From positions 1,166 through 65,165 of the forward strand of contig CAZUQN010000003.1 of NCBI GenBank assembly GCA_964622425.1: a stretch of DNA of 64,000 nt, written 5' to 3'. The DNA comes from an uncultured Ruminococcus sp. Lineage in GTDB: Bacteria > Bacillota > Clostridia > Oscillospirales > CAG-272. A model generated the notes under the pieces. It saw nothing but the letters and a program-made list of their open reading frames with translations, did no database searches and was not told the DNA's origin. Made by a program: the position numbers and the translations under genes. Of the stretch, positions 1 through 64,000 are shown in pieces. Positions within the stretch are counted from its first letter, which is position 1; the number at the start of each line of letters is the position of its first letter.

Positions 1-795
1 GCAGGCGAGATAGTCGAGATAAGCGCTGACGGTATGACCACTCTTTACGAGGGTACTGATCAGATGAAGATATGCTCCTTCCTCTGGAGCTATTACGGCT
101 ATCCAACCTCAACCTACGAGGGCAAGAACGTTGAGGTAATGCGTTACCGCAACGGAGCGATAATGGCAGAGAATGACGCGGCATGCGGAAAGAATGGCGA
201 GATAGACTACGTCGGCGGTATTCCCGACTCGGGTACCCCCCACGCTATCGGCTACGCAAATAAGAGCGGCATCCCCTTCGCAAGAGCTTTTATCAAGTAC
301 ACGCCCACCTGGGCAAGAAGCTTTACCCCCGCAAAGCAATCCGAGAGAAACCGCATCGCGAAGATGAAGCAGATACCCGTACACGAGCTTATCGAGGACA
401 AGAATCTGCTCTTCGTCGACGACTCGATCGTACGCGGCACACAGATACGCGAGACGGTAGAATTCCTCTATGAAAACGGCGCGAAGGCGGTGCATATGCG
501 CTCTGCCTGCCCACCCATTATGTATAGCTGTAAATACCTCAACTTCTCAAGAGCTACGGGAGATATGGATCTCATAGCGAGAAAGATAATTAACGAGCTC
601 GAGGGTGACGAGGGAAGCAAATACATTCACGAATACAGCGACTTCACAACCGAGCGCGGCAAGAGACTGCGCGAGGAGCTCGGCAAGAGACTCCACTTAA
701 AAACAATAGAATTCCAGACACTTGACGGTATAATCAAAGCGATAGGCCTTGAGCCGTGTAAGCTTTGCACCTACTGTTACACCGGAAAAGAATAA
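1..795 (+). CDS. purF: amidophosphoribosyltransferase, C-terminal part (5' end lies outside the window)
   Basis: Frame 1 is open from base 1. Carries the PRTase motif LLFVDDSIVRGTQ and DSGTPHAIGY. Followed by purM and purN. Confidence 0.8.
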   Translation, partial: AGEIVEISADGMTTLYEGTDQMKICSFLWSYYGYPTSTYEGKNVEVMRYRNGAIMAENDAACGKNGEIDYVGGIPDSGTPHAIGYANKSGIPFARAFIKYTPTWARSFTPAKQSERNRIAKMKQIPVHELIEDKNLLFVDDSIVRGTQIRETVEFLYENGAKAVHMRSACPPIMYSCKYLNFSRATGDMDLIARKIINELEGDEGSKYIHEYSDFTTERGKRLREELGKRLHLKTIEFQTLDGIIKAIGLEPCKLCTYCYTGKE

Positions 796-816
796 TTCGA
801 AAGGACTGTAAAAACT

Positions 817-1860
817 ATGCATTCTAATTCCAAATCCGAGGCTTACGCACAGGCGGGCGTTGATATTACCGCGGGCTATAAGGCCGTTGAGCTTATGAAG
901 GCTCACGTAGCAAAAACCGTTATCTCGAATAAGTCCTCCGACATCGGCGGCTTTGGCGGTCTTTTCGAGCTTGATATAACCGATATGCCCCACCCCGTGC
1001 TCGTTTCCGGCACCGACGGAGTAGGCACAAAGCTTAAGCTCGCCTTCCTTATGGACAAGCACGACACCGTGGGTATCGACTGCGTTGCAATGTGCGTTAA
1101 CGACGTAATCTGCTGCGGCGCGAAGCCCCTCTTCTTCCTTGACTACATCGCATGCGGAAAGAACTATCCCGAGAAGATCGCGGCTATCGTCGGCGGCGTT
1201 GCTGAGGGCTGTGTTCAGTCCGGCTGTGAGCTCATCGGCGGCGAGACCGCTGAGATGCCCGGCTTCTATCCCATCGAGGAATACGACCTTGCAGGCTTCA
1301 CCGTAGGTGCGGTCGACAGATCCAAGGTTATCAACAACAAGCTTATGTGTGAGGGTGACGTGGTAATCGCTATCCCCTCAAGCGGCGTACATTCCAACGG
1401 TTTCTCTCTTGTAAGAAAGGTATTTGACGTTGAGAATTGCGACCTTAAATCTCCCCTCGAGGAGCTCGGCGGCAAGTCGCTCGGCGAGACTCTCCTTACC
1501 CCTACCAAGATCTACGTCAAGCCTATGCTCGCCCTTATGAGCGAGGTCACCGTAAAGGGCGTTTCCCACATCACGGGTGGCGGCTTCTATGAGAATATCC
1601 CGAGAAGCATTCCCGACGGACTCGGCGCTAAGATAGATAAATCCGCGGTAAGAGTGCTCCCCATCTTCAAGCTTATCGAGAAGGTTGGAGGCATCACCGA
1701 AAGAGATATGTTCAACACCTTCAATATGGGTGTCGGTATGAGCGTTGTAGTAGCCAAGGAGGACACTGAGCGTGCTCTTGAGATCCTTAAGGCTAATGGC
1801 GAGGACGCTTACCTCATCGGCGAAATTATCAATTCCGACGAAAAGATCATTCTTGAGTAA
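817..1860 (+). CDS. purM: phosphoribosylformylglycinamidine cyclo-ligase (AIR synthetase)
   Basis: 347 aa. N-terminus [13 protein letters not shown], plus [12 protein letters not shown] and GGETAEMPG motifs. SD-like AAAGGA upstream. Confidence 0.95.
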
Positions 1861-1884
1861 TACCGTAAAAACGGAGTAAATACT

Positions 1885-2505
1885 ATGGAAAAAATCAAGG
1901 TTGCCGTGCTCGTTTCGGGCGGCGGCACTAACCTCGGCGCTCTTATTGAGGCCGAGAAGAAAGGTATAATCAAAAGCGGCAAGCTTTCCCTCGTTATCTC
2001 AAACAAGGTCGGAGCCTACGCCCTCGAGCGCGCAAAGGCGGCAGATATCGAGGCTCTCACTGTGACAAAGGCGGAGTGCGGCTCTCAGGAGGCGTTTGAG
2101 GATAAACTCATCTCGGAGCTTCAGTCGCGCGGCATCGAGCTTATCGTGCTTGCGGGATTTATGGCTATACTCTCCGAGAAATTCACCCGCACCTTTGACG
2201 GAAGAATCATCAACGTACACCCCTCACTTATTCCTTCCTTCTGCGGTAAAGGCTTCTACGGTCTCAGAGTCCACGAGGCGGCGCTTGAATACGGAGTCAA
2301 GGTGACGGGAGCTACCGTCCACTACGTCAACGAGATCCCCGACGGAGGCAAAATTATTTTGCAAAAGAGCGTTTCCGTAAAGGAAGGTGATACCCCCGAG
2401 GTGCTCCAAAGGCGCGTTATGGAAAAGGCGGAATGGATCATTCTGCCTAAGGCTTGCGAGCTCGTATCCAAGAAACTTCTCTCGGAACGAGTAGGAAAAT
2501 GTTAA
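1885..2505 (+). CDS. purN: phosphoribosylglycinamide formyltransferase
   Basis: 206 aa. VLVSGGGTNL, NVHPSLIPSFCG and TGATVHYV motifs typical of PurN. Confidence 0.9.
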   Translation: MEKIKVAVLVSGGGTNLGALIEAEKKGIIKSGKLSLVISNKVGAYALERAKAADIEALTVTKAECGSQEAFEDKLISELQSRGIELIVLAGFMAILSEKFTRTFDGRIINVHPSLIPSFCGKGFYGLRVHEAALEYGVKVTGATVHYVNEIPDGGKIILQKSVSVKEGDTPEVLQRRVMEKAEWIILPKACELVSKKLLSERVGKC

Positions 2506-2522
2506 TTTAAGATTACAATTAT

Positions 2523-4628
2523 ATGACTAACAGAGAAAAGATTACCGAGAACTTCGGTGTTATGCTTTTTAGCGAGCACGTAATGAAGGAAAGGCTCACT
2601 CCCACCGCATACGAGTCGGTAAGACTCGCCAAGGAGAGAGGCACTCCCCTCTCTCACGAGGTTGCAAAGTGCGTAGCCAAGGCTATGCTTGAGTGGGCGG
2701 TCGAGCACGGAGCAACACATTATACACACTGGTTCCAGCCTATGACGGGCATTACCGCTGAGAAGCACGATGCCTTCATAGAGCCTCACAAGATAACGAA
2801 GGAGCCCATACTCAAGCTGTCAGAAAGATCGCTTGTCAAGGGCGAGGCGGACGCATCGAGCTTCCCCTCGGGAGGTCTCAGAGCCACCTTCGAGGCAAGA
2901 GGCTATACCGCTTGGGACCCTACCTCCTACGCCTTCGTTAAGGACGGAAGTCTGTATATACCCACCGCCTTCTGCTCATACGGCGGAGAGGCGCTTGACA
3001 AAAAGACTCCCCTCCTTCGCTCCATCGACGCACTCAACGTGCAGGCAATGAGAATACTCCGCCTCTTCGGTGACGAGAAGACCAAGAGAGTCATTCCGAC
3101 CGTCGGCGCAGAGCAGGAATACTTCCTTATCGACAAGAGCGTGTATGAAAAAAGAGTCGACCTCATTCATTGCGGCCGCACCCTCTTCGGCGCCCGTCCC
3201 ACCAAGGGTCAGGAGCTCGAGGACCACTACTACGGCTCGATAAAGCCGAGAGTCGCCGCATTTATGAAGGAGCTCGACGCGGAGCTCTGGAAAATGGGTG
3301 TGTATGCCAAGACCAAGCACAACGAGGCCGCACCCGCTCAGCACGAGCTGGCGTGTATATACGAATCGTCAAATGTCGCCACCGACCAGAATCAGATAGT
3401 TATGGACCTTATGAAATCCATAGCGGGCAAGCATGATCTCGTCTGCATTCTGCACGAGAAGCCCTTTGCCTCTGTCAGCGGCAGCGGAAAGCATAACAAC
3501 TGGTCCTTGTCCACCGACTCGGGCGAGAACATTTTTGAGCCGGGCGCTACCCCAAACGATAACGCTCGTTTCCTACTCTTCCTCCTCGCGGTAATATCCG
3601 CCGTGGACAAGCATCAGGACCTGCTCAGAATAAGCATCGCCTCAGCGGGTAACGACCACCGTCTCGGCGCATCAGAGGCTCCCCCCGCCATTGTTTCCAT
3701 CTATCTTGGCGAGGAGCTCGAGGCTATCCTCGACGCTATCGAGCGCGGTGAAAGCTATCACGCGAGCGGCTCCTCAGAGCTCAAGGTCGGTATCTCTACT
3801 CTCCCCACAATACAAAAGGACTCCACCGACAGAAACAGGACGTCCCCCTTTGCATTCACGGGTAATAAATTTGAATTCAGAATGGTTGGCGCGCCGGCAA
3901 ATATCGGCTGTCCCAACTTCATCATAAACACTATCGTTGCAGATGAGCTTCGCGCCTTTGCGGACGAGCTTGAGGGCAAGGACGACTTAAACACCGCGCT
4001 CTCCGAGCTCTTCAGAAAAACGGTAAAGGCTCACAAGAGGATCATTTACAGCGGCAACAGCTATTCCGACGAGTGGCGCCGCGAGGCGGCAAAGCGAGGT
4101 CTTTTGAATCTCGAATCAACGCCCGACGCGCTCTTGCACTATCCCGACAAAAAGAACGTTACGCTCTTTGAGAGTCACAACGTGCTCACCGAGAGCGAGA
4201 TATGCTCCCGCGGAGAAATACTGCTTGAAAACTATGCGAAAACGGTACACATCGAGGCGCTCACCGCCCTTGATATGGCGAGAATGGAAATTCTGCCTAG
4301 CATAGTGAAATATCAGGACTTCCTCCTTGCGGAGATTATGAAAAAGAAGAGCTTCCCCGCCCTTAGCGCAAGGCCCGAGGAGGACCTGCTCTCGCGTATA
4401 AGCTCTCACTTCGACAGCTTCTACTCCGAGCTCTTGCTCCTTGAAGAAAGCCTCGAGAAATACCCAGCATCAGCTCCCGCAAGGGAGAGAGCCTTCTATT
4501 CCAAGGACAAGCTCCTTGCCTCTATGGAGAGGCTCAGAGGCAGCGCTGACAGAATGGAGCTTTTGATAGGAAAAGAGTTCTTACCGTACCCCTCTTACGA
4601 GGATATTCTATACAGTGTCAAATATTAA
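2523..4628 (+). CDS. glnN: type III glutamine synthetase
   Basis: 701 aa, the GSIII size class. The N-terminal block FGVMLFSEHVMKERL...GATHYTHWFQPMTGITAEKHDAFI matches my memory of GSIII N-terminal domains. Also NEAAPAQHE and SGSGKHNNWS motifs. Confidence 0.8.
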   Translation: MTNREKITENFGVMLFSEHVMKERLTPTAYESVRLAKERGTPLSHEVAKCVAKAMLEWAVEHGATHYTHWFQPMTGITAEKHDAFIEPHKITKEPILKLSERSLVKGEADASSFPSGGLRATFEARGYTAWDPTSYAFVKDGSLYIPTAFCSYGGEALDKKTPLLRSIDALNVQAMRILRLFGDEKTKRVIPTVGAEQEYFLIDKSVYEKRVDLIHCGRTLFGARPTKGQELEDHYYGSIKPRVAAFMKELDAELWKMGVYAKTKHNEAAPAQHELACIYESSNVATDQNQIVMDLMKSIAGKHDLVCILHEKPFASVSGSGKHNNWSLSTDSGENIFEPGATPNDNARFLLFLLAVISAVDKHQDLLRISIASAGNDHRLGASEAPPAIVSIYLGEELEAILDAIERGESYHASGSSELKVGISTLPTIQKDSTDRNRTSPFAFTGNKFEFRMVGAPANIGCPNFIINTIVADELRAFADELEGKDDLNTALSELFRKTVKAHKRIIYSGNSYSDEWRREAAKRGLLNLESTPDALLHYPDKKNVTLFESHNVLTESEICSRGEILLENYAKTVHIEALTALDMARMEILPSIVKYQDFLLAEIMKKKSFPALSARPEEDLLSRISSHFDSFYSELLLLEESLEKYPASAPARERAFYSKDKLLASMERLRGSADRMELLIGKEFLPYPSYEDILYSVKY

Positions 4629-4641
4629 GGAGTTTTTGCAA

Positions 4642-5361
4642 ATGAATATTTACAAAATTAACGATATAGGCGAGCTTATTAAGGATAACCCTTATGTAGG
4701 CAGAGGAATTGTTATCGGCAAAACCGAGAACGCAGAGTGTGCTGTGAGCGCATACTTCATTATGGGCAGAAGCAATAATTCAAGAAACCGTGTCTTTGTA
4801 AAGCACGGCGGTGACCTCTTTACCGAGCCCTATGACGCAAGCAAGGTCGAGGATCCCTCCCTCATCATTTACGCGGCGGTAAGAGAGACCGCAGGCGGAC
4901 TTATCGTAACCAACGGCGACCAGACGGATACCGTATGGGAGGGACTTAACAAGGGTCTCTCCTTCTCCGACTCCTTAAAGAGCCGCGAGTTTGAGCCCGA
5001 CGCTCCCAACCTCACTCCCCGTATCAGCGGATACATCACCTTCGGCGAGGGCGACTTCACCTACGAGATGAGCATACTCAAGTCTGCCGACTCCCTCGGC
5101 ACGGCTTGTAACCGCTACACCTTTTCCTATCCCTCCCTCTCCGGTCTCGGCCACTTTATCCACACCTACGTGACCGACGGTAATCCTATCCCCACCTTCC
5201 AGGGTGAGCCCGAGCGCGTCATCATTCCCAACGACATCGACGCCTTCACAAGCAACCTTTGGGAAAATCTCAACGAGGATAACAAGATTTCCCTTTACGT
5301 CAGATACACCAACCTCGCAAACGGCGAGATCACCGAAAGACTTATCAACAAAAACTCCTGA
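4642..5361 (+). CDS. purO: IMP cyclohydrolase, PurO-like (stand-alone)
   Basis: The track ORF begins at a GTG (4615) that overlaps glnN. The ATG at 4642 sits 8 nt after AAGGAG and is preferred. PYVGRGIVIG and FIMGRS motifs of the archaeal-type IMP cyclohydrolase family. Directly precedes an AICARFT-only purH. Confidence 0.7.
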   Translation: MNIYKINDIGELIKDNPYVGRGIVIGKTENAECAVSAYFIMGRSNNSRNRVFVKHGGDLFTEPYDASKVEDPSLIIYAAVRETAGGLIVTNGDQTDTVWEGLNKGLSFSDSLKSREFEPDAPNLTPRISGYITFGEGDFTYEMSILKSADSLGTACNRYTFSYPSLSGLGHFIHTYVTDGNPIPTFQGEPERVIIPNDIDAFTSNLWENLNEDNKISLYVRYTNLANGEITERLINKNS

Positions 5362-5375
5362 AAGGAACATCGACA

Positions 5376-6563
5376 ATGAAAGAATTCGAACTCAAGTACG
5401 GCTGTAACCCCAATCAGAAGCCCTCTAAGATCTATATGCACGACGGCTCCGAGCTCCCTATCGAAATCCTTTCGGGCAGACCCGGATACATCAACTTCCT
5501 CGACGCCTTCAACTCCTGGCAGCTTGTTAAGGAAATAAAGGAAGCGATCGGCATGCCCGCTGCGGCAAGCTTCAAGCACGTATCTCCCACTGCGGCGGCT
5601 ATCGGTAAGCCTCTCTCGGACGCGCTTAAGAAGGCGTGCTTCGTAGACGACATCGAGGGCCTTGACGACTCACCCCTCGCCTGCGCTTACGCAAGAGCGA
5701 GAGGCACTGACAGAATGTCCTCCTTCGGCGACTGGATCGCTCTTTCCGACGAGTGCGACCTCACCACCGCTAAGATCATCAGCCGCGAGGTATCCGACGG
5801 AATAATCGCTCCCTCCTACTCTCCCGAGGCTCTCGAGCTTCTCAAGGCTAAGAGAAAGGGCGCTTACAACATCGTAAAGATCGATCCCGACTTCGTACCC
5901 GCAGAGGTTGAGAGAAAGCAGGTATTCGGCATCACCTTCGAGCAGGGCAGAAACAACTTCAAGATCGACCGCGAGCTTCTCTCCAACGTTGTAACCGCTA
6001 ACAAGGATCTCCCCGACGAGGCAAAGATCGATATGATCATCGCCCTCATAACGCTTAAGTACACTCAGTCAAACTCGGTATGCTTTGCCAAGGACGGTCA
6101 GGCTATCGGCGTTGGCGCAGGTCAGCAGTCGAGAATCCATTGTACCCGTCTTGCAGGCGACAAGGCAGACCTCTGGCACCTCCGCCAGAGCGAGAGAGTC
6201 CTCTCCCTCAAGTTTGCCGACGGCATAGGCAGACCCGACAAGAACAATATAATCGACCTCTATCTCTCCGACAGAGATTCGGACACCGTGCTCGGTGACG
6301 ACGTATGGCAGAACTACTTCTCCGAAAGACCCGAGCCCTTCACAAGAGAGGAAAAGGACGCATATCTTGCAACCATCAAGGGAGTCACCGTAGGCTCTGA
6401 CGCGTTCTTCCCCTTCGCGGACAATATAGACCGTGCGGCAAAGAGCGGCGTGTCCTACATCGCGGAGCCCGGCGGATCTATCCGCGACAATCTCGTTATC
6501 GAGGCGGCGGATAAGTACGGTATGGTAATGTCCTTCACCGGAATGAGACTCTTCCATCATTAA
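5376..6563 (+). CDS. purH: AICAR formyltransferase (PurH lacking the MGS-like cyclohydrolase domain)
   Basis: 395 aa. LKYGCNPNQ start and C-terminal GGSIRD...MRLFHH, typical of the AICARFT domain. Confidence 0.85.
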   Translation: MKEFELKYGCNPNQKPSKIYMHDGSELPIEILSGRPGYINFLDAFNSWQLVKEIKEAIGMPAAASFKHVSPTAAAIGKPLSDALKKACFVDDIEGLDDSPLACAYARARGTDRMSSFGDWIALSDECDLTTAKIISREVSDGIIAPSYSPEALELLKAKRKGAYNIVKIDPDFVPAEVERKQVFGITFEQGRNNFKIDRELLSNVVTANKDLPDEAKIDMIIALITLKYTQSNSVCFAKDGQAIGVGAGQQSRIHCTRLAGDKADLWHLRQSERVLSLKFADGIGRPDKNNIIDLYLSDRDSDTVLGDDVWQNYFSERPEPFTREEKDAYLATIKGVTVGSDAFFPFADNIDRAAKSGVSYIAEPGGSIRDNLVIEAADKYGMVMSFTGMRLFHH

Positions 6564-6580
6564 TTCATAAGGAGCAGCAA

Positions 6581-7849
6581 ATGAAGGTTTTGGTTGTTGG
6601 AGGCGGCGGACGCGAGCACGCTATAATTAAATCGGTAAAGAATAACAAGGACGTAGATGTCATCTACGCTCTGCCCGGCAACGGCGGTATTGCGAGTGAC
6701 GCTATCTGTGTTGATATAGGCGCAAAGGATATTGAGGGCATAGTGGATTTTGCTGTAAGAAACAGCATCGACTACGCAATAGTCGCTCCTGACGATCCTC
6801 TCGTACTCGGAGCTGTCGACGCGCTCGAGGATGTGGGTATTCCCTGCTTCGGCCCCAATAAGGCGGCCGCGATAATCGAGGGAAGCAAGGCGTTCTCAAA
6901 GGAGCTTATGAAAAAGTACGGTATTCCCACCGCGGCGTATGAGACCTTCTCTGACGAGGAAAAGGCTCTTAGCTATCTCGGCACCGTATCCTTCCCCACC
7001 GTAATCAAGGCGGACGGACTCGCACTCGGCAAGGGCGTTATCATCGCAAAGGACAAGGACGAGGCAACCGACGCAGTAAAGTCCATGATGTCGGGCGGAA
7101 TGTTTGGCGAGAGCGGCAAGCGCGTTATCATCGAGGAGTTCCTCGAGGGTCCCGAGGTTTCCGTCCTCGCATTCACCGACGGCAAGTGCGTAGTGCCTAT
7201 GATCTCCTCTATGGATCACAAGAGAGCGCACGACGGTGACGAGGGACTCAACACGGGCGGTATGGGAACGATCGCTCCCAACCCCTACTACACCGACGAA
7301 ATTAAAGAAATCTGTATGAAGGAAATCTTCATACCAACCATAAACGCAATGAAGGCCGAGGGCAGGACCTTCAAGGGCTGTCTCTACTTCGGACTTATGA
7401 TAACAAAGAATGGCCCGAAGGTTATCGAGTATAACTGCCGCTTCGGTGATCCCGAGACTCAAGTAGTGCTTCCCCTTCTTAAGACCGACCTTCTCACCGT
7501 TATGCAGGCGGTAACCGAGGAGAGACTCTCCGAGTGCGAGGTTGAATTTTCGACCGACTCCGCGTGCTGTGTCATTATGGCATCAAAGGGCTACCCCGAG
7601 AAATACGACAAGGGCTTTGAAATAACTATCCCCGACGAGATCAAGGATAACGTATACGTTGCGGGAGCAGCTTTTAAGGACGGTAAGCTTGTCACCTCGG
7701 GCGGACGAGTCCTCGGCGTGACCACTACCCGAGAGCGCCTTGGGGATGCAATCAAGGAATCCTACTCACTCGTTGAAAAAATACATTTTGATAACGCGTT
7801 CTATCGCCACGATATAGGAGCGAGAGCTCTTTTAGCTAAAGGAGAGTAA
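6581..7849 (+). CDS. purD: phosphoribosylamine-glycine ligase
   Basis: 422 aa. MKVLVVGGGGREHAI start, ATP-grasp core, C-terminal AFYRHDIG. Confidence 0.95.
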   Translation: MKVLVVGGGGREHAIIKSVKNNKDVDVIYALPGNGGIASDAICVDIGAKDIEGIVDFAVRNSIDYAIVAPDDPLVLGAVDALEDVGIPCFGPNKAAAIIEGSKAFSKELMKKYGIPTAAYETFSDEEKALSYLGTVSFPTVIKADGLALGKGVIIAKDKDEATDAVKSMMSGGMFGESGKRVIIEEFLEGPEVSVLAFTDGKCVVPMISSMDHKRAHDGDEGLNTGGMGTIAPNPYYTDEIKEICMKEIFIPTINAMKAEGRTFKGCLYFGLMITKNGPKVIEYNCRFGDPETQVVLPLLKTDLLTVMQAVTEERLSECEVEFSTDSACCVIMASKGYPEKYDKGFEITIPDEIKDNVYVAGAAFKDGKLVTSGGRVLGVTTTRERLGDAIKESYSLVEKIHFDNAFYRHDIGARALLAKGE

Positions 7850-7852
7850 ACT

Positions 7853-10800
7853 ATGGTTTACAGAATATACGTACAAAAGAAAACAGAGCTTGCCCACGAG
7901 GCGCACGCACTTTACGGTGAGCTTCACCAGCTCGTAGGAATTAAGGGGCTTGAGGACGTTCGTGTTCTCAACCGCTACGACGTTGAAAACATCGACGGTG
8001 AGCTTTTCAGAAAGACCGTCGGCACAGTTTTCTCCGAGCCTCAGCTCGATATTGTTACCGATGAGCTTGACGCACGCGGCGGCCGTGTCTTTGCGGTCGA
8101 GTATCTGCCCGGTCAGTATGACCAGAGAGCGGATTCCGCGGCGCAGTGCATACAGATAATTTCCTGCGGTGAGCGTCCCACAATACGCACCGCGAAGGTA
8201 TACGTCCTTTACGGAAATATCACCGACGAGGACGTAAATGAGATAAAGAAATACGTTATCAACGCGGTGGAAAGCCGCGAGGCATCGCTTGAGAAGCCCG
8301 AGACTCTGGCTATCGAGTATGCTATCCCCGAAACCGTAGCGACCGTCGAGGGCTTCACCGGCCTTGACGACGATGGAATGAGCGCGCTTCTTGATAAGCT
8401 CGGCCTCGCTATGGATATAGATGATCTCAAATTCCTTCAGAAGTATTTCAGAGATGAAGAAGAGAGAGATCCCACCATCACAGAAATCAGAGTTGTCGAT
8501 ACCTACTGGTCTGACCATTGCCGTCATACCACCTTCTCGACACATATCGACAACGTAAAAATAGAGGATAAGGCAGTTGCCGATGCCTACGAGAGATACC
8601 TTCAGTCAAGAGTCGAGGTCTACGGAGAAGAGAAGGCGGCAGCCCGCCCAAAGACTCTTATGGACATTGCGACTATTGCCGTTAAGGTGCTCAAGAAGAG
8701 AGGCGAGCTCCCCGAGCTTGACGAGAGCGAGGAGATCAACGCCTGCTCCATTCACGTCAGTGCAGACGTCAACGGCAAGGAAGAAGACTTCCTCCTTATG
8801 TTCAAGAACGAGACGCACAATCACCCCACCGAGATCGAGCCCTTCGGCGGCGCGGCAACCTGTATTGGCGGATGCATCCGTGACCCGCTCTCCGGACGCG
8901 CTTACGTTCATCAGGCGATGCGTGTTACCGGTGCGGCAGACCCAAGACGTCCCCTTAAGGAGACTCTCGCGGGAAAGCTTCCCCAGAGAAAGATCTGCCA
9001 GACCGCGGCGGCTGGATATTCCTCCTACGGTAACCAGATAGGTCTTGCGACCGGACACGTTGCTGAGATCTACCACGACGGCTACGTTGCAAAGCGTCTT
9101 GAATGCGGCGCGGTAGTAGCTGCGGCGCCTGCCTACAACGTCCGCAGAGAGCGTCCCGAGGCGGGGGACGTGGTAATTCTTCTCGGCGGAAGAACCGGCC
9201 GTGACGGTATCGGCGGCGCAACCGGCTCATCCAAAACCCATAATATGAAATCCCTCACCACGATGGCATCCGAGGTGCAAAAGGGTAACGCTCCCGAGGA
9301 AAGAAAGATTCAGCGTCTTTTCCGCAACCCCGAGGTAACACGCCTTATCAAGCGCTGTAACGACTTCGGCGCGGGCGGTGTTTCGGTCGCTATCGGCGAG
9401 CTTGCCGACGGTCTTTCCATAAACCTCGACGCAGTTCGTAAGAAGTATGACGGTCTTGACGGCACAGAGCTTGCAATCTCCGAATCTCAGGAGAGAATGG
9501 CGGTTGTCGTTGAAGCTAAGGATAAAGATAAGTTCATCGCCTTCGCAGAGGACGAAAACCTCGAGGCATACGAGGTTGCCACGGTTACCGAGGAAGCGAG
9601 AATGGTAATGAATTGGAAGGGACAAACTATTGCTAACCTTTCAAGAGAATTCCTCAACACCAACGGTGCGAGCAAGCACACCGAGATCACGGTATCAAAG
9701 AAGGATCTCGCGGCATTCTCAAAGGCTCTTTATAAGGACCTCAAGGAAATGGCGTCCGATCTTAAGACCGCGAGCCGCAAGGGACTTGTCGAAAGATTTG
9801 ACGGCTCTATCGGAGCGGGCTCGGTGCTTATGCCCTTCGGCGGTAAGACACAGAGAACTCCCGCGCAGGCAATGGCGGCTCTTATCCCTACCCTCCCCGG
9901 CCAGACTACAAGCACCGCGAGCGTTATGGCGTGGGGCTTTGATCCCGACGTTATGAGCGTTGACACCTATTCGGGTGCTCACGCGGCAGTATATAATTCT
10001 ATCGCAAAGATCGTAGCGGCAGGCGCAAACTACAAGGACGCCTACCTCACCCTTCAGGAGTTCTTCGAGAAGCTGAAGAGCGACCCCTCCCGTTGGGGCA
10101 AGCCCTTCGCGGCGCTCCTCGGTGCTATGGACGCTCAGCTCGAGCTCTCGACTGCCGCAATAGGCGGTAAGGACTCTATGTCAGGTACCTTCCTTGACAA
10201 GGACGTGCCTCCCACACTCATCTCCTTCGCTATCGCCCCCATCAAGGCGGACAAGGTGATCTCCCCCGAATTTAAGGCTCCCTGCCACCCCGTGTATCTG
10301 TTTGCGCCCAAAACCTACGGTGCCGAGAGCACTAAGGCGGCTTGGGAAAGCTTCCATAAATATTGTGAAAGCGGCAACGTAAAGGCGGCTTGGGCTGTTG
10401 AAAACGGCCTTGCCGAGGCTGTAATGAAGATGTCCTTCGGTAACGAGATAGGCTTCAAGGCTATCCCCGGCGCGGTTAAGGACAGCTGGTATAACACGAT
10501 GATGTTCGACTTTATCGTAGCCGAGCTCGACTGTGAGATCAACTGCGAGTACGCGTTGAAGATAGGTGAGACCACCGAGGAAAAGGTTATCGCGCTTGAT
10601 AACGAATCCGCTACCATAGAGGAGCTCGCCGCACTTAACGACGCTACCCTCGAAGGCGTATATCCCACCGTAGCAAAGGCAAAGGAGGGAGACATTCCCA
10701 CCTTCGCATACAATACTAACGACGTTGTCACACCCAAGGTCAAGGTAGCAAGACCTAAGGTGCTTATCCCCGTATTCCCCGGCACCAACTGTGAGTATGA

Positions 10801-11551
10801 TTCCGCACGCGCATTTGAGCGTGCAGGCGCTGAGGCAGAGATCGTAGTAATCAGAAACCTCACATCCGAGGACGTCGCAAGAAGCGTTGACATCGTAGCA
10901 AAGAGGATTGCCGAGTCGAACATAATCTTCATTCCCGGCGGCTTCTCCGGCGGCGACGAGCCCGACGGCTCCGCAAAGTTTATCACCGCCTTCTTCAGAA
11001 ACCCGAAGATAAAGGCAGAGGTAGAAAAGCTCCTTGACGAGCGCGACGGACTTATGCTCGGTATCTGTAACGGCTTCCAGGCTCTTATCAAGCTCGGCCT
11101 TGTTCCCTACGGAAAGATCATCGACACCGATGCATCCTGCCCCACCCTTGCGCATAATATAATCGGACGTCACCAGTCGAAGCTGGTAAGAACAAGAGTA
11201 TGCACCAATAAGTCCCCTTGGCTCGCGGGCACAGACCTTGGCGAGATCTACACGGTTCCGATCTCCCACGGCGAGGGCAGATTCCTTTGTGATGAAGCTC
11301 TGGCTCTTAAGCTCGCAGAAAACGGACAGATCGCGACTCAGTACGTGGATCTTTCGGGCAATCCCTCGATGGATACAGCCTTCAACCCCAACGGCTCGGT
11401 ATTCGCGATAGAGGGCATCACCTCCCCCGACGGACGAGTCCTCGGCAAGATGGGACACAGCGAAAGAGTTGGCAAGGATCTCTACAAGAACGTCATCGGC
11501 GAGTACGAGATGAAGCTCTTCGAATCCGCAGTTAAGTACTTCAATAAATAA
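7853..11551 (+). CDS. purL: phosphoribosylformylglycinamidine synthase, single-chain large form
   Basis: 1232 aa. [19 protein letters not shown] and SESQERM motifs, with a C-terminal GATase (GICNGFQ, HGEGRF). Confidence 0.95.
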
Positions 11552-11609
11552 AAATAAAGCTGATAAGGGGCGTAAAAACCTTACACGCCCCCTCTCTAAA
11601 GGAGAAATT

Positions 11610-13283
11610 ATGGCGTATTTATCCGACATAGAAATCGCACAGCAGTGCGAAATGAAGCATATAACCGAGATAGCGAAAAAGCTCGATATTTCGGACGACT
11701 ACATCGAGCAATACGGTAAGTACAAGGCTAAGATCGATTACAGTCTTTTGAAGGACTCGGGCAGAAAGAACGGCAAGCTTATCCTCGTTACCGCGATCAC
11801 TCCCACCGCGGCGGGTGAAGGCAAGACCACCACCACGATAGGCCTTGCTGACGGTCTTACGAGAATCGGCAAGAGATGCGCGGTAGCGCTCCGCGAGCCC
11901 TCGCTCGGTCCGGTATTCGGCATCAAGGGCGGCGCCGCGGGCGGCGGCTACGCTCAGGTAGTCCCTATGGAGGACATCAACCTCCACTTCACCGGTGACT
12001 TCCACGCTATCGGTGCGGCAAACAATCTTCTTGCCGCTATGCTCGACAACCATATCCATCAGGGCAACGCGCTCGGCATCGATATCACTAAGGTGACATG
12101 GAAGAGATGCGTTGATATGAACGACCGTCAGCTCCGCTTTATCAAGATAGGTCTTGGCGGTGAGAAAAACGGCACGCCCCGTGACGACGGCTACGATATC
12201 ACCGTAGCGTCCGAGATCATGGCGGTATTCTGTCTTGCAAGCTCGATCACCGACCTTAAGGAAAGGCTCTCGAGAATCGTTGTGGCATACACCCACGATG
12301 ACAAGCCCGTAACCGCAGGTCAGCTCGGCGCAGTAGGTGCGATGACCGCCCTTCTCAAGGACGCTCTCAAGCCTAACCTCGTACAGACTCTTGAAGGCAC
12401 ACCCGCATTCGTACACGGCGGCCCCTTCGCAAATATAGCTCACGGCTGTAACTCTGTTATAGCAACTAGGATGGCAATGAAGCTCGCGGATTACGCGGTG
12501 ACCGAGGCAGGCTTTGGCGCAGACCTCGGTGCTGAAAAATTTCTCGACATCAAGTGCCGTATGGCAGGTCTCAAGCCCGATGCTGTCGTAGTTGTCGCTA
12601 CCGTAAGAGCTCTCAAGCTCCACGGCGGTGTACCCAAGACCGAGCTAGGCACGGAGAATCTCGAGGCTCTCGAGATAGGTCTTCCAAACCTCCTCCGTCA
12701 CGTATCCAACGTCAAGAACGTATATAAGCTCCCCTGCGTGGTTGCAGTCAACCGCTTCCCCACCGACACCGATGCGGAGATCGATCTCGTTATCGAGAAG
12801 TGCCGCGAGCTCGGTGTTAACGTCCGTCTCTCTACCGTATGGGCAGACGGCGGCAAGGGCGGCGTAGAGCTCGCCGAAGAGGTCGTAAGACTCTGCGAAG
12901 AGAAGAACGACTTCACCTTCAGCTATAAGCTCGGCACCACTATCGAAGAAAAGATCGATGCTATCGTCAAGAAGGTTTACGGCGGAGACGGCGTTGTATT
13001 CACCGATGAGGCTAAGGCTGAGATCGACAGACTCACCTCTCTTGGCTACGGAGATCTTCCCGTATGTATAGCAAAGACTCAGTACAGCTTCTCCGACGAC
13101 GCCACAAAGCTTGGCGCTCCCTCGGGCTTCACAGTAACGGTAAGAAAAATAAAGGTATCGGCGGGTGCCGGCTTTATCGTAGCGCTCACCGGTAACATCA
13201 TGACAATGCCCGGACTGCCTAAGGTTCCCGCAGCTGAGAGGATCGACGTTGACGAAAACGGAAAAATCTCCGGTTTATTCTAA
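11610..13283 (+). CDS. fhs: formate-tetrahydrofolate ligase
   Basis: 557 aa. [16 protein letters not shown]-loop and [13 protein letters not shown] motif. Confidence 0.95.
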
Positions 13284-13320
13284 TTTAAGTTTACAAATCT
13301 ACTAATTTTGAGGTAATAAT

Positions 13321-14322
13321 ATGAATTCCAATATCAGACCTGAAAATATGACTCGTATTACAACCAAGGAGCTTGCAGATGCTTTTATCGATGAGCAGGT
13401 AAGACGTGTGCGCGAGCAGGTAGGCGACAAGAAGGTGCTCCTTGCCCTCTCGGGCGGAGTTGACAGCTCTGTTGTTGCCGCCCTCCTCATCAAGGCAATC
13501 GGTAAGCAGCTTGTTTCCGTGCACGTTAACCACGGCCTTATGCGTAAGGGCGAGAGCGAGCAGGTAATCGAAATATTCGAGAAGGGCCTTAATGCCAATC
13601 TCGTTTACGTTGACGCAAGCGAGCGTTTCTTAAATCTCCTTGCAGGTGTCAGCGAGCCCGAGAAGAAGAGAAAGATCATCGGCGCTGAGTTTATCAACGT
13701 TTTCGCTGAGGAAGCGTCCAAGCTCGAGGGCATCGAATTCCTTGCTCAGGGCACTATCTATCCCGACATTCTCGAGAGCATCAAGCAGGCAGAGGGCAAG
13801 AAGGCGGTCAAGTCGCACCACAACGTAGGCGGACTCCCCGAAGACCTTCAGTTTGAGCTTGTTGAGCCCCTGAAGCTTCTCTTCAAGGACGAGGTAAGAG
13901 TCGTTGGTGAGGCTCTCGGCCTTCCCCACGGTATGGTCTACCGTCAGCCCTTCCCCGGCCCCGGCCTCGGTGTAAGATGCCTCGGCGCGATCACCCGCGA
14001 CAGACTCGAGGCACTCAGAGAGGCAGACGCTATCCTCCGCGATGAGTTTGACAAGTGCGGTCTCGCCGAGAAGGTATGGCAGTACTTCATCGCTATTCCC
14101 GACATCAAGAGCGTTGGCGTTAAGGACGAGAGCCGCTACGAGGGTTGGCCCGCAATTATCCGCGCTGTCAATACCACCGACGCAATGAGCGCAACCATCG
14201 AGGAGATTCCCTACGCAGTGCTTCATAAGATCACCGCAAGAATCACCAATGAGGTTGAGGGAATCAATAGAGTTCTCTACGATCTTACACCTAAGCCTAC
14301 GGGAACAATCGAATGGGAGTGA
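13321..14322 (+). CDS. guaA: GMP synthase ATP-pyrophosphatase subunit (no glutamine amidotransferase domain)
   Basis: 333 aa. The SGGVDSS PP-loop lies about 50 aa from the N-terminus, and the C-terminus TGTIEWE matches the GuaA dimerisation end. Only 37 nt separate it from fhs, so no GATase domain can be encoded upstream. Confidence 0.85.
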   Translation: MNSNIRPENMTRITTKELADAFIDEQVRRVREQVGDKKVLLALSGGVDSSVVAALLIKAIGKQLVSVHVNHGLMRKGESEQVIEIFEKGLNANLVYVDASERFLNLLAGVSEPEKKRKIIGAEFINVFAEEASKLEGIEFLAQGTIYPDILESIKQAEGKKAVKSHHNVGGLPEDLQFELVEPLKLLFKDEVRVVGEALGLPHGMVYRQPFPGPGLGVRCLGAITRDRLEALREADAILRDEFDKCGLAEKVWQYFIAIPDIKSVGVKDESRYEGWPAIIRAVNTTDAMSATIEEIPYAVLHKITARITNEVEGINRVLYDLTPKPTGTIEWE

Positions 14323-14511
14323 CTTTCGCGCCGCGAAAGTCAACTATGATTGCCTGACGGCAAGTTATGATACGCTTCGCGTAAGTTTAAATGCTCGCTA
14401 CGGCTCGCATAAAGTTAGATAGGCAATCATTTCATAACGAGTGCATAGCACTCTCATAACTTTCACGCAGTGAAATCATAACGTTCGCTTTGTGAACTCA
14501 TAACTTTAAAC
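14321..14511. repeat. mini-hairpin array with constant word TCATAAC (family copy 1 of 3)
   Basis: Starts on the guaA stop codon. Example units: gagtgcATAgcactc TCATAAC tttcacGCAgtgaaa TCATAAC gttcgcTTTgtgaac TCATAAC. The left half carries the reverse word GTTATGA. Confidence 0.7.
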
Positions 14512-14582
14512 TAAGCACTTCGAGGTTTGATTACGACTAATATCATTCCGAAAAGCGAACCATCTTAAAAAGAGCAAGAGCT

Positions 14583-16925
14583 ATGCAAAACTACGAAAAA
14601 ACTTTACACGCCTATGGGGATATCGATTCTCTGAAGGATTTGATAGCCTCATTTGACGACTCTGTCTTTGGCGAGCCGATAGGCGATATTTTCACCTCGC
14701 CCTTCCCTCACCCGCCCGTATATCCGACAGCGGGTATGCACCCGAGAGTTATAGTAAATGCGGGTGACCTTGAGAGAATCAAGCCGAGCATTACAAAGCC
14801 GCAGAATAAGTCCGCATACGAGTCATACCTCTCCTACACCGAGTGTCTAATGACCGGCGAATACGCAGGCAGCACCTTTGAGCTCCTCACAAGAATCGAG
14901 GCAAAGGCCTTCCGCTATCTTCTCACGGGCGAGAAGCTCTACGGCTACCAAGCCATATACAATATAAGAAACGCAATTCTCACCGCAGAGCACATAGAGA
15001 TCGATCCCTACCGCGCTTACGGACTGACGATGTATATCGCGGCGTGCGTGTACGACTGGTGCTATGATCTGCTCTCCGACACGGACAAGGATCAGATAGT
15101 GCGAGGCTGCATCAACCTTCTTGCTAAGCGTATGGAGGTCGGTTGTCCTCCGTCCAAGGTCGGCGCAATCGCGCATCACACGGTAGAGTGCCAGATCCTC
15201 AGAAGCTATCTCTCCTTTGCGATAGCGACCTATGACGAATATCCCGAGATATACGAATACGTGGCAGGCCGTCTTTATAGCGACATTGTACCCGCGCAGA
15301 ACTTCATGCTCGCGACGGGCAAGCACTGGGAGGGCGCATACTACGCCCCCTTCAGATACTGCAACCTGCTCGACGCGCAAAACCTTATGCTCGCGATGAG
15401 CGAGGGCAAGTGCGAGATGTTTGACTCCGGGAATCTACACGAGGTTGCAAGCGCCTTTATGGACTTCACTCTCCCCGGCCTCACGTATGACAGAATACAC
15501 GTCTTTGAGCTCGGTGACGTTGCGGCAACGACCTTTGAGGATTACTTCTCCTCGTCATTCTTCGCGTCCTGTATGTTTGGTGACGCGGCGCTGAAGGGCT
15601 TCTCCTTTAAGTGTTATAACGACAAAACCGACTTTGACAGCCTGATGAACAACACCTGGATATCTGCTGTCAGATACCTTATACACAACGATCCCGATCT
15701 TGAGCCCACCGACCCCTTCGCGGGCAGAGATCTTGTCAGAATGGCAAAGTATCCATGCACCACCGCATTCGCAAGAAGCGCGTGGAATGACAAGGATGCC
15801 GTCGCCGTCTATATGACGATGCCTGAGTTCTATTCCGCGAGCCATTCCCACGCCGAGGCAGGCTCCTTCCAGATCTACTATAAGGGTATGTTAGCCTCGG
15901 ATTCGGGCTATTATACTTCACACGGCATAGGACATCACTCGGCATACACAAGACAAACCATATCCTCAAACTCCATTCTAATCTACAATCCCGCCCTCGC
16001 CGAAAGGGGCACGTGGAATAAGGGCGAGATAAACGAGCACCCCTACTCGGGCGGTCAGTCCTTGGTGCAAGACATCACAAGAATCGTCTGTCCCTACACT
16101 CTCGAGTCGGCAAAGACGTGCGCCGCTATGGACCAGCTTAAGGTCATAGGCAAGGCGTATGAGGTAAAGAATGAACGCCTAGGATACGTCTACCTCGCGG
16201 GTGATATGACAAAGGCATACGACAAGGAAAGCGTCGACGAGGTAACTCGCCACATGATATCGGTTATGACCGAGGACGAAAATATCCCCATGGTGTTTGC
16301 TACCTTTGACCGCATCACCGCAAAGGACAAGAGCTTCAAAAAGACGGTGCTTTTGCACAGTAAGACCGCACCCGTGTTAACTGATGACGGCTTTATCGTC
16401 ATTACCAATACTAAAGATGCAAATAGCGGCAGGCTTGTCGTCAAGGCACTCCTTACCGATATGACCGTAACCGTTTTCGGTGATGACAACGGTGAAGAAT
16501 ACACTATCGGCGGCAAGGTATACAGGCCCGACAGCTACGATACCTCAGATCCCGACTACCGCATCGACCTCTGCCCCGCTGCCGAAGCGGAAACCGACCG
16601 TATTCTCACCCTTATGTACGTGACCGACGCAGAGAATGACTCCCCGCTCATTGAGGCAAAGGAGATACGCTCGGAAAAACTCCTCGGAGCATCTATTCTC
16701 GGAAAAGCGCTCCTCTTCCCTAAGGAGTCAGAGACGCTCACGGGCAGTCTTTCCTTCACCACCGAGGAAGAAGGCGCACTTCACTACTACGTCATGGGTG
16801 TAAGCGGCGGAGAGTGGACCGTAGAAGCGAACGGAAGGACGGTAACCAAGGCTTCCGTCAAGGATAACGAAGGTATTCTCACCTTCACCGCGCCCGCAGG
16901 CAACATAATCTTAAAAATGGTGTAA
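14583..16925 (+). CDS. heparinase II/III-like (polysaccharide lyase-like) protein
   Basis: 780 aa. The HSHAEAGSFQIYYKG motif resembles the heparinase II/III C-terminal signature. No obvious signal peptide and a weak SD. Confidence 0.5.
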   Translation: MQNYEKTLHAYGDIDSLKDLIASFDDSVFGEPIGDIFTSPFPHPPVYPTAGMHPRVIVNAGDLERIKPSITKPQNKSAYESYLSYTECLMTGEYAGSTFELLTRIEAKAFRYLLTGEKLYGYQAIYNIRNAILTAEHIEIDPYRAYGLTMYIAACVYDWCYDLLSDTDKDQIVRGCINLLAKRMEVGCPPSKVGAIAHHTVECQILRSYLSFAIATYDEYPEIYEYVAGRLYSDIVPAQNFMLATGKHWEGAYYAPFRYCNLLDAQNLMLAMSEGKCEMFDSGNLHEVASAFMDFTLPGLTYDRIHVFELGDVAATTFEDYFSSSFFASCMFGDAALKGFSFKCYNDKTDFDSLMNNTWISAVRYLIHNDPDLEPTDPFAGRDLVRMAKYPCTTAFARSAWNDKDAVAVYMTMPEFYSASHSHAEAGSFQIYYKGMLASDSGYYTSHGIGHHSAYTRQTISSNSILIYNPALAERGTWNKGEINEHPYSGGQSLVQDITRIVCPYTLESAKTCAAMDQLKVIGKAYEVKNERLGYVYLAGDMTKAYDKESVDEVTRHMISVMTEDENIPMVFATFDRITAKDKSFKKTVLLHSKTAPVLTDDGFIVITNTKDANSGRLVVKALLTDMTVTVFGDDNGEEYTIGGKVYRPDSYDTSDPDYRIDLCPAAEAETDRILTLMYVTDAENDSPLIEAKEIRSEKLLGASILGKALLFPKESETLTGSLSFTTEEEGALHYYVMGVSGGEWTVEANGRTVTKASVKDNEGILTFTAPAGNIILKMV

Positions 16926-16933
16926 AAACCATA

Positions 16934-16962
16934 TTGACAAATCACTTCCTTTGAGTTATAAT
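16934..16962 (+). promoter_or_regulatory. consensus sigma-A type promoter upstream of guaB
   Basis: TTGACA (16934-16939), a 17-nt spacer, then TATAAT (16957-16962), 40 nt before the guaB ATG. Confidence 0.55.
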
Positions 16963-17002
16963 AATCAAAATTATAAAAAATGTATCATAAAAGGAGAAAA
17001 GC

Positions 17003-18508
17003 ATGGCTACTTACTTTAACGAACCCTCGCGCACCTTCTCGGAGTATCTTCTCGTACCCGGCTACACCGACGAGAGATGTATCCCCGGTAACGTTTCTCT
17101 TAAGACTCCCCTCGTAAAGTATCGCAAGGGTGAGGAGGAATGTCCCATAACGCTCAATATTCCTCTCACCTCCGCAATTATGCAGTCGGTTTCCAACGAC
17201 ACGATGGCTATCGCACTCGCCAAGGAAGGCGGCATCTCGTTCATCTACGGCAACCAGACCATCGAGGACGAAGCGGCAATGGTAGCAAGAGTTAAGGGCT
17301 ACAAGGCAGGCTTTGTAGTAAGTGACTCCAACCTCAAGCCCACCGATACACTCCGTGACGTGCTCGCACTCTTTGAGGAAAAGGGTCATAGCACCATGGC
17401 TGTCACAGAGGACGGCACCGCGACAGGTAAGCTTGTCGGTATCGTAACCGGCCGTGACTACCGTGTAAGCCGTATGAACGGTGACGAGCTTGTTTCCTCC
17501 TTTATGACTCCCCTTGAGAAGCTTATCACAGCTCCCGCCTCCACTACTCTTAAGAAGGCTAACGACATCATCTGGGATCACAAGCTCAATTCCCTTCCCA
17601 TCGTTGATAAGAAGGGCAACCTCAAGTACTTCGTATTCCGTAAGGACTACTCCCAGCACAAGAGCAATCCCGACGAGCTCCTCGATAAGAACAAGAGCTA
17701 CGTTGTAGGCGCAGGTGTAAACACCCGTGACTATGAAAAGAGAATTCCCGCTCTCGTTAAGGCAGGTGCGGACGTGCTCTGTATCGACTCCTCCGAGGGC
17801 TACACCATCTGGCAGAAGAGAACCATCGACTTCGTACGTGAGAAGTACGGCGACAAGGTAAAGATCGGCGCAGGTAACGTTGTTGACCGTGAGGGCTTCA
17901 GATTCCTCGCAGAGGCAGGCGCAGACTTCATCAAGGTTGGTATCGGCGGCGGCTCTATCTGTATCACCCGTGAGACCAAGGGTATCGGCAGAGGACAGGC
18001 AAGCGCGGTTATCGAGGTTGCCGAGGCTCGTGACGAGTACTTCCGCGAGACCGGTATCTACGTTCCTATCTGCTCCGACGGCGGTATCGTACACGACTAC
18101 CATATGACTCTCGCTCTCGCTATGGGCGCAGACTTCCTTATGCTCGGCAGATACTTCGCAAGATTTGACGAGTCCCCCACACCCAAGACCATGATCAACG
18201 GTCAGTACGTTAAGGAGTACTGGGGCGAGGGCTCCAACCGCGCGAGAAACTGGCAGAGATACGACCTCGGCGGCAAGGCAAGCCTCAACTTTGAGGAGGG
18301 CGTTGACTCCTACGTAACCTACGCAGGACCTCTCCACGATAACGTAGAGCGCTCACTCTATAAGGTTAAGTCCACTATGTGCAACTGCGGCGCCATCACT
18401 ATTCCCGAGCTTCAGGAAAAGGCAAAGCTCACCGTAGTCAGCTCCACAAGTATCGTCGAGGGCGGCTACCACGACGTAATGCTCAGAAATACTACGACAG
18501 TTAAGTAA
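17003..18508 (+). CDS. guaB: IMP dehydrogenase
   Basis: 501 aa. Catalytic-loop motif [12 protein letters not shown], an inserted CBS-like region, and a strong SD (AAAGGAG). Confidence 0.88.
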
Positions 18509-18905
18509 TGGGGCCAACGCCCATTAACTAAGCTTGTCAAGGACAAGCTTAACTTCACTCGGGCTTCGCCCGAACTTCACTCGCACTCCGCGCGAACTTC
18601 ACCAAATACAGTTCATGCAAAGAAGCAAATTACACAAATAACAGGCTGAAAAGCAAACAAAAGTGCTCATTATGGCGTTGTGTTCTCTAGAAACGCAACG
18701 CCAACTCTATTCGCCTCTCGGCGGGCTCTATTGCTAAAGCAGTTATATTGCTCCGCAGTTCTATTCACTTCGCGAGTTTGAAGTTAGAGGCGAATAGAAT
18801 ACAACTGTGAGGCAAAGCCGAACAATATAACTTCCCGACAGGGAAATATCACTTTTGCGTAGCAAAAATATCATGCTGTCATAGACAGCATATCACTAAA
18901 AGCTA
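18509..18905. repeat. long mini-hairpin array with words ACTTCAC and ATATCAC
   Basis: Example units: aagcttgtcAAGgacaagctt AACTTCAC tcgggcTTCgcccga ACTTCAC tcgcacTCCgcgcga ACTTCAC ... ttcccGACAgggaa ATATCAC ttttgcGTAgcaaaa ATATCA tgctgtcATAgacagca TATCAC. Confidence 0.65.
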
Positions 18906-18947
18906 TCAGATAATGCGCGCTTTCTCACCGCCAAAGGTGCAGGCGCG

Positions 18948-18988
18948 AAAAAAGCCGATACGGATCTATTTCCGTATCGGCTTTTTTC
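18948..18988. terminator. bidirectional rho-independent terminator between guaB and the convergent lipoprotein gene
   Basis: aaaaaAGCCGATACGGAtctatTCCGTATCGGCTtttttt: a 12-bp stem flanked by an A-run and a T-run. Confidence 0.75.
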
Positions 18989-19035
18989 TGTCTTTTAGAG
19001 CACTGTTTAAAACGAATGAGCACTTTTTTATTTTA

Positions 19036-20109
19036 TTAATCGTCGGAGTAGACAGCCGACACCGAGTAGTAATACGTTTCATCCTCGAAATAGGCGCTAA
19101 CACCGTCCTCTTCCATAAGAATATAAACGTTAATATCTCCAAGCTTATAGACGAAGAATCTTTCGGGATATTTTTCAAGGAAAATCGAAACCAAAGAAGG
19201 ATAGGTTTTTCCCGTTTCTTTGTCTAAATACAGTCTACCGTTTGCTTTATCTGATGCGTAGAACGTCATTGAGCGTAATGGACTTTCGGGATTTGTACAA
19301 TCCGGATCGATCACGCTATAGTTTATACCGAAGCTATTCATAGTATCTCTTCCGGCACCCGCGCTTATCTTAGCAGACATAGGCAAGCTCATAGAAACGT
19401 CAATGCTCGAAACAGGGTTCTCCTTCACCGTATCAAATTTTGAAGGATAGTATACAGAGTCCTTTAAGTATTGCAGGTAATCCGTAGCGATGTAGCCCGG
19501 ATTGCTTTCGTCCTCCGCAGCGTCGTAGCTCCAATACTTTATCTTGCCTACGTAATCATTATCAAGCGTTGTAAAGTTGCTCTCATCCATTCCAACGTAC
19601 GGCTCCTTGAATTCGTAGCGCTTTATGGAAAGCAACATTTCTTTAAACTCGGGATACTTATTAAGATCGTCAAGAGAATTCGGAACTACGTATCCGTGTC
19701 CCTCAAAATTGTAATCAACAACGTTATAATTAACCTTGACGGTCTTTCCCTTGTATACAAAGCTCAGTTCATTTCCGTCACCTAACTCATAGAGATAAAT
19801 TAAAAAAACAATCTCTTTCTGACTCTTTCTGCTATATGCATACGATACAACCGTGTTTTCGTGATTGCAATCGATCTTAATATCCTTGTAGGTTTCGTCG
19901 GTAATATCCTCGCCATATAGTTTTACGGTGATTTTAGTCTCAGTCGCAATTTCAAAATCAAGCGTGTCGGAGCCCGAAACACCGTCAATAGTTACCTGAA
20001 ACGCCGTGTTTCCTTTCGACCACGATTTACCAATATCTCCGCAACCGAACAGCGAAAAACACATCGTCAATACAATAACCAAAAGCAAAATTTTAGCTGT
20101 TGTTTTCAT
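19036..20109 (-). CDS. lipoprotein of unknown function
   Basis: Preferred start is the ATG at 20109, preceded by GGAGGTAAG. The N-terminus MKTTAKILLLVIVLTMCFSLFGC carries a lipobox. The track ORF extends further upstream without an SD. Confidence 0.6.
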   Translation of the reverse strand: MKTTAKILLLVIVLTMCFSLFGCGDIGKSWSKGNTAFQVTIDGVSGSDTLDFEIATETKITVKLYGEDITDETYKDIKIDCNHENTVVSYAYSRKSQKEIVFLIYLYELGDGNELSFVYKGKTVKVNYNVVDYNFEGHGYVVPNSLDDLNKYPEFKEMLLSIKRYEFKEPYVGMDESNFTTLDNDYVGKIKYWSYDAAEDESNPGYIATDYLQYLKDSVYYPSKFDTVKENPVSSIDVSMSLPMSAKISAGAGRDTMNSFGINYSVIDPDCTNPESPLRSMTFYASDKANGRLYLDKETGKTYPSLVSIFLEKYPERFFVYKLGDINVYILMEEDGVSAYFEDETYYYSVSAVYSDD

Positions 20110-20217
20110 CTTTCTTACCTCCTTTACGATTATAGTATATATCATTTTTTGATAATTGTCAATAGTTGTAAGTTCTGCCATAAACAGCAATGTTTCCAAA
20201 GCATCTCTGAACAACGC

Positions 20218-21534
20218 TTATTCTCTCTCTTCTTCATCCTCAGTACCCATAATTATGCTGTGTCCGGGCGCCCATGCATCACGGGTATATCCGCAATATA
20301 TACAACTGGAATATCGCGGAGACATTTGCTTGAATAAGTGCATTTCCGTATATTCATACCCACAACTGCAGATAGACTTATGTAATGAGTTGGATATAAT
20401 ACTGTTGGAAGCATGGTTATGAGTCTCCGTTATTAAGTCTCCCCATACACATTCATACGTATGGCTGGTTGCATTTGAAGATATTAAGGTACCGCTACTA
20501 TTATGCACGTGCTTAGGATGCAAATCACCGTAAAATTCACATGCACACGCCACTCCCCCATCTGATAATACATAGTTATTTGAGCAACCGTGTGGGATCA
20601 TAGCCTCGTTGATCTCAAACCAAAGTATCCCTATATTCATGTTATAAGGCATATCAGATAGATTTTGACAATATGCATATTCACCCGTTGTATCTCTCCA
20701 GCCTGTGTGCATAACAAAATCAACAACCTCTCCGTTTTCCTTTTTTACGTCATAAGCTATCATCCTGTGACCCGTTTTCTTCGGAAATAGTTCATTACCG
20801 GTATATCCGTCAGCATATCTTGCACCTCTATACATAACAGGAATACCACTATCCACCAACTCCGCCATTTTGCTAATTACATAATCGGATGAATGTCCAT
20901 CGTTTGTGCTTAAATAATTGATTTTTAGCGGTAATTGAGCATCGGCAGGATTATAAAAACCGTACGGATCAAAATAAGTGTAGTTACCAAAGATATCGTC
21001 AAAGTAGATATCGAGTAAAAGTCCTGTTTCATATAGACTCGCGGCGTATTCATCATTTTGAATCAAGCCATCATAATATCCCTCGTCGATTCCAATTCCT
21101 ATAAGGTCCAGGTGCAAATAGCCCGCATTTTGATACATATTAACAAAATTTATATAATACTCTTCGCGGCTTAATGTCCCACCTGAAGCCACATATTGGC
21201 TATACTGTGATGAAAAGAGATTATTCTCCGTTCTAATTGTGGAATATCCATTAATTAACGCAGAGTCTGTGTACGCTACACTCCAATCATATTGAGCATC
21301 AACAAAACTATCATTCCAATAGGTGTCGTAATAAGCGAGAAGCATGCTCATGGCAACGTAGCCACAGCTGCCAACAACGTTGTTGGGTATATTTCTCTTC
21401 AACTCAGAAAAGTATTTATCCGCGCTGGAGCTATACGTTTCTTCATCAGCAGAAGATGTCAGCACAAACACAGTTGAAACCAAAATAGAGAAAACAATGA
21501 TAATGGATATTATCTTTTTAACAGTTCTTTTCAT
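20218..21534 (-). CDS. secreted protein: possible papain-like cysteine peptidase domain plus a Cys/His-rich C-terminal region
   Basis: Start at 21534 after AAGGAGG. Signal peptide MKRTVKKIISIIIVFSILVSTVFVLTSSA. GSCGYVAMSMLLAYYD and TGHRMIAYD are candidate Cys and His sites. The C-terminus carries HxH motifs flanked by Cys. Confidence 0.4.
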   Translation of the reverse strand: MKRTVKKIISIIIVFSILVSTVFVLTSSADEETYSSSADKYFSELKRNIPNNVVGSCGYVAMSMLLAYYDTYWNDSFVDAQYDWSVAYTDSALINGYSTIRTENNLFSSQYSQYVASGGTLSREEYYINFVNMYQNAGYLHLDLIGIGIDEGYYDGLIQNDEYAASLYETGLLLDIYFDDIFGNYTYFDPYGFYNPADAQLPLKINYLSTNDGHSSDYVISKMAELVDSGIPVMYRGARYADGYTGNELFPKKTGHRMIAYDVKKENGEVVDFVMHTGWRDTTGEYAYCQNLSDMPYNMNIGILWFEINEAMIPHGCSNNYVLSDGGVACACEFYGDLHPKHVHNSSGTLISSNATSHTYECVWGDLITETHNHASNSIISNSLHKSICSCGYEYTEMHLFKQMSPRYSSCIYCGYTRDAWAPGHSIIMGTEDEEERE

Positions 21535-21714
21535 AAAGCCTCCTTGTTTTTCAATCAAATATCAAAAGAATAAAAATGTGTTTAATGACAATTCAAAAGT
21601 TGAATTCAGTCTTACTTCTGCATTGGCGTATACCTCCTCTAAAATGTCTGTTCATATATATAAATCCTTTTTCGATCAAATTCGTTACATAATAATTGTA
21701 ATGTTCACAAAGTA

Positions 21715-21746
21715 TTAACAAAAGCACCCTCAAAAGAAGGTGCTTT
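21715..21746 (-). terminator. terminator after the 136-aa secreted protein gene
   Basis: Minus-strand hairpin AAGCACC...GGTGCTT followed by TTTTG. Confidence 0.5.
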
Positions 21747-21757
21747 CGCGGTTTTTC

Positions 21758-22168
21758 TTAATTTGTTGCTGTTAATTCCTTGGTATAGACGTCAGCACTT
21801 CCGCCGCTACCTTCTACGGTAACCTCAAAGGTGCAACGGTATGTACCGCTGCCAACATCCTTTGTGAATTCAAAATTATCCGTAGCATTAGTAGAAGAAG
21901 CAGTCCACTCATCTACGTCACTCCACCAAAGGCCAAATAACCCTTTTTTCTCCAACGTTACTTTCACTGTTATCTTGGAAGTTACATTGGTATGCCCAGT
22001 AACGTATATAGAGGCAATGGCCAAATCATTCTGTATAATAAAAGAACAATCAATATTACTCGCATTATTGAGGCGAGGTTCAACCGCATATTCTTCCGCC
22101 GAAGCGACAACATTCATTCCAAAGCCCAGAAGAAGACAAAGCACAAGGACAAAAGAAATTTTCTTCAT
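21758..22168 (-). CDS. small secreted protein, unknown function
   Basis: 136 aa. Signal peptide MKKISFVLVLCLLLGFGMNVVASA and a strong SD (AAAGGAGGTG). Confidence 0.55.
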   Translation of the reverse strand: MKKISFVLVLCLLLGFGMNVVASAEEYAVEPRLNNASNIDCSFIIQNDLAIASIYVTGHTNVTSKITVKVTLEKKGLFGLWWSDVDEWTASSTNATDNFEFTKDVGSGTYRCTFEVTVEGSGGSADVYTKELTATN

Positions 22169-22276
22169 ATTTTCACCTCCTTTCGCATATATTATATATA
22201 TTTTATAATCCGAAAAGTGTCGAAAACGTTACATCATTTTTGAAAATTTAATAAAATTTAATATGTAACAAATCTA

Positions 22277-22305
22277 TTGTTTTTATTTTTCGTGTGATGT
22301 ATAAT
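22277..22305 (+). promoter_or_regulatory. candidate promoter of the ECF sigma operon
   Basis: TTGTTT, a 17-nt spacer, then TGTATAAT (an extended -10). Confidence 0.4.
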
Positions 22306-22331
22306 ATACGCGTAAATAAGGAGGACATCCG

Positions 22332-22880
22332 ATGTTATCACTTTATCTGAATATGCTTGACACAACGGAAGAAAAAAACAAGTTTCTACATATATACGAT
22401 AAATATGAACGGCAAATGGTTGATTTAGCCTACTCTATCCTGCGAGACAGTAATGATGCTAAAACCGCTCTTAACGATGCTCTGCTCTCGATAGCAAAAA
22501 ATATATACAAAATACCTGACGAGGACGAGGTCAGGGAGAAATCCTACGTCTTTAAAATAACCAAAAACGCCGCCCTCAAGTTATGGAATAAAAGCAAAAA
22601 GATCGAACAAATAAATCAGTTCCTCGACGTAAATATGGTGGCAGACAATCACACACCCGCAAGCGAGCTGATCTACAAAGAAGAGGTTCGTAAGCTTATA
22701 GGATACGTAAGATCATTATCAGAGAGCTATCGCGAAGTATTAATAATGAAGTACCTCTACGGTATGAGTTACGAGGATATCTCATCGGCTCTTGGCGTAA
22801 AGATTGAAGCCGTTAGAACAAGGTGCAGTCGAGGACTTGCTTTATTAAGAAAGATGATAAATAACGAGGTAAAGGTATGA
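22332..22880 (+). CDS. ECF-type RNA polymerase sigma-70 family factor
   Basis: 182 aa. Region 4 HTH: SYREVLIMKYLYGMSYEDISSALGVKIEAVRTRCSRGL. Confidence 0.85.
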   Translation: MLSLYLNMLDTTEEKNKFLHIYDKYERQMVDLAYSILRDSNDAKTALNDALLSIAKNIYKIPDEDEVREKSYVFKITKNAALKLWNKSKKIEQINQFLDVNMVADNHTPASELIYKEEVRKLIGYVRSLSESYREVLIMKYLYGMSYEDISSALGVKIEAVRTRCSRGLALLRKMINNEVKV

Positions 22881-23548
22881 CAACGGATAACAATATGACA
22901 TTGATTAAGGAGGCTCTATACGCTTTCGCCGCTGAAGAAAATGCACAAATTGAACGCGCTATAGAATCCGGTCCTAAGCCGCCGGAATCACTTTACTCAA
23001 GCTGCAGAGAAATTGCAGAAAAGATTGCAACAGAAAAAAAGAAGGTACTACCATTTAGGAAAGCGATAGCCGTTCTAGTAGCCGCAACTTTGATTATTTC
23101 TTTACTGACTGTAGTTGTTTATGCTGCGAGAAATAAGATAGGCGGATTTTTCATAGATTTCTTTGAGAAATATGCAGAGTTAACATCCGAAAATACAGAA
23201 GATAACAACTATACTCCCTCCGACGTTTCGATTACGTATCTGCCCGAGGATTATAACGAGACAAGAAAAAATATAGGTATAACAGGCGCACTTTATGAAT
23301 GGAAAAACAGCGAGAAAATTATAACACTACAATTCAGAATATTCTCTGACGGTTCTCAAGCTGTTGACACCGAAAATTCAGAGAATACCATAGTAGAGGT
23401 GGGTGATCTTACCGTATTCAGAACTGAAAAGTATGGGCAAATCAGCGCAACGTGGACCGATGAAAAAATGGTATATATTCTCTCCGCAACCGGCGTCGAG
23501 TGGGATGAGATGGTAAAGATCATTGAAGGAATAAAGATAGAGGAATAA
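22877..23548 (+). CDS. putative anti-sigma factor (single TM, extracytoplasmic domain)
   Basis: ATGA 4-nt overlap with the sigma gene. Central TM segment AIAVLVAATLIISLLTVVVYA. Confidence 0.6.
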   Translation: MTTDNNMTLIKEALYAFAAEENAQIERAIESGPKPPESLYSSCREIAEKIATEKKKVLPFRKAIAVLVAATLIISLLTVVVYAARNKIGGFFIDFFEKYAELTSENTEDNNYTPSDVSITYLPEDYNETRKNIGITGALYEWKNSEKIITLQFRIFSDGSQAVDTENSENTIVEVGDLTVFRTEKYGQISATWTDEKMVYILSATGVEWDEMVKIIEGIKIEE

Positions 23549-23663
23549 CAGTCGGAAAACACATCCACTTTTTATTCTTTTATGCTTGCTAATTGAAAAA
23601 CCGCCGTACCCACTGCGGTATAGCAGTTTTTTGTATATTTTATTTTACATTTCAAAACAAAAA

Positions 23664-23696
23664 GCAGAGATAATGGCTCGCGCCACATATCTCTGC
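23664..23696. terminator. hairpin between convergent genes
   Basis: GCAGAGATA...TATCTCTGC, flanked by an A-run and TTTTG. Confidence 0.5.
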
Positions 23697-23703
23697 TTTT
23701 GTT

Positions 23704-24339
23704 TTATTTAGTTCCGAAAAGGATGTCTCTGAATAGCTCGGCCGTCCTCTCGTCTCCTATTGCCTTCTTGAAGGCGTCGGTGGAAGGGCCGCCCTTTGAG
23801 AGGAGCCCTTCGACGTAAAGGCTTGCCTTTTCCTTCTTCACCTCGGGATTATCCGCAGGTCTTGCCGCATCAAGATAGGCCGCAAGATGCTCGGCCGCGA
23901 GACGGGAGAGCGCGGGTGTATCCGCCTTCTTACCCTTCTTGGATATACTCTCAGGAAGTTTTATTGAGTCATACCAATGCTCGCCTGGGTCACGCTCGGT
24001 GAGAGATGAGTATTTTGCCTTGACGTCCTCCATCGATAATCCGTCTGAGGAAAGCGTGTCATAAAGCTCAACTATGAGCGTATCGTTGCCCATAGCGAAA
24101 ATGCGGTCGTAGGAATAGAGCGGAAGGTCAACCTCGGTGGGATTAACGATAAGCGTATCCATCTTCATCAGACCGAAAAATCCCTTGGCGGTCATAACAG
24201 AAACGTGTCCAAGTCCCTCGGCGTGGTATGCGCGGATATTAAACTTCATTCCGCTTGCCTTGAGGCCCTCAACACAAGCACCGTCAATGGGTGTGATGGG
24301 ATATTTCTCCGCGATCATCAAAAGGAGTTTTTCCGTCAT
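23704..24339 (-). CDS. hypothetical protein (cytoplasmic)
   Basis: 211 aa. Its start overlaps the upstream gene's stop by 4 nt. No family is confidently recognised. Confidence 0.4.
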   Translation of the reverse strand: MTEKLLLMIAEKYPITPIDGACVEGLKASGMKFNIRAYHAEGLGHVSVMTAKGFFGLMKMDTLIVNPTEVDLPLYSYDRIFAMGNDTLIVELYDTLSSDGLSMEDVKAKYSSLTERDPGEHWYDSIKLPESISKKGKKADTPALSRLAAEHLAAYLDAARPADNPEVKKEKASLYVEGLLSKGGPSTDAFKKAIGDERTAELFRDILFGTK

Positions 24340-24974
24340 TTTGCCCTACCCGTGTTGATTTCAAGCTCGGCAAGGCCGTTCTTGTGGAGAAGATATACAC
24401 CCGCAAGAAGTGCGCCCTGACCTACTACGTTAACGCCCTCTGCAATCCAATTCATTGCCGCTTCGGCAAAGTCCTTAGAGGAAAGGTAACCCATACCGAG
24501 AGAGCAAACGAAGGATACCGCAAAGATGGCTATAAGCCACGGCTTCTTCATCTTAACTGCGATTATTGAAAGCACAGTATCGAGAATACCGAGTCCCGCA
24601 ACCATAAGACCGACGAAAACAAAGGTGCCCTTAAACAGAGGCGGAGCAACGGCAAGCGCCGCACTTCCCTTGCCCTTCTTTTCGGTCAGGAGAAGCAGAA
24701 TACCTATGCCCGCGAGGACAAAGCCTATCGACTGCACCGGGAAGAACATAGCGCTCAGCGCCTCGAAGTCGCAAGCGCCCGCCGCGTAAAGCAGCTTGTA
24801 GGTAGCCTTAAGGCCGCCCGCAAGTATAATATCGATCGTGCCCGCCGCAAAGAGAGCAAATGAGCACTTATTCATCTTGTTGTAGAGGTCACGCATCAGT
24901 ATAACCGATGCGATGGCAAAGCAGATAACAGGAATGTAATCCACAAGCGCCATAGATACAGAGAAGTCTTTCAT
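24336..24974 (-). CDS. polytopic membrane protein, unknown function
   Basis: 212 aa with several hydrophobic spans. SD AGGAG. Confidence 0.5.
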   Translation of the reverse strand: MKDFSVSMALVDYIPVICFAIASVILMRDLYNKMNKCSFALFAAGTIDIILAGGLKATYKLLYAAGACDFEALSAMFFPVQSIGFVLAGIGILLLLTEKKGKGSAALAVAPPLFKGTFVFVGLMVAGLGILDTVLSIIAVKMKKPWLIAIFAVSFVCSLGMGYLSSKDFAEAAMNWIAEGVNVVGQGALLAGVYLLHKNGLAELEINTGRAK

Positions 24975-25042
24975 TATTTGTACTCCTATAAAAGCTATGG
25001 ACGGAGCAAGGTATAACCCGCCCCGTCCGGGTCGAAAATCAA

Positions 25043-25852
25043 TTATTTTTTGTTAAGATGGTAAAGAGGGATAAGAGGAATAATGATGGGAGTCTTGTTA
25101 GCATACTCGTTGTATTCCTCGTTCTCACCGTAACGAGCCATCTGACGCTTCTCAAGTCTCTGAGCGCCGTTAAACATGATATAAACGATGCAAATGTAAG
25201 CAATTATTGCCATAATCCACTGTCCGGGGGTCTTGTATGCAGTAACGCCGCTTACGAACACACCGGTCCAGAAGGTGATTTCACCAAGATAGTTAGGGCA
25301 ACGAACGATTCGGTAAAGGCCCTTTGTTGCAACCATATCGGGGCGCTCCTTCTTCTGTGCCGACTTCTGATTATCCGCAATAGTCTCGAGCACAAGGCCG
25401 AAGATGGAGATAGCAAAACCGATAATGGGAACAACTACGTCAGAGGAGCCGTTAACAACTCTGAAGAGCATGGGGCTGACCTGAGTGGTATAAAGGATAG
25501 CAACTACGATCCAGATGGTAGCGAGGACGAAGATGGGCATCTTCTTCTCATTATTCTTTGCGAGAGTGTCCTTTGCAACGTCGGTCTTTCTGAAGGAAAC
25601 GTTCTTAAGCTCTCTTACAAGGAGGAAGCCTGAAAGACGTACACCGTAAGCGATAAAGAGCGCAGTCTCGACAAGAACGATCCAAAGAGGAGTCGCAGTG
25701 GGATTTACAAGGTACATAATGAGGACTGTGATACCGCCGCCCGCGATAGCAAAGCCGTAACCGATAGAGAGGAAGTATACGAATTTATAGAATCCTACGG
25801 CGCACATTACAGCGCAAACCGCGAGGAGAATTCCGAGAAGTGACCAAGGCAT
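25043..25852 (-). CDS. DUF1295 / steroid-5-alpha-reductase-like membrane protein
   Basis: 269 aa, polytopic. The C-terminal motif VRCPNYLGEITFWTGVF is typical of this family. Confidence 0.6.
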   Translation of the reverse strand: MPWSLLGILLAVCAVMCAVGFYKFVYFLSIGYGFAIAGGGITVLIMYLVNPTATPLWIVLVETALFIAYGVRLSGFLLVRELKNVSFRKTDVAKDTLAKNNEKKMPIFVLATIWIVVAILYTTQVSPMLFRVVNGSSDVVVPIIGFAISIFGLVLETIADNQKSAQKKERPDMVATKGLYRIVRCPNYLGEITFWTGVFVSGVTAYKTPGQWIMAIIAYICIVYIMFNGAQRLEKRQMARYGENEEYNEYANKTPIIIPLIPLYHLNKK

Positions 25853-25853
25853 A

Positions 25854-26720
25854 TCAGTTTGCCTCCTTTTCGAAGTATGTCTTTATGTATTCACCAAAGC
25901 TCTTATCACCAACAACGGTGTCACCGACAAGGTCGTGGCTGAGAGTCCACTTGGAGAAGAGGATGATATCGTGCTTACCTGCCTTCTTGATCTTGGGAAG
26001 GTTAGCAAGAATACCGAAGAGCCAGATGGGAGCCCACTTGATCTTAAGAGGCTTCTCTGCCGCCTCAAAGCAAAGAGCGGCCATCTCCTCGTAGGTGTAG
26101 GTCTCCTTACCGCCTACGTTGTAGGAAACGTTGGTGTCGTTCATATGATCTACGATGAATCTTGCGAAGTCGGGGCAGTCAACAACGTTAGCCTTTACTC
26201 CTCCGTAGCCCTTAAGGAGCTGCATCTCGCCCTTATCAACGTAGGGCTTGAACACCTTTGCGATATCGTAGAAGTAACCGGTGGGACGGTGAATGATCCA
26301 GTCGATCTCACCCTTCTTGATCTCCTCCTCAACGAGGTACTTTGCGTGGAGCATGGGAACCTTCTCTGCTCCGGGCTCGTCGCAGGAGATAACGGAGATG
26401 TAATTGAACTTCTTAACGCCGGCAGCCTTTGCCTCGTTGTAGATGTTCATATTACCCTTGTAGTCAATGTCATACGAGGTAAAGCGAGTAGATGCGCCGG
26501 TAAGACCTACGGTGGAGATCACCGCCTCTGCGCCGTCGCAAAGGCCCTTCAAGGTCTCGGGATTTGTAGCGTCGATCTTTACGAAGGTGTATTTACCCTC
26601 AGTACCCTCGACTGCGCCCTCATTAAGGTCAGCGGCAACAACCTCGTGACCGTCGGCAATGAGGAGCTTAAGTATTTCAGCGCCAAGATTACCGAAGGCG
26701 CCTGCAAGTACAACTTTCAT
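25854..26720 (-). CDS. NAD(P)-binding (NmrA/atypical SDR-like) oxidoreductase
   Basis: 288 aa. N-terminal Rossmann motif MKVVLAGAFGNLG. Confidence 0.65.
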   Translation of the reverse strand: MKVVLAGAFGNLGAEILKLLIADGHEVVAADLNEGAVEGTEGKYTFVKIDATNPETLKGLCDGAEAVISTVGLTGASTRFTSYDIDYKGNMNIYNEAKAAGVKKFNYISVISCDEPGAEKVPMLHAKYLVEEEIKKGEIDWIIHRPTGYFYDIAKVFKPYVDKGEMQLLKGYGGVKANVVDCPDFARFIVDHMNDTNVSYNVGGKETYTYEEMAALCFEAAEKPLKIKWAPIWLFGILANLPKIKKAGKHDIILFSKWTLSHDLVGDTVVGDKSFGEYIKTYFEKEAN

Positions 26721-26742
26721 TTTTAAAATCTCCTATTTATTC

Positions 26743-27672
26743 TTATTTCTTATTCTTTTCTTTTGCTCTCTTGTCGTTGATTATCTTCATATGCTCAGCG
26801 GTAACGAGCTCTACGCCGTTTTCCTTTGCCCAGCTTACACAGCCCTTAAGAACAAGAGGAAGGAATACTCTCGGCACACCGAGAATGGTCATAAGAGCAT
26901 CGTCAGTGAACTTGACCTTATCGTCAGCTCTGTCTGCCGCGTAGCGCACAGACTCAAGAGATGCCTGACGCATCTGGAGAAGCTCTGCTCTCATACGTGT
27001 CTTTCTGTGGAACCAGAAGTTCTTGCTGTCACGGTAGCCGTAGTCAACGGGGAGCGCGGGGAAATCCTTAGCCTTAACGCCGTTGATGATAGCATCTGCA
27101 TACTTCTTCTTCATAAGGATCTTGTCGATCTTAAGAATGAAGTGAGCGCCAAACTTGGAGGTGATACCGTTGAAATCGTGGTAAGGTCCCTCGTAGCCGT
27201 TAAGCTCGCCGGGAAGGTCCTTGTCAGCGCCGTCAAGCTCGCGTACCCATGTACACTCGATAGCCTCGATGGCGTCGGTCAATACCATAGGTCTTACGTC
27301 CTCGGGATTCTCCTCCTCGATAAGGCTCTTCTCAAGCTTGAAGTTGCACTTGGGCATCTTCTCGGAGGGCTTGTCACCGGGCCAGGAGAGCTTTACTGCC
27401 TCCTTGAAGGTGGCGGGCTTGTCATCGATGAAGTTGATCGCGCACTTACCGTTACGAAGAATATTCTGCGCGGTGTTGGAGGAATTACGGCAGGAGAGGA
27501 GCATTGCATAATAATCCTTGCCCGCTACGTAATAGGGCTGAACGAGGGAGTAAGGACCGAGGTTAGTCGTGCCGTCCTCGCAAAGCGTGCTGATGATGAC
27601 TGTGGGCATCGGGAAGAACAAAGAGGTCTGGTAGAAGTTATCCACGATGCGAAGGTTTTCAAAACTACTCAT
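26743..27672 (-). CDS. flavin reductase-like domain protein
   Basis: 309 aa. The N-terminal block PMPTVIISTLCEDGTTNLGPYS resembles the FMN-binding split-barrel flavin reductase fold. Confidence 0.45.
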   Translation of the reverse strand: MSSFENLRIVDNFYQTSLFFPMPTVIISTLCEDGTTNLGPYSLVQPYYVAGKDYYAMLLSCRNSSNTAQNILRNGKCAINFIDDKPATFKEAVKLSWPGDKPSEKMPKCNFKLEKSLIEEENPEDVRPMVLTDAIEAIECTWVRELDGADKDLPGELNGYEGPYHDFNGITSKFGAHFILKIDKILMKKKYADAIINGVKAKDFPALPVDYGYRDSKNFWFHRKTRMRAELLQMRQASLESVRYAADRADDKVKFTDDALMTILGVPRVFLPLVLKGCVSWAKENGVELVTAEHMKIINDKRAKEKNKK

Positions 27673-27684
27673 TTTGTTTCTCCT

Positions 27685-28206
27685 TTATATTATTATTATT
27701 GATTCAAGAATGGAATATATGTCGCCAAAGGCCTTGCCCTCCATCGTCCAGGTGAGCAGGGATTCGGCAATAAACTCAGCTGCAAACTCGCCGTTTTTTG
27801 CCGTTTTACTTAACACGGGTAGGACTATATCGGCTATCTGCCTTCTTAATATTCTATGGTAATCAGTGTGTGCAGCGCCAAAGCTCTTCGCCGCCTCAGG
27901 GTCGGAAAACAGCGTTCTGTGCGAGGTAATAAAGCCGCCGAGCGAATCATACACGGCAAGGAGCACCTCCTCGGGATCACGTGAGTCAACGCTCCTCATT
28001 TTCACAAGAGCTCTCTGCCAATCCTCGAGCATAAACGAGGCTATAAGAACGTCCTTTGACGGGAAATAATTATACACGGTACCCACCCCGAGGCTGCATG
28101 CGCTCGCAACAGATCGTACGGTGGTTTTGGAATAGCCGAATTCTTTTATCTGTCTTGCTGCCTCCGCAAGGAGCTGTTCCTTTACGTTTTCAATTATCTT
28201 AGGCAT
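27685..28206 (-). CDS. TetR family transcriptional regulator
   Basis: 173 aa. HTH: FGYSKTTVRSVASACSLGVGTVYNYFPSKD. Confidence 0.85.
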   Translation of the reverse strand: MPKIIENVKEQLLAEAARQIKEFGYSKTTVRSVASACSLGVGTVYNYFPSKDVLIASFMLEDWQRALVKMRSVDSRDPEEVLLAVYDSLGGFITSHRTLFSDPEAAKSFGAAHTDYHRILRRQIADIVLPVLSKTAKNGEFAAEFIAESLLTWTMEGKAFGDIYSILESIIII

Positions 28207-28222
28207 ATTCTCTCCTTTTTTA

Positions 28223-28234
28223 TGAACACGTTCA
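28223..28234. promoter_or_regulatory. candidate TetR operator palindrome
   Basis: TGAAC-AC-GTTCA, 17 nt upstream of the tetR start codon. Confidence 0.25.
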
Positions 28235-28404
28235 CTTCAATCTAATTATATACTTCGGTTTATTAAAAGTCAAGTACTTTTTGATATTTTTTTAACAATG
28301 TTTTTATATAAAAAGGCACTGTGTCACTAAGAATTCAGTCATCACATAATTTTAAAGACTAAAACAAGCGGAAAGCACTGAATTCTTGGTGCAAAGCGCC
28401 TTTC

Positions 28405-28613
28405 GGGGCTAGATCAATTTAGGATGGAAATCAGTAGCCGTAAGGGAACCGAACTAACAAGTCTTACGACGATACCTTTTAGTGTCTTTCGCCACGCAGA
28501 GTCTTGTAAAGTCGTACTGACGAGCGATAGATGTATATAAATACATCGAGCGAGGAAACGGCGATAGAAAAAGAGTGTGAGAGGTGGAAATTACGAGAAT
28601 TTCCACCTCTCAC
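28405..28613. repeat. structured intergenic element, short copy (possible ncRNA), ending in a terminator-like hairpin
   Basis: About 90 percent identical by eye to both ends of 48316-48719. Contains hairpin GCCGTAAG...CTTACGAC and a terminal hairpin GTGAGAGGTGGAAATT..AATTTCCACCTCTCAC. Confidence 0.4.
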
Positions 28614-28706
28614 CTATAGAATATTAGGTTTCAGGGTTGTTTTCATTGGCTTCTCGACTCTTTTTCGATTACGCCTAAATAAATCAGCCCCTGTTAATTG
28701 GTTTAG

Positions 28707-29465
28707 TTATTTTACAAACTCTGCAATAAGTCTTGCAGTCTCCTCGATTTGTGCAACACCTGTGATCGTTGCCTCGGTGTCACCTTCCTGCAGACCGTAC
28801 ATGCCGAATCCTGAGTGGTTGCCACCCTCGATAATTGTCTCGGTAAGGTCAGCGGGCAGATTGCCCATAGAGCCGACGTAATTATCCTTATTCATAACGG
28901 TATCAAGGCTTCCGTATATCGAAGCTACCTTAAGTCCGCTATTGGAAAGATTCTTGCTCGAGTATGCGCCAAGGAGAATAACACCTTTGTAGTCATCCTT
29001 GTTGTCAGCCGCGTATGCCGCAGCCATGCTGCCTCCGAGTGAGTGACCTGCCATATACCAGTTATCCACCCAGAAGAGCTGATCCTTCATACCGTTTGCC
29101 GCAGTCTTTTTAAGAACCGCAAGGTTAAAGGGCATCTCGACAAGCACCGCGAGTATTCCCTCCTTCGCAAGAGCGCGCATAAGAGGAACGTAGGCGGCAG
29201 CCTCAACCTTTCCTCCGGGATAGAAGATAACACCGGCGATGCACTCGTCGGGAATGTACGCTACAGCGCCGCCCTTGAGCTCTCTCTCCTCGATCTTCAC
29301 CTCGGGAACGTATGCGTCGATCGCGGCGGTATCCGCGCGGTAATAGTCATTAACGTATATACCAAAACAAGCGAAAAGTATTGCGAAGGCGACGAGCGTG
29401 GAAATAATAATCATATGATTGCGCGCTTGACGTCTCGCCCTTATTCTTCTACTTACTTTCATCAT
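28707..29465 (-). CDS. membrane-anchored alpha/beta hydrolase
   Basis: 252 aa. N-terminal TM segment and the nucleophile elbow GHSLGG. Confidence 0.7.
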   Translation of the reverse strand: MMKVSRRIRARRQARNHMIIISTLVAFAILFACFGIYVNDYYRADTAAIDAYVPEVKIEERELKGGAVAYIPDECIAGVIFYPGGKVEAAAYVPLMRALAKEGILAVLVEMPFNLAVLKKTAANGMKDQLFWVDNWYMAGHSLGGSMAAAYAADNKDDYKGVILLGAYSSKNLSNSGLKVASIYGSLDTVMNKDNYVGSMGNLPADLTETIIEGGNHSGFGMYGLQEGDTEATITGVAQIEETARLIAEFVK

Positions 29466-29564
29466 ATATCTACACCTCTCGTGTATGTTTTCCTATATTC
29501 TATCACATTCCGCCGTCTTTTTCAACACATTTTCACTTTTTATTTTAGTTTTTATGTGTTGAGC

Positions 29565-30125
29565 TTATTTTTTAAATCTCAGACCGTCGGAGAATGCCTT
29601 GCCGACAACCTCTCCTATCACACGATACGTGTGGTTTGCGGAATCGTAGGTTATGGGCTTCAGCTTATCGGGATCTATCTTACCGTCGGTAAGAACCGAC
29701 TCGTCCGCAGACACGTTGACTATCTCTCCGACAAGACGGCAGCTTTCGTGATCATAGCTCTTTACAAGACACTCAAGCGCCATGGGTAACTCAAGAATTA
29801 TCGGCGCGTCAACAAGCTCGCTCTTTACGGTATGGAGGCCGCATCTGCCAAGCTTATCTACCACCTTATTTCCGCTCTCTATGCCCACGTAGTCGCACTC
29901 ACTGACGAAGTCAGCCGTCGCCATACTCACGGTAAAAGCGCCGCGAGCTGTAAAATTCTTCGTGGTTTTATGTTCCGCGCTGACGCAGACCGTGATCTCG
30001 TTTTCCTCGGTAATTCCGCCCCAAGCGGCGTTCATCGCGTTAGGTGTACCGTCCTCGCCATACGTGCCGAGAATGAACACGGGCATGGGGTAAACCATCG
30101 GTTTTACACCAAAATTCTTTCTCAT
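29565..30125 (-). CDS. flavin reductase family protein
   Basis: 186 aa. PMPVFILGTYGEDGTPNAMNAAWGG motif. Confidence 0.7.
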   Translation of the reverse strand: MRKNFGVKPMVYPMPVFILGTYGEDGTPNAMNAAWGGITEENEITVCVSAEHKTTKNFTARGAFTVSMATADFVSECDYVGIESGNKVVDKLGRCGLHTVKSELVDAPIILELPMALECLVKSYDHESCRLVGEIVNVSADESVLTDGKIDPDKLKPITYDSANHTYRVIGEVVGKAFSDGLRFKK

Positions 30126-30538
30126 AATACTTCTCCTTGATCAAATTCTTCTCTGCCCCACCAATCGGGCATAAGCTCGCCGAGGGTCACCGTCGTTTTC
30201 TTTTCTATATCGGTCAGTATTTCAATCTCACAGCTTCTCGGCGAAAGCTGCATCATAAGCTCTCGGCAAGCTCCGCAGGGTGAGCCTACACTGCCGTCGG
30301 TCATTACCGCGACGACCTTATCTATCTCACTCTCTCCGTTAGTTATCATATTCGCGATAGCGTTTCTCTCGGCACACATACCGAGCGAGCAGGCGGTATC
30401 TATACAGACACCGACGTATATGTTACCGCTCTTTGAGAGTATAGCCGCGGCAACGCCTCCCGCATCAACGAAGGGGGATATTCTCCTCCCCCTTTGTACC
30501 TCGAGCGCCCTTTCGTAAAGTGTATCCCAAATGCTCAT
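30122..30538 (-). CDS. cdd: cytidine deaminase
   Basis: 138 aa. Zinc motifs CAERNAI and PCGACRE. Confidence 0.85.
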   Translation of the reverse strand: MSIWDTLYERALEVQRGRRISPFVDAGGVAAAILSKSGNIYVGVCIDTACSLGMCAERNAIANMITNGESEIDKVVAVMTDGSVGSPCGACRELMMQLSPRSCEIEILTDIEKKTTVTLGELMPDWWGREEFDQGEVL

Positions 30539-30550
30539 AATATTCCTTTC

Positions 30551-30580
30551 AAAAAAGGCGCACGCGGCGCCTTTTTATTT
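30551..30580. terminator. bidirectional hairpin ending the BMC operon
   Basis: aaaaAAGGCGCacgcgGCGCCTTtttatttt. On the minus strand the stem is followed by TTTTTT. Confidence 0.6.
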
Positions 30581-30607
30581 TTGTTTCACAGTTAGCCTGA
30601 ATACCCC

Positions 30608-30916
30608 TTAGAGAAGGTGTACGGGAAGCTCAGCTCCGAGTCCGTAGCGCACGAATCCGTCGGGATGAGTATCCGTCTCAGCCTCAGCCTTCTTTGTCTC
30701 GGGCTTCTTTATGTGGGGCTTCTTCTCCTTAAGCGCGGTATTCTTCTTAGGCTCAGCCTTTACGGTAGCAACCTTCTTAGTCTCTTTCTTTACCTCGGGC
30801 TTTACCTCTGTCTCGGGCTCTGTAACCACACTGTGCTCCATATCGGGAGCGGAGGTATTCACCTTGGAATAACCGTTATTCGTTACTCTCTTAAGAGCAT
30901 TCTTACCTACCGGCAT
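30608..30916 (-). CDS. small Lys/Glu/Pro-rich, probably disordered protein; candidate ParA partner (McdB-like by architecture only)
   Basis: 102 aa with about 18 Lys. Basic N-terminus MPVGKNALKR, a central KPEVKKETKK-type low-complexity stretch and a hydrophobic C-terminus. The start overlaps the parA stop by 14 nt. Confidence 0.5.
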   Translation of the reverse strand: MPVGKNALKRVTNNGYSKVNTSAPDMEHSVVTEPETEVKPEVKKETKKVATVKAEPKKNTALKEKKPHIKKPETKKAEAETDTHPDGFVRYGLGAELPVHLL

Positions 30917-31694
30917 ATCCGATTATCTCCTTTGCAAGCTTAGTATATTCAATAGCGCTGCGGCTGTATCTCTTGTACGCAACGACGGGCTGGCTGTTGT
31001 CCTGCGCCCACTCTATTGAGGAATCGATTCTGATGTATGTGTTAAAGAGTCTTGCCGCTTCAAACTCCTTGAGTGTCTCATAGGTCTGCTTGAAGTAGCT
31101 CTTTCTCTCGTCTGCCTTGGTGATGGCAATGCCCATTACCTCAAGATGGGGATTGAGATTCTTCACCTGCGAGATGAAGTCAAACATATTCGCAAGGCCG
31201 AAAAGTCCCCACGGGCTTGCCTCAACGGGAATTATGATGAAGTCGCTGACGGTGAGAATGTTCATCACCCAACCGCCGAGTGTCGGAGGTGCGTCGATGA
31301 GAATGAAGTCGTAGTAGCCGCGCGCAAGAATCGGCGAGAGGCACTTCTTGAGGATAAACTCTCTCTGCCACTTGGTAAAGAGGTCGTACTCGATAGAGCT
31401 CATCAGAGAGGACGAGGGAATGATGTCGAGATTCGGATACTGAGTCTCGACGACAAAGTCGGAAAGATCCTTCTCATCCTTCACCGCGGTATGTATATTT
31501 TTCTCCTCGGTAGCAAAGCCGAGAGCTCTGTCCTCATCAAAGAAGGACAGCGTGAGGTTAAGCTGCATATCTCCGTCTATAAGTAATACACGCTTACCCG
31601 CCTTTACCATAGCGAGACCTACGTTGGAGCAAGTTGTGGTCTTGCCGCTTCCGCCCTTGTTATTGGCGAAGGCTATAACAGTCGTTCTGCTCAT
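30903..31694 (-). CDS. ParA/MinD-family ATPase
   Basis: 263 aa. Deviant Walker A NNKGGSGKTTT. The start overlaps the eutP stop by 4 nt. No ParB-like HTH gene is nearby. Confidence 0.85.
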   Translation of the reverse strand: MSRTTVIAFANNKGGSGKTTTCSNVGLAMVKAGKRVLLIDGDMQLNLTLSFFDEDRALGFATEEKNIHTAVKDEKDLSDFVVETQYPNLDIIPSSSLMSSIEYDLFTKWQREFILKKCLSPILARGYYDFILIDAPPTLGGWVMNILTVSDFIIIPVEASPWGLFGLANMFDFISQVKNLNPHLEVMGIAITKADERKSYFKQTYETLKEFEAARLFNTYIRIDSSIEWAQDNSQPVVAYKRYSRSAIEYTKLAKEIIGYAGR

Positions 31695-32143
31695 TGTTCT
31701 GTTTTCTCCTTCCTGTCATCCTCGCTGAGATAGTCGAGGAGCTTGTCTATACCCTCTCCGGTCATGGCACTCAAGGGGAAAATCTTCTTACAGCCCGCAA
31801 GCCTTAACCATCTCTCAACACGCTCGACGTTGGCGTCCGGCTTATCTATACCGGAAATTATGCCCACGACCTCACGGTTGACAAGACTGGTAATGCAGGG
31901 CGAGAAGATAGAATACGGCTCGTTGGCGCTAAGCACAAGACCGACAATGTCAGCCTCGTATGCATAGAGAGCGAGCGCTCCGCTCGTTTGTCTGAGCTCG
32001 GTGTATTCTCCGGGGGTATCTATAATGGTGTCCATATAGTTCACGTACTGCGTCTTGAAGTACTTGATCTCTTCACCCTTTAGCGCCTGAGTCAGTGTGG
32101 TCTTGCCTGCCGCAACCCTGCCTATCAGTATTATCTTTTTCAT
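31691..32143 (-). CDS. eutP: EutP/PduV family BMC-associated GTPase
   Basis: 150 aa. MKKIILIGRVAAGKTTL P-loop and the typical EutP length. Confidence 0.85.
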   Translation of the reverse strand: MKKIILIGRVAAGKTTLTQALKGEEIKYFKTQYVNYMDTIIDTPGEYTELRQTSGALALYAYEADIVGLVLSANEPYSIFSPCITSLVNREVVGIISGIDKPDANVERVERWLRLAGCKKIFPLSAMTGEGIDKLLDYLSEDDRKEKTEQ

Positions 32144-32149
32144 AGCACA

Positions 32150-32509
32150 CTAGGTCTTGGTTATCTCACAGCAGGTATATCCAAGTCTGTTGATAACGTA
32201 CTCTCTTATCGCCGCAAACGCCGTCTCAACCGACGATACGCTGCCCGAAATTATAAGAGTTCCCGTGAATCTGTCGACAAAACCGATCTCAGCTCCCGAG
32301 GACTTGATGGCGATGTCCGCCGCAATAACCGCGCTCTCCGCAGGGGAGATGGTGAGAACACCGATAGCCGAGCGGGTGTAATCGGTCTTAGGATCAAGAC
32401 CAAGCTTTGTATAAAGGACGTCGTCAGGGTTAGCAATAATGTGGCAGAGCGTCACCTGCTTACCGGGAACGAGCTCCTGCACTATTCTCATTTTATCTCT
32501 AAGTTCCAT
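32150..32509 (-). CDS. pduU: PduU/EutS-type (circularly permuted) BMC shell protein
   Basis: Preferred ATG at 32509, after GGAGGAAAA. The sequence RIVQELVPGKQVTLCHIIANP...GVLTISPAESAVIAADIA is typical of EutS/PduU. Confidence 0.85.
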   Translation of the reverse strand: MELRDKMRIVQELVPGKQVTLCHIIANPDDVLYTKLGLDPKTDYTRSAIGVLTISPAESAVIAADIAIKSSGAEIGFVDRFTGTLIISGSVSSVETAFAAIREYVINRLGYTCCEITKT

Positions 32510-32571
32510 TTTTCCTCCGAAATATGTAAACAAAAATTATCATTTAAAGTGTTAATTCAACCGTACGCACT

Positions 32572-33348
32572 TTATCCGCCAATCTGGCACTTAAGACCTG
32601 ATGTCTCTGCAACAGATAGAAGATGCTGCATTCTCTCCTTTGGCGGAGGCTCGATTTCGGGCAGAGCGTAGGTTCTTCCAAGACCGGTATATTTGTCAGT
32701 ACCTAGTCTGTGATAAGGCAAAAGGTGATACTCCTCTACCGTCTTTAGACTTCTCGCGAAGTCCGCAATAGCCTTGATGTCACTCTCGCTGTCATTGAAG
32801 GTGGGTATAACGGGTGTCCTGATTATCAGCTCGACTCCGCTCTCGGCTACACGCCTCGCATTCTCGAGTATACGCTCGTTAGGTGCTCCCGTGTATTCCT
32901 TGTGCTTGAGGCTGTCCATATGCTTGATGTCCATAAGATACAGATCAAGATACGGCAGTAGCTTTTCAATATCCGAATAGGGCGCATTCGCACTCGACTC
33001 AATAGCCGTGTGAAGTCCCGCCTCCTTGCAAGCCTTCAGCAGCTCCGCCGCAAAATCCGCCTGCGCGAGCACCTCACCGCCCGAGAGCGTCACACCGCCG
33101 CCCGAGCGTCGGTAATACGGAAGATCGGCAAGAATCTCGGGCATAATGTCCGCGACCGTAACGTCTCTGCCGACTACCTTTTCCTTGCCGCCCTCGATAA
33201 GAGTCTCAATCTCATATCTCTGCGACTCGGGATTACAACACCACGCGCATCTCATATAACAGCCCTTGAAGAACACTATCGTCCTTATCCCCGGACCGTC
33301 ATGGATCGAGAAACGTTGTATATTGAAGATCCTTCCCTTTCTTTCCAT
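32572..33348 (-). CDS. glycyl-radical enzyme activating enzyme (radical SAM)
   Basis: 258 aa. FSIHDGPGIRT and a CX3CX2C cluster motif (CYMRCAWC). Confidence 0.9.
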   Translation of the reverse strand: MERKGRIFNIQRFSIHDGPGIRTIVFFKGCYMRCAWCCNPESQRYEIETLIEGGKEKVVGRDVTVADIMPEILADLPYYRRSGGGVTLSGGEVLAQADFAAELLKACKEAGLHTAIESSANAPYSDIEKLLPYLDLYLMDIKHMDSLKHKEYTGAPNERILENARRVAESGVELIIRTPVIPTFNDSESDIKAIADFARSLKTVEEYHLLPYHRLGTDKYTGLGRTYALPEIEPPPKERMQHLLSVAETSGLKCQIGG

Positions 33349-33535
33349 ATTTTTACCTCTGAATTTTTTCTAAAATTTTCGTCTTTTCACATCTAACGTT
33401 CACTGTGAAAATTCCAACCTTCTGAAACTAACTTTTAATCAGTTCAACCTTGGCACAGATTTGGCGACGAGATTTTGATGCAGTTTTTGGCTTCTTCGAC
33501 CCGTATCTCGGTAATTGTAGTCGTACAAATTTTTA

Positions 33536-33608
33536 GATAGATTTGCCGTTCTTGAGGCCGAAGTCGTAGTTACCTACGACGAGCCTGCCGAAAAACATCA
33601 AATATATC
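33536..33608 (-). other. conserved intra-operon stem-loop element, copy X
   Basis: Homologous to 38247-38319. Inner hairpin GTCGTAG-ttac-CTACGAC, enclosed by outer pairing GATAGATTTG...CAAATATATC. Confidence 0.5.
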
Positions 33609-33622
33609 AAAAATTTGATAGA

Positions 33623-36154
33623 CTAAAAGCCCTGCTCGGTGCGGTTGATTATGTCATTTTGGAGCGACTTCGACAAAGTAGTGAATAGCGCACTATAACC
33701 CGCCACTCTTACTACGAGAGTCTTGTACTTCTCGGGGTGTGCCTGAGCATCAAGAAGAGTCTCTTTGGTTACTACGTTAAACTGTACGTGCATACCCTTC
33801 TGGTCGAAGTAGGAGCGAATCAGGGAAACAAACTTGGTGAGTCCCTTCATACCCTCAAGAGCCGAGGGGTGGAACTTCTGGTTAAGGAGAGTTCCGTTGG
33901 ACGCTACGCACTGCTCAAGCTTGGCAACCGAGTTTGCCGTAGCAGTCGGGCCCTTCACGTCTCTGCCTGATGCAGGACCAATGCCGTCGGCCAGGGGCGT
34001 GTAAGCTAAACGGCCGTCGGGAGTAGCTCCGGTAGTGCCGCCGAGCGGTACGTTTGCGGATACGGGATACAGACCCGCCTGGAAGATACCGCCGCGCACG
34101 TTCTTGTACTTCTCGACCTCCTTGGTGTAGGAGTTTGCAACGTCGCGCGCAAACATGTCAACCTCGTATATATCGTTACCGTACTTGGGGCATTCCTCGT
34201 CGATAAGTCTCTTTATCTCCTTGTATCTTGCTTTGGTACTCTCGTCGATTGCCGACGCTGTGGTAATTTCTCTGTAAATTGTTTCGATAGCCTTAGGAGT
34301 AATCTCGATACCCTCCTTGGCAAGCTCGATAGCAACCTCGGTGGTGAGTCTCTCTGCCGCCGCGCCCTCGATACCGTAGCCGAAGTTAGCCTTGAGCGCC
34401 TCGCGCATCTCAGCCATCGTCACCTTTTTCTCATCAAAGACAAGCTTCTTTACGGCTATGAGACCGTCGGTATTATTCGCTATACCGAAGCCCTGAGGGC
34501 CTGTAAAGTTATACACGGCTCCGCCCTCTTGGAGGGATTTACCTCTGCCGATGCAGTCGTCAACCATACAGGACTGGAAAGGAAGCGGGCAACGCTTAGC
34601 GTGTGCGGAGTCGATCGCATTGTTAGCGTTGACAAGCAGCTTTATCATATAACTCTGCTGAGTCTTGTACGCGTTATAGAACTCCTCAAAGGTGGTCATC
34701 TTAGCCACGTCACCGGTCTCAGGACCGATTTTCTTACCCTTGTCCATACCGTTTGAGAATGCGAGCTCGAGAGGACGGCACATATTGAAGAATGCCGCAT
34801 CGTGCCAGCCGTCGGTCTTGCCGCCCTTCTGAGGCTCAACGCAACCGATGATACAGTAATCTCTCGCATCCTCAAGGGTGAGACCGCGAGCCATTATTGA
34901 GGGGATAATTATCTCGTCATTATAGTATGCGGGCAGACCCGTGCCGAGTCTTGTGAGGGCAGCCGCCTTAATGAGCAGGTCCTCGGGAGAGCCGTTCCAT
35001 ACTCTTATCGAGATGGAGGGCTGAGGGAGAGGCACGTGCATAGCCGCCTCAATACACATATAGGAGAGGTCGTTGGTCGAGTCCATACCGTGCTCGTCCT
35101 GACCGCCCACGATAAGGTTCTGGAACATACCGTAGCCTGCAAATCCATCTGCAGAAACAGCATCGCGAACCTTGTTTATATCATTAAGCTTTACCCAGAT
35201 ACAGTCAAGAAGCTCCTGAGCCTGCTCACGGGTAATCGCACCCTTGTCAAGGTCAGCCTTGTAGTAGGGATACATATAGCGGTCAAATCGACCGGGAGAA
35301 ATGGAGTGTCCGCTTGACTCTACCTGAAGAAGGAGCTGAACAAACCAGAAGGACTGACAAGCCTCATGGAAGGTCGTCGCGCCAAACTCGGGAACACGCG
35401 CGCAATTCTTTGCGATAGTCTCGAGTTCACGGCGTCTGTCCGCATTTCTCTCCTTGCCCGCAAGCTCGCGAGCAAGTCTTGAATATCTTCTTGCATATTC
35501 GATAACCGCCTCACAGCTCTCGATAACAGCCTCGAGGAAGTTGGTTCTCTGTACGTACTCAGGATCGGCAAAATCAAGCTTATCAAGAGCCGCCTTTGCC
35601 TCGGTGATTATTCCACGGTAGCCTATCTTCAGGACCTTATCGTACTGAACGCATACGTGACCGATACCATTATAGAAATAGTTACCCGGGGTGAACACGT
35701 TGTGCTCGGTGAAGGCCGCGTAAGCCTCGGGAGCCATATTTGCCTTCGCAAGGTCTGAGCAGGTCTTACCCTTCCACCAAGGATAAATAGCACGGAGCTC
35801 AGCCTTGGTCTTCTCGCTGATGTAGAAGGGGTCTGCCGCTCTCGTCGCAACCGAGTCAAGCTCTGCCTCGAGCCACTCGTAGGAATACTCGGGGAATACC
35901 TGGCAGCCGCGAGGAGCAACGGTCGCACTTCCGACTATGAGCTCTCCGTCTCTGATAACGATCGGAATATTCTCAAGGATATGAGCGAATGCCGCGCTTC
36001 TGCGCTTTATGATAGGAAGATTTTCGGTCTGCTTATAGCTCTCGGTAACGAGAATTCCGCGCGCGGATTCTATCTCGGGCATCTTCTCATAGAGAGTGCT
36101 CACGAGCTTGTCAATTCTCGCGCTTTTTTCAATCACAAACTTAATGTTATCCAT
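33623..36154 (-). CDS. glycyl radical enzyme, probably B12-independent 1,2-propanediol dehydratase
   Basis: Preferred ATG at 36154, after AAGGAG. Glycyl radical motif RVAGYSALF near the C-terminus and a thiyl loop GCVEPQ. The substrate is inferred from the co-encoded class II aldolase. Confidence 0.85.
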   Translation of the reverse strand: MDNIKFVIEKSARIDKLVSTLYEKMPEIESARGILVTESYKQTENLPIIKRRSAAFAHILENIPIVIRDGELIVGSATVAPRGCQVFPEYSYEWLEAELDSVATRAADPFYISEKTKAELRAIYPWWKGKTCSDLAKANMAPEAYAAFTEHNVFTPGNYFYNGIGHVCVQYDKVLKIGYRGIITEAKAALDKLDFADPEYVQRTNFLEAVIESCEAVIEYARRYSRLARELAGKERNADRRRELETIAKNCARVPEFGATTFHEACQSFWFVQLLLQVESSGHSISPGRFDRYMYPYYKADLDKGAITREQAQELLDCIWVKLNDINKVRDAVSADGFAGYGMFQNLIVGGQDEHGMDSTNDLSYMCIEAAMHVPLPQPSISIRVWNGSPEDLLIKAAALTRLGTGLPAYYNDEIIIPSIMARGLTLEDARDYCIIGCVEPQKGGKTDGWHDAAFFNMCRPLELAFSNGMDKGKKIGPETGDVAKMTTFEEFYNAYKTQQSYMIKLLVNANNAIDSAHAKRCPLPFQSCMVDDCIGRGKSLQEGGAVYNFTGPQGFGIANNTDGLIAVKKLVFDEKKVTMAEMREALKANFGYGIEGAAAERLTTEVAIELAKEGIEITPKAIETIYREITTASAIDESTKARYKEIKRLIDEECPKYGNDIYEVDMFARDVANSYTKEVEKYKNVRGGIFQAGLYPVSANVPLGGTTGATPDGRLAYTPLADGIGPASGRDVKGPTATANSVAKLEQCVASNGTLLNQKFHPSALEGMKGLTKFVSLIRSYFDQKGMHVQFNVVTKETLLDAQAHPEKYKTLVVRVAGYSALFTTLSKSLQNDIINRTEQGF

Positions 36155-36165
36155 TATGACACTCC

Positions 36166-36711
36166 TTACATCTGATTCCACAGCTCTTCGTGAGGCGCGG
36201 CGATTATCGAGTAAGAGGAAAGCATCGCATTCTCCTTCGCGTAATTCGCGCCTGCCTCTGTCGCCGCGGTGACGTCGCCTATCTCACCTGTAAGCATTAC
36301 AATGCCCTTTCCTCCCATACCTCTTGATACGCGGAGGTCGAAAATCTCTACACGGGCCGTCTTTACCGCTATGTCAGCCGCCTTTATCGCGCTCGCCGCC
36401 GAGTAGGTTTCAAGAAGACCGAGAGAGCCTCCTCTCTCTGCCGCGTGAGTGCCGAAGAGAGCCTTGATAACCTGCTCCTCTATCCTACCGATGACCGAGG
36501 AGTCGATCACAAATCCCTCAAACCTTGAGGTAACGTGACTTACCGCCGCGGTGACGTTGGATATTGAGCCCGTCAATATTATCTCATACTTACCGGGACA
36601 GGAAGGGTGGCTTGATACCATCTCAACGCCCGCGCTCTTCAGAGCCGCGTCCGCCGCCTCAACGCCCTTGGGTATGCTTTTAAGTTCAATTACACCTATT
36701 GCCTTATACAT
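36166..36711 (-). CDS. pduT: PduT-like tandem-BMC-domain (BMC-T) shell protein
   Basis: 181 aa with two BMC domains. SHPSCPGKY contains the Cys used for the pore Fe-S cluster in PduT. Confidence 0.85.
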   Translation of the reverse strand: MYKAIGVIELKSIPKGVEAADAALKSAGVEMVSSHPSCPGKYEIILTGSISNVTAAVSHVTSRFEGFVIDSSVIGRIEEQVIKALFGTHAAERGGSLGLLETYSAASAIKAADIAVKTARVEIFDLRVSRGMGGKGIVMLTGEIGDVTAATEAGANYAKENAMLSSYSIIAAPHEELWNQM

Positions 36712-36712
36712 T

Positions 36713-38032
36713 CTATACTACCCTATCAATGATTATTTTCTTATCCGTAACCGTTACTCTGCCGTGTATCGACGCGTGCTGAGGGATCGAGAGTCCCGCA
36801 GATGCCGCCGCAACGATGTCACCGACCTGCACTATCGCACCGTCTCTTACCGCGGGTGCGCTTGGAATTCCTATGTATCTGCCGAGGGCGAGCTCGACTC
36901 TGTCAAAGTCGCGTATCTCACCGCCCCATACGGCAATGCGGTCGAATCTGTCAATACCGAGGTCCTGCGCCCATTTCTTCGAGGGGATCATTCTGTACTC
37001 CCTTTCTTCCTTAGGAGAGACCTCCTCATTCTGAGTGTAGCGGAGCTTGTTCTTAGCGAGTAATTCCTTGTAATTATTTATCACGGCCCTGGGGGAAATG
37101 CCCTGACTGCAGGCCAAGTTCTCACAAATACCGCAGCCGCAACAGAGCGTCGCGGAGAGAACCATCTCTGGCATCGCAACCGCCGCACCAATAGCCGTAC
37201 GAACCATCTTGTGAGGCTCGAGGGGGTAACCGAGGAGAGCTCTTGGGCAAAGGTCGGTGCATCTCGTGCACTGACAGCAAGCCGTCTCCGCTCTTGTTAC
37301 CGCCATCTTTTCGTTTATCAATTTAGACTCGACCGCCCGCGTATTCTTCGGGAGGACGAGGAGCGCCTTGGTCGTCTTTCCGACCTCGGCTATATTGTGG
37401 TTAATTATCTTGCCCATCGAGGGACCGCCGTCGATTACCGCGTGGTCCTCATCAACCTCTATTCCAAGTCTTTCAAAGAGGTCTGCGACCGGAGTGCCTA
37501 TCGGCACACGCACGACACGCGGCTCTTTCACGTCGCCGCCGACGGTGAGCCACTTCATAGTGACGGGCTCAAAATACTTGACTGCTCTGCCGAGATTGTA
37601 CATAGTCTCGACGTTGTAAACGAGGACGCCCTTGGATATGGGAAGACTTCCCGGCTTTATAAGCCTGCCGGTCGCCTGGTAAATAAGACTTATCTCATCG
37701 CCGATGGGATATACGTTGGGCATAACCTTGACGAAAACGCCCGCGCTGAGCTGATCGCCCTCGGAAAGCGAAAGTCTTTTCGCCGTATGCTCCTTGACAC
37801 AGAATAGCGCTCTCTTTATTCTAAGACTCCAGATGACCGACTGGATACCCGCGAGTATCATCGGAAGCTCGCGCTTCATCAGCATATAGTCGGTATACAG
37901 AAGCGGCTCACATTCCGAGCCGTTTATAAGTAGAGTGTCCGCGCCCTCCGCGAGCTTAGCGTAGGACGGAAATCCCGCGCCGCCATCGCCTACGAGTCCG
38001 GCATCCTTCATTACCTGCTTTAATTCGTGCAT
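36713..38032 (-). CDS. pduS: PduS-like RnfC/NuoF-family Fe-S flavoprotein
   Basis: 439 aa. GLVGDGGAGFPSYAKL and two ferredoxin-type clusters (CCQCTRCTDLCP, CCGCGICENLAC). Confidence 0.8.
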   Translation of the reverse strand: MHELKQVMKDAGLVGDGGAGFPSYAKLAEGADTLLINGSECEPLLYTDYMLMKRELPMILAGIQSVIWSLRIKRALFCVKEHTAKRLSLSEGDQLSAGVFVKVMPNVYPIGDEISLIYQATGRLIKPGSLPISKGVLVYNVETMYNLGRAVKYFEPVTMKWLTVGGDVKEPRVVRVPIGTPVADLFERLGIEVDEDHAVIDGGPSMGKIINHNIAEVGKTTKALLVLPKNTRAVESKLINEKMAVTRAETACCQCTRCTDLCPRALLGYPLEPHKMVRTAIGAAVAMPEMVLSATLCCGCGICENLACSQGISPRAVINNYKELLAKNKLRYTQNEEVSPKEEREYRMIPSKKWAQDLGIDRFDRIAVWGGEIRDFDRVELALGRYIGIPSAPAVRDGAIVQVGDIVAAASAGLSIPQHASIHGRVTVTDKKIIIDRVV

Positions 38033-38050
38033 CGCTACCTCCTTTCTGAA

Positions 38051-38136
38051 AAAATGATGTTTGCCTGTGGCAAATGGTGTTGGGCCTTGCCCAATGATGA
38101 CGCTTACGCTAATGATGTGTGGCTATGCCACATTTT
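38051..38136. repeat. mini-hairpin array with word (A)ATGATG inside the BMC operon
   Basis: AATGATG tttgccTGTggcaaa TGGTG ttgggcCTTgcccaa TGATG ... AATGATG tgtggcTATgccaca. Confidence 0.6.
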
Positions 38137-38246
38137 TTAGGTAAACTACAACCTTTTTACTATCAAAAAACTTACACGGTATGGGGTTAATATCGGTGTT
38201 TTATTTCACTAACAAAATCGTATCGTTTCGGTCGAGGGGATTTTGA

Positions 38247-38319
38247 GATAGATTTGTCGTTCTTCTGCCCGAAGCAATAGTTACCTATTGCGAGCTTGGT
38301 AGAAAACGGCAAATGTAGC
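38247..38319 (-). other. conserved intra-operon stem-loop element, copy Y
   Basis: Inner hairpin GCAATAG-ttac-CTATTGC, with three compensatory base-pair changes relative to copy X. Outer pairing GATAGATTTGTCGTT...AACGGCAAATGTAGC. Confidence 0.5.
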
Positions 38320-38339
38320 CAAAATACACCGATCCGAAA

Positions 38340-38588
38340 TTAGTCTACGATGCCGACTATTACTGCATCCGCGGGCGCCGACGTATTTCTAAGCGCGAGT
38401 CTTGCCGACGAGCCGGTAGTGATAAGCACGGTCTCACCGATGCCTGCGCCAACCGAGTCGATAGCAACGATGTACTCGTCGGTAAGCTGACCGTTCTTGA
38501 GAATCTGAACCTCCATAAACTTACTGCCTACTAAGGATTCCTGCTTTCTGGTGGAAACGATGTGTCCTCTGATAATTCCTCTTAACAT
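38340..38588 (-). CDS. pduN: EutN/PduN/CcmL pentameric vertex protein (BMC-P)
   Basis: 82 aa. G.IVST.K...L.G.K and AIDSVGAGIGETVLI motifs. Confidence 0.9.
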   Translation of the reverse strand: MLRGIIRGHIVSTRKQESLVGSKFMEVQILKNGQLTDEYIVAIDSVGAGIGETVLITTGSSARLALRNTSAPADAVIVGIVD

Positions 38589-38614
38589 ATCTTTTCGCCT
38601 TTCTTTTTGGTCTG

Positions 38615-39316
38615 TTATTTTACAATCTTAACCTTTGCGCCGTTGCCGATTCCCGCCGCGTTGGCATCGTCGGTATCAACGTGCATCTCAAGTCTGAAGT
38701 CCTTGTGTACTCTGACCTGAACGTCAAACCATCTGGTACGTCTCTTGCCATCAACGTCTACGGTAACGTAGTCGCAATCCTTAACGCCGAATACGGACGC
38801 ATCGCTCGGGGACATATGTATGTGTCTGTTTGCGATGATACAGCCTTCTTTAAGCTCGACAATACCCTTAGGTCCGACAATGATTATGGGAGCGGAGCCC
38901 GCGATATTGCCCGACTCACGCACGGGAGGCTTAACCTTGAGGGTATAGGAATCGGTGGTGGATATCTCTACCTGAGACTTACCTCTTACAGGACCGAGGA
39001 CTCTTACGTTTTCGATGGGACGGAGGGACGGACCGATGAGGGTGAGAGTCTCCTTGCAAGCGTACTGGCCGGGCTGAGAGAGATCCTTGAAGGGGGTGAG
39101 CTGATAACCCTTACCGAAGAGAGTCTCGACGTCCGCCTCTGAAAGGTGTATGTGTCTGTTCGATACACCTACGGGGATCTGTCCGTCAGTACACGACTCG
39201 CGGCTCTTACAGATCACGCAGTCATTCTTGCATTTATCAGTGCTCTGTTCCTTTTCGATATTCTCGATAACCTGCTTTACTATCTCGGCTATCTGACTTG
39301 ATAAAATGTTATCCAT
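38615..39316 (-). CDS. pduL: phosphate propanoyltransferase PduL with an N-terminal encapsulation-peptide-like helix
   Basis: 233 aa. Duplicated NRHIHLS/NRHIHMS motifs and an amphipathic N-terminus SSQIAEIVKQVIENI. Confidence 0.9.
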   Translation of the reverse strand: MDNILSSQIAEIVKQVIENIEKEQSTDKCKNDCVICKSRESCTDGQIPVGVSNRHIHLSEADVETLFGKGYQLTPFKDLSQPGQYACKETLTLIGPSLRPIENVRVLGPVRGKSQVEISTTDSYTLKVKPPVRESGNIAGSAPIIIVGPKGIVELKEGCIIANRHIHMSPSDASVFGVKDCDYVTVDVDGKRRTRWFDVQVRVHKDFRLEMHVDTDDANAAGIGNGAKVKIVK

Positions 39317-39474
39317 AAGAATAATCCTTTCGCATTTATCACTTTTTTGTACTGCAATAAGGCTTAATTAATAACTATACTTTACAATTAAGCACTATTG
39401 CAGCACCCAAAGGGGCGCGTGCGCCCCTTTGGAGACTGAGCGTCAACCAACTAATAACTTTCCCTTTAGGAAAA

Positions 39475-39747
39475 TTACTTGATAGAAGGAAGAAGTTTCT
39501 CAACGTCTGCGTGAGGTCTGGGAATAACGTGAGTTGCAATAACTTCACCGAGAGAGTGAGCAGCCGCGGAGCCTGCCTCAACAGCAGCCTTAACAGCGCC
39601 AACGTCACCACGAACCATAACGCTTACGAGTCCGGAACCGATCTTCTCGGAGCCAACAAGTACGACGTTCGCAGCCTTTACCATAGCATCAGCTGCCTCG
39701 ATAGCAGCTACGAGACCCCTGGTCTCTACCATTCCAAGTGCTTCCAT
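39475..39747 (-). CDS. BMC-H shell protein (PduA/PduJ-like), paralog 1
   Basis: 90 aa. [28 protein letters not shown]. Confidence 0.9.
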
Positions 39748-39846
39748 GTTTAAATCCTCCTCTTAGATTTTTAATAACTAATAAATTTTCGAAAATATAT
39801 ATTCTAAGACGCCTGTCTTAAAACCTATACTGAGCCGCCGCTACGA

Positions 39847-40119
39847 TCAACCCGTAGTAAGGAATCTCATAACGTCGGGATGCGGGCGGGCAATTACCTC
39901 GCAGCATTTTACCTTTCCGACTTCGGCTGCAGCAGCCGCACCGGCCTCAAGGGCCGCCTTCACTGCGGAAACCTCGCCTTCGACGACAACCGTTACCAGT
40001 CTGCCGCCGAGGCGCTTTTCCACGTGAATGAGATTTACGTCGGCCGCTTTAACCATAGCGTCAAGTCCGGTGATTGCGGCAACCATTGCCTGCACCTCCA
40101 AGAGCGCTATAGCCTTCAT
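39847..40119 (-). CDS. BMC-H shell protein, divergent
   Basis: 90 aa. A BMC domain (AITGLDAMVKAADVNLI). Confidence 0.85.
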   Translation of the reverse strand: MKAIALLEVQAMVAAITGLDAMVKAADVNLIHVEKRLGGRLVTVVVEGEVSAVKAALEAGAAAAAEVGKVKCCEVIARPHPDVMRFLTTG

Positions 40120-40139
40120 ATCATCAAGTCCTTTTTAAA

Positions 40140-40415
40140 TTACTTGATAACGGGAAGAAGCTTTTCAACGTCAGCGTGAGGTCTGGGAATTACGTGAGTT
40201 GCAATAACCTCGCCAAGAGAGTGAGCAGCAGCAGAGCCTGCCTCAACAGCAGCCTTAACAGCTCCTACGTCACCGCGTACCATAACGCTAACAAGACCGC
40301 TACCGATCTTTTCGCTACCGATAAGAACTACGTTCGCAGCCTTAACCATAGCATCTGCTGCCTCAATAGCAGCTACGAGACCTCTGGTCTCTACCATTCC
40401 GAGTGCTTCCATCAT
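40140..40415 (-). CDS. BMC-H shell protein (PduA/PduJ-like), paralog 2
   Basis: 91 aa. Differs from the 39475-39747 product at only 2 residues plus one extra Met. Confidence 0.9.
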
Positions 40416-40445
40416 TTTGAAATCTCCTTTATAAAATTTTTGTTT

Positions 40446-40763
40446 TTATCTTAGTTTGTCTTTACCGAGAGCGGAAAGATGAGCAAACCACTCGATATCC
40501 TCACTCTGTCTTGCAATAATTTTGTGACAGATGTAAAGATCGCGCGCTTCAGCCTCTCTCTTACCCGCCATAACGGCTGCCTCAACAGCGGCGGCAGATC
40601 CCTCGACCTTGATGGCCATAACGAGAGGAACCTTTGCCGCGTCACCTGCCGCAGGCTTGTTCTTGTCTATGGCGACGACTTTGACGTCAGCCGCCTTTGC
40701 CATTGCGTCAGCGCATACTATCGCCGTTGCAAAGCCAAAAACCTCAATCATACCGAGTGCCAT
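40446..40763 (-). CDS. BMC-domain shell protein with a C-terminal extension
   Basis: 105 aa. MALGMIEVFGFATAIVCADAMAKAADV. Confidence 0.8.
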   Translation of the reverse strand: MALGMIEVFGFATAIVCADAMAKAADVKVVAIDKNKPAAGDAAKVPLVMAIKVEGSAAAVEAAVMAGKREAEARDLYICHKIIARQSEDIEWFAHLSALGKDKLR

Positions 40764-40774
40764 ATCAACACTCC

Positions 40775-41968
40775 TTAGTCAGCAACGTAGCAAATCTTGA
40801 TACCCTGCTGAGATACGTTCATCTCCATAGCCTCGTTGAGCTTGTCAAGAGGATAGGAGTGAGTGATGAGCTCCTTGATCGGAATATTCATCTCTCTTGC
40901 CTGGCGAAGGAAGGCCATGGTGGTGGGATAATCGTCAGCGCTGTAATCCCAGGAGCCGACGATGGAGATCTCCTTGTTACACATAGCGAAGTGGGGGTTA
41001 ACCGTGTACTCGCCGTTGTTAACGAAGAAGCCCATCTCACACATTCCGCCGCCGCGACGGATATATTCATAGATATCCTTTGCCGCCATGGGAGCGCCGG
41101 TGCACTGGAAGGCGAAGTCTACGCCTACGCCGTTTGCAACGCCCTTAACGATAGCGACTCTCTCCTCAAGCGAGGTGATCTCCTTGAAGCTGATGACGGT
41201 CTTTGCGCCAAGCTTCTTTGCCATCTCGAGTCTCTTGGGAGTTCCGTCGATAGCCACGATGTGGTTAACGCCTGCGGCGCGGAGAACGGATATCATAACA
41301 AGACCTACAGGGCCAAGTCCCTGAACGAGAACCTTGGAGTTGAAGTTGATAAGACCTGTGGTGTTTGCTCTCTTGAGAGCGTGAACGCAAACGCACGCAA
41401 GCTCGAGAAGCATTCTCTCCTGAAGGTCAAGATCGTTTACTACAAAGTAGGTCGAGCCCTTGCCTCTGATAAGAAGGTGGGTAGCGAACCAGCCGGTGAG
41501 GGGCTGAGCGTCGCTGTGAGGAATAAGTCCGAAAACGCCCTGCTTGTCGCAAAGGTTGGTGTTTGCGGGATGGTTACGGCAAACGTGACACTCGCCGCAG
41601 CTGATAACCGAGGTAACGATCTTGTCGCCTACCTTGATGGGCTTGCCCGCGGTGTCGGTCTTTACGTTCTTACCGAGAGCGATGATCTCACCTGTACCCT
41701 CGTGACCGAGAGTTACGGGAATAAGACCGAAGGGGTCGCCCTTCCACTCGTGAACGTCGGTGCCGCAAACGCCGCATCCCTCAACCTTAACGAGAATATC
41801 GTCGTCTTCGAGAGCGGGGATCGGGTATTCCTTAACTTCGATTTTCTTTTGAGCGGTAAGCATAGCGACCTTAGCGGTCTTGGGAATACCTGCAGATGCA
41901 GCCTTAGGTGCGGTCTCGCCAAGAATTCTTCTTACTATTGCTTCCACCTGCGAAGAAGTAATGTTCAT
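40775..41968 (-). CDS. zinc-dependent (MDR family) alcohol dehydrogenase with an N-terminal encapsulation-peptide-like helix
   Basis: The track ORF starts at a TTG. The ATG at 41968, after GGGAAAGG, is preferred. GCGVCGTDVHEW zinc motif and N-terminus SSQVEAIVRRILGE. Confidence 0.8.
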   Translation of the reverse strand: MNITSSQVEAIVRRILGETAPKAASAGIPKTAKVAMLTAQKKIEVKEYPIPALEDDDILVKVEGCGVCGTDVHEWKGDPFGLIPVTLGHEGTGEIIALGKNVKTDTAGKPIKVGDKIVTSVISCGECHVCRNHPANTNLCDKQGVFGLIPHSDAQPLTGWFATHLLIRGKGSTYFVVNDLDLQERMLLELACVCVHALKRANTTGLINFNSKVLVQGLGPVGLVMISVLRAAGVNHIVAIDGTPKRLEMAKKLGAKTVISFKEITSLEERVAIVKGVANGVGVDFAFQCTGAPMAAKDIYEYIRRGGGMCEMGFFVNNGEYTVNPHFAMCNKEISIVGSWDYSADDYPTTMAFLRQAREMNIPIKELITHSYPLDKLNEAMEMNVSQQGIKICYVAD

Positions 41969-42050
41969 TTTATTTACCTTTCCCGACAATCATATTACGT
42001 GTAAAGCTTTTTATAGCTATTATGTAATCTTTGGTTGTCGTTTTTCTATT

Positions 42051-43511
42051 TTAGATTATTCTGAAGCTCTCCGAGAGAACACAGCGGCGATATCTGGTAA
42101 AGCTTCTCGCGCTGGTGATACCCTCGCCGGTAGGTCCTGCGATGGTGAAGGTGGTGTGTCCCTCTCCTCCGAAGCCTATGCCCGCGTAGGAGGGCGCGTT
42201 CTTTACGAATATCGTGGTCTCAACAGCTCTTGCGAATCTGGTGAGGTGGTCAATGTTCTTCGAGTGCATATGAGCGGTGTGTCTGTTGCCGTGCTCTGCC
42301 TTAACCGCGAGGTCGATAGCCTCGTCGATATTCTTTACCCTTACTATGGGAAGAATAGGCATCATGAGCTCCTCCTGGACGAAGGGGTGATTAAAGTCGG
42401 TCTCACAGATGATGCAGCGTACCTCGTCGCCTACATGAATACCGATCTTTTCGAGAATGACCTTAGCGTCACGTCCTACGCACTCACGGCTGATGACCTT
42501 GGAGATAACTCCGGTCTTGGGATTCTTCTTATCCTCAAGAACAACGTCAACAAGTCTGTCTGCGGTAGCTCTGTCGATCTTGTAAGCGCCATTTGCTATC
42601 ATCGCGTCAATGAGCTCGTCTGCAATATTTGCGAAGGCGAATACCTCCTTCTCCGCGATGCAGGGGAGGTTGTTGTCAAAGGTACATCCGTCGATGATGT
42701 CCTTGCCCGCCTTACGTATATCCGCGGTATCGTCAACGATAACGGGGGGATTTCCCGCGCCCGCGCCGATAGCCTTCTTACCCGAGGAAAGAACGCTTCT
42801 TACAACTCCGGGGCCTCCCGTACAAACGAGAAGACGGATCGCGGGATGCTTATACATAATGCTTGCCGTGTCGAGGGTAGGCTTAACGACCGATGCTACA
42901 AGCACACGGGGGCCGCCTGCCGCCAGACTCGCGCGGTTGATAAGGTCTACCGCGTAGTTAGAGGTTGCGATCGCGCCGGGGTGAGGATTGAATACAACAC
43001 CGTTGCCCGCAGCGATCATACCGATACTGTTACAGATAACCGTCTCGGAGGGGTTGGTGGAGGGCGTGATGCTTCCCACAACTCCGAAGGGAGCCATCTC
43101 GGTGAGTGTAAGACCATAGTCGCCGGTCTTTGCCGTGGATACGATATCCGCAGTGCCGGGTGTCTTGTCCGCCACGAGAGTGTGCTTTGCGATCTTGTGC
43201 GCTACCCTGCCCATCTTGGTCTCGGCAACGCCGATCTCCGCCATAATGGGAGCTTCCTTTCTCGTAAGGTCGCGGATGACCGCAATGATCTTCTCACGCT
43301 CCTCGAGTGACATTGCTCTGATAGCCTTGTAGCCCTGAGTAGCCGCATCGATAGCATCGTTCATATCGGAATAAACGCCGACGAACTTTCTGCCCTCGTA
43401 GCCGGTCGCATCCCAAGTCTTTGCGGATGCGCTCACGGGATTTGCGTTAAGATTCTTAAGCACCGAGGCAACGACCTTTTCTATGTCGGCCTCTGTCCAA
43501 TTTATAGCCAC
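42051..43511 (-). CDS. pduP: CoA-acylating aldehyde dehydrogenase (PduP/EutE-like)
   Basis: 486 aa, GTG start after GGAG. Catalytic NNLPCIAEKE motif and an N-terminal amphipathic helix EADIEKVVASVLKNL. Confidence 0.85.
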   Translation of the reverse strand: MAINWTEADIEKVVASVLKNLNANPVSASAKTWDATGYEGRKFVGVYSDMNDAIDAATQGYKAIRAMSLEEREKIIAVIRDLTRKEAPIMAEIGVAETKMGRVAHKIAKHTLVADKTPGTADIVSTAKTGDYGLTLTEMAPFGVVGSITPSTNPSETVICNSIGMIAAGNGVVFNPHPGAIATSNYAVDLINRASLAAGGPRVLVASVVKPTLDTASIMYKHPAIRLLVCTGGPGVVRSVLSSGKKAIGAGAGNPPVIVDDTADIRKAGKDIIDGCTFDNNLPCIAEKEVFAFANIADELIDAMIANGAYKIDRATADRLVDVVLEDKKNPKTGVISKVISRECVGRDAKVILEKIGIHVGDEVRCIICETDFNHPFVQEELMMPILPIVRVKNIDEAIDLAVKAEHGNRHTAHMHSKNIDHLTRFARAVETTIFVKNAPSYAGIGFGGEGHTTFTIAGPTGEGITSARSFTRYRRCVLSESFRII

Positions 43512-43556
43512 TTTAGTTTTTCTCCTTTCTAAAGCTTTTCCTTATTTCAAAGAGAA

Positions 43557-44300
43557 TTACTTACCAAGAGCCTCAAGAACCTTGCGGGTGATGGTAGCAA
43601 CGAGCTCCTCGTTTGCGGGAGCGGGCTCCTCATCGTACTCGATGCCGGGGTGACGGCCGGGAAGGTTCATCTTCTTACGGAGATCCATGAGCTTAACAAG
43701 CTGATCGTTGGGGATCTCGTGAACTGCGCCGAGCTCCATAGCGTACTTACAGATCTTTGCGTTGAACTCAACCTCCTCCATAACAAAGCGAGCCTTGTTA
43801 AGGTTGCAGCCTACGGTAAGAGCACCGTGGTTCTGAAGAAGGAATGCGTCGTGATTCTGGATGTAAGGAAGAAGGGAGTCGGGAATCTCCATGGTGGAGG
43901 GAGTACCGTACTCACAGGTAGGAACGCTACCAATGGTAAGAACTGCCTCAGGGAGAATGTACTGGTCAAGGTCGATGCCTGCGATGGTGAAGGCGGTAGC
44001 TACGGGAGGATGAGCGTGAACAACTGCGTTTACGTCAGGTCTCTCCTGATACACTCTCATGTGCATCTTGATCTCGGAGGAGGGATTGAGTCTGCCCTCG
44101 AGCTTGTTACCGTTCTTGTCTACCTTGATGATCATGTCGGGAGTGAGGTCTCTCTTGGACACGCCTGTGGGAGTGCAGTAGAACTCATTCTCGCCAACCT
44201 TAACGGAAATGTTACCGTCGTTTGCTGCTACGAAGCCAAGCTCGTACATAATGTGACCGACTTCGCAGATTTCTTTCTTGATCTCATAAACAGATTTCAT
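43557..44300 (-). CDS. class II aldolase (fuculose/rhamnulose-1-phosphate aldolase-like) with a C-terminal encapsulation-peptide-like tail
   Basis: 247 aa. AVVHAHPP metal motif and a C-terminal extension EELVATITRKVLEALGK. Confidence 0.85.
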   Translation of the reverse strand: MKSVYEIKKEICEVGHIMYELGFVAANDGNISVKVGENEFYCTPTGVSKRDLTPDMIIKVDKNGNKLEGRLNPSSEIKMHMRVYQERPDVNAVVHAHPPVATAFTIAGIDLDQYILPEAVLTIGSVPTCEYGTPSTMEIPDSLLPYIQNHDAFLLQNHGALTVGCNLNKARFVMEEVEFNAKICKYAMELGAVHEIPNDQLVKLMDLRKKMNLPGRHPGIEYDEEPAPANEELVATITRKVLEALGK

Positions 44301-44350
44301 TTTTTCTTTTTCCTTTCGGTATATATAAATTACTTAGTTAACTGACTTGA

Positions 44351-45541
44351 TTACTTAGTTGCGAGCGCGAGGGTGTCAAGAGCGATCATATATTCCTCGT
44401 TGGTGGGAATAACGAAGGTTCTTACGCTTGCGCCGGGAGCGGTGATCTCGAGGATCTCGCCGCGAGGACCGTTCATATTGAGCTCCTCGTCGATCTTAAT
44501 GCCAAGATAGGACATATCGCGGCATACGTTCTGGCGCAGAGTCTTGTTGTTCTCGCCGATACCTGCGGTGAATACGAGCGCGTCAACGCCGTTCATCTCA
44601 GCAACGTAGGAGCCAATGATCTTCTTGATATTGTGGGTGAGGATCTCGTTTGTAAGAGCCGCTCTTCTGTTTCCTGCCTCAGCAGCCGCGTCGATATCTC
44701 TGCAGTCGCTGGATACGCCGGAAACGCCGAGAAGACCGGACTTGGAGTTAAGGAGCTTCTCAACCTCAGCAGGGGTGAGTCCTTCCTTCTTCATAATATA
44801 AGGAACAACGGTGGGGTCGATAGCGCCGCATCTGGTACCCATGGGCACGCCGTCGTTGGGAGTGAAGCCCATGGAGGTGTCAACTGCCTTGCCGTTTACG
44901 GTAGCGGTGATAGAGGAGCCGTTACCAAGGTGGCAGGTGATGATCTTCGCGTCCTTGTTGCCGATAAGCTTACACGCCTCAGCACATACGAATCTGTGAG
45001 AGGTGCCGTGGAAGCCGTAGCGGCGGATCTTATGCTTTTCGTAAAGCTCGTAAGGAAGGGGGTAAATGAATGCCTTCTCTTCCATAGAGGAATAGTAAGA
45101 GGTGTCGAATACACCAACGTGTACAACGTCGGGCATAACTGCCTTACAGCCCTTGAATCCGCTGATTGCAGGCGGACCGTGGAGGGGGTTGATCTCAACG
45201 ATGCTCTCAAGATATGCGAGCTTCTCGTCGTCGAGAATAGAGGACTGACGGATCTCTCCGCCGTGAGCAAATCTGTGGCCTACCGCGCCGATCTCGTCAG
45301 CACTTGCTACAACGCCGAGCTCAGGGTCGGTGAGAAGTGAGAGCACGAGCTCGATCGCAGCCTTGTGATCCTTAAGCTCGGTTTCACGGGAGTAGTCTTC
45401 CTTGCCGGGACGCTTGTGAGTGATCTTGCCGTCAATGCCGATTCTCTCGCAAAGGCCCTTAGCAAGCACCTCGCCCGTCTCCATATCAAAGAGCTGATAC
45501 TTAAGGGAGGACGAGCCTGCGTTTACAACTAAAATTTTCAT
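44351..45541 (-). CDS. ackA: acetate/propionate kinase
   Basis: 396 aa. MKILVVNAGSSSLKYQLF start. Confidence 0.9.
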   Translation of the reverse strand: MKILVVNAGSSSLKYQLFDMETGEVLAKGLCERIGIDGKITHKRPGKEDYSRETELKDHKAAIELVLSLLTDPELGVVASADEIGAVGHRFAHGGEIRQSSILDDEKLAYLESIVEINPLHGPPAISGFKGCKAVMPDVVHVGVFDTSYYSSMEEKAFIYPLPYELYEKHKIRRYGFHGTSHRFVCAEACKLIGNKDAKIITCHLGNGSSITATVNGKAVDTSMGFTPNDGVPMGTRCGAIDPTVVPYIMKKEGLTPAEVEKLLNSKSGLLGVSGVSSDCRDIDAAAEAGNRRAALTNEILTHNIKKIIGSYVAEMNGVDALVFTAGIGENNKTLRQNVCRDMSYLGIKIDEELNMNGPRGEILEITAPGASVRTFVIPTNEEYMIALDTLALATK

Positions 45542-45600
45542 TTTCGTTTCTCCTTGTGATATATATTAATTATTTTTTGTTTTCGCTGATGGTTATTTAG

Positions 45601-45740
45601 GTTGAGTTATGAGAGTGCTATCGCGCTCAACGTTATGGTATGATTGCCCATCAAACCTTAAACTTGGCGCCAGCCAATCATAACTACCCGAAGGGTATTT
45701 TAACTCATAACTTGCCCCACAGGGCAATCATAACTGCGAA
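45601..45740. repeat. mini-hairpin array with word TCATAAC (family copy 2 of 3)
   Basis: ttggcGCCAgccaa TCATAAC tacccGAAgggta ttttaac TCATAAC ttgcccCACAgggcaa TCATAAC. The left half carries GTTATGA. Shares the core tatgattgccc with the other two copies. Confidence 0.7.
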
Positions 45741-45743
45741 GCG

Positions 45744-46583
45744 TCAATCTACGATACGCTTCGCTTTTAGCTCCGCCTCCTCCTGCACTACCGCCTGCGC
45801 TCTCTCCGCATTCTCGTAAACGATCTTGTAGCAGAGTGCGTCGATAACGACGAGTCTCGCGAGGTGGGAATTCAGACCGAGGGTTGAGTGCCTCGTCTCC
45901 TCGGTATCGGTCAGGAGCACGATCTCCGACAGCCTTGCTATCGGTGACTTCTCGCGCGAGGTGATAGCTATCGTCCGCGCTCCGCGCGACCTCGCCACCT
46001 TCATCGACTCAACGATGTCCTTTGACGCGCCCGACTGCGATATGCCGATGACCGTGTCACCCGGCCTCAGCTGGGAGACCGCGATAGCCTGCATATGCGT
46101 ATCTGCATACGCCACAGAGTTACAACCTGCCCTGAGTAGCTTGTTGCTCGCCTCCGCCGCAACCTGCGCAGATGCGCCAAGTCCGATGAGCACTACCCTG
46201 CCCGCGCCCGCAATCGCCTTCACCGCGGCAGTCATAGCCTCGGGCGAGAGTGTCTTCTTCGTCCTCTCGAGCGACATGTAAGCGTCGTTGCAGACCTTCT
46301 CGAATATGCTGAAGCAGTCGTCCGACGCCGTGATGGTCGGAGCGATAACCTTCTTGTCGTGCTCTCTCGCCAGAGCGATCTTCAGATCCTGGTATCCCGA
46401 GCATCCGAGTCTCTTGGAGAATCGGACTATCGTTGCCTCGCTGCTCTCACACATGGAGGCAAGGTCTGTTATGGAATACGGAAGGATCTCTCCCGAGTGG
46501 GAGAATAACCAATCAGCGACTCTCTTCTCGGACTTGCCCATGTCATTGTACAAGAGCTGCGCCTGAAGTAGGGTCCTGTTCAA
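45744..46583 (-). CDS. MurR/RpiR family transcriptional regulator (HTH + SIS domain)
   Basis: 279 aa, TTG start 7 nt after AGGAGG. N-terminal HTH (SEKRVADWLF, TDLASMCESSEATIVRF) and a SIS domain. Confidence 0.85.
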   Translation of the reverse strand: MNRTLLQAQLLYNDMGKSEKRVADWLFSHSGEILPYSITDLASMCESSEATIVRFSKRLGCSGYQDLKIALAREHDKKVIAPTITASDDCFSIFEKVCNDAYMSLERTKKTLSPEAMTAAVKAIAGAGRVVLIGLGASAQVAAEASNKLLRAGCNSVAYADTHMQAIAVSQLRPGDTVIGISQSGASKDIVESMKVARSRGARTIAITSREKSPIARLSEIVLLTDTEETRHSTLGLNSHLARLVVIDALCYKIVYENAERAQAVVQEEAELKAKRIVD

Positions 46584-46617
46584 AATCTTGCCTCCTTTCG
46601 TGTTTTTTTGGCGTTTT

Positions 46618-46894
46618 TGAAAATAATTTTCATTTTTCTGTAATTTTTGTGAGGTTTATCTGAAAATTATGAAAATTGTTTCCAAATTTTATGAAAAATA
46701 CTTTCACAATTCCGATTTTAGCACAGAAATACCCCTTTGTCAATACGTTTTTTGAATATTTTTTATGCCAAGACGTGCGTTTAAATATTTTAAATATTTT
46801 ATATGAATTTCACAAAAAACCGCAAATTTTGAAAATAATTTTCATTTTTTCGCCATTTTTGAAATTTTCTTAATTTTTTTGAAAAAATCTTTCA
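46618..46894. promoter_or_regulatory. four TGAAA-N5-TTTCA palindromes in the rpiR/sipW divergent region (candidate operator array)
   Basis: Sites at 46618-46632 and 46830-46844 are both TGAAAATAATTTTCA, each inside an identical 24-mer. The other two are 46692-46706 (TGAAAAATACTTTCA) and 46880-46894 (TGAAAAAATCTTTCA). Confidence 0.35.
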
Positions 46895-46971
46895 TTTACA
46901 ATTTGTTCACAAATAAAGATAGCCGCCCAATCTTGAGAGCGGCTGAGTTTGGAAAACTTAAAATATTACTC

Positions 46972-47000
46972 TTGTAATCCGAGTTTAGTTATGTTATAAT
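46972..47000 (+). promoter_or_regulatory. candidate sigma-A promoter for sipW
   Basis: TTGTAA, a 17-nt spacer, then TATAAT, 31 nt before the ATG. Confidence 0.5.
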
Positions 47001-47031
47001 AGTAACAATAAAAATAAGAAGGGAGATCCCT

Positions 47032-47862
47032 ATGCCGAAATGGGCAAAAAAGGCGCTTGACGTGACCTCAACGGTAGCACTGATAATTTTCATAGTTTTC
47101 GTAATACTGCTCCTTGGAGTCAGAGTGTTCGGCATAGAGCCGCACATAGTGCTCTCCGGCTCGATGGAGCCCGAAATACTGACCGGCTCGATGGTCTACG
47201 TTGACAAGCTCACCCCCGAGGAGGCCGCAAGCCTTCAACCCGGCGACACCGTCACCTACCAAGTCGACCAAAGAGGCACCAAGGTAACGCATAAGATATA
47301 TAACGTGGTCGGTAAAATACCGATCTACGATACCGATGAAAACGGCAATCAGAAGCTCGACGAAAGCGGCAACCCCATCATAAAGGAGTACGCCAAGGAT
47401 GCCGAGGGCAACGAGATAGTGATGTATACCACATACGGCGTGAACAACGTCAAGGACGGTAATATTGAGCTCGCGCTCGACGGTGATCCTGAGATCGGCA
47501 ACCTCGCCTCGTCAAACGTTATCGGCAAGGCTAAGTTCTCTATTCCCTTCCTCGGCTACATCGCGCACTTCGTGCAGAACCCGCCCGGCAAGTATCTCGT
47601 GCTCATCGGCTGCGTGATGCTGATATTTATGACCTTCTTTGCAAACGGACCGGCAGACAATGCGGCGGAGCCGCAGCCTGTAGGGACCGGCGTCCTCGAC
47701 GGTCCGTCCGAAATGCAAAATGCAGAATGCAAAATGCAAAATGAGGAGAGCGAGAGTACGCAAGAGATGAAACCCGTAGGGGACGGCGGTCTTGACGGTC
47801 CGTCTGAACCTCAAAGCGAAAGCGAAGATGCGCCCTCCGAAACCGCAGAAAATGACAACTAA
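47032..47862 (+). CDS. sipW: SipW-type (ER/archaeal-type) signal peptidase I with an unusual ~70-aa C-terminal tail
   Basis: 276 aa. N-terminal TM segment, catalytic SGSMEP motif and a second TM near residue 190. The tail is encoded by repeat-like DNA. Confidence 0.85.
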   Translation: MPKWAKKALDVTSTVALIIFIVFVILLLGVRVFGIEPHIVLSGSMEPEILTGSMVYVDKLTPEEAASLQPGDTVTYQVDQRGTKVTHKIYNVVGKIPIYDTDENGNQKLDESGNPIIKEYAKDAEGNEIVMYTTYGVNNVKDGNIELALDGDPEIGNLASSNVIGKAKFSIPFLGYIAHFVQNPPGKYLVLIGCVMLIFMTFFANGPADNAAEPQPVGTGVLDGPSEMQNAECKMQNEESESTQEMKPVGDGGLDGPSEPQSESEDAPSETAENDN

Positions 47863-47906
47863 TATTGTCAATAAATTAAATTATAGCATCATAATGAATA
47901 TAAAAA

Positions 47907-47940
47907 AGAGCCTTCTCATTTTCGAGAAGGCTCTTTTGTG
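47907..47940 (+). terminator. rho-independent terminator of sipW
   Basis: AGAGCCTTCTCattttcGAGAAGGCTCT followed by TTTTG, with an A-run upstream. Confidence 0.7.
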
Positions 47941-48189
47941 TGCCTTCCCTTGTGAGGCAACGAAGTGGCGTTTCGGTAGTGAATTGCATTGATAATGCAA
48001 GAGCCGAAACGTGACCGAGCCGAAGCGAGACAGGGGGACCATTTATGGTGGATGAGTAGTTACAGCGCATGCTTATTTCAACGTAGACATTTTAACTCCT
48101 CATCCGTCATACTCAATCAAGATTTCGTATGCCACCTTCTCCAACAGGAGAAGGCTCTCTTGATTATCAACTTTCAATTTTCAACTTTC

Positions 48190-48295
48190 AATTATCCACT
48201 CACGTTCGTGAGTGATGATATACAACGCGAAGCGTTGATGATATACGTTCACTCCTCGTGAGCGATGATATGCTCGACTTCGTCGAGATACTTGG
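48190..48295. repeat. mini-hairpin array with word ATGATATA
   Basis: cactcacGTTCgtgagtg ATGATATA caacgcGAAgcgttg ATGATATA cgttcacTCCTCgtgagcg ATGATAT gctcgacTTCgtcgag. Confidence 0.65.
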
Positions 48296-48315
48296 CGATT
48301 GCCGCGATTCGATTA

Positions 48316-48719
48316 GGGGCCGGCTGAATTTGGGATGGAAATCAGTAGCCGTAAGGGAACCGAACTAATAAGTCTTACGGCGATAACTTTTAGTGTCTTT
48401 CGCCACGCCGAGTCTTGTAAAGTCGCACTTGACCGCGACTCGTCGCAGCAAAACCCATCAAAAATTTGTTCGCCGTAAGATGCGAAGCAGTTATGAAAGA
48501 ATAGATTTTTTCATAGACGAGCCAAATCTTTCGAGAAATATACAGATATTTAAGAAAAATTCGGTGATGTATAGGGGAAAATCTATCTTTCATAACCTTG
48601 TGAGTTTAGTTCCCTTACGGCTATCCGCCCGAGAGGCGTATATACATACGTCGGAGGAAGGAAACGGCGATAGAAAAAGAGTGTAAGAGGTGGAAATTAC
48701 GAGAATTTCCACCTCTCAC
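48316..48719. repeat. structured intergenic element, long copy (possible ncRNA)
   Basis: Shares both ends with 28405-28613 and has about 195 extra internal nt. Long-range pairing TAGCCGTAAGGGAAC (48345 region) with GTTCCCTTACGGCTA (48610 region). Same terminal hairpin. Confidence 0.4.
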
Positions 48720-48759
48720 AAATACGTATTTTGAGTTTATATTATTTTTATTGGCTTCT

Positions 48760-49998
48760 TCACTCTTTTTCGGTTACGCCTAAATTGAGCAGCCCATTTT
48801 CAATCGCCTCAATGCGATCGCCAAGCGGCGGATGGCTATACTCAAGCGCAACGTTGATGCGCGAGGGCGAAAGGTGCGCAAAGTTCTCCCTCGCGAGCTT
48901 CTTGAGCGCCGAGACCATCGCCTCGCCGTAGCCCTCCTTAACCGCCTGCTCGTCTGCGCGGTATTCTGCCTTGCGGCTGCGCGCGTTGATCACAAGCGAG
49001 GTAAGGGGCTGGATAAGTCCGAGACCTGCCGAAAGGAGTATGTAAGCAAAGCCGTAGTTGACCTCGCCAAAGCCGAATGCCGTGTGTAATGCTGGCGCGC
49101 TGACCGCACCCCATACGATAAGCGACATTATAAGCAGGTTGCCGAAATTAAGTATCTGATTCTTGAGCACGTCGCGATGCAGACCGTGGCCGAGCTCGTG
49201 CGCAAACACCGAGCATATCTCGTCTGCGGTCATCGCGTTCACAAGATTGTCGTAGAGGACTATCGTCTTGAGCTTGCCAAAGCCGGTGAAGTAGGCGTTG
49301 AGCTTGGTCGTTCTGCGTGAGGCGTCCATAACCTCAATAGCCTTTACCGTGTACCCGTGCTTAGTTAAGAGCTCCATAAGTCTGTCCTTGAGCTCGCCGT
49401 CCTCGAGGGGCGTGAACTTGTTGCCTACTCTGCTGAGTATGGGATAGAGGAAGGAAATCACGAGCGTCACAAGGAAGATCGCTACAGCAAAGAGGAGGAT
49501 CATCCAGTTACCGAGCCACACGTGCACCGCGCGCAGGAGCACCACGATACCGATCGAAATGCCGAGCTCAATGATAAATCCGCGGATCTTGTCGATAACA
49601 AAGGTCTTCATAGTCGAGCGGTTAAAGCCGTACTTTTCCTCGATCTTCATCGTGCCGATATAGCTGAAGATGACCGACACGACCGTGCCGACCGCGCTCT
49701 CAAGGAGTATGACCGAAAACAGCTGCATAAACCAGCTATCACCAAACAGCCCAGCAAATGCCGAGTAGACGTTGGTCGCGAGCATCAGCACACTCACCGC
49801 ACAGCCGACGAGTCCCGAGATTATCGAGAGCCTCGAGTGCTCCGCGCTGTACTTCTTCCATCTGTCATAGGTTTCCGCGTCGTAAACGTCCGCAAGGTTC
49901 TCGGGCGTCGGATTGCTTGCCGAGCGATACTGCACCAGATTCAGCACAAGCTGATAAAGCCCGGAAATGATTACCGCAATAATTACAAGTAGCTTCAT
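48760..49998 (-). CDS. M48 family (Ste24/HtpX-like) zinc metalloprotease
   Basis: 412 aa, polytopic. HELGH motif (FAHELGHGLH). Confidence 0.85.
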   Translation of the reverse strand: MKLLVIIAVIISGLYQLVLNLVQYRSASNPTPENLADVYDAETYDRWKKYSAEHSRLSIISGLVGCAVSVLMLATNVYSAFAGLFGDSWFMQLFSVILLESAVGTVVSVIFSYIGTMKIEEKYGFNRSTMKTFVIDKIRGFIIELGISIGIVVLLRAVHVWLGNWMILLFAVAIFLVTLVISFLYPILSRVGNKFTPLEDGELKDRLMELLTKHGYTVKAIEVMDASRRTTKLNAYFTGFGKLKTIVLYDNLVNAMTADEICSVFAHELGHGLHRDVLKNQILNFGNLLIMSLIVWGAVSAPALHTAFGFGEVNYGFAYILLSAGLGLIQPLTSLVINARSRKAEYRADEQAVKEGYGEAMVSALKKLARENFAHLSPSRINVALEYSHPPLGDRIEAIENGLLNLGVTEKE

Positions 49999-50020
49999 AG
50001 TAAATCTCCATATTCTTTTG

Positions 50021-50290
50021 TAGCCAATGCCAACCTAAATCGAATACGTTTTAAGTGACGATTTTTTCGAGAGTACGCATCAAGAATCCTCGCGATATAG
50101 CATATGAAGTATTTTTGATTTCTCTTCCAAAAAAACGTCTACTAAAAATCTAATGACCTAAAGCCGACAGAAATTCAATGAATTTTTTAAAATGCGAACG
50201 AAGTCAAGTAACACTTTACGAGCGAGAATTTTGAAAAAGGCGTGGATTTATGCGGCTTCAGGCGTGTTCGCTTTAGGTTGGCATTGGCTA
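50021..50290. repeat. perfect 20-nt inverted repeat pair enclosing 230 nt
   Basis: GTAGCCAATGCCAACCTAAA (50021-50040) pairs with TTTAGGTTGGCATTGGCTAC (50271-50290). Confidence 0.6.
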
Positions 50291-50439
50291 CCCCTATTTT
50301 ACCAAATATCAAGAACTTTTTCAAGTAGTAAAAACTTTTTTAACTTTTGTGACTTTGTTACATACAAACGGCGAAAAATGTGATATAATAAGAGCGTAAA
50401 GAAACGAAGAAACCGCTATTACTAGAAGGAGACCATACG

Positions 50440-50646
50440 ATGAAACCGAGAATCACCCTCAACGAGGATAAAGAAATAGTCGCAACCGTAAAGCAAGGCC
50501 TTAAGGAGCGCGGCGGATACTGTCCCTGCCGTTTCGAGAAGATCGAGGACAATAAGTGCATCTGCAAGGAATTCCGCGAGCAGATCGCAGATCCCGACTT
50601 CGAGGGCTACTGCCACTGCATGCTGTACTATAAGCACAAATCGTAA
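50440..50646 (+). CDS. ferredoxin:thioredoxin reductase catalytic-subunit-like protein
   Basis: 68 aa. CPC...CIC...CHC cysteine pattern and a strong SD. Confidence 0.65.
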   Translation: MKPRITLNEDKEIVATVKQGLKERGGYCPCRFEKIEDNKCICKEFREQIADPDFEGYCHCMLYYKHKS

Positions 50647-50683
50647 TTCACAGTAATTTATAGAAAAGAAAGGAATATAAAAA

Positions 50684-50992
50684 ATGTCAGTACTTCACAT
50701 TGGAAAAGCAGAATTTGATGAGAAGATAAGAAACAGCGAGAAGCCCGTCCTTGTGGACTTCTACGCAACCTGGTGCGGCCCGTGTAAGATGATCGCGCCC
50801 ATCCTAGAGGAGATCGCCGAGGAGCACCCCGAGTACGTTATCGCTAAGGTAAACGTTGACGACGAGCCCGAGCTCGCAAAGGAGTTTAAGATCATGTCCA
50901 TCCCCGCCCTCTTTGTCCTGAGAGACGGCGAGATCACCGATAAGGCCGTCGGCTACCGCGATAAGGACGCTCTGCTAGATCTTCTAAGCTAA
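50684..50992 (+). CDS. trxA: thioredoxin
   Basis: 102 aa. WCGPCK active site. Confidence 0.9.
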   Translation: MSVLHIGKAEFDEKIRNSEKPVLVDFYATWCGPCKMIAPILEEIAEEHPEYVIAKVNVDDEPELAKEFKIMSIPALFVLRDGEITDKAVGYRDKDALLDLLS

Positions 50993-50994
50993 AA

Positions 50995-51150
50995 CGCCGC
51001 CCTCGGCGTTAACGTTCACGCAGTGAACATATCGCACCGTCGCGAGCGACGGTATATCGCTGTCTAACCTTTCAGACAATATCGCATCTGCCAAAGGCAG
51101 ATATATCGCTTTAATCCGCCCACGTGTGGGCGGATTAAACATTTTCGTCC
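50995..51150. repeat. mini-hairpin array with word ATATCGC
   Basis: gttcacGCAgtgaac ATATCGC accgtcgCGAGcgacggt ATATCGC tgtctAACCTTTCagaca ATATCGC atctgccAAAggcagat ATATCGC, followed by ttaatccgcccACGTgtgggcggattaa. Confidence 0.7.
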
Positions 51151-51400
51151 AAGCCCACGGGTGGGACTAGGGGGACCGCAACGGGGTTCCTCGATGCGAG
51201 CGAAGTCGAGCATCAGGGGTTCGCGTGCTGGCGGTGGATGAGTAGTTACAAAGCGAAGCGGTGGAGGAGTCATTCTGCGTACAAAGTCTTGCAACTACTC
51301 ATCCGTCATTTGCTCCGCAAAATCCACCTTCCCTCACAAGGGAAGGCCGAGAAAAAAGAGCCTCGCATTTCTGCGAGGCTCTAAAACTTTGTATTCAACA

Positions 51401-51508
51401 CTCCCCTTTGGGGAGGGATGGGCCACGAAGTGGCGGGTGAGGTTTAATTAGTTAGAGTATCGCAACCTCATCCACCATAAATGGTCCCCCTTCCCCAAAG
51501 GGGGAAGG
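51401..51508. repeat. MITE-like pair of inverted two-hairpin repeat units
   Basis: Left arm: CTCCCCtttgGGGGAG..GCCACgaaGTGGC GGGTGAGG. Right arm: CCTCATCC ACCATaaATGGT CCCCCTTCCCCaaagGGGGAAGG. Confidence 0.5.
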
Positions 51509-51692
51509 TCGTAGATGCTACGCACTTCGAATTTTGCACTTGCGGCTCTGCCGCACCGACCGAGCCCGCAGGCGAGACAAGGGGGACCATTTATGGTGGA
51601 TGAGGTGTACTTCGTACAAAACCTTACAACTACTCATCCGTCATTCTCAAACAAGTTTTCGAACGACACCTTCCCTCACAAGGGAAGGCCGA

Positions 51693-51723
51693 GAAAAAAG
51701 AGCCTCGCATTTCTGCGAGGCTC
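51693..51723 (-). terminator. rho-independent terminator of the giant gene (duplicated at 51352-51381)
   Basis: On the minus strand: GAGCCTCGCagaaatGCGAGGCTC followed by TTTTTT. Confidence 0.7.
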
Positions 51724-51758
51724 AAAGCTTTTTAAAAGCCGAAATTGTTTTTGCGTTT

Positions 51759-54700
51759 TTACGGGGTTACCATTCCCACTTCGTTATCCGTGAGCCACTG
51801 GTCGGTCGCGATTGTCAAGTCATCCTTTTTAATCGTGATTGAACCGCCAACGCTAACCTCAACATCTACTGTTGTAATAACAGAATCAAGATTACCATAT
51901 CTCCAAGACCACTTCTTGTCGAACGTAACAGTATACTGACCTATTGCAACGTCAGTAACAGTAAGAGCTACGCCGTCAACAACCGCAACGGTGAAGGTCT
52001 TGCCTTCTGCGAAGGTACCTGCAACACCGGTAAAGGTAAGGATAAAGCTGTCACTCTGTCCGCTTGTAATCTTAATTTCGAGATCAGCCGAGCGAGGAAG
52101 GAAGAGTGCGTAGTAGGTTGCGGAAATGTAGAGATTACCTTCCTGCTCATCACCATTATCATCCTCATAAGTGAACTGGGTCTTGGTGGGAATCAAGTGG
52201 CTATACTCTCCAATGGTCACTGGGTCAACATTAGTATCAATAGGAGTCGTGCACTCTGCATCCTTGAACCAACCGGCAAAATAATATGTCTCAGACTCAT
52301 AAGGAATAGAGCCCACAGGTGTATCATCAGAACCGGAATTAATGTTTTCACGCGTCATTGACAAACCAACGTCGCTTCCATCAATATCGTCACAAACGAT
52401 CTCGTAGATAAATGTCGACTCAGATTTCTGATAGTAGAAAATAATCACGTTACGAGATTCGTCAATATAGAGTGTAAGCGATCTCTGTGTAGACTGATCT
52501 ACAAGGTCACAACCCTTGTTGTTAACGATCTCCATATGCTTCTGCTTGTCAAGATCAACGGTGACAAGGTGTCCATGCTGAACTCCAGACGCGTCTGCTG
52601 CAACCTCATAAGAGTAATATTCCTCACCGCTATCAACATCCACGTACTTAACAGTATATCCAACAGTAACGCGATCATAGTACAGATTTATCTCTAAACC
52701 GTATTCAGTAATCGTATAACCGAATTTTTCTTCATCCATGTTGATGTGCTCAAGATCGCCCTGTGGAATAACTACACTCTCAACTACACCCGAAGTCTCA
52801 TCTTGCCTACGTGTCTCAGCATCTGCCTTTGAGAAACTGTATCCGGTAATGTCAGTCAAAACAGTTCCAAACACTATGTTTCCATCGCCGCCCTGAATAA
52901 TCTCAAAGGTGCCCGACTGATAAGAATAAACCGAATATGTTCCATCGACGTTCTGTATCAAATGATTTACAACCCAAGGAGCTGTTATGGGTGCATCAGC
53001 TTCGTTCTTGGTGTAATAGAAGGTAATAACGTTATTTGTCGCTTGATCGGTAGATGAAAGAATCAAGGACTTTGAATAAGCGTCAACTGTATAACCCGTA
53101 ATAGGTACAAATAGCTCAGTGACCGCGGCTTTTCTCGTTTTGCCCTCATAGGTTGCGGGATAGTTTGGATCGGTAGAGTCAAATACTTCTCGTGTTTCGT
53201 TATCAACGTATTTTACCCAATAACTTACCTCTTCAACCTCGTCATAAACGAAGTTGTACTCATTAACAAGAATGTTTCCATCTCCATCCTTTTCAAACTT
53301 CATCTGAACAGTATGGCTTCCTACCTGAGGGAAATAGCCCTCTTGGTAATCAGCATAAAGATCAGCTCCTGCCAAAGCACGGAAGGTTTTGTTCTGACCG
53401 GCAAGCGCGCTTCCCAGCATGGAATTACCGATCTGCACGTATACTGGCTCGTCATTTTCATCAACAACCAGCTGACCGTTCTCATCCTTTTGTTGAGTTA
53501 CAAAATTAATCTTGTAGTTAACCGTCTGCTCGGAAATCCACTTAGCATAGATAACCATATCCTGAGTGATTGGGAAGTTGAAGAGAAATGCTTTTTCTTC
53601 ATTTGTTTCGGGATCTACGTAGAACCAACCATTGAAAGTATAGTTAAGGTCCTTCTTGTATGCAGACTGCGTATAATCAGGCTCTACAGCATAGTATCTA
53701 TGTCCAACATACTGATCACCGTAGTTATCCTCACTAAACTGTGTGGTAAATGTAGCATCATCATACACTTTGACATGTCTAGTGACAGGGGTCCAAATAG
53801 CATAAAGGTTAAGCTCGCCGTCAGGAAGCGTGTCCGTCTCCCAGTCTACCATTGTATACTCACTTTGATACTCAGTAGTGTACCAACCTGCAAAAACGTA
53901 TGCTCCGACCTCAAGCTGACTAGGATATGGTACATTATTAATGTCAAAGTTACCATATGTTTCACTACTTTTCAGCACGGCAGCGAAGTCGCCCAATGAA
54001 GCACCGTATTTTAGAGGATTAGACTCCCCTGCTTGGGGTATGGTAATCAGGCTATTTCCGGCATTGAATATGTTAACCTTGAGATTTGAACTGTTTCTGT
54101 CGTAGAAGTACACATATCGGGTTACATTCTCAACGTCCAACACATTTATGCCTTCTGTTTTTTCAGGGTTAGTCTCTGTTCCTGTGACGGTATGAATATT
54201 CATACCGTGGATACTCTTTATTCCTTCTTTTTCTAGCTGAGCAAGAGCATCAATTACTCCGTCTCCATCGGAATCCGTGGCATCTAATGCGATAAATTGC
54301 ATATGTGTAGAATCTGCATCGTACCACTTTCCATCGAATTCCTTTCTTCCGTTTCCGTTTTCATCGTAAGGAATTTCGCCACTTTCTATATCAAAGCTCT
54401 CAAACATATAGTAGAGAATATATGGAACAATATTGCTCGAATACTGAGCGACCGTCCTGATTCCTGCAGAATAGCAAAGTTCAGTAACCATCGTTATGTG
54501 TTTAACGTAACGATCTATCGCTTTACTTGTATCCGTACCAGTACTATCATATTTCCAATATGTAAAATATGCTCCTTCATCATTTTGTTGAAGCCCAAGC
54601 GTATTTAGCTCAATGAAATACGGAACATATGCAGTAATATCCTGACCATATTTGGCCTGAAGTATTCTTATTGTTTGATAATAATCTTCCGGCTTAGCTT

Positions 54701-57700
54701 CAGCTTTTTGTTCGTCAGATAGGTTGTTATATACTTCCGAATAAGTAGTATCATTGGTATGCTGATGTTCTGGCTTCATACAGAGATAGCCATAACAATC
54801 TATGGTGTGTTCATGGGTGCATAAGCAATAATCTGTATGCTCGTGCTCCGCTTTTCCGCAACCATAGCAACCTTCGGCATCTGTATGCGTGTGCTCATAA
54901 CCAACAGTACAGACTTCACTGTTACATCCACCGGTGTGGTCGTGGTCAGGGGCATTTTCAGGACAAGTATCTGCCTCAATAATGACTGGGTTGGTTGAAT
55001 AATCCACATCAGGATCATAAGCATCATAATAGTACCATTGACCATTGATATAGATGGTGGGAACATCCATATATATGGTACCTGATATAATTCCCGTGCG
55101 GCTACTATACGGCACTGCTAAATCGTTCAATACATATACATATCCATTTTGAAGATTTTGAGGCGGAGCTTCCTTTTGAACAGCCGTAGCAGCTTCCGCG
55201 GCCTTTTCAGATGCAGTATCGTTAACAATGGTATTAAGTATGCCCGAAATAAGATCTCCTCCCCAAGAGAAGTTCTTCTTAATGTCAGCCTCAACTAAAG
55301 GGGAAGCGGCAGAACCAATTGAAGTTGCCATATCTGAATCAACGGAATAACAACCTGCATCGTGCACGTGCACGCCACAACATTCTGGTCCATGTATGTG
55401 CTCAGTTTTACTACAATTCTTGCATCCTGCAACATGTGTGTGTTCTTCAATGGAGCAAGAGCCCGAAGTATTGCAAGCGGAGGTATGCACGTGTTTACAA
55501 TAGAAGGGGTTGTACTCACAAGTACCGTCACCATGAAAATGTTCGTCAAGTTTGCAACCCGACTTAAGCGTATCCGCAACAAAAGTGATCTGATAGTAAC
55601 GACGATTAAAGAACACGTTAACCGTGGAGGAACCATCACCCTTAATAACAACGCCATCAGGAGAATCCTTAACCATTTCCTCATACGTCAACGATGTATT
55701 AAGCGTTGTATACTGATAATCCTCATCCCCGGTTACTACATCATCAATTGGAACTGGATTATCCCCATCATACTTTATGTACGTTCCTGATGTAGCGGTC
55801 TTCGGTACTGTATGCCAGATACTGTAGTTACCGTCATTGGGGTTTTCGAGCCAGTAAACCATATTATAATTTACTATCTCTTCACTCCAATTTGCCTTGT
55901 AAGTAACATTACAAATTATCTTGACTTTGTTTTCTTTACCTGCTGTTAAGTATTCATATCCGGCAGCGGGATCATCACAATCGACTACCTCCCACCCAAC
56001 AAATCCGTAACCTGCACAAATTGCATCGTTAATACCGACCTCATATCCATACGGAACATAAAGGTTCTCCTGTCCATATGCACCGTCTTCAACCATATCG
56101 AAGAGAACGGTGTAATACTCTCTATCGTAACGAACTTCAATGACTGTGCTACCGTCCGCAGCGATCTCAGTAGGTTCATAATAGAGGTGGCGGAAACCGG
56201 TAATATCAATCTCACAACCACTAACAGGGGAATCAACCGTACCGGACCCTTCGGTAACCGGTTGAGCCTCATATGCTACATAATTGTCATCATATACGTT
56301 CTTAATAAAGTGGTATATTTTGTATTTAGCCTTACCGGGATAATAATAAACGTTTACCGTATAGTCTGCGGTATATCCGGCGTCAATTGAAACAGTCGTA
56401 AGAGAATCATCCGAATCCGGATTCTGTGAAAAATCATAAGGATTAGAGGGTTCCGTCATGCTCGGGTAATATCCGAGAACAGAAGGAATATTAACCGTAT
56501 ACGCCTCATAATCGGTCTTTAAGGTACGGATATCGGGATAAGTTGCTTGAACCTGTGTTCCGTCAGGGCGTACCTTAATGAAGTTGACGGTTAGAGTGAT
56601 ACGCTCGGTAGACGTATCTCCATCCGCATAAGCCTTTGCGCTGTGTACAATGTATTCCTCGTTAGCAGTGGTAATATTCTCGTACTCAGGCTCCATGGGT
56701 TTAGGAGCGTAAACCGTCTTAATAGTGATGGGCAGAGATCTGTACTCAGTCTCACCATCATATGCCACTGCGCGAATCTTTGTCTTGTTATTTTCATCAA
56801 GGACATTCTTTACGAGAGCATAGGTGACGTAACATACATCGGTCACCTTGTCGTATATTCTAGCCCAAGTGTTATTTTCTGCATCAACAAGGATTTCCCA
56901 TCCCCATTCAACGTCACCGGTAAGTCTCTCCGTCTTTGCAGCTTCAAGAAGCATTTTACCGTCTTCATAAAGCGTGATTATGTCAGTTTCCTGTCCACGA
57001 TAGGTTATGGAAACAGGAGAAACGTACTCCTCGGTGATAATGAGATCGTAATAAGGATCGATGTATCTATACTGATCGTATATCATCGGCCAATCCACAT
57101 TGGTCGCATATACGTAAGTATCATCTTTATGAATTCGCTTAACGATTACTTCCTCGGGGAAGTTCTTAGTAGATACCTCGGGCTCAACGTCCTCATCTCC
57201 GTAGCCATACTCCTCGAATATAGCACTTTCTGAAGGCTCAGCAGGTCTATACGGTGCTAAACCTGTTTCTGTTTCACCAAGATTCCAGACTGCAGTGTAT
57301 TCCTTGCCAAGCTCCATTTCATCGACTGATAATCCTCCGTCTATCAGGAGCTTATCTGCATCAATATACCTATAGTCATCATAGCCTGCAGGCCAATCGA
57401 GGTTAGTTGTGTAAACAAGGTTGAAATCTCTTACACTGTTACGGATAACCGTTACACTCTCAGGAAGAAGTTCTTCGTTAATGACCTCTCCAAGTGCATC
57501 ATACGTATTAATAAAATTAAATCTCGCATAAGGCCAGAAGGTATCCGATACCCACTTCGCCGAATAGAGCTTACCGACCTCCATATCGGAGACGGAGAGT
57601 CCGGTTTCCTCATCGGTGCTATCGAGCGCTATCGCGGGGACCACGCCGATAGGCAATATATAGAACACTGTCACAAGCGCCAGAAGGAGCGAAAGTATTC

Positions 57701-57710
57701 TTTTTTTCAT
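51759..57710 (-). CDS. giant secreted multi-domain surface/adhesin-like protein (no recognisable anchor)
   Basis: 1983 aa, SD AGGAGG, Sec signal MKKRILSLLLALVTVFYILPIGVVPAIA. Two ~100-aa N-terminal repeats. F.GW-type Listeria-Bacteroides repeats (YVFAGWYT, YTFNGWFYVDPETNEE, YYFAGWFKD). MucBP-like Y.VKYVD modules. Two Cys/HxH-rich blocks. No LPXTG and no C-terminal TM seen. Confidence 0.8.
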   Translation of the reverse strand: MKKRILSLLLALVTVFYILPIGVVPAIALDSTDEETGLSVSDMEVGKLYSAKWVSDTFWPYARFNFINTYDALGEVINEELLPESVTVIRNSVRDFNLVYTTNLDWPAGYDDYRYIDADKLLIDGGLSVDEMELGKEYTAVWNLGETETGLAPYRPAEPSESAIFEEYGYGDEDVEPEVSTKNFPEEVIVKRIHKDDTYVYATNVDWPMIYDQYRYIDPYYDLIITEEYVSPVSITYRGQETDIITLYEDGKMLLEAAKTERLTGDVEWGWEILVDAENNTWARIYDKVTDVCYVTYALVKNVLDENNKTKIRAVAYDGETEYRSLPITIKTVYAPKPMEPEYENITTANEEYIVHSAKAYADGDTSTERITLTVNFIKVRPDGTQVQATYPDIRTLKTDYEAYTVNIPSVLGYYPSMTEPSNPYDFSQNPDSDDSLTTVSIDAGYTADYTVNVYYYPGKAKYKIYHFIKNVYDDNYVAYEAQPVTEGSGTVDSPVSGCEIDITGFRHLYYEPTEIAADGSTVIEVRYDREYYTVLFDMVEDGAYGQENLYVPYGYEVGINDAICAGYGFVGWEVVDCDDPAAGYEYLTAGKENKVKIICNVTYKANWSEEIVNYNMVYWLENPNDGNYSIWHTVPKTATSGTYIKYDGDNPVPIDDVVTGDEDYQYTTLNTSLTYEEMVKDSPDGVVIKGDGSSTVNVFFNRRYYQITFVADTLKSGCKLDEHFHGDGTCEYNPFYCKHVHTSACNTSGSCSIEEHTHVAGCKNCSKTEHIHGPECCGVHVHDAGCYSVDSDMATSIGSAASPLVEADIKKNFSWGGDLISGILNTIVNDTASEKAAEAATAVQKEAPPQNLQNGYVYVLNDLAVPYSSRTGIISGTIYMDVPTIYINGQWYYYDAYDPDVDYSTNPVIIEADTCPENAPDHDHTGGCNSEVCTVGYEHTHTDAEGCYGCGKAEHEHTDYCLCTHEHTIDCYGYLCMKPEHQHTNDTTYSEVYNNLSDEQKAEAKPEDYYQTIRILQAKYGQDITAYVPYFIELNTLGLQQNDEGAYFTYWKYDSTGTDTSKAIDRYVKHITMVTELCYSAGIRTVAQYSSNIVPYILYYMFESFDIESGEIPYDENGNGRKEFDGKWYDADSTHMQFIALDATDSDGDGVIDALAQLEKEGIKSIHGMNIHTVTGTETNPEKTEGINVLDVENVTRYVYFYDRNSSNLKVNIFNAGNSLITIPQAGESNPLKYGASLGDFAAVLKSSETYGNFDINNVPYPSQLEVGAYVFAGWYTTEYQSEYTMVDWETDTLPDGELNLYAIWTPVTRHVKVYDDATFTTQFSEDNYGDQYVGHRYYAVEPDYTQSAYKKDLNYTFNGWFYVDPETNEEKAFLFNFPITQDMVIYAKWISEQTVNYKINFVTQQKDENGQLVVDENDEPVYVQIGNSMLGSALAGQNKTFRALAGADLYADYQEGYFPQVGSHTVQMKFEKDGDGNILVNEYNFVYDEVEEVSYWVKYVDNETREVFDSTDPNYPATYEGKTRKAAVTELFVPITGYTVDAYSKSLILSSTDQATNNVITFYYTKNEADAPITAPWVVNHLIQNVDGTYSVYSYQSGTFEIIQGGDGNIVFGTVLTDITGYSFSKADAETRRQDETSGVVESVVIPQGDLEHINMDEEKFGYTITEYGLEINLYYDRVTVGYTVKYVDVDSGEEYYSYEVAADASGVQHGHLVTVDLDKQKHMEIVNNKGCDLVDQSTQRSLTLYIDESRNVIIFYYQKSESTFIYEIVCDDIDGSDVGLSMTRENINSGSDDTPVGSIPYESETYYFAGWFKDAECTTPIDTNVDPVTIGEYSHLIPTKTQFTYEDDNGDEQEGNLYISATYYALFLPRSADLEIKITSGQSDSFILTFTGVAGTFAEGKTFTVAVVDGVALTVTDVAIGQYTVTFDKKWSWRYGNLDSVITTVDVEVSVGGSITIKKDDLTIATDQWLTDNEVGMVTP

Positions 57711-57722
57711 TTTTCGTCCTCC

Positions 57723-58283
57723 TTAGGGTGTGATGTTAAGTGTTTTATCGTCGTTGACACTTGCAACGGATGTCCAGCTATTCACAACCGCCCCGGCGGG
57801 CTCTGCCTGAATCGCGGAAGAAAGCACCTGAACGGTGAGTGTGTAGCCTTCCATAGTGGTGTTTGCGGTTACTCCATTTGCAGCAATAAGAGTTACGCTG
57901 TCATCCTTGGATATAGGCTTCTTATAGTACCAGAAGCCGTCACTTCCCTTCGCCCAGTTTGCATCGGTGCTATAAGTGATGGTGTAATCCGCATCTTCGC
58001 CCTCCACAGGCATAGTCGAGAGGATAACACCGTTTGTATCCACCCAAGTAACGACCACTGCAGCGCGGACGTAAACGTCGGTGTCCTCTATGTTTGTGAT
58101 TGTGGAGCCGCTGATAGAGATATCCACCTCACCGGGGGTGAAGGTGTTATTAAGCTCGTTTGTCTTAACGATTATATACGCCAGCGTTGAGCCTACGATG
58201 GCTACGCTGAGCACGACGGTCAGGACTAAAAACGCCACTGCCTTTTTGCCCGACCATATGAAAAACTTAAATGTTTTTGGCAT
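57723..58283 (-). CDS. TasA/CalY-like protein with a SipW-type signal (paralog 6)
   Basis: 186 aa. Signal-anchor followed by STLAYIIVKTNELNNTFTPGEVDISI. Confidence 0.65.
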   Translation of the reverse strand: MPKTFKFFIWSGKKAVAFLVLTVVLSVAIVGSTLAYIIVKTNELNNTFTPGEVDISISGSTITNIEDTDVYVRAAVVVTWVDTNGVILSTMPVEGEDADYTITYSTDANWAKGSDGFWYYKKPISKDDSVTLIAANGVTANTTMEGYTLTVQVLSSAIQAEPAGAVVNSWTSVASVNDDKTLNITP

Positions 58284-58298
58284 TCTTTAATCCTTTCG

Positions 58299-64000: not shown

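What the first reader, a model, noticed from the sequence alone, without database searches (positions are those of the whole stretch)
14321..14511. TCATAAC-family composite element: unique mini-hairpins separated by a fixed 7-mer, three copies in the window
Three ~130-190 bp intergenic elements (14321-14511, 45601-45740, 63785-63915) share one architecture. The left part has hairpins preceded by GTTATGA. A conserved core (tatgattgcc...) follows. The right part has hairpins each followed by the reverse word TCATAAC. The words and the core are conserved between copies. The 5-7 bp hairpin stems differ completely from unit to unit and from copy to copy, yet always remain self-complementary, with 3-4 nt loops. 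That is not what simple copy-paste repeats look like. It implies either selection for structure independent of sequence, or a mechanism that generates palindromes next to a fixed word.
Basis: seen in the sequence. Interest (0 to 1): 0.65.

Follow-up and report, generated by a model that had tools for sequence, protein, structure and literature searches.

The report
Hairpin-word repeats of Avd-like cassettes
The three intergenic repeats built from tiny hairpins separated by the word TCATAAC are real, and they appear to be gene-less copies of a widespread small cassette, not described in the literature I could search, whose full form carries one gene for an Avd-like (PF05635) nucleic-acid-binding protein; this gives a candidate partner for the long-unexplained 7-base repeats of bacteria.

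Summary
The element is asymmetric: copy 1 is inverted relative to copies 2 and 3. Each copy starts at the stop codon of a co-oriented upstream gene. The stems are not all unique; several recur between copies and across about 35 gut and rumen Clostridia genomes.

Hairpin pairing is kept through compensatory changes (96% paired against 69% in shuffles). Loops are C-GNA-G on the strand that reads TCATAAC, in both arms. Orthologous spacers in close relatives are empty or hold a different word family, so turnover is fast.

The main result: full-length relatives carry a single PF05635 gene (23S_rRNA_IVP, Avd-like pentameric four-helix bundle) between or just after the two inverted word arrays.
- Of 56 PF05635 genes found by protein similarity alone, 71% have a 7-mer repeated at least 4 times just upstream. 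Distant control windows give 5.7%.
- Word families track protein clades.
- Bacteroidota and cyanobacterial versions are plain inverted tandem heptamers.

No transposase and no Rfam family fits. The window holds no PF05635 gene, so its three TCATAAC copies and a fourth ATATCGC array are gene-less derivatives. Binding of the words by the protein, and the way the elements spread, are inferred, not shown.

The parts
14321..14341 (+). Copy 1, first long hairpin (LH): GACTTTCGCG-c-CGCGAAAGTC. It begins inside the guaA stop codon (TGA at 14320-14322).
   Evidence: Sequence. guaA C-terminal domain identified. Fold.
14342..14383 (+). Copy 1, 5' arm: AACTATGA, hairpin TTGCC-tgac-GGCAA, GTTATGA (14364-14370), hairpin TACGC-ttc-GCGTA.
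   Evidence: The same order is seen in L011, L156 and L152.
14384..14431 (+). Copy 1, spacer. It holds an inverted GCTCGC..GCTCGC unit plus GTTTAAA, then AGGCAATCAT, the distal partner of TATGATTGCCT at 14345-14355.
   Evidence: Long-range inverted repeat tested (2 mismatches of 12 in this copy).
14432..14511 (+). Copy 1, 3' arm: TCATAAC x4 (14432, 14454, 14476, 14498) separated by three 15-nt hairpins, then TTTAAAC.
45736..45764 (-). Copy 2, LH. GCGAAGCGT (the last RpiR codons) pairs with ACGCTTCGC. The RpiR stop codon (45744-45746) lies at the start of the loop.
   Evidence: Orthologues L135-L148 have the same coding end but lack the complementary arm.
45664..45735 (-). Copy 2, 5' arm (read on the - strand): GTTATGA x3 with hairpins TTGCCC-tgtg-GGGCAA, TACCC-ttc-GGGTA and TTGGC-tggc-GCCAA.
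45589..45663 (-). Copy 2, 14-nt spacer, then GGGCAATCATA (45639-45649) and the 3' arm (CCATAAC, hairpin GAGCGCG-ata-GCACTC, TCATAAC, TCAACC...). It ends where homology with the orthologous spacers resumes (CAGCGA).
63864..63916 (-). Copy 3, 5' arm. AACTATGA supplies the stop codon of the upstream ORF (63909-63911). Then TTGCCCC-aa-GGGGCAA, GTTATGA x2 and TTGGGC-aca-GCCCAA.
63784..63863 (-). Copy 3, spacer, GGGCAATCATA (63840-63850) and the 3' arm: TCATAAC, TTTTGT-gca-ACAAAA, TCATAAC, GTTCGC-gca-GCGGAC, TTATAAC.
50993..51140 (+). Fourth array, of another word family. LH AACGCCG-ccct-CGGCGTT sits directly after the thioredoxin stop. ATATCGC x4 follow, each preceded by a hairpin, and a closing hairpin ends the array. 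Only one arm is present.

Best explanation
The three TCATAAC elements, and the ATATCGC array at 50993-51140, are gene-less derivatives of a small cassette family.

What the full-length cassette looks like: one gene for a PF05635 protein (23S_rRNA_IVP; a pentameric four-helix bundle in the same family as the DGR accessory protein Avd), together with two inverted arrays of a lineage-specific 7-nt word. The 5' arm reads GTTATGA-like and usually contains a stop codon. The 3' arm reads TCATAAC-like. In Clostridia each word is separated by a 5-7 bp mini-hairpin capped by C-GNA-G. In Bacteroidota and cyanobacteria the words are simply tandem.

Where the cassettes sit: immediately behind the stop codon of a gene, or behind a tRNA gene and its terminator, co-oriented with it. 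They start with a long hairpin that sometimes copies the gene's own end in inverted form. They are gained, lost and replaced between close strains.

Inferred mechanism: the word-plus-hairpin modules are the cis sites read by the PF05635 pentamer, by analogy with Avd, which grips an RNA stem-loop with flipped-out bases held between its protomers. Gene-less arrays would then be served in trans by a cognate protein encoded elsewhere in the genome.

Shown: the anatomy, structural conservation, orientation, strain polymorphism, the gene-array association, and the agreement between protein clades and word families.
Inferred: binding, whether RNA or single-stranded DNA is bound, and how the elements spread.
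For: Gene-array association:
- L114 has the PF05635 gene exactly between a GTTATGA arm and a TCATAAC arm.
- L149, L152, L153, L156 and L015 have a complete TCATAAC element directly upstream of the gene.
- In 80 PF05635 loci fetched by protein similarity alone, 71% of 56 upstream flanks hold a 7-mer (with its reverse complement) at least 4 times, against 5.7% of 283 windows more than 700 nt away. Arms are inverted around or ahead of the gene.
- Protein identity is 0.79 within a word class and 0.55 between classes; 0 of 2000 permutations reach this difference.
- No other gene recurs in the cassettes.
- Bacteroidota loci L071, L023, L048 and L092 have the gene flanked by heptamer arrays; they are inverted in L071 and L048.
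- In 75 non-Clostridial arrays, reverse-complement words lie upstream in 22 and downstream in 2.

Structure:
- Hairpin covariation is strong.
- C:G closes 126 of 137 loops, and loops are GAA/GTA/GCA/AAA on the TCATAAC strand. This holds in both arms and in other word families.
- A long-range inverted repeat covaries with the first stem.

Position and turnover:
- Elements are co-oriented with the upstream gene: about 16 of 20 family elements with a called upstream gene, all 3 window copies, and 35 of 42 cassettes, 13 of them behind tRNA genes.
- Orthologous sites are empty or differ between close strains.

The protein:
- It matches pentameric PDB entries 2RLD and 2GSC.
- Avd binds a stem-loop with all five protomers (bioRxiv 10.1101/2023.10.23.563531).
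Against: - The window has no PF05635 gene, and the rest of the genome could not be read, so a cognate gene in this organism is unproven.
- Binding of words or hairpins by the protein is not shown.
- The association could arise because the gene tends to land next to existing arrays.
- Protein-word concordance is confounded by shared descent.
- PF05635 has no known catalytic activity, so spread remains unexplained.
- GNA loops follow the word strand in both arms. This points to DNA-level or mirror-duplicated modules, whereas the Avd precedent is RNA.
- About 4 of 20 family elements were not co-oriented with the nearest called ORF.
- Only about 5 of 120 arrays from the genome scan have the gene within 0.5 kb.
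Confidence: 0.6

Rival explanations
1. REP/BIME-like or PATE-like elements. The hairpin plus fixed word is the substrate of a single-strand HUH Y1 transposase (RAYT or IS200/IS605 TnpA) encoded elsewhere, which cuts at TCATAAC and shuffles [hairpin+word] units between arrays.
For: - Each unit is a hairpin followed by a fixed single-stranded word.
- C-GNA-G loops (known to me as very stable DNA mini-hairpins) lie on the word strand in both arms.
- G:T mismatches outnumber A:C 16 to 5 on that strand.
- The mosaic make-up resembles BIMEs (own knowledge).
- The empty site in the window reads TTCATAAG where L028 has an array.
Against: - No Y1 transposase or other transposase was found in the window ORFs tested or in the syntenic loci whose Pfam tables were returned.
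- The 34 family loci share no recurrent neighbour other than guaA, and the 80 cassette loci share none at all.
- The recurrent partner is PF05635.
- The hairpin-free tandem-heptamer versions in other phyla give an HUH enzyme no hairpin to recognise.
- Copies within the window are far more diverged than REPINs usually are.
Confidence: 0.12
2. A purely cis-acting RNA structure in the 3' UTR or intergenic mRNA, independent of PF05635. It could act as a 3' stabiliser, an attenuator or terminator, an RNase III processing site, or a translational operator for the downstream gene.
For: - Co-orientation with the upstream gene.
- Orientation follows gene strand while GC skew does not flip across the window.
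- Folding z-scores of -4.1 to -4.8.
- The last words abut the Shine-Dalgarno sequence of the next gene in many loci.
- MacGregor 2015 proposed translational control for TAACTGA repeats (PMC4679880).
Against: - Strains with identical GuaA protein have an empty spacer, a gene-less element or a gene-carrying element at the same site.
- Loop and wobble asymmetry follows the word strand, not the transcript.
- No Rfam family matches.
- This reading does not explain the PF05635 link.
Confidence: 0.15
3. Retro-mobility. The cassette RNA is copied by a reverse transcriptase supplied in trans (DGR-type RT needs Avd), and snap-back or template switching makes the palindromes, including the inverted copy of the host gene's end.
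For: - PF05635 is the Avd family, and bRT is inactive without Avd.
- LH arms are templated from upstream coding sequence in window copy 2 and in L149, L152, L156 and L185.
- The order gene end, hairpin, avd-like gene matches the layout of the Bordetella phage DGR (own knowledge).
Against: - No RT gene was seen in any cassette locus.
- Mini-hairpin types are inherited across genomes rather than made anew.
- No adenine-specific mutation pattern was examined or seen.
Confidence: 0.08
4. Chance clustering, or simple slippage of a 7-nt microsatellite, with no partner protein.
For: Tandem heptamer arrays change in 7-nt steps between strains (PMC4679880).
Against: - Word counts and unit counts are far above shuffles.
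- Unique hairpin spacers cannot arise by slippage.
- The multi-part architecture is conserved in about 35 genomes.
Confidence: 0.02

Closest known systems
Intergenic heptamer direct repeats (TAACTGA repeats of Beggiatoaceae, Cyanobacteria and Bacteroidetes, MacGregor 2015, PMC4679880; cyanobacterial STRR heptamers)
   Same: - 7-nt words repeated in intergenic DNA.
- The forward orientation carries stop codons.
- They lie next to gene ends or starts.
- They are present or absent between close relatives.
- The partner protein is unknown.
- A tandem run of TCATAAC reads TAACTCA, one base from TAACTGA.
   Different: - Here every word is separated by a unique mini-hairpin.
- Two inverted arms are bracketed by a long-range inverted repeat.
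- A PF05635 gene is found as the recurrent partner, which that paper does not mention.
REP / BIME / REPIN elements with their RAYT transposases (Gammaproteobacteria)
   Same: High-copy extragenic palindromes made of modules in both orientations, a short fixed word next to a variable stem, and a position at the 3' ends of genes (own knowledge).
   Different: - A 7-mer on both sides of each hairpin instead of a 5' GTAG.
- Stems differ within one element.
- No RAYT was found.
- The partner gene is a four-helix-bundle protein, not an HUH enzyme.
23S rRNA intervening sequences carrying a PF05635 (S23p) ORF (Leptospira, Coxiella; PMC4990558)
   Same: A PF05635 ORF enclosed by inverted repeats that can form a stem. 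The element is suspected to be selfish or mobile, with sporadic distribution.
   Different: - The site is behind protein-coding or tRNA genes, not in 23S helices.
- The arms are arrays of 7-nt words with mini-hairpins, not one 28-bp stem.
- Most copies have lost the ORF.
Avd of diversity-generating retroelements and its RNA stem-loop site
   Same: The same protein family. Avd is a pentamer that binds a 9-11 bp stem-loop capped by a tetraloop, with flipped-out bases held between protomers. The gene sits just behind the 3' end of another gene.
   Different: - No RT, template repeat or variable repeat is present.
- There are many short hairpins with triloops rather than one stem-loop.
- Repeated 7-nt words are present.
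Integron attC sites
   Same: Structure is conserved while sequence varies, and only short boxes ending in AAC / starting with GTT are fixed (own knowledge).
   Different: - The boxes are in the opposite order relative to the hairpin.
- Units are 13-19 nt, not 55-140 nt.
- There is no integrase and no cassette array.

Membership tests
PF05635-associated inverted word-array cassette (family defined here) | Two arms of the same 7-nt word in inverted orientation, GTTATGA-like arm first | tested here: met
   Copies 1-3. The same polarity is seen in 30 other cassettes and in 22 against 2 non-Clostridial arrays.
PF05635-associated inverted word-array cassette (family defined here) | Sequence-level homology to elements that carry the gene (AACTATGA-TTGCCC..GGGCAA start, GGGCAATCATA-TCATAAC junction, TCTAAAC/TAAAAC end) | tested here: met
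   Window copies compared with L156, L149, L152, L153, L015 and L114.
PF05635-associated inverted word-array cassette (family defined here) | Carries the PF05635 gene | tested here: not met
   tblastn and hmmsearch of the window find none. The window copies are therefore gene-less derivatives.
PF05635-associated inverted word-array cassette (family defined here) | A cognate PF05635 gene elsewhere in the same genome | not testable with these tools
   Only 64 kb of this genome is available.
Heptamer direct repeats (TAACTGA/STRR type) | 7-nt unit repeated in direct orientation in intergenic DNA, with stop codons in the forward reading | tested here: met
   TCATAAC x4, x3 and x2, and GTTATGA (which contains TGA). 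Period is 20-24 nt instead of 7 because of the hairpin spacers.
Heptamer direct repeats (TAACTGA/STRR type) | Units directly adjacent (a tandem array) | tested here: not met
   Only one adjacent pair (63879/63886). All other words are separated by hairpins.
REP/REPIN-RAYT | A RAYT (Y1 HUH) gene flanked by the repeats | tested here: inconclusive
   None in the window ORFs tested or in the syntenic loci with Pfam tables. The 34 family loci share no recurrent neighbour other than guaA, and the 80 cassette loci share none. The whole genome was not available.
REP/REPIN-RAYT | Conserved GTAG-type tetranucleotide 5' of one imperfect palindrome whose sequence is shared by the copies in a genome | tested here: not met
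   The 7-mer lies on both sides of each hairpin, and there are 74 distinct stems in 137 units.
IS200/IS605-derived PATE | Subterminal hairpins at both ends on the same (top) strand | tested here: not met
   Loop and word polarity is mirrored between the two arms.
Any Rfam RNA family | Match to a curated covariance model | tested here: not met
   No match at gathering score, and none at E<=10 on copy 1 apart from one chance hit (11.6 bits against a gathering score of 45) that lies outside the element.
23S rRNA intervening sequence | Inserted in helix 9, 25 or 45 of 23S rRNA | tested here: not met
   The flanks are guaA/heparinase-like, RpiR/ackA and an ORF/DUF559. There is no rRNA in the window.
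Integron attC | RYYYAAC ... GTTRRRY boxes closing a 55-140 nt imperfect hairpin next to an intI gene | tested here: not met
   Box order is reversed (GTT... first...AAC last), units are 13-19 nt, and no integrase was found.

The most novel reading that the evidence does not exclude
Stand-alone PF05635 (Avd-like) pentamers are sequence-specific readers of 7-nt words, and each protein clade has its own word. The protein and its two inverted word arrays form a minimal selfish cassette. It parks behind stop codons and tRNA genes and sheds large numbers of gene-less arrays. Its spread involves a palindrome-making step, seen as inverted copies of the host gene's end, possibly with a reverse transcriptase supplied in trans. 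If so, the unexplained heptamer repeats of Cyanobacteria, Bacteroidota, Beggiatoaceae and gut Clostridia, and the function of hundreds of thousands of 'four helix bundle protein' genes, would have one common explanation.
Probability: 0.3. Interest if true: 0.85.

Novelty: new variant of a known kind. Interest (0 to 1): 0.72.

Why it matters
Heptamer repeat arrays have been known since the cyanobacterial STRRs (own knowledge). MacGregor (2015) surveyed them again and stated that no transfer mechanism is evident and that the repeat-binding protein still has to be identified (PMC4679880). Separately, PF05635 'four helix bundle' proteins outside DGRs have no known function.

This window led to a direct physical link between the two. 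It can be tested with one purified protein and one synthetic RNA or DNA.

For genome annotation, it explains a class of hypervariable spacers directly behind stop codons in gut and rumen Clostridia. These spacers can supply stop codons and terminator-like hairpins to host genes.

The word-plus-hairpin design, with words that covary with a small protein, may also be useful as a set of orthogonal protein-nucleic-acid recognition pairs.

Tried and rejected
- Rfam, in gathering and E-value modes: nothing on the elements.
- Literature search for the two words as tokens: nothing relevant.
- Exact-protein look-ups for window GuaA and AckA: not on record.
- The genome scan pattern allowed a 14-nt gap, so two thirds of the 120 loci were plain (TCATAAC)n tandem heptamers. 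I first dismissed them as unrelated. They later proved relevant.
- Replication-linked orientation, as expected for IS200-type elements: not supported. GC skew keeps its sign across the window while element orientation follows gene strand. This rests on one head-on case only.
- Length variation of RpiR homologues as a sign of element-encoded C-termini: rejected. The variation is at the N-terminus (start-codon calls), and the C-terminus is conserved.
- Search for a recurrent neighbour gene other than PF05635: in the 34 family loci only guaA, as an insertion hot spot; in the 80 cassette loci, none.
- A constraint of unit period on reading frame (period not divisible by 3): not seen. Hairpin lengths of 14, 17 and 20 nt are not avoided.
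- Xer/dif-like and integron attC-like readings: considered from memory and dropped. Spacing and box order do not fit, and no recombinase is present.
Full report
**1. The observation**

The window is chromosomal DNA of an uncultured Clostridia bacterium, 48.5% G+C. Its closest relatives are rumen and gut MAGs; a GuaA homologue 99% identical is named 'MAG: Clostridia bacterium', GCA_017453245.1.

TCATAAC and its complement occur 24 times against 7.6 expected, and no shuffle exceeds 16. Fifteen of the 24 lie in three clusters. All hairpin units with an exact word lie in those clusters. With 1-mismatch words allowed there are 24 units against 8.4 +/- 2.9 in simulations. All three regions fold much better than their shuffles (z = -4.3, -4.8, -4.1).

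**2. Anatomy, and a correction**

A genome-collection scan for three spaced TCATAAC words returned 120 loci. About 35 of them, all from Clostridia, Eubacteriales, Oscillospiraceae or Ruminococcus MAGs, carry the same composite element.

Comparing them shows that the element is asymmetric. Read in what I call the sense direction it is:
- a long hairpin (LH);
- AAC-TATGA;
- TTGCCC-loop-GGGCAA;
- (GTTATGA-hairpin)n;
- a spacer of about 14 nt;
- GGGCAATCATA;
- (TCATAAC-hairpin)n;
- TCATAAC-TCTAAAC-TAAAAC.

Copy 1 is sense on the + strand. Copies 2 and 3 are sense on the - strand.

TATGA plus the 5' half of the first stem is complementary to GGGCAATCATA at the start of the 3' arm. The partner is found at a fixed distance with at most 2 mismatches of 12 in 24 of 31 elements, and never downstream. 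It covaries: TTGCCC/GGGCAA, TCGCC/GGCGA, GTTCCGC/GCGGAAC.

The stems are not all unique:
- 137 units have 74 distinct stems, and TTGGC, TTGCCC, TCGCC, GTTTGC, TGTGCC and TACGC stems recur across genomes.
- The window copies share homologous units. One example of a compensatory difference is TTTCAC/GTGAAA against TTTTGT/ACAAAA.
- In 23 distinct 15-nt units, 96.4% of cells pair against 68.7% in shuffles, and all six pairs change on both sides.

**3. Strand signature**

On the strand that reads TCATAAC, the loop-closing pair is C:G in 126 of 137 units. The loops are GAA (38), AAA (13), GTA (13) and GCA (10). This holds in both arms, so the 5'-arm hairpins have GNA loops on the antisense strand. 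It holds in 30 cassettes of other word families too. Single mismatches are G:T 16 times and A:C 5 times on that strand. The module [stem-GNA-stem + TCATAAC] is therefore one strand-specific unit used in mirror image in the two arms.

**4. Position and dynamics**

Each window copy starts at the stop codon of a co-oriented gene:
- Copy 1: guaA. The LH starts inside its TGA.
- Copy 2: the RpiR-family regulator gene. The LH encloses its stop codon.
- Copy 3: an ORF whose stop codon is the TGA of AACTATGA.

Of the 20 family elements with a called gene on the 5' side, about 16 are co-oriented with it. GC skew keeps one sign across the window while element orientation follows gene strand.

Orthologous sites differ between close strains:
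- The purH-purD spacer is 17 bp in the window (TTCATAAGG...) and holds an array in L028.
- The RpiR-ackA spacer is 58-120 bp and lacks the element in 14 relatives.
- The guaA-heparinase spacer, among contigs encoding the identical GuaA protein, is either empty (56 bp), or holds a gene-less element of a different word family (ATTAAATCC/GGATTTAAT and ATGAAGTC/GACTTCAT), or holds that element plus an extra gene.
- The 3' end of guaA is a hot spot. TCATAAC elements sit there in the window, L015, L075, L076, L149, L152 and L153.

**5. The partner gene**

In L114 a 117-aa gene lies exactly between the GTTATGA arm and the TCATAAC arm. In L015 and in L124/125/127/128/131 the same kind of gene directly follows the element. 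It is PF05635, 23S_rRNA_IVP (E = 6e-27 and 7e-26). It matches the PDB entries 2RLD and 2GSC, each deposited with five chains. 2GSC is described as five four-helix bundles and as homologous to the DGR protein Avd (PMC10053308).

A metagenome scan with an alignment of three such proteins gave 80 loci chosen by protein similarity alone.
- In the 300 nt upstream of the gene, a 7-mer (with its complement) occurs at least 4 times in 71% of 56 loci. The figure is 5.7% for 283 windows more than 700 nt away.
- There are two layouts. In one, the gene lies between the arms; L186 has ATTTAGC x4, the gene, then GCTAAAT x9. In the other, a complete two-armed element lies directly upstream, with the last word next to the Shine-Dalgarno sequence.
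- Words differ between loci: GTTATGA, GTGATAT, ATGATATC, TGATATTGC, AATGATGT, GTGATGT, GTGAAGT, GTGAAGCG, AATTTAGC, AGTTAAGAT and others. Most share a TGA.
- Words follow the protein tree. Identity is 0.79 within a word class and 0.55 between classes, with 0 of 2000 permutations as extreme.
- Related hosts carry different protein-word pairs (L124 against L149-L156; L181 against L185). This argues against a pure host effect.
- No other gene recurs in these loci.
- 35 of 42 cassettes follow a co-oriented gene, 13 of them a tRNA gene with an A/T-tract terminator.

The window itself has no PF05635 gene and no transposase among the ORFs tested. Its arrays are therefore gene-less.

**6. Wider reach**

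The loci I had set aside as plain (TCATAAC)n tandem heptamers belong to the same picture. L071, L023, L048 and L092 (Bacteroidota and others) have a PF05635 gene flanked by tandem heptamer arrays without hairpins; the two arrays are inverted in L071 and L048. In 75 non-Clostridial arrays, reverse-complement heptamers lie upstream in 22 and downstream in 2.

Heptamer direct repeats in Beggiatoaceae, Cyanobacteria and Bacteroidetes were described by MacGregor (2015). That paper notes stop codons in all frames, presence or absence between relatives, 'no mechanism is evident', and the need to identify a repeat-binding protein. It does not mention PF05635 (PMC4679880). My searches found no paper that links the two. 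That covers only the library searched.

**7. Palindromes at the junction**

In window copy 2 the LH pairs the RpiR coding sequence GCGAAGCGT with ACGCTTCGC just after the stop. Orthologues have the coding arm but not its complement.

In L149 and L152 the LH pairs the last 15-18 nt of guaA, including the stop codon, with an inverted copy. Each copy matches its own gene variant. L156 and L185 behave likewise. A process that creates or perfects palindromes at the insertion junction is therefore likely. I cannot tell whether it belongs to the insertion mechanism or is later template-switch 'palindrome perfecting'.

**8. Mechanism**

Shown:
- The window elements belong to a family whose full-length members are PF05635 cassettes.
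- The hairpins and a long-range pairing are maintained by covariation.
- The elements sit behind stop codons, co-oriented with the upstream gene, and turn over quickly.
- Words and protein clades go together.

Inferred: the PF05635 pentamer reads the word-hairpin modules. Avd, of the same family, binds a stem-loop with all five protomers and holds flipped-out bases between them (bioRxiv 10.1101/2023.10.23.563531).

Two functions fit, and they are not exclusive:
- Arm recognition for spread or recombination. Inverted subterminal repeats are typical of mobile DNA.
- Control of its own translation and processing of the read-through transcript. The arms could pair like the stem of the PF05635-bearing 23S intervening sequences, which RNase III cuts (PMC4990558).

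The mirror symmetry of the GNA loops favours a DNA-level or duplication-by-inversion origin of the arms. Co-orientation with genes favours an RNA-level role or cost avoidance. How copies multiply is unknown.

**9. Verdict**

The HUH guess is not supported. The elements are a hairpin-spaced Clostridial variant of the heptamer-array phenomenon. They led to a gene association, not reported in the literature I could search, that makes an old open question testable.

Noticed in passing
window 50993-51140: A fourth hairpin-word array with a different word. ATATCGC x4 are each preceded by a mini-hairpin, directly after the thioredoxin stop codon. Only one arm is present.
   Followed up: partly
window 51150-51640, 59110-59160, 59637-59680, 59893-59935, 63115-63160, 63205-63250, 63661-63710: A G+C-rich repeat, CCTCATCCACC-n4-GGTCCCCCTTCCCC-aaa-GGGGAAGG, made of two adjacent hairpins, in at least 8 copies in both orientations. 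It flanks the two DUF559 (Vsr-like endonuclease fold) genes at 59212-59595 and 63276-63653. This may be another small selfish cassette. TCATAAC copy 3 lies just upstream of one of them.
   Followed up: no
window 48490-48596: GTTATGAAAGAATAGATTTT ... AAAATCTATCTTTCATAAC: a 107-bp segment closed by a 19-bp inverted repeat that ends in the two words, without mini-hairpins. It may be a degenerate relative or a chance match.
   Followed up: no
window 18600-23600: A low-GC block (39-42%). It holds a Gut-1 RNA match (18820-18898, minus strand, 50.4 bits against a gathering score of 50), three secreted proteins without Pfam hits, and a putative sigma / DUF4367 pair; only DUF4367 was checked against Pfam. 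The block is absent from the syntenic locus of the 99%-GuaA relative (L121).
   Followed up: partly
L132 11003-11720: An insertion of about 720 bp carrying a 154-aa ORF of unknown family, right at the guaA stop codon. It is bounded by a 12-bp direct repeat, GAGTGGGAATAA (the end of guaA). A homologous ORF sits inside a truncated word element in L121.
   Followed up: no
L149-L228 (e.g. L171, L191, L195, L207, L218, L227): 13 of 42 PF05635 cassettes lie directly downstream of a co-oriented tRNA gene, behind a perfectly palindromic A-tract/T-tract terminator.
   Followed up: partly
5'-arm words in all families (window 14364, 45678-45734 minus strand; L149-L228): Nearly all 5'-arm words contain a stop codon in the sense direction (GTTATGA, GTGATAT, ATGATGT, GTGAAGT, AGTTAAG, AATTTAG). 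Arrays can therefore close any reading frame. In copy 3 the element supplies the stop codon of the upstream ORF.
   Followed up: partly
L150 490-600: A TCATAAC-family element with its PF05635 gene is followed at once by an element of the ATTAAATCC/ACTTCATC word family. Different word families can therefore stack in tandem at one site.
   Followed up: no

What the first reader, a model, noticed from the sequence alone, without database searches (positions are those of the whole stretch)
18509..18905. About 400-bp hairpin-word array after guaB using different fixed words (ACTTCAC, ATATCAC, CTATT-type)
This is the same grammar as the TCATAAC elements but with other constant words. At least nine small hairpins, plus one 11-bp stem (GGCGTTGTGTT...AACGCAACGCC), fill the whole space between the guaB stop and a strong canonical terminator at 18948-18988. 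A real terminator follows, so the array itself is not needed for termination.
Basis: seen in the sequence. Interest (0 to 1): 0.55.

Follow-up and report, generated by a model that had tools for sequence, protein, structure and literature searches.

The report
Gut-1-type hairpin repeats after guaB
The 400 bases after guaB are two tandem copies of a multi-copy, hairpin-rich intergenic repeat related to the 'Gut-1' RNA motif (Rfam RF01706, function unknown); they sit in the guaB 3' untranslated region, and this genome shows the family is larger, mirror-symmetric and more variable than its database entry says.

Summary
Window 18509-18905 folds far better than shuffles (z = -9.1 as RNA, -8.75 as DNA) into about 13 local hairpins plus one 13-bp long-range stem, separated by repeated 7-8-nt words.

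It is two tandem elements, not one array:
- Element 1 (18529-18602): an anchor hairpin plus ACTTCAC-spaced hairpins.
- A 70-nt A-rich spacer.
- Element 2 (18673-18896): a full-length element with an anchor hairpin, a left array closed by TCTATTCGCCTCT/AGAGGCGAATAGA, and a right array of ATATCAC-spaced hairpins.

Rfam Gut-1 hits the right array at its threshold. A covariance model built only from public Gut-1 loci scores element 2 at 88.5 bits over its full length. It also finds the window's TCATAAC and ATATCGC elements.

The family is dispersed and enriched in this genome. It is absent from the guaB 3' end in 159 of 160 related loci, and members usually start at the stop codon of a co-oriented gene.

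Most likely this is a REP/BIME- or BOX-like modular repeat carried in the guaB 3' UTR, acting at most as a decay barrier or insulator. That function is inferred, not shown.

Verdict: a new variant of a known but uncharacterised kind, of moderate interest.

The parts
16934..16962 (+). guaB promoter-like site (TTGACA-17-TATAAT). It defines guaB as its own transcription unit, whose 3' UTR holds the arrays.
   Evidence: 12 of 12 consensus matches.
17003..18508 (+). guaB (IMP dehydrogenase), stop codon TAA at 18506-18508.
   Evidence: Pfam IMPDH 3e-108 plus CBS domain; ORF listing.
18506..18526 (+). First hairpin, TAATGGG-GCCAACG-CCCATTA, with the guaB stop codon inside its 5' arm.
   Evidence: Fold of 18504-18604, z = -5.25.
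18529..18602 (+). Element 1, the short form. Anchor hairpin TAAGCTTGTC-aag-GACAAGCTTA, then AACTTCAC words at 18551, 18573 and 18595 separated by hairpins (T)CGGGC-ttc-GCCCG(A) and CGC-actcc-GCG. The two small hairpins differ by one compensatory G-C to C-G swap.
   Evidence: Same layout as 50991-51109.
18603..18672 (+). A-rich spacer between the two elements, essentially unstructured.
   Evidence: Centroid structure; sequence.
18673..18703 (+). Anchor ('big') hairpin of element 2: GGCGTTGTGTT...AACGCAACGCC, 12-13 bp with one U.G pair on the + strand.
   Evidence: Aligns with the anchor hairpin of the public Gut-1 loci.
18704..18800 (+). Left arm of element 2. Words ACTCTATT, GCTCTATT, GTTATATT and GTTCTATT separate short hairpins. 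The whole arm is closed by the 13-bp stem 18706-18718 / 18786-18798 (TCTATTCGCCTCT / AGAGGCGAATAGA).
   Evidence: MFE and centroid structures. In the 8-sequence alignment the closing stem is 96.8% paired, with double changes at 4 pairs.
18801..18896 (+). Right arm of element 2. A GGC-aaa-GCC hairpin, then ATATAAC / ATATCAC / ATATCAT / ATATCAC words separating TTCCC-gaca-GGGAA, TTTTGC-gta-GCAAAA and ATGCTGTC-ata-GACAGCAT. Read on the minus strand this is a Gut-1 motif.
   Evidence: Rfam RF01706, 18820-18898 (-), 50.4 bits against gathering 50, E = 5.7e-07..
18947..18988 (.). Bidirectional intrinsic terminator (18-bp stem with an A-run before and a T-run after). It closes the guaB transcription unit and shields the arrays from the convergent gene at 19036-20214 (-).

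Best explanation
The tract is two tandem copies of a dispersed, modular, palindrome-rich intergenic repeat of the Gut-1 (Rfam RF01706) superfamily. These copies have accumulated between the guaB stop codon and the guaB terminator.

**Anatomy.** A full element has three parts:
- An anchor hairpin.
- A left array of short hairpins separated by GTKAW-type words. It is closed by a long-range stem between the first word (plus the first stem arm) and its complement.
- A mirror-image right array of hairpins separated by WTMAC-type words.

Short forms keep only the anchor hairpin and one array. Element 2 (18673-18896) is a full element. Element 1 (18529-18602) is a short form.

**Shown here.**
- The structure and its significance against shuffles.
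- Homology to public Gut-1 loci.
- Covariation in the stems.
- The multi-copy, lineage-enriched distribution.
- The position at gene 3' ends.
- Absence from almost all orthologous guaB loci.

**Inferred.**
- guaB has its own strong promoter, and the only + strand terminator lies after the arrays. The elements are therefore transcribed as a roughly 440-nt guaB 3' UTR.
- There they behave like REP/BIME elements of enterobacteria or BOX elements of pneumococci. That is, a self-propagating or duplicative repeat whose stable, sequence-diverse hairpins can block 3'-to-5' exonucleases and insulate the transcript.
- The short conserved words, held single-stranded between the hairpin 'clamps', are the recognition sites of a still unknown factor that binds or spreads the family.
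- The element is not a guaB-specific regulator and is not needed for termination.
For: **Structure.** z = -9.1 (RNA) and -8.75 (DNA).

**Family membership.**
- Rfam Gut-1 hit at 18820-18898.
- The flanks of the original Gut-1 seed loci show the same extended layout: anchor hairpin, left arm, closing stem, right arm.
- Model R2, built from 7 public elements without this locus, scores 18673-18874 (+) at 88.5 bits, E about 2e-23, over the full model. The minus strand scores 26.2 bits.

**Covariation (8-sequence alignment).** 91.9% of cells are paired against 77.9% in shuffles (0 of 500 reach it). 31 pairs carry double changes against 11 in shuffles. Slid controls give 37-45% paired.

**Dispersed and lineage-enriched.**
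- R1 finds 5 elements in this 64 kb, 4 of them not used in training. It finds 7 hits in 540 kb of related genomes and 0 in 465 kb of metagenome loci.
- Four copies more than 90% identical sit in different flanks within one human gut metagenome.
- Some seed contigs carry tandem hits 240 nt apart.

**Not a guaB feature.** There is no array after guaB in the closest relatives (96% and 94% amino-acid identity). Only L067 among 160 loci has one.

**3'-end context.** 6 of 11 elements start within -22 to +25 nt of the stop codon of a co-oriented ORF.

**Transcription unit.** Perfect promoter at 16934-16962. The only + strand terminator is at 18947-18988.

**Other points.**
- Loops are not conserved; many are UUCG- or GNRA-type or triloops. 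Only the words are conserved.
- Unit period varies from 20 to 27 nt, which argues against helical-phase DNA binding.
- In viral contig L198, Gut-1 arrays are intercistronic in a phage head-gene operon, the place where REP-like stabilisers act.
Against: - No expression data exist, so transcription of the arrays is inferred from promoter and terminator scans only.
- A strong 18-bp terminator hairpin already protects the guaB 3' end. Extra barriers have no obvious benefit in a monocistronic unit.
- In several family members the anchor hairpin is followed by a U-rich first word and looks like a terminator. That would leave the rest of the element untranscribed from upstream.
- There is no single-strand bias. 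Non-Watson-Crick pairs are G.U in left arms and A.C (G.U on the other strand) in right arms, 22 against 25 in total. The symmetry is therefore at the DNA level, and an RNA role is not demonstrated.
- No mobilising gene was found among the 30 window proteins scanned.
- No terminal inverted repeats or target-site duplications could be defined.
- REP/BIME hairpins are sequence-conserved within a genome, whereas here they differ from unit to unit.
Confidence: 0.5

Rival explanations
1. A DNA-level element. The convergent arrays of 7-8-bp words are multiple binding sites for one sequence-specific protein, as in the multi-site ends of Tn7- or Mu-like transposons, iterons, or arm-type recombinase sites. 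On this reading the elements are miniature non-autonomous mobile elements or protein-loading sites, and RNA plays no part.
For: - Left and right words are reverse complements of each other in four lineages with different words. These are GTGATATT/ATATCAC, GTGAAAT/ATTTCAC, GTTATGA/TCATAAC and GTGGTTTT/AAAACCAC.
- The mirror symmetry extends to flank pairs, with G.U in left arms against A.C in right arms, and there is no net strand bias.
- The copies are dispersed and lineage-enriched.
- Some elements are bracketed by terminators on both sides.
- All words share one core (WTMAC/GTKAW), so a single protein could read them.
Against: - Spacing between words varies from 20 to 27 bp, so sites are not kept on one helical face.
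- The spacers are always hairpins with compensatory changes between copies, and a 13-bp long-range stem covaries. A duplex-binding protein does not need either.
- Single-arm elements are common.
- In element 2 the left words (CTCTATT) no longer match the right words (ATATCAC).
- No transposase or recombinase was found nearby, and no TIR or TSD.
Confidence: 0.2
2. A stand-alone, trans-acting small RNA gene or genes, as Gut-1 is labelled in Rfam. The RNA would display repeated single-stranded heptamers between hairpin clamps as a multivalent sponge or landing pad for an RNA-binding protein (CsrB/RsmZ-like) or for complementary RNAs. It might be released from the guaB 3' UTR by processing.
For: - Rfam classes Gut-1 as an sRNA, and Weinberg et al. 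2010 rated it a likely RNA that is not cis-regulatory.
- The stems covary.
- Loops vary while linkers are conserved, which is the design of a multivalent display.
- Family members occur in the mRNA sense inside a phage operon and after guaB in L067.
Against: - No + strand promoter-like site lies within 18300-19200. The only promoter-like match is a weak one on the minus strand built from the words themselves.
- Both orientations of the arrays occur directly after stop codons, for example L067 against element 1.
- Many copies exist per genome, with different words.
- The element is mirror-symmetric.
- No candidate partner is known.
Confidence: 0.2
3. A hairpin cluster that itself terminates or attenuates guaB transcription, or a CRISPR-, TIGR- or ToxI-like processed repeat array.
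For: - The tract lies downstream of a stop codon.
- Clusters of hairpins have been proposed to terminate transcription (PMC8355165, listed).
- The layout of repeated short words with variable inserts superficially recalls repeat-spacer arrays.
Against: - None of the array hairpins has a U-tract on the + strand, and a canonical terminator follows.
- The words are only 7-8 nt and the 'spacers' are self-complementary.
- Units are not near-identical, unlike ToxI repeats.
- No cas, tas or toxin genes flank the tract.
- The elements also occur upstream of genes and between co-directional genes.
Confidence: 0.05
4. Chance clustering of hairpins, or an assembly artefact.
For: None found.
Against: - z is about -9 against shuffles.
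- Homologous elements exist in independent public assemblies and metagenomes.
- There are no long exact repeats of the kind that cause mis-assembly.
Confidence: 0.01

Closest known systems
Gut-1 RNA motif (Rfam RF01706; Weinberg et al. 2010, PMC2864571)
   Same: - Three or more short, sequence-variable hairpins separated by a conserved GUGAWAU linker. The Rfam model hits 18820-18898 at 50.4 bits.
- The flanks of the published seed loci share the anchor hairpin, closing stem, junction (GGCGAAUAnAA) and mirror right arm with window 18673-18896.
- The taxonomic setting matches: uncultured gut Clostridia.
   Different: - The Rfam model is 77 nt and covers one arm only. Here it matches the right arm read on the opposite strand, barely at threshold. 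The true left arm carries diverged words (CTCTATT) and 3-5-bp stems.
- Element 1 (ACTTCAC words), the TCATAAC, ATATCGC and GATGATAT elements, and the extended mirror architecture are not in the Rfam description.
- The source text says only that the motif is found in human-gut sequences. Here the hosts are Oscillospiraceae-type MAGs, largely from ruminant guts.
- No function is known for Gut-1.
REP / BIME elements of Enterobacteria (with RAYT transposases). This comparison rests on established knowledge, not on tests run here.
   Same: - Short palindromic units clustered in arrays in both orientations with conserved short linkers.
- Located after stop codons, between convergent genes and between cistrons.
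- Co-transcribed with the upstream gene.
- Many copies per genome, and lineage-specific.
- A short conserved word next to a hairpin (GTAG plus palindrome in REPs).
   Different: - REP hairpins are nearly identical within a genome, whereas here each unit has a different stem.
- There is no GTAG.
- No RAYT (Y1 HUH) gene was seen in the 30 window proteins scanned.
- Gut-1-type elements have a fixed higher-order layout of anchor hairpin, closed left arm and mirror right arm.
BOX elements of Streptococcus pneumoniae (boxA-boxB(n)-boxC modular repeats). This comparison rests on established knowledge.
   Same: - A modular intergenic repeat with a variable number of internal units.
- Complementary outer parts give a large folded structure.
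- Dispersed in more than 100 copies and transcribed with neighbouring genes.
- The mobilising enzyme is unknown.
   Different: - There is no sequence similarity.
- BOX modules are 45-59 nt and conserved in sequence.
- Gut-1-type units are about 22 nt, made of a word plus a variable hairpin.
CsrB/RsmZ-type protein-sponge RNAs. This comparison rests on established knowledge.
   Same: A short conserved motif is repeated many times and held single-stranded by intervening stable hairpins of variable sequence.
   Different: - The motif is not GGA.
- No partner protein is known.
- The elements are multi-copy, mirror-symmetric and embedded in 3' UTRs rather than single regulated genes.

Membership tests
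Gut-1 RNA motif (RF01706) | Score at or above the curated gathering threshold of the Rfam covariance model. | tested here: met
   18820-18898 (-), 50.4 bits against gathering 50, E = 5.7e-07 for the 64-kb search, model positions 1-77 of 77. The match is marginal and lies on the strand opposite to guaB.
Gut-1 RNA motif (RF01706) | Consecutive hairpins whose stems covary while the GUGAWAU linkers stay constant. | tested here: met
   In alignment A2, 91.9% of cells are paired against 77.9% in shuffles, and 31 pairs carry double changes against 11. Linker columns are conserved.
Gut-1 RNA motif (RF01706) | Expressed as a non-coding RNA. | not testable with these tools
   No transcriptome is available. 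Strand evidence is ambiguous, with G.U 22 against A.C 25, mirrored by arm.
Extended Gut-1 element (layout seen in the flanks of the 2010 seed loci) | Anchor hairpin, then a left arm closed by word1+stem / junction pairing, then a mirror right arm, in that order. | tested here: met
   Model R2, built without the window, scores 88.5 bits over positions 1-205 of 205 on the + strand, against 26.2 bits on the minus strand. The closing stem is 96.8% paired with 4 covarying pairs.
REP/BIME (RAYT-associated) | Genome-wide near-identical palindromic units with a conserved 5' GTAG, plus a RAYT (Y1 transposase) gene. | tested here: not met
   Stems differ from unit to unit and there is no GTAG. None of the 30 window proteins scanned has a Y1_Tnp domain. 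The rest of the genome was not available.
MITE | Terminal inverted repeats flanked by target-site duplications, with presence/absence at otherwise identical sites. | tested here: inconclusive
   An outer inverted repeat exists in one seed locus (GGGGCUGCCGGAGAGGC / GCCUCUCCUGACGGCAGCCCC), but none was found here and no TSD was recognised. Related guaB loci lack the tract, but their flanks are too diverged to map insertion boundaries.
Intrinsic terminator / hairpin-cluster terminator | GC-rich hairpin followed by a U-tract on the transcribed strand. | tested here: not met
   The only + strand terminator-like site in 18300-19200 is 18947-18988, outside the arrays.
CRISPR / TIGR arrays | Direct repeats of about 23 nt or more with unique, non-self-complementary spacers, plus associated cas/tas genes. 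| tested here: not met
   Words are 7-8 nt and the inserts are palindromic hairpins. Flanking genes are guaB and two proteins with no Pfam match.
Type III toxin-antitoxin antitoxin RNA (ToxI-like) | Near-identical tandem repeats of about 34-44 nt directly upstream of a toxin endoribonuclease gene. | tested here: not met
   Units are about 22 nt with different stems. No toxin gene follows; a terminator and a convergent gene do.

The most novel reading that the evidence does not exclude
Gut-1 as catalogued would be one arm of a previously undescribed class of mirror-symmetric, modular nucleic-acid element.

Its short words co-vary between the two arms and between lineages: GTGATAT/ATATCAC, GTGAAAT/ATTTCAC, GTTATGA/TCATAAC and GTGGTTTT/AAAACCAC. 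The intervening hairpins are free to take any sequence.

That pattern would fit either of two things:
- A dedicated, still unknown recognition and propagation system that reads 'word + any hairpin'. This would be a REP/RAYT-like system of a new kind in gut Clostridia and their phages.
- An RNA that zips its two arms into a ladder of four-way junctions.

In either case it would be a bidirectional 3'-end module that works whichever way it is transcribed or replicated.
Probability: 0.15. Interest if true: 0.7.

Novelty: new variant of a known kind. Interest (0 to 1): 0.45.

Why it matters
Gut-1 has sat in Rfam since 2010 as an orphan motif known only from human-gut metagenomes, with no host, context or function.

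This locus and its relatives add four things:
- **A host clade.** Oscillospiraceae-type gut Clostridia, and phage-like contigs.
- **A larger anatomy.** An anchor hairpin, a closed left arm and a mirror right arm, plus short forms.
- **A context rule.** Elements usually start at the stop codon of a co-oriented gene.
- **A core-word rule.** WTMAC on right arms and GTKAW on left arms, which unifies arrays that look unrelated.

If the family is a REP/BIME-like repeat, these poorly studied anaerobes carry a large, unannotated layer of 3'-UTR structure. That layer could affect mRNA decay, operon punctuation and genome plasticity, and it confounds sRNA and terminator prediction.

It also yields a concrete bait, [word-hairpin]x3, for finding the cognate protein.

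For guaB itself the consequence is probably small. The tract is a lineage-specific passenger, not a conserved purine regulator.

Tried and rejected
**Same-species comparison failed.**
- No contig encodes exactly this GuaB.
- The best GuaB matches are 96% identical in genomes and 94% in metagenomes.
- Strain-level gain or loss of units, and insertion boundaries, therefore could not be studied.

**BLAST.** The tract has no match in the phage or plasmid collections.

**Viral-contig scans.** Scans for ATATCAC x3 and TCATAAC x3 returned more than 230 loci. After filtering for dissimilar hairpin spacers only L171 and L198 were real; the rest are ordinary tandem repeats.

**Strand assignment by G.U against A.C.**
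- Span-limited folds of both strands are equally good.
- An unbiased count gives 22 against 25, mirrored by arm.
- I withdrew my first inference that conserved U.G pairs prove the + strand. They are a property of the word ends in the left arm, and the right arm has the mirror image.

**Models.** The RNAalifold structure chosen automatically for model R2 differs from the curated one. I used R2 only as an unbiased homology test.

**Hypotheses considered and dropped.**
- CRISPR, TIGR, ToxI, attC and iterons.
- Spo0A, Rex, LexA and parS boxes. There are only partial resemblances, for example TTTCAC-GCA-GTGAAA against parS.
- boxA/nut. GCUCUAUU resembles boxA, but only in this one diverged arm.
- Box C/K-turn. 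GUGAUGA occurs in the 48213 array only.
- tRNA-anticodon or codon display.
- Pairing of the words with the guaB 5' UTR or with the 16S rRNA 3' end.

**Literature.** Searches found nothing on Gut-1 beyond the 2010 paper.
Full report
**1. What is at 18509-18905**

guaB (IMP dehydrogenase, Pfam 3e-108) occupies 17003-18508 and has a perfect TTGACA-17-TATAAT promoter-like site at 16934-16962. The 397 bases after its stop codon fold much better than chance:
- RNA MFE -129 kcal/mol against -88.9 +/- 4.4 for dinucleotide shuffles, z = -9.12.
- With DNA parameters z = -8.75.
- The opposite strand is equally structured.

The centroid structure gives these hairpins:
- 18511-18522. This extends to 7 bp as TAATGGG/CCCATTA and includes the TAA stop codon.
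- 18529-18551 (10 bp).
- 18559-18573 (6 bp).
- A weak hairpin around 18581-18594.
- 18673-18703 (12-13 bp).
- 18730-18743, 18767-18784, 18811-18819, 18832-18845, 18853-18867 and 18873-18891.

There is also a 13-bp long-range stem, 18706-18718 with 18786-18798.

- AACTTCAC at 18551, 18573 and 18595, exactly 22 nt apart. There are only four copies in the 64 kb.
- CTATT or TATATT words at 18707, 18728, 18744 and 18761.
- ATATAAC or ATATCA(C/T) at 18825, 18846, 18868 and 18890.

The only + strand terminator-like site is the 18-bp hairpin plus T-run at 18947-18988. It carries an A-run on its other side, so it is bidirectional. No ORF of 40 aa or more lies in the tract. The exception is 18603-18672, a 70-nt A-rich stretch with almost no structure.

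**2. It is partly catalogued: Gut-1**

A scan of the window against Rfam gives one hit, Gut-1 (RF01706), at 18820-18898 on the minus strand. It scores 50.4 bits against a gathering score of 50, E = 5.7e-07. Gut-1 is a 77-nt model of three hairpins separated by GUGAAAU. Weinberg et al. 2010 (PMC2864571) described it as a likely non-coding RNA found only in human-gut metagenomes, and no function was proposed. I found no later literature.

**3. The published seed loci show a larger element, and the window has the whole of it**

The Stockholm file of the 2010 paper keeps the flanks of each seed. In these loci the modelled motif is only the left arm of a roughly 200-nt element. In order, the element has:
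- An anchor hairpin of 10-13 bp, often terminator-like.
- A left arm of three or four hairpins separated by GUGAUAUU or GUGAAAUU.
- A junction whose GGCGAAUAUAA pairs with the first word plus the 5' arm of the first hairpin (UUAUAUUCGCC).
- A right arm of three or four hairpins separated by the reverse-complement word AUAUCAC or AUUUCAC.

Window 18673-18896 aligns module by module with six such loci and with viral contig L171. On that alignment the structure is 91.9% paired against 77.9% in column shuffles (0 of 500 reach it). 31 pairs carry double changes against 11 expected. The slid controls give 37-45% paired. The closing stem is 96.8% paired, with compensatory changes at four positions.

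A covariance model built from the seven public elements only (R2) scores window 18673-18874 at 88.5 bits (E about 2e-23; calibration is rough) over the full model on the + strand. The minus strand scores 26.2 bits.

The CTATT array and the ATATCAC array are therefore the two arms of one element, oriented like guaB. The Rfam hit is its right arm read backwards. The left arm here is the more decayed one, with words CTCTATT/GTTATATT and stems of 3-5 bp.

**4. Element 1 and the other arrays of the window**

The same models find:
- 14319-14504 (+): 43.3 and 36.7 bits.
- 45556-45766 (-): 39.4 and 34.3 bits.
- 50991-51109 (+): 34.9 and 21.4 bits.
- Weakly, 38059-38146.

They have an anchor hairpin, a closing stem ATGATTGCC/GGCAATCAT, and left words GTTATGA facing right words TCATAAC.

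50991-51109 is a short form: an anchor hairpin followed directly by four ATATCGC-spaced hairpins. Element 1 of the finding (18529-18602) has exactly that layout, with ACTTCAC words. Its two small hairpins (CGGGC-TTC-GCCCG and CGC-ACTCC-GCG) differ by one compensatory G-C to C-G swap, which suggests unit duplication followed by divergence. The same is seen for TTTCAC-GCA-GTGAAA and GTTCGC-TTT-GTGAAC at 14461-14497.

Lined up, all right-arm words share a 3' core WTMAC: ATATCAC, ATATCAT, ATATCGC, ATATAAC, TCATAAC, ACTTCAC, ATTTCAC, and AAACCAC in L052. Left-arm words share its complement, GTKAW. The 'different fixed words' are variants of one motif. Identity of the remaining two or three bases within an array is most simply explained by common descent of the units.

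**5. Distribution and context**

The organism is an uncultured Oscillospiraceae/Eubacteriales-type Clostridium. The closest GuaB is 96% identical, in a 'Ruminococcus sp.' MAG, and most relatives come from ruminant guts.

None of the 20 closest guaB loci has more than a plain terminator after guaB. Over all 160 related loci (about 1 Mb), a word-plus-hairpin detector and model R1 find elements only in L052, L020, L007, L067, L076 and L045. That is 7 hits in 540 kb and 0 in 465 kb, against 5 in this 64 kb.

One of them, L067, is a canonical Gut-1 (72.7 bits) starting about 30 nt after the guaB stop, in a lineage only 79% identical in GuaB. Given the number of loci examined this could well be coincidence; a rough estimate expects about one such case.

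Four copies more than 90% identical lie in different flanks within one human-gut metagenome. Some contigs carry tandem copies 240 nt apart or copies in both orientations.

Six of eleven elements begin between -22 and +25 nt of the stop codon of a co-oriented ORF. In three window cases the stop codon is inside the first hairpin.

Two elements lie on phage-like contigs:
- **L198.** Gut-1 arrays (58.2 bits) sit between the portal gene, a small ORF and the next gene of a head module, in the mRNA sense.
- **L171.** A full element lies between a convergent host-like glycosidase gene and a head-tail adaptor gene.

The 30 window proteins scanned are ordinary chromosomal genes and include no transposase. 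BLAST of the tract against the phage and plasmid collections finds nothing.

**6. Strand and symmetry**

I first took the invariant U.G pairs in the left-arm helices as evidence for the + strand. An unbiased count does not support that. Allowing G.U and A.C equally, over 17 oriented elements, the result is 22 G.U against 25 A.C. The G.U pairs are in left arms and the A.C pairs (G.U on the other strand) are in right arms.

The element is therefore mirror-symmetric at the DNA level. Each arm, read 5' to 3' towards the centre on its own strand, is a 'hairpin-GUKAW' array. This explains why the Rfam model hits right arms on the opposite strand.

Left and right words are reverse complements in four lineages with four different words. 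For such members the single-sequence MFE zips the arms into nested word-word helices with hairpins branching off. But single-arm elements are common, and in element 2 the two arms no longer match, so arm-arm pairing cannot be the general requirement.

Unit length varies from 20 to 27 nt while the linker length is constant. This speaks against helical-phase binding on duplex DNA. It favours words presented between hairpin clamps in a single strand.

**7. Most likely explanation**

Shown:
- A real, covarying, multi-hairpin structure.
- Membership of an extended Gut-1 family.
- A multi-copy, lineage-enriched distribution that is non-orthologous at the guaB locus.
- A preference for gene 3' ends.
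- No own promoter, and no termination signal inside the arrays.

Inferred:
- The two elements are passengers in a roughly 440-nt guaB 3' UTR.
- They behave like REP/BIME or BOX repeats. That is, a duplicative palindromic repeat whose stable hairpins can stall 3'-to-5' exonucleases and insulate the transcript, with the WTMAC/GTKAW words as the recognition sites of an unknown factor.

I put this at about 0.5. Identity as Gut-1-superfamily repeats is about 0.9. The specific decay-barrier role is about 0.3.

Rivals:
- A purely DNA-level multi-site protein-binding or miniature mobile element (0.2).
- A processed or independent sponge-like sRNA (0.2).
- A hairpin-cluster terminator or CRISPR/ToxI-like array (0.05).
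- An artefact (0.01).

**8. Novelty and interest**

The motif is known, so this is not categorically new. Several things are not in the Rfam entry or in the 2010 text that I could read:
- The extended mirror architecture.
- The short forms.
- The unifying core word.
- The stop-codon context.
- The host clade.
- The presence in phage operons.
- The strong expansion in this genome.

I rate it a new variant of a known kind, with interest 0.45. The most novel reading still allowed is a new REP/RAYT-like 'word + any hairpin' recognition system, or a zipped junction-ladder RNA serving as a bidirectional 3'-end module. I put that at about 0.15, and it would deserve about 0.7 if true.

Noticed in passing
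window 14319-14504 (+), 45556-45766 (-), 63790-63915: These are TCATAAC/GTTATGA elements, full-length relatives of the guaB element. The first follows the guaA-like GMP synthase gene, with the TGA stop inside its anchor hairpin. 45664-45735 and 63865-63910 are homologous copies that differ by one whole unit, leaving two adjacent TCATAAC words at 63879-63892.
   Followed up: partly
window 50991-51140: A short-form element lies directly after a thioredoxin-like ORF (TAA at 50990-50992). It has an anchor hairpin, then four ATATCGC-spaced hairpins, then a 13-bp hairpin TTTAATCCGCCCAC..GTGGGCGGATTAAA.
   Followed up: partly
window 48166-48290: A GATGATAT(A)-spaced hairpin array at 48197-48290 is preceded by AACTTTCAATTTTCAACTTTCAATT. 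A 22-nt stretch of that sequence (48172-48193) is identical to sequence in the flank of Gut-1 seed BAAZ01023714. This conserved companion sequence is unexplained.
   Followed up: no
window 38059-38146: Another word-plus-hairpin array (TGATG/TGGTG words with hairpins TTTGCC..GGCAAA, TTGGGC..GCCCAA and TGTGGC..GCCACA) lies just upstream of the start of the gene at 36713-38032 (-). R1 gives a weak hit of 19 bits.
   Followed up: no
window 48135, 51327, 51489, 51669, 59112, 59659, 63229, 63684, 63726: A second repeat family is present. Nine copies of the hairpin CCTTCYCY-N3-5-RGRGAAGG occur where 0 are expected. One arm is Shine-Dalgarno-like and the other anti-Shine-Dalgarno-like. The family is REP-like and intergenic.
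   Followed up: partly
window 51146-51726: A diverged tandem duplication of about 340 bp fills the non-coding region after the ATATCGC element. It includes a 60-nt repeat that is 98% identical (51325-51384 and 51667-51726), made of the CCTTCCCT hairpin plus an AGAGCCTCGCA..TGCGAGGCTCT hairpin.
   Followed up: no
window 48346-48372 / 48597-48623: A 27-nt inverted repeat, 85% complementary (TAGCCGTAAGGGAACCGAACTAATAAG), encloses 224 nt inside a roughly 900-bp non-coding region between convergent genes. It has no Rfam match.
   Followed up: no
window 46600-46900: A very AT-rich region upstream of the signal-peptidase-like gene carries repeated AATTTTGAAAATAATTTTCATTTT units. These are reminiscent of CodY-type boxes.
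   Followed up: no
L067 3876-3948: A canonical Gut-1 motif (GUGAAAU words, 72.7 bits) starts about 30 nt after the guaB stop in a goat-rectum Oscillospiraceae MAG whose GuaB is only 79% identical. This is a second, probably independent, guaB/Gut-1 juxtaposition.
   Followed up: partly
L198 3755-3925 and 4275-4400; L171 1346-1555: Family members occur on phage-like contigs. In L198, arrays are intercistronic in a head-gene operon (portal, array, small ORF, array). In L171, a full element lies between a host-like glycosidase gene and a head-tail adaptor gene.
   Followed up: partly
L007 258-525: A 98-bp tandem repeat (2.7 copies, 94% matches) has units that each contain three GACTTCATC words separated by tiny hairpins. 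GATGAAGTC words in the opposite orientation lie just upstream.
   Followed up: no
window 19036-21558 (-): The two genes convergent with guaB (392 and 446 aa) have no Pfam match at E <= 0.001.
   Followed up: no

What the first reader, a model, noticed from the sequence alone, without database searches (positions are those of the whole stretch)
30608..31694. ParA ATPase plus a Lys-rich disordered protein translationally coupled to the end of the BMC operon: candidate microcompartment positioning system
The parA start overlaps the eutP stop (ATGA). The 102-aa gene start overlaps the parA stop by 14 nt. A terminator follows at 30551-30580. Both genes therefore belong to the BMC transcription unit. 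There is no ParB-like HTH protein. The partner is small, about 18 percent Lys, low-complexity (KPEVKKETKK...), with a basic N-terminus and a short hydrophobic C-terminus. That architecture resembles the McdA/McdB pairs that space carboxysomes. As far as I recall, McdAB-like pairs near non-carboxysome BMC loci have been noted bioinformatically, but none has been characterised for a glycyl-radical BMC.
Basis: partly seen in the sequence, partly recalled or inferred. Interest (0 to 1): 0.6.

Follow-up and report, generated by a model that had tools for sequence, protein, structure and literature searches.

The report
Microcompartment-linked ParA ATPase with disordered adaptor
The last two genes of a glycyl-radical microcompartment operon encode a ParA-type ATPase and a small disordered partner protein, always found together at this locus in uncultured gut Clostridia. 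They are most likely a carboxysome-style (McdAB-like) system that spaces these protein organelles in the cell, an idea already raised in the literature but never tested.

Summary
eutP/pduV, a 263-aa ParA gene and a 102-aa Lys-rich ORF lie in series on the minus strand. They share ATGA and 14-nt overlaps, and a terminator follows.

The small ORF is a real gene. It has 266 representative clusters in public data and codon-level purifying selection. It has a near-invariant 29-aa basic N-terminus, a variable K/A/P/E/T linker predicted to be disordered, and a C-terminus ending [LM]-P-x-[Y/H/W/F]-L-L. In all 56 related loci examined it directly follows this ParA, and wherever the contig extends further the same GRM5-like locus lies upstream. 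No ParB, parS-like repeats or plasmid context were found.

This architecture matches the McdB-like rules: charged N-terminus, disorder, and a C-terminal aromatic with nearby acidic residues. There is no detectable homology to McdB. The ParA is Soj-like (29-33% identity) and keeps the signature lysine. However, an invariant Glu sits where Soj has its key DNA-binding Arg/Lys, so using the nucleoid as track is inferred, not shown.

The best reading is an McdAB-like positioning module for this microcompartment. McdAB-like pairs near GRM and PDU loci were already noted bioinformatically (2021, 2024), so this is a well-defined new member of a known kind. Interest is moderate.

The parts
31691..32143 (-). 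EutP/PduV-family small GTPase-like gene. It lies immediately upstream and its stop overlaps the parA start (ATGA at 31691-31694).
   Evidence: PF10662 6e-52, TIGR02528 2e-43; sequence. The eutP-parA junction is not conserved in relatives, where gaps range from 0 to about 175 nt.
30903..31694 (-). ParA/Soj-type deviant Walker A ATPase, 263 aa (called BMC-ParA here).
   Evidence: AAA_31 2.5e-52. Best PDB sequence hits are M. xanthus ParA 8RAY (3.5e-29) and H. pylori Soj (1.2e-28). The AF2 model has pTM 0.80, and the top Foldseek hits are Soj/ParA. All complete copies checked are exactly 263 aa: 19/19 genome loci and the complete metagenome copies.
31638..31661 (-). Deviant Walker A motif NKGGSGKT (residues 12-19), with the signature lysine K13.
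   Evidence: Read from the translation. G14, G15, S16, G17 and K18 are invariant and K13 is at least 90% conserved in family alignment A3.
30999..31031 (-). ParA residues 222-232 (RIDSSIEWAQD). This replaces the Soj nsDNA-binding motif P-[RK]-x-V-[RK]-L-S-E. E228 is invariant where HpSoj has K230 and MxParA has R238.
   Evidence: MAFFT alignment of 46 BMC-ParAs with 8RAY and HpSoj. The HpSoj DNA-contact residues come from PMC6393308.
30927..30932 (-). Shine-Dalgarno AAGGAG, 10 nt upstream of the small ORF's ATG and inside the parA coding sequence.
   Evidence: Sequence. The sequence gcaaaggaga is conserved upstream of the start in the 19 genome loci.
30608..30916 (-). Small 102-aa intrinsically disordered Lys-rich protein, the putative cargo adaptor. 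It overlaps the parA 3' end by 14 nt (30903-30916).
30830..30916 (-). N-terminal conserved motif, residues 1-29 (MPVGKNALKRVTNNGYSKVNTSAPDMEHS). Inferred to be the ParA-binding, ATPase-activating peptide.
   Evidence: Near-invariant in 150 representative clusters: M1, G4 and R10 in 150/150, K5 in 146, K9 in 145. Synonymous codon variation occurs at the invariant residues. Its role is inferred by analogy with the N-terminal peptides of ParB, McdB and PomX.
30665..30829 (-). Low-complexity K/E/P/T/V/A linker, residues 30-84. Net charge +4 (counted over residues 30-84). Its length varies across the family (total protein length 72-202 aa).
   Evidence: AF2 predicts no secondary structure and pTM 0.12. 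The coding repeats are families D1-D3.
30611..30664 (-). C-terminal conserved motif, residues 85-102 (PDGFVRYGLGAELPVHLL-COOH). Inferred to be the shell/cargo-binding peptide.
   Evidence: 145 of 150 representatives end in [LM]-P-x-[Y95/H35/W9/F6]-L-L. G at -9 occurs in 144 and D/E at -7 in 111. Synonymous variation at the invariant P and L residues.
30552..30576 (-). Intrinsic terminator-like hairpin (GGCGC...GCGCC) flanked by A and T runs, 32 nt after the small ORF's stop codon.

Best explanation
This is a dedicated two-protein positioning module of the ParA/MinD type for the glycyl-radical (GRM5-like, fucose/rhamnose-type) microcompartment. It is analogous to the McdAB system of carboxysomes. 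The module is co-transcribed with the organelle genes and translated in a fixed ratio through the overlapping parA/adaptor junction, so it is made only when microcompartments are made.

The proposed mechanism has three parts. First, the ParA binds ATP and forms a sandwich dimer using its signature lysine, then sits on an extended cellular matrix. The nucleoid is the default expectation. Second, the small disordered protein acts as the adaptor. Its near-invariant basic N-terminal peptide (G-K-N-[AS]-[IL]-K-R-V...) docks on the ParA dimer and stimulates ATP hydrolysis. Its C-terminal peptide ([DE]-[LM]-P-x-[Y/H/W/F]-L-L-COOH) attaches it to the shell surface. Third, many adaptors on each organelle locally deplete ParA-ATP, so organelles move up ParA gradients, repel each other, stay dispersed and are shared between daughter cells.

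What is shown: gene structure, strict linkage to the GRM locus, conservation and selection of the two terminal motifs, predicted disorder, the ParA fold and its intact ATPase motifs.

What is inferred: the ParA-adaptor interaction, which terminus binds which partner, shell binding, the identity of the matrix, and the positioning phenotype.
For: (1) Linkage. In 19 of 19 species-level genomes and 37 of 37 metagenome contigs that encode the small protein, ParA lies directly upstream with overlapping reading frames. The 14-nt overlap is identical in 19 of 19 and 29 of 37 loci. Every contig that extends further shows EutP, BMC, GRE activase, GRE, BMC-T, PduS, EutN, PduL and BMC-H in the same order. 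No locus of another BMC type and no BMC-free locus was found.

(2) The downstream genes change between lineages while the pair stays with the BMC operon.

(3) The adaptor family comprises 266 representative clusters. Every listed hit starts at residue 1 and is 72-202 aa long. The terminal motifs are conserved at protein level over synonymous codon change, the linker varies in length, and AF2 finds no fold.

(4) The family fits the published McdB-like criteria: charged N-terminus, disorder with biased composition, a C-terminal aromatic within the last four residues, and nearby acidic residues (PMC8359340, PMC11321042).

(5) The N-terminal motif has the hydrophobic-basic-hydrophobic character of ParA-activating peptides.

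(6) The ParA has an intact deviant Walker A with signature Lys, plus A' and B motifs. The Walker-B-proximal loop that forms the ParB-peptide pocket in M. xanthus ParA is conserved here but with family-specific residues (L139, G140, G141, W142, V143, M144).

(7) There is no ParB, no parS-like repeats, and the context is chromosomal housekeeping genes.
Against: No experiment exists for this or any metabolosome-associated ParA pair. The small protein shows no detectable sequence similarity to McdB or to any solved structure. The window's own protein has His, not Trp, Tyr or Phe, at position -3. The ParA is closer to chromosomal Soj/ParA than to the one 'McdA' in the PDB, and that protein is itself not regarded as a true McdA. 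Three of the four DNA-contact lysines of HpSoj are non-basic in this ParA family, including an invariant Glu at the position whose charge reversal abolishes DNA binding in other ParAs. Nucleoid binding therefore cannot be assumed. Complex modelling could not be run. The assignment of the N-terminus to ParA and the C-terminus to the shell rests on analogy only.
Confidence: 0.6

Rival explanations
1. The pair serves the microcompartment but does not work as a classical ParA-on-nucleoid ratchet. In this reading the adaptor's polybasic linker supplies DNA or other matrix contact, through H1-like AKKP repeats and, in some members, AT-hooks. The ParA lacks the Soj DNA-contact residues and instead regulates tethering and release or adaptor clustering.
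For: E228 is invariant where Soj/ParA carry the key DNA-binding Arg/Lys. S225 and Y/N/T243 replace two further HpSoj DNA-contact lysines. AT-hook cores such as KKRGRPAKK and RGRGRPRK occur in 11-12 of 150 representative adaptors and in L016. In 64 of 150 representatives there are at least 3 H1-like tetrapeptides. Median linker net charge is +8.
Against: The window's own adaptor has no AT-hook or H1-like repeat, and its linker net charge is only +4. K202, the equivalent of HpSoj K199, is kept, as are nearby K241, R242 and R245. DNA-binding residues are not conserved or predictable even among McdA-like proteins that do bind DNA (PMC6582323). The alignment register around residues 222-232 is ambiguous between two alignments.
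Confidence: 0.15
2. The pair functions in microcompartment biogenesis rather than positioning. The disordered Lys-rich protein would be a scaffold or condensate-forming assembly factor carrying a C-terminal encapsulation-like peptide, and the ParA-like ATPase would control its assembly state.
For: The small protein is a disordered polyampholyte with a conserved hydrophobic C-terminal peptide. Disordered scaffolds and terminal targeting peptides are common in BMC assembly (established knowledge; one search lists recent work on encapsulation-peptide condensates). The pair is expressed from within the structural operon.
Against: No ParA/MinD ATPase is known to act as a BMC assembly chaperone. The C-terminal motif contains an invariant Pro and AF2 models almost no helix there, unlike amphipathic-helix encapsulation peptides. 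The published description of canonical GRM5 loci lists no ParA among their ancillary genes, so the pair appears to be an accessory add-on, not a core assembly factor.
Confidence: 0.1
3. This is a DNA partition cassette of the small type Ib kind: a small ParA plus a small non-HTH centromere-binding protein with a flexible N-terminal activating tail. It would merely sit next to the BMC operon, for example as a remnant of a mobile element that carried the locus.
For: The ParA is most similar to DNA-segregation ParA/Soj and to the PHROG 'ParA-like partition protein' family. The partner is small, has a basic N-terminus, and in some members carries AT-hooks.
Against: The position inside the BMC transcription unit is invariant in 56 of 56 loci across ParA identities from 54% to 99%. 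No iterons or parS-like repeats lie nearby. The flanks are chromosomal housekeeping genes on contigs of up to 444 kb. There is no folded DNA-binding domain. The canonical ParA DNA-contact residues are missing.
Confidence: 0.05

Closest known systems
McdAB (maintenance of carboxysome distribution; alpha-McdAB of proteobacteria and beta-McdAB types 1 and 2 of cyanobacteria)
   Same: A ParA-type ATPase gene is followed directly by a small, disordered, compositionally biased partner, encoded in or beside a BMC operon. The partner has a charged N-terminus and a conserved aromatic residue within the last four residues, with acidic residues nearby. The ParA keeps the signature lysine, as in alpha-McdA and beta-McdA type 2. 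Like alpha-McdB, the partner is predicted to be almost fully disordered with no coiled coil.
   Different: The cargo is a catabolic glycyl-radical metabolosome in Clostridia, not a carboxysome. No sequence homology to McdB was detected. The aromatic residue is mostly Tyr or His (His in this window) and Trp in only 9 of 150 representatives, and it sits in a fixed [LM]-P-x-Ar-L-L-COOH motif. The N-terminal motif is 29 residues long and near-invariant. The linker is Lys/Ala/Pro-rich rather than Gln-rich. The ParA has Glu at the Soj DNA-binding Arg/Lys position.
Putative McdAB-like pairs near PDU/GRM/EUT operons (MacCready et al. 2021, Fig. 8f; Basalla et al. 2024, Fig. 4)
   Same: The same idea, and possibly the same protein family. 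Those partners are described as having Tyr or Phe conserved within the last 4-5 residues and as being encoded in or next to PDU or GRM operons.
   Different: Their sequences are shown only in figures that are not held as text, and the searchable supplement lists none, so identity with this family could not be checked. Those papers give no family-wide definition, distribution or ParA analysis, and no experiments on the native proteins.
Chromosomal ParABS (Soj/ParA with Spo0J/ParB)
   Same: These are the closest ParA relatives by sequence and fold (29-33% identity). The concept of a partner N-terminal peptide with a central Arg/Lys flanked by hydrophobic residues binding at the dimer interface is shared.
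   Different: There is no ParB (no HTH or CTPase domain) and no parS. The Soj DNA-contact motif P-[RK]-x-V-[RK]-L-S-E is replaced by an acidic sequence. The partner is a 100-aa disordered protein.
Type Ib plasmid partition systems (ParF/ParG of TP228, delta/omega of pSM19035)
   Same: A small ParA without an N-terminal extension is paired with a small partner whose flexible N-terminal tail activates the ATPase.
   Different: Those partners have a folded ribbon-helix-helix DNA-binding domain and bind iterons. Here there is no fold, no iterons and no plasmid context.
PduV/EutP-based microcompartment movement (Parsons et al. 2010, as cited in PMC8262871)
   Same: A PduV/EutP gene lies directly upstream and, in this window, is translationally coupled. 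PduV is the only other NTPase proposed to position metabolosomes.
   Different: It belongs to a different NTPase family and its mechanism is unknown. The eutP-parA coupling is not conserved in relatives.

Membership tests
ParA/MinD (deviant Walker A) ATPases | Deviant Walker A motif KGGxxGK[ST] with a signature lysine, plus Walker A' and B motifs | tested here: met
   NNKGGSGKTT (K13, K18), LLIDGDMQ, and FILIDAPP. These are invariant or at least 90% conserved in the family. AAA_31 2.5e-52 and CbiA 2.5e-18.
ParA/MinD (deviant Walker A) ATPases | ParA/Soj fold | tested here: met
   The AF2 model has pTM 0.80. Foldseek top hits are Soj 9A6N, MxParA 8RAY, HpSoj and TtSoj, with TM-scores of about 0.66-0.81 and E-values down to 9e-18.
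Chromosomal Soj/ParA (ParABS) | Basic nsDNA-contact residues (HpSoj K199, K227, K230, K247; MxParA R238) | tested here: not met
   Only K202, the equivalent of K199, is kept. K227 is replaced by S225 (44 S, 2 A). K230/R238 is replaced by E228 (46 of 46). K247 is replaced by Y, N, T or S. The alternative ungapped register also gives non-basic residues.
Chromosomal Soj/ParA (ParABS) | A cognate ParB (HTH/CTPase) and parS nearby | tested here: not met
   No ParB-like domain among the ORFs scanned between about 23.7 and 50 kb. No repeat arrays.
McdA (carboxysome positioning ATPase) | A ParA-type ATPase encoded next to a small mcdB-like gene in or beside a BMC operon | tested here: met
   56 of 56 loci. 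However, the BMC is a GRM, not a carboxysome.
McdA (carboxysome positioning ATPase) | Specific sequence relationship to bona fide alpha- or beta-McdA clades | not testable with these tools
   No true McdA sequence or model was available. The PDB 'McdA' 6NON scores 54 bits against 105 bits for Soj-type ParA, and the field regards it as plasmid-type.
McdA (carboxysome positioning ATPase) | ATP-dependent non-specific DNA binding and stimulation by the partner | not testable with these tools
   This needs biochemistry. The sequence gives mixed signals.
McdB / McdB-like adaptors | Charged N-terminal region when encoded next to mcdA | tested here: met
   K5, K9, R10 and K18. R10 is present in 150 of 150 representatives.
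McdB / McdB-like adaptors | Intrinsic disorder and biased, low-hydrophobicity composition | tested here: met
   AF2 models almost no secondary structure (one 3-residue helical turn near the C-terminus), with pTM 0.12. The linker is K 23%, A 18%, P 11%, E 10.5% and T 9.6%.
McdB / McdB-like adaptors | Invariant C-terminal tryptophan (the rule for carboxysome McdB) | tested here: not met
   Position -3 is His in the window. Family-wide it is Y 95, H 35, W 9 and F 6 of 145.
McdB / McdB-like adaptors | C-terminal aromatic (Tyr or Phe) within the last 4-5 residues, with nearby acidic residues (the rule for non-carboxysome McdB-like proteins) | tested here: inconclusive
   Family-wide the rule is met: 145 of 150 have an aromatic residue or His at -3, and D/E at -7 occurs in 111. 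The window's protein has His, which the published rule does not list.
McdB / McdB-like adaptors | Detectable sequence homology to known McdB | tested here: not met
   No Pfam, NCBIfam or PHROG hit. A profile search against PDB sequences, which include the Cyanothece McdB-like protein, gave only a chance hit at E = 0.61.
McdB / McdB-like adaptors | Binds the BMC shell, binds McdA, and forms condensates | not testable with these tools
Experiments are needed.
GRM5-type glycyl-radical microcompartment locus | GRE plus activase, class II aldolase, PduS, AldDH, PduL, and BMC-H, BMC-T and BMC-P shell genes | tested here: met
   The regulator is RpiR-type rather than the DeoR-type described for GRM5 in PMC4207490.

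The most novel reading that the evidence does not exclude
The roles in this ParA system are partly swapped compared with McdAB and ParABS. The ATPase has lost the canonical nucleoid-binding surface, with an invariant Glu at the Soj Arg/Lys position. The disordered cargo adaptor carries the DNA contact in its polybasic linker, through H1-like repeats and in some members bona fide AT-hooks. If so, microcompartments would be tethered to the nucleoid by the adaptor itself, and the ParA would act as an ATP-driven regulator of tether release or adaptor clustering. That would be a previously undescribed way of using a ParA/MinD ATPase to organise a protein organelle.
Probability: 0.12. Interest if true: 0.8.

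Novelty: new member of a known kind. Interest (0 to 1): 0.5.

Why it matters
How catabolic microcompartments are spaced and inherited is essentially unknown. The only characterised BMC positioning system is McdAB of carboxysomes, and the 2021-2025 literature lists metabolosome-associated ParA pairs as an open question.

This locus offers a compact, sharply defined test case. It has a 263-aa ParA and a roughly 100-aa adaptor reduced to two short conserved peptides joined by a disordered linker. The pair is strictly tied to one microcompartment type in gut and rumen Clostridia.

The two peptides are ready-made reagents for three purposes: finding the shell docking site, testing whether C-terminal aromatic motifs are a general shell address label, and engineering the positioning or tethering of synthetic microcompartments. 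The unusual ParA DNA-binding region and the AT-hooks in some adaptors could reveal a variation on the ParA gradient mechanism.

Tried and rejected
(1) I tried AF2 of a fused ParA-(G4S)6-adaptor chain to see which adaptor end docks on ParA.

(2) P0153 (357 aa) looked like a possible natural ParA-adaptor fusion. It is a ParA with an internal duplication, so it was of no use.

(3) Pfam, NCBIfam, PHROGs and a profile search of PDB sequences with the small protein gave nothing.

(4) I searched the supplement of Basalla 2024 for the GRM McdB-like sequences. Nothing was held, so I could not decide whether this family is the one shown in their Fig. 4.

(5) A repeat search for parS or iteron-like arrays around the pair found only coding repeats inside the Lys-rich linker.

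(6) My own strict hairpin search downstream of the small ORF across loci found terminator-like sites in 21 of 43. This is an undercount: it misses the window-type hairpin whose stem absorbs the T-run. It was used only as weak support.

(7) I considered an Fe-S carrier (Mrp/NBP35-like) or CooC-like maturation role for the ParA. I rejected it because there is no CxxC motif and the best matches are partition ParAs.

(8) I considered membrane targeting of the MinD/FlhG type. I rejected it because there is no C-terminal amphipathic extension: the protein ends right after the last core helix.

(9) I considered a covariation or mirror-tree test to assign each adaptor terminus to a partner. I did not run it, because about 46 closely related sequences would be dominated by phylogeny.
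Full report
**Observation**

On the minus strand, a EutP/PduV gene (31691-32143; PF10662 6e-52) is followed by a 263-aa ParA-type ATPase (30903-31694; AAA_31 2.5e-52). A 102-aa ORF (30608-30916) comes next and matches no Pfam, NCBIfam or PHROG family.

- The eutP stop and parA start share ATGA at 31691-31694.
- The parA stop codon (30903-30905) lies 14 nt inside the small ORF.
- The small ORF has its own AAGGAG Shine-Dalgarno 10 nt upstream of its ATG.
- A GC-rich hairpin flanked by A and T runs (30552-30576) follows.
- The small protein is 17.6% Lys with net charge +5.

Upstream lies a complete glycyl-radical microcompartment operon: RpiR regulator, acetate kinase, class II aldolase, AldDH, ADH, four BMC-H, PduL, EutN, PduS, BMC-T, GRE, activase and one more BMC-domain protein. 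This is a GRM5-like locus of the fucose/rhamnose type. The wider window holds chromosomal housekeeping genes: purine biosynthesis, glutamine synthetase and formate-THF ligase. The ORFs scanned with Pfam include no ParB-like protein.

**The small ORF is a real, conserved gene**

It has 167 homologues at 90% clustering. A profile search of 1.84 billion representative proteins found 266 clusters at E <= 1e-3. All listed hits are small (72-202 aa) and match from residue 1.

The family has a very clear three-part anatomy:

- **N-terminus.** 29 near-invariant residues, M-P-[IV]-G-K-N-[AS]-[IL]-K-R-V-x-N-N-G-Y-S-x-V-x-[TS]-x-A-P-D-M-E-N-S. M1, G4 and R10 occur in 150 of 150 representatives.
- **Linker.** Variable in length, with composition K 23%, A 18%, P 11%, E 10.5% and T 9.6%, and median net charge +8.
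- **C-terminus.** G at -9, D/E at -7, then [LM]-P-x-[aromatic]-L-L-COOH in 145 of 150 representatives. Position -3 is Tyr in 95, His in 35, Trp in 9 and Phe in 6.

Across 57 genes, the invariant residues are encoded by up to six synonymous codons. Examples are the terminal Leu-Leu, Pro at -5, and G15, S17, A23 and R10. Selection is therefore on the protein, and it extends well beyond the 14 nt shared with parA. AF2 with the family alignment models almost no secondary structure (pTM 0.12). The protein is best described as two short linear motifs joined by a disordered spacer.

**Linkage to the microcompartment**

A scan of one genome per species (GTDB) found the small protein in 19 genomes. All are uncultured Clostridia/Eubacteriales from animal guts. 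In all 19 the gene order GRE - activase - BMC - EutP - ParA - small ORF is the same, ParA is exactly 263 aa, and the 14-nt overlap is conserved.

A metagenome scan with a broader alignment gave 37 more loci:

- The ParA C-terminus is directly upstream in 37 of 37.
- The overlap is identical in 29 of 37. In the other eight the ParA frame runs on past that stop (tail ...RK), so the frames still overlap.
- Every contig long enough carries the same GRM genes.
- Independent gene calls on two further contigs show the same arrangement.

ParA identity to the window falls to 54% and adaptor identity to about 31%. Shell proteins stay at about 76-100% and the GRE at 81-98%. The genes downstream of the pair change between lineages. 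The eutP-parA junction is not conserved, with gaps of 0 to about 175 nt.

No locus of another BMC type and no BMC-free locus was seen. No iteron or parS-like repeats lie near the pair; the only repeats found are coding repeats in the linker.

**The ParA**

It has the deviant Walker A with signature lysine (NNKGGSGKTT) and intact A' and B motifs. By sequence, its nearest solved relatives are chromosomal ParA/Soj: M. xanthus 8RAY at 3.5e-29 and H. pylori Soj at 1.2e-28, with 29-32% identity. The Cyanothece 'McdA' 6NON scores only 1.5e-13. The AF2 model (pTM 0.80) gives the same ranking by Foldseek: Soj 9A6N, 8RAY, HpSoj and TtSoj first, then 6NON. The McdAB authors themselves regard 6NON as a plasmid-type protein rather than a true McdA. 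No bona fide McdA was therefore available for comparison.

Two features stand out:

- The Walker-B-proximal loop forms the ParB-peptide pocket in M. xanthus ParA (L150, G151, L152, L155). Here it is conserved but carries family-specific residues: L139, G140, G141, W142, V143, M144. This fits a partner-binding pocket in the usual place with its own specificity. That is an inference.
- Three of the four lysines with which HpSoj contacts DNA are not basic here. K227 corresponds to Ser. K230, which equals MxParA R238, corresponds to an invariant Glu in 46 of 46 sequences. K247 corresponds to Tyr, Asn or Thr. Only K199 (K202 here) is kept.

The alignment register in this segment differs between HMMER's alignment to 8RAY and the MAFFT alignment, but neither places a basic residue at the two key positions. 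This does not prove loss of DNA binding. DNA-binding residues are not conserved or predictable even in McdA-like proteins that do bind DNA. It does mean the nucleoid-as-track step is only inferred.

**What it most likely is**

The arrangement fits the published description of McdAB-like systems. A ParA-type ATPase gene is followed by a small, disordered, compositionally biased protein in a BMC operon. The small protein has a charged N-terminus and a conserved aromatic residue within the last four residues, flanked by acidic residues.

By analogy with ParB, McdB and other ATPase-activating partners, I assign the N-terminal basic peptide to ParA binding and activation. I assign the C-terminal aromatic motif to shell binding. 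A C-terminal Trp, Tyr or Phe mediates carboxysome binding of McdB. Family members here use Y, H, W or F at one fixed position. This assignment of the two ends is inferred, and I could not model the complex.

I put 0.6 on an McdAB-like positioning and anti-aggregation function. The rivals are:

- 0.15 on a BMC-related function with a non-classical mechanism, in which the adaptor rather than the ATPase contacts DNA.
- 0.10 on a biogenesis or scaffold role.
- 0.05 on a hitch-hiking DNA partition cassette.
- The remainder is unassigned.

**Relation to what is known, and novelty**

ParA genes in BMC loci were noted in 2014. McdA/McdB-like pairs near PDU, GRM and other operons were reported bioinformatically in 2021 and 2024, with the C-terminal Tyr/Phe rule. 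A 2025 review still lists them as untested.

This analysis adds five things:

- a sharp definition of the adaptor family, with two motifs and 266 clusters;
- its strict, exclusive linkage to one GRM locus type in gut Clostridia;
- proof of selection on the small ORF;
- the Soj-like affinity of the ATPase, with an altered DNA-contact segment;
- AT-hook motifs in about 8% of adaptor representatives, though not in the window's own protein.

I could not establish whether this family is the same as the 'GRM McdB-like' proteins shown in Basalla et al. Fig. 4.

It is not a member of the McdB family by homology. It also fails the invariant-Trp rule of carboxysome McdBs. It works like, or is built like, an McdB. 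I file it as a new member of the known kind 'ParA-type BMC positioning systems', with a modest chance (about 0.12) of being a mechanistic variant.

**Verdict**

Interest is moderate (0.5). A specialist would not be surprised by the concept. The family is nevertheless a clean, minimal and untested entry point into how metabolosomes are positioned.

Noticed in passing
Family members P0242, P0244, P0295, P0297, P0339, P0345, P0348, P0351, P0368, P0379; L016:10001-10612: Canonical AT-hook cores (KKRGRPAKK, RGRGRPRK, KRGRKPR, RRRGRPPK) occur in the linker of 11-12 of 150 representative adaptors. In 64 of 150 there are at least 3 histone-H1-like [AP]KK[AP] tetrapeptides. The window's own protein has neither. 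This suggests DNA contact by the adaptor in part of the family.
   Followed up: partly
window 30999-31031 (ParA residues 222-232): The Soj nsDNA-binding motif P-[RK]-x-V-[RK]-L-S-E is replaced by RIDSSIEWAQD. E228 is invariant in 46 of 46 family members at the position of HpSoj K230 / MxParA R238.
   Followed up: partly
P0153 (357 aa, ENA contig of 1816 nt): A ParA homologue with an internal tandem duplication of roughly residues 40-135. It may be an assembly artefact or a real duplication. It is not a ParA-adaptor fusion.
   Followed up: yes
L018:18399-19145 (minus strand): A second ParA-like ORF, 35% identical to the BMC-ParA, lies about 8 kb downstream of the pair in an Oscillospiraceae MAG. 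It may be the chromosomal or another cargo ParA.
   Followed up: no
L025, L029, L030, L037, L041, L044, L048 and one more of the 37 metagenome loci: In 8 of 37 metagenome loci the ParA reading frame runs past the usual stop (tail ...RK instead of ...R*). The overlap with the adaptor gene is therefore longer than 14 nt.
   Followed up: partly
window 30122-30607: The cytidine-deaminase-like gene (30122-30538) starts 13 nt after the terminator's T-run, with only 69 nt between it and the small ORF. Its promoter must lie inside the small ORF, or it depends on read-through. This gene and the flavin reductase (29565-30125) follow the pair only in the closer relatives.
   Followed up: partly
window 45744-46583 and 44351-45541: The GRM locus has an RpiR-family (HTH_6 + SIS) regulator and an acetate kinase. 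The GRM5 description in the 2014 BMC taxonomy lists a DeoR regulator instead.
   Followed up: no
window 51759-57710 (minus strand): A 1983-aa ORF whose only Pfam signal is a single weak Listeria-Bacteroides repeat. It is probably a large surface protein.
   Followed up: no
window 19036-21558 and 23704-24974 (minus strand): Four sizeable ORFs (392, 446, 211 and 212 aa) have no Pfam match.
   Followed up: no
window 30669-30819: Short direct DNA repeats (families D1-D3) lie inside the small ORF. They are the coding repeats of the K-P-E-x-K-K linker, not regulatory sites.
   Followed up: yes
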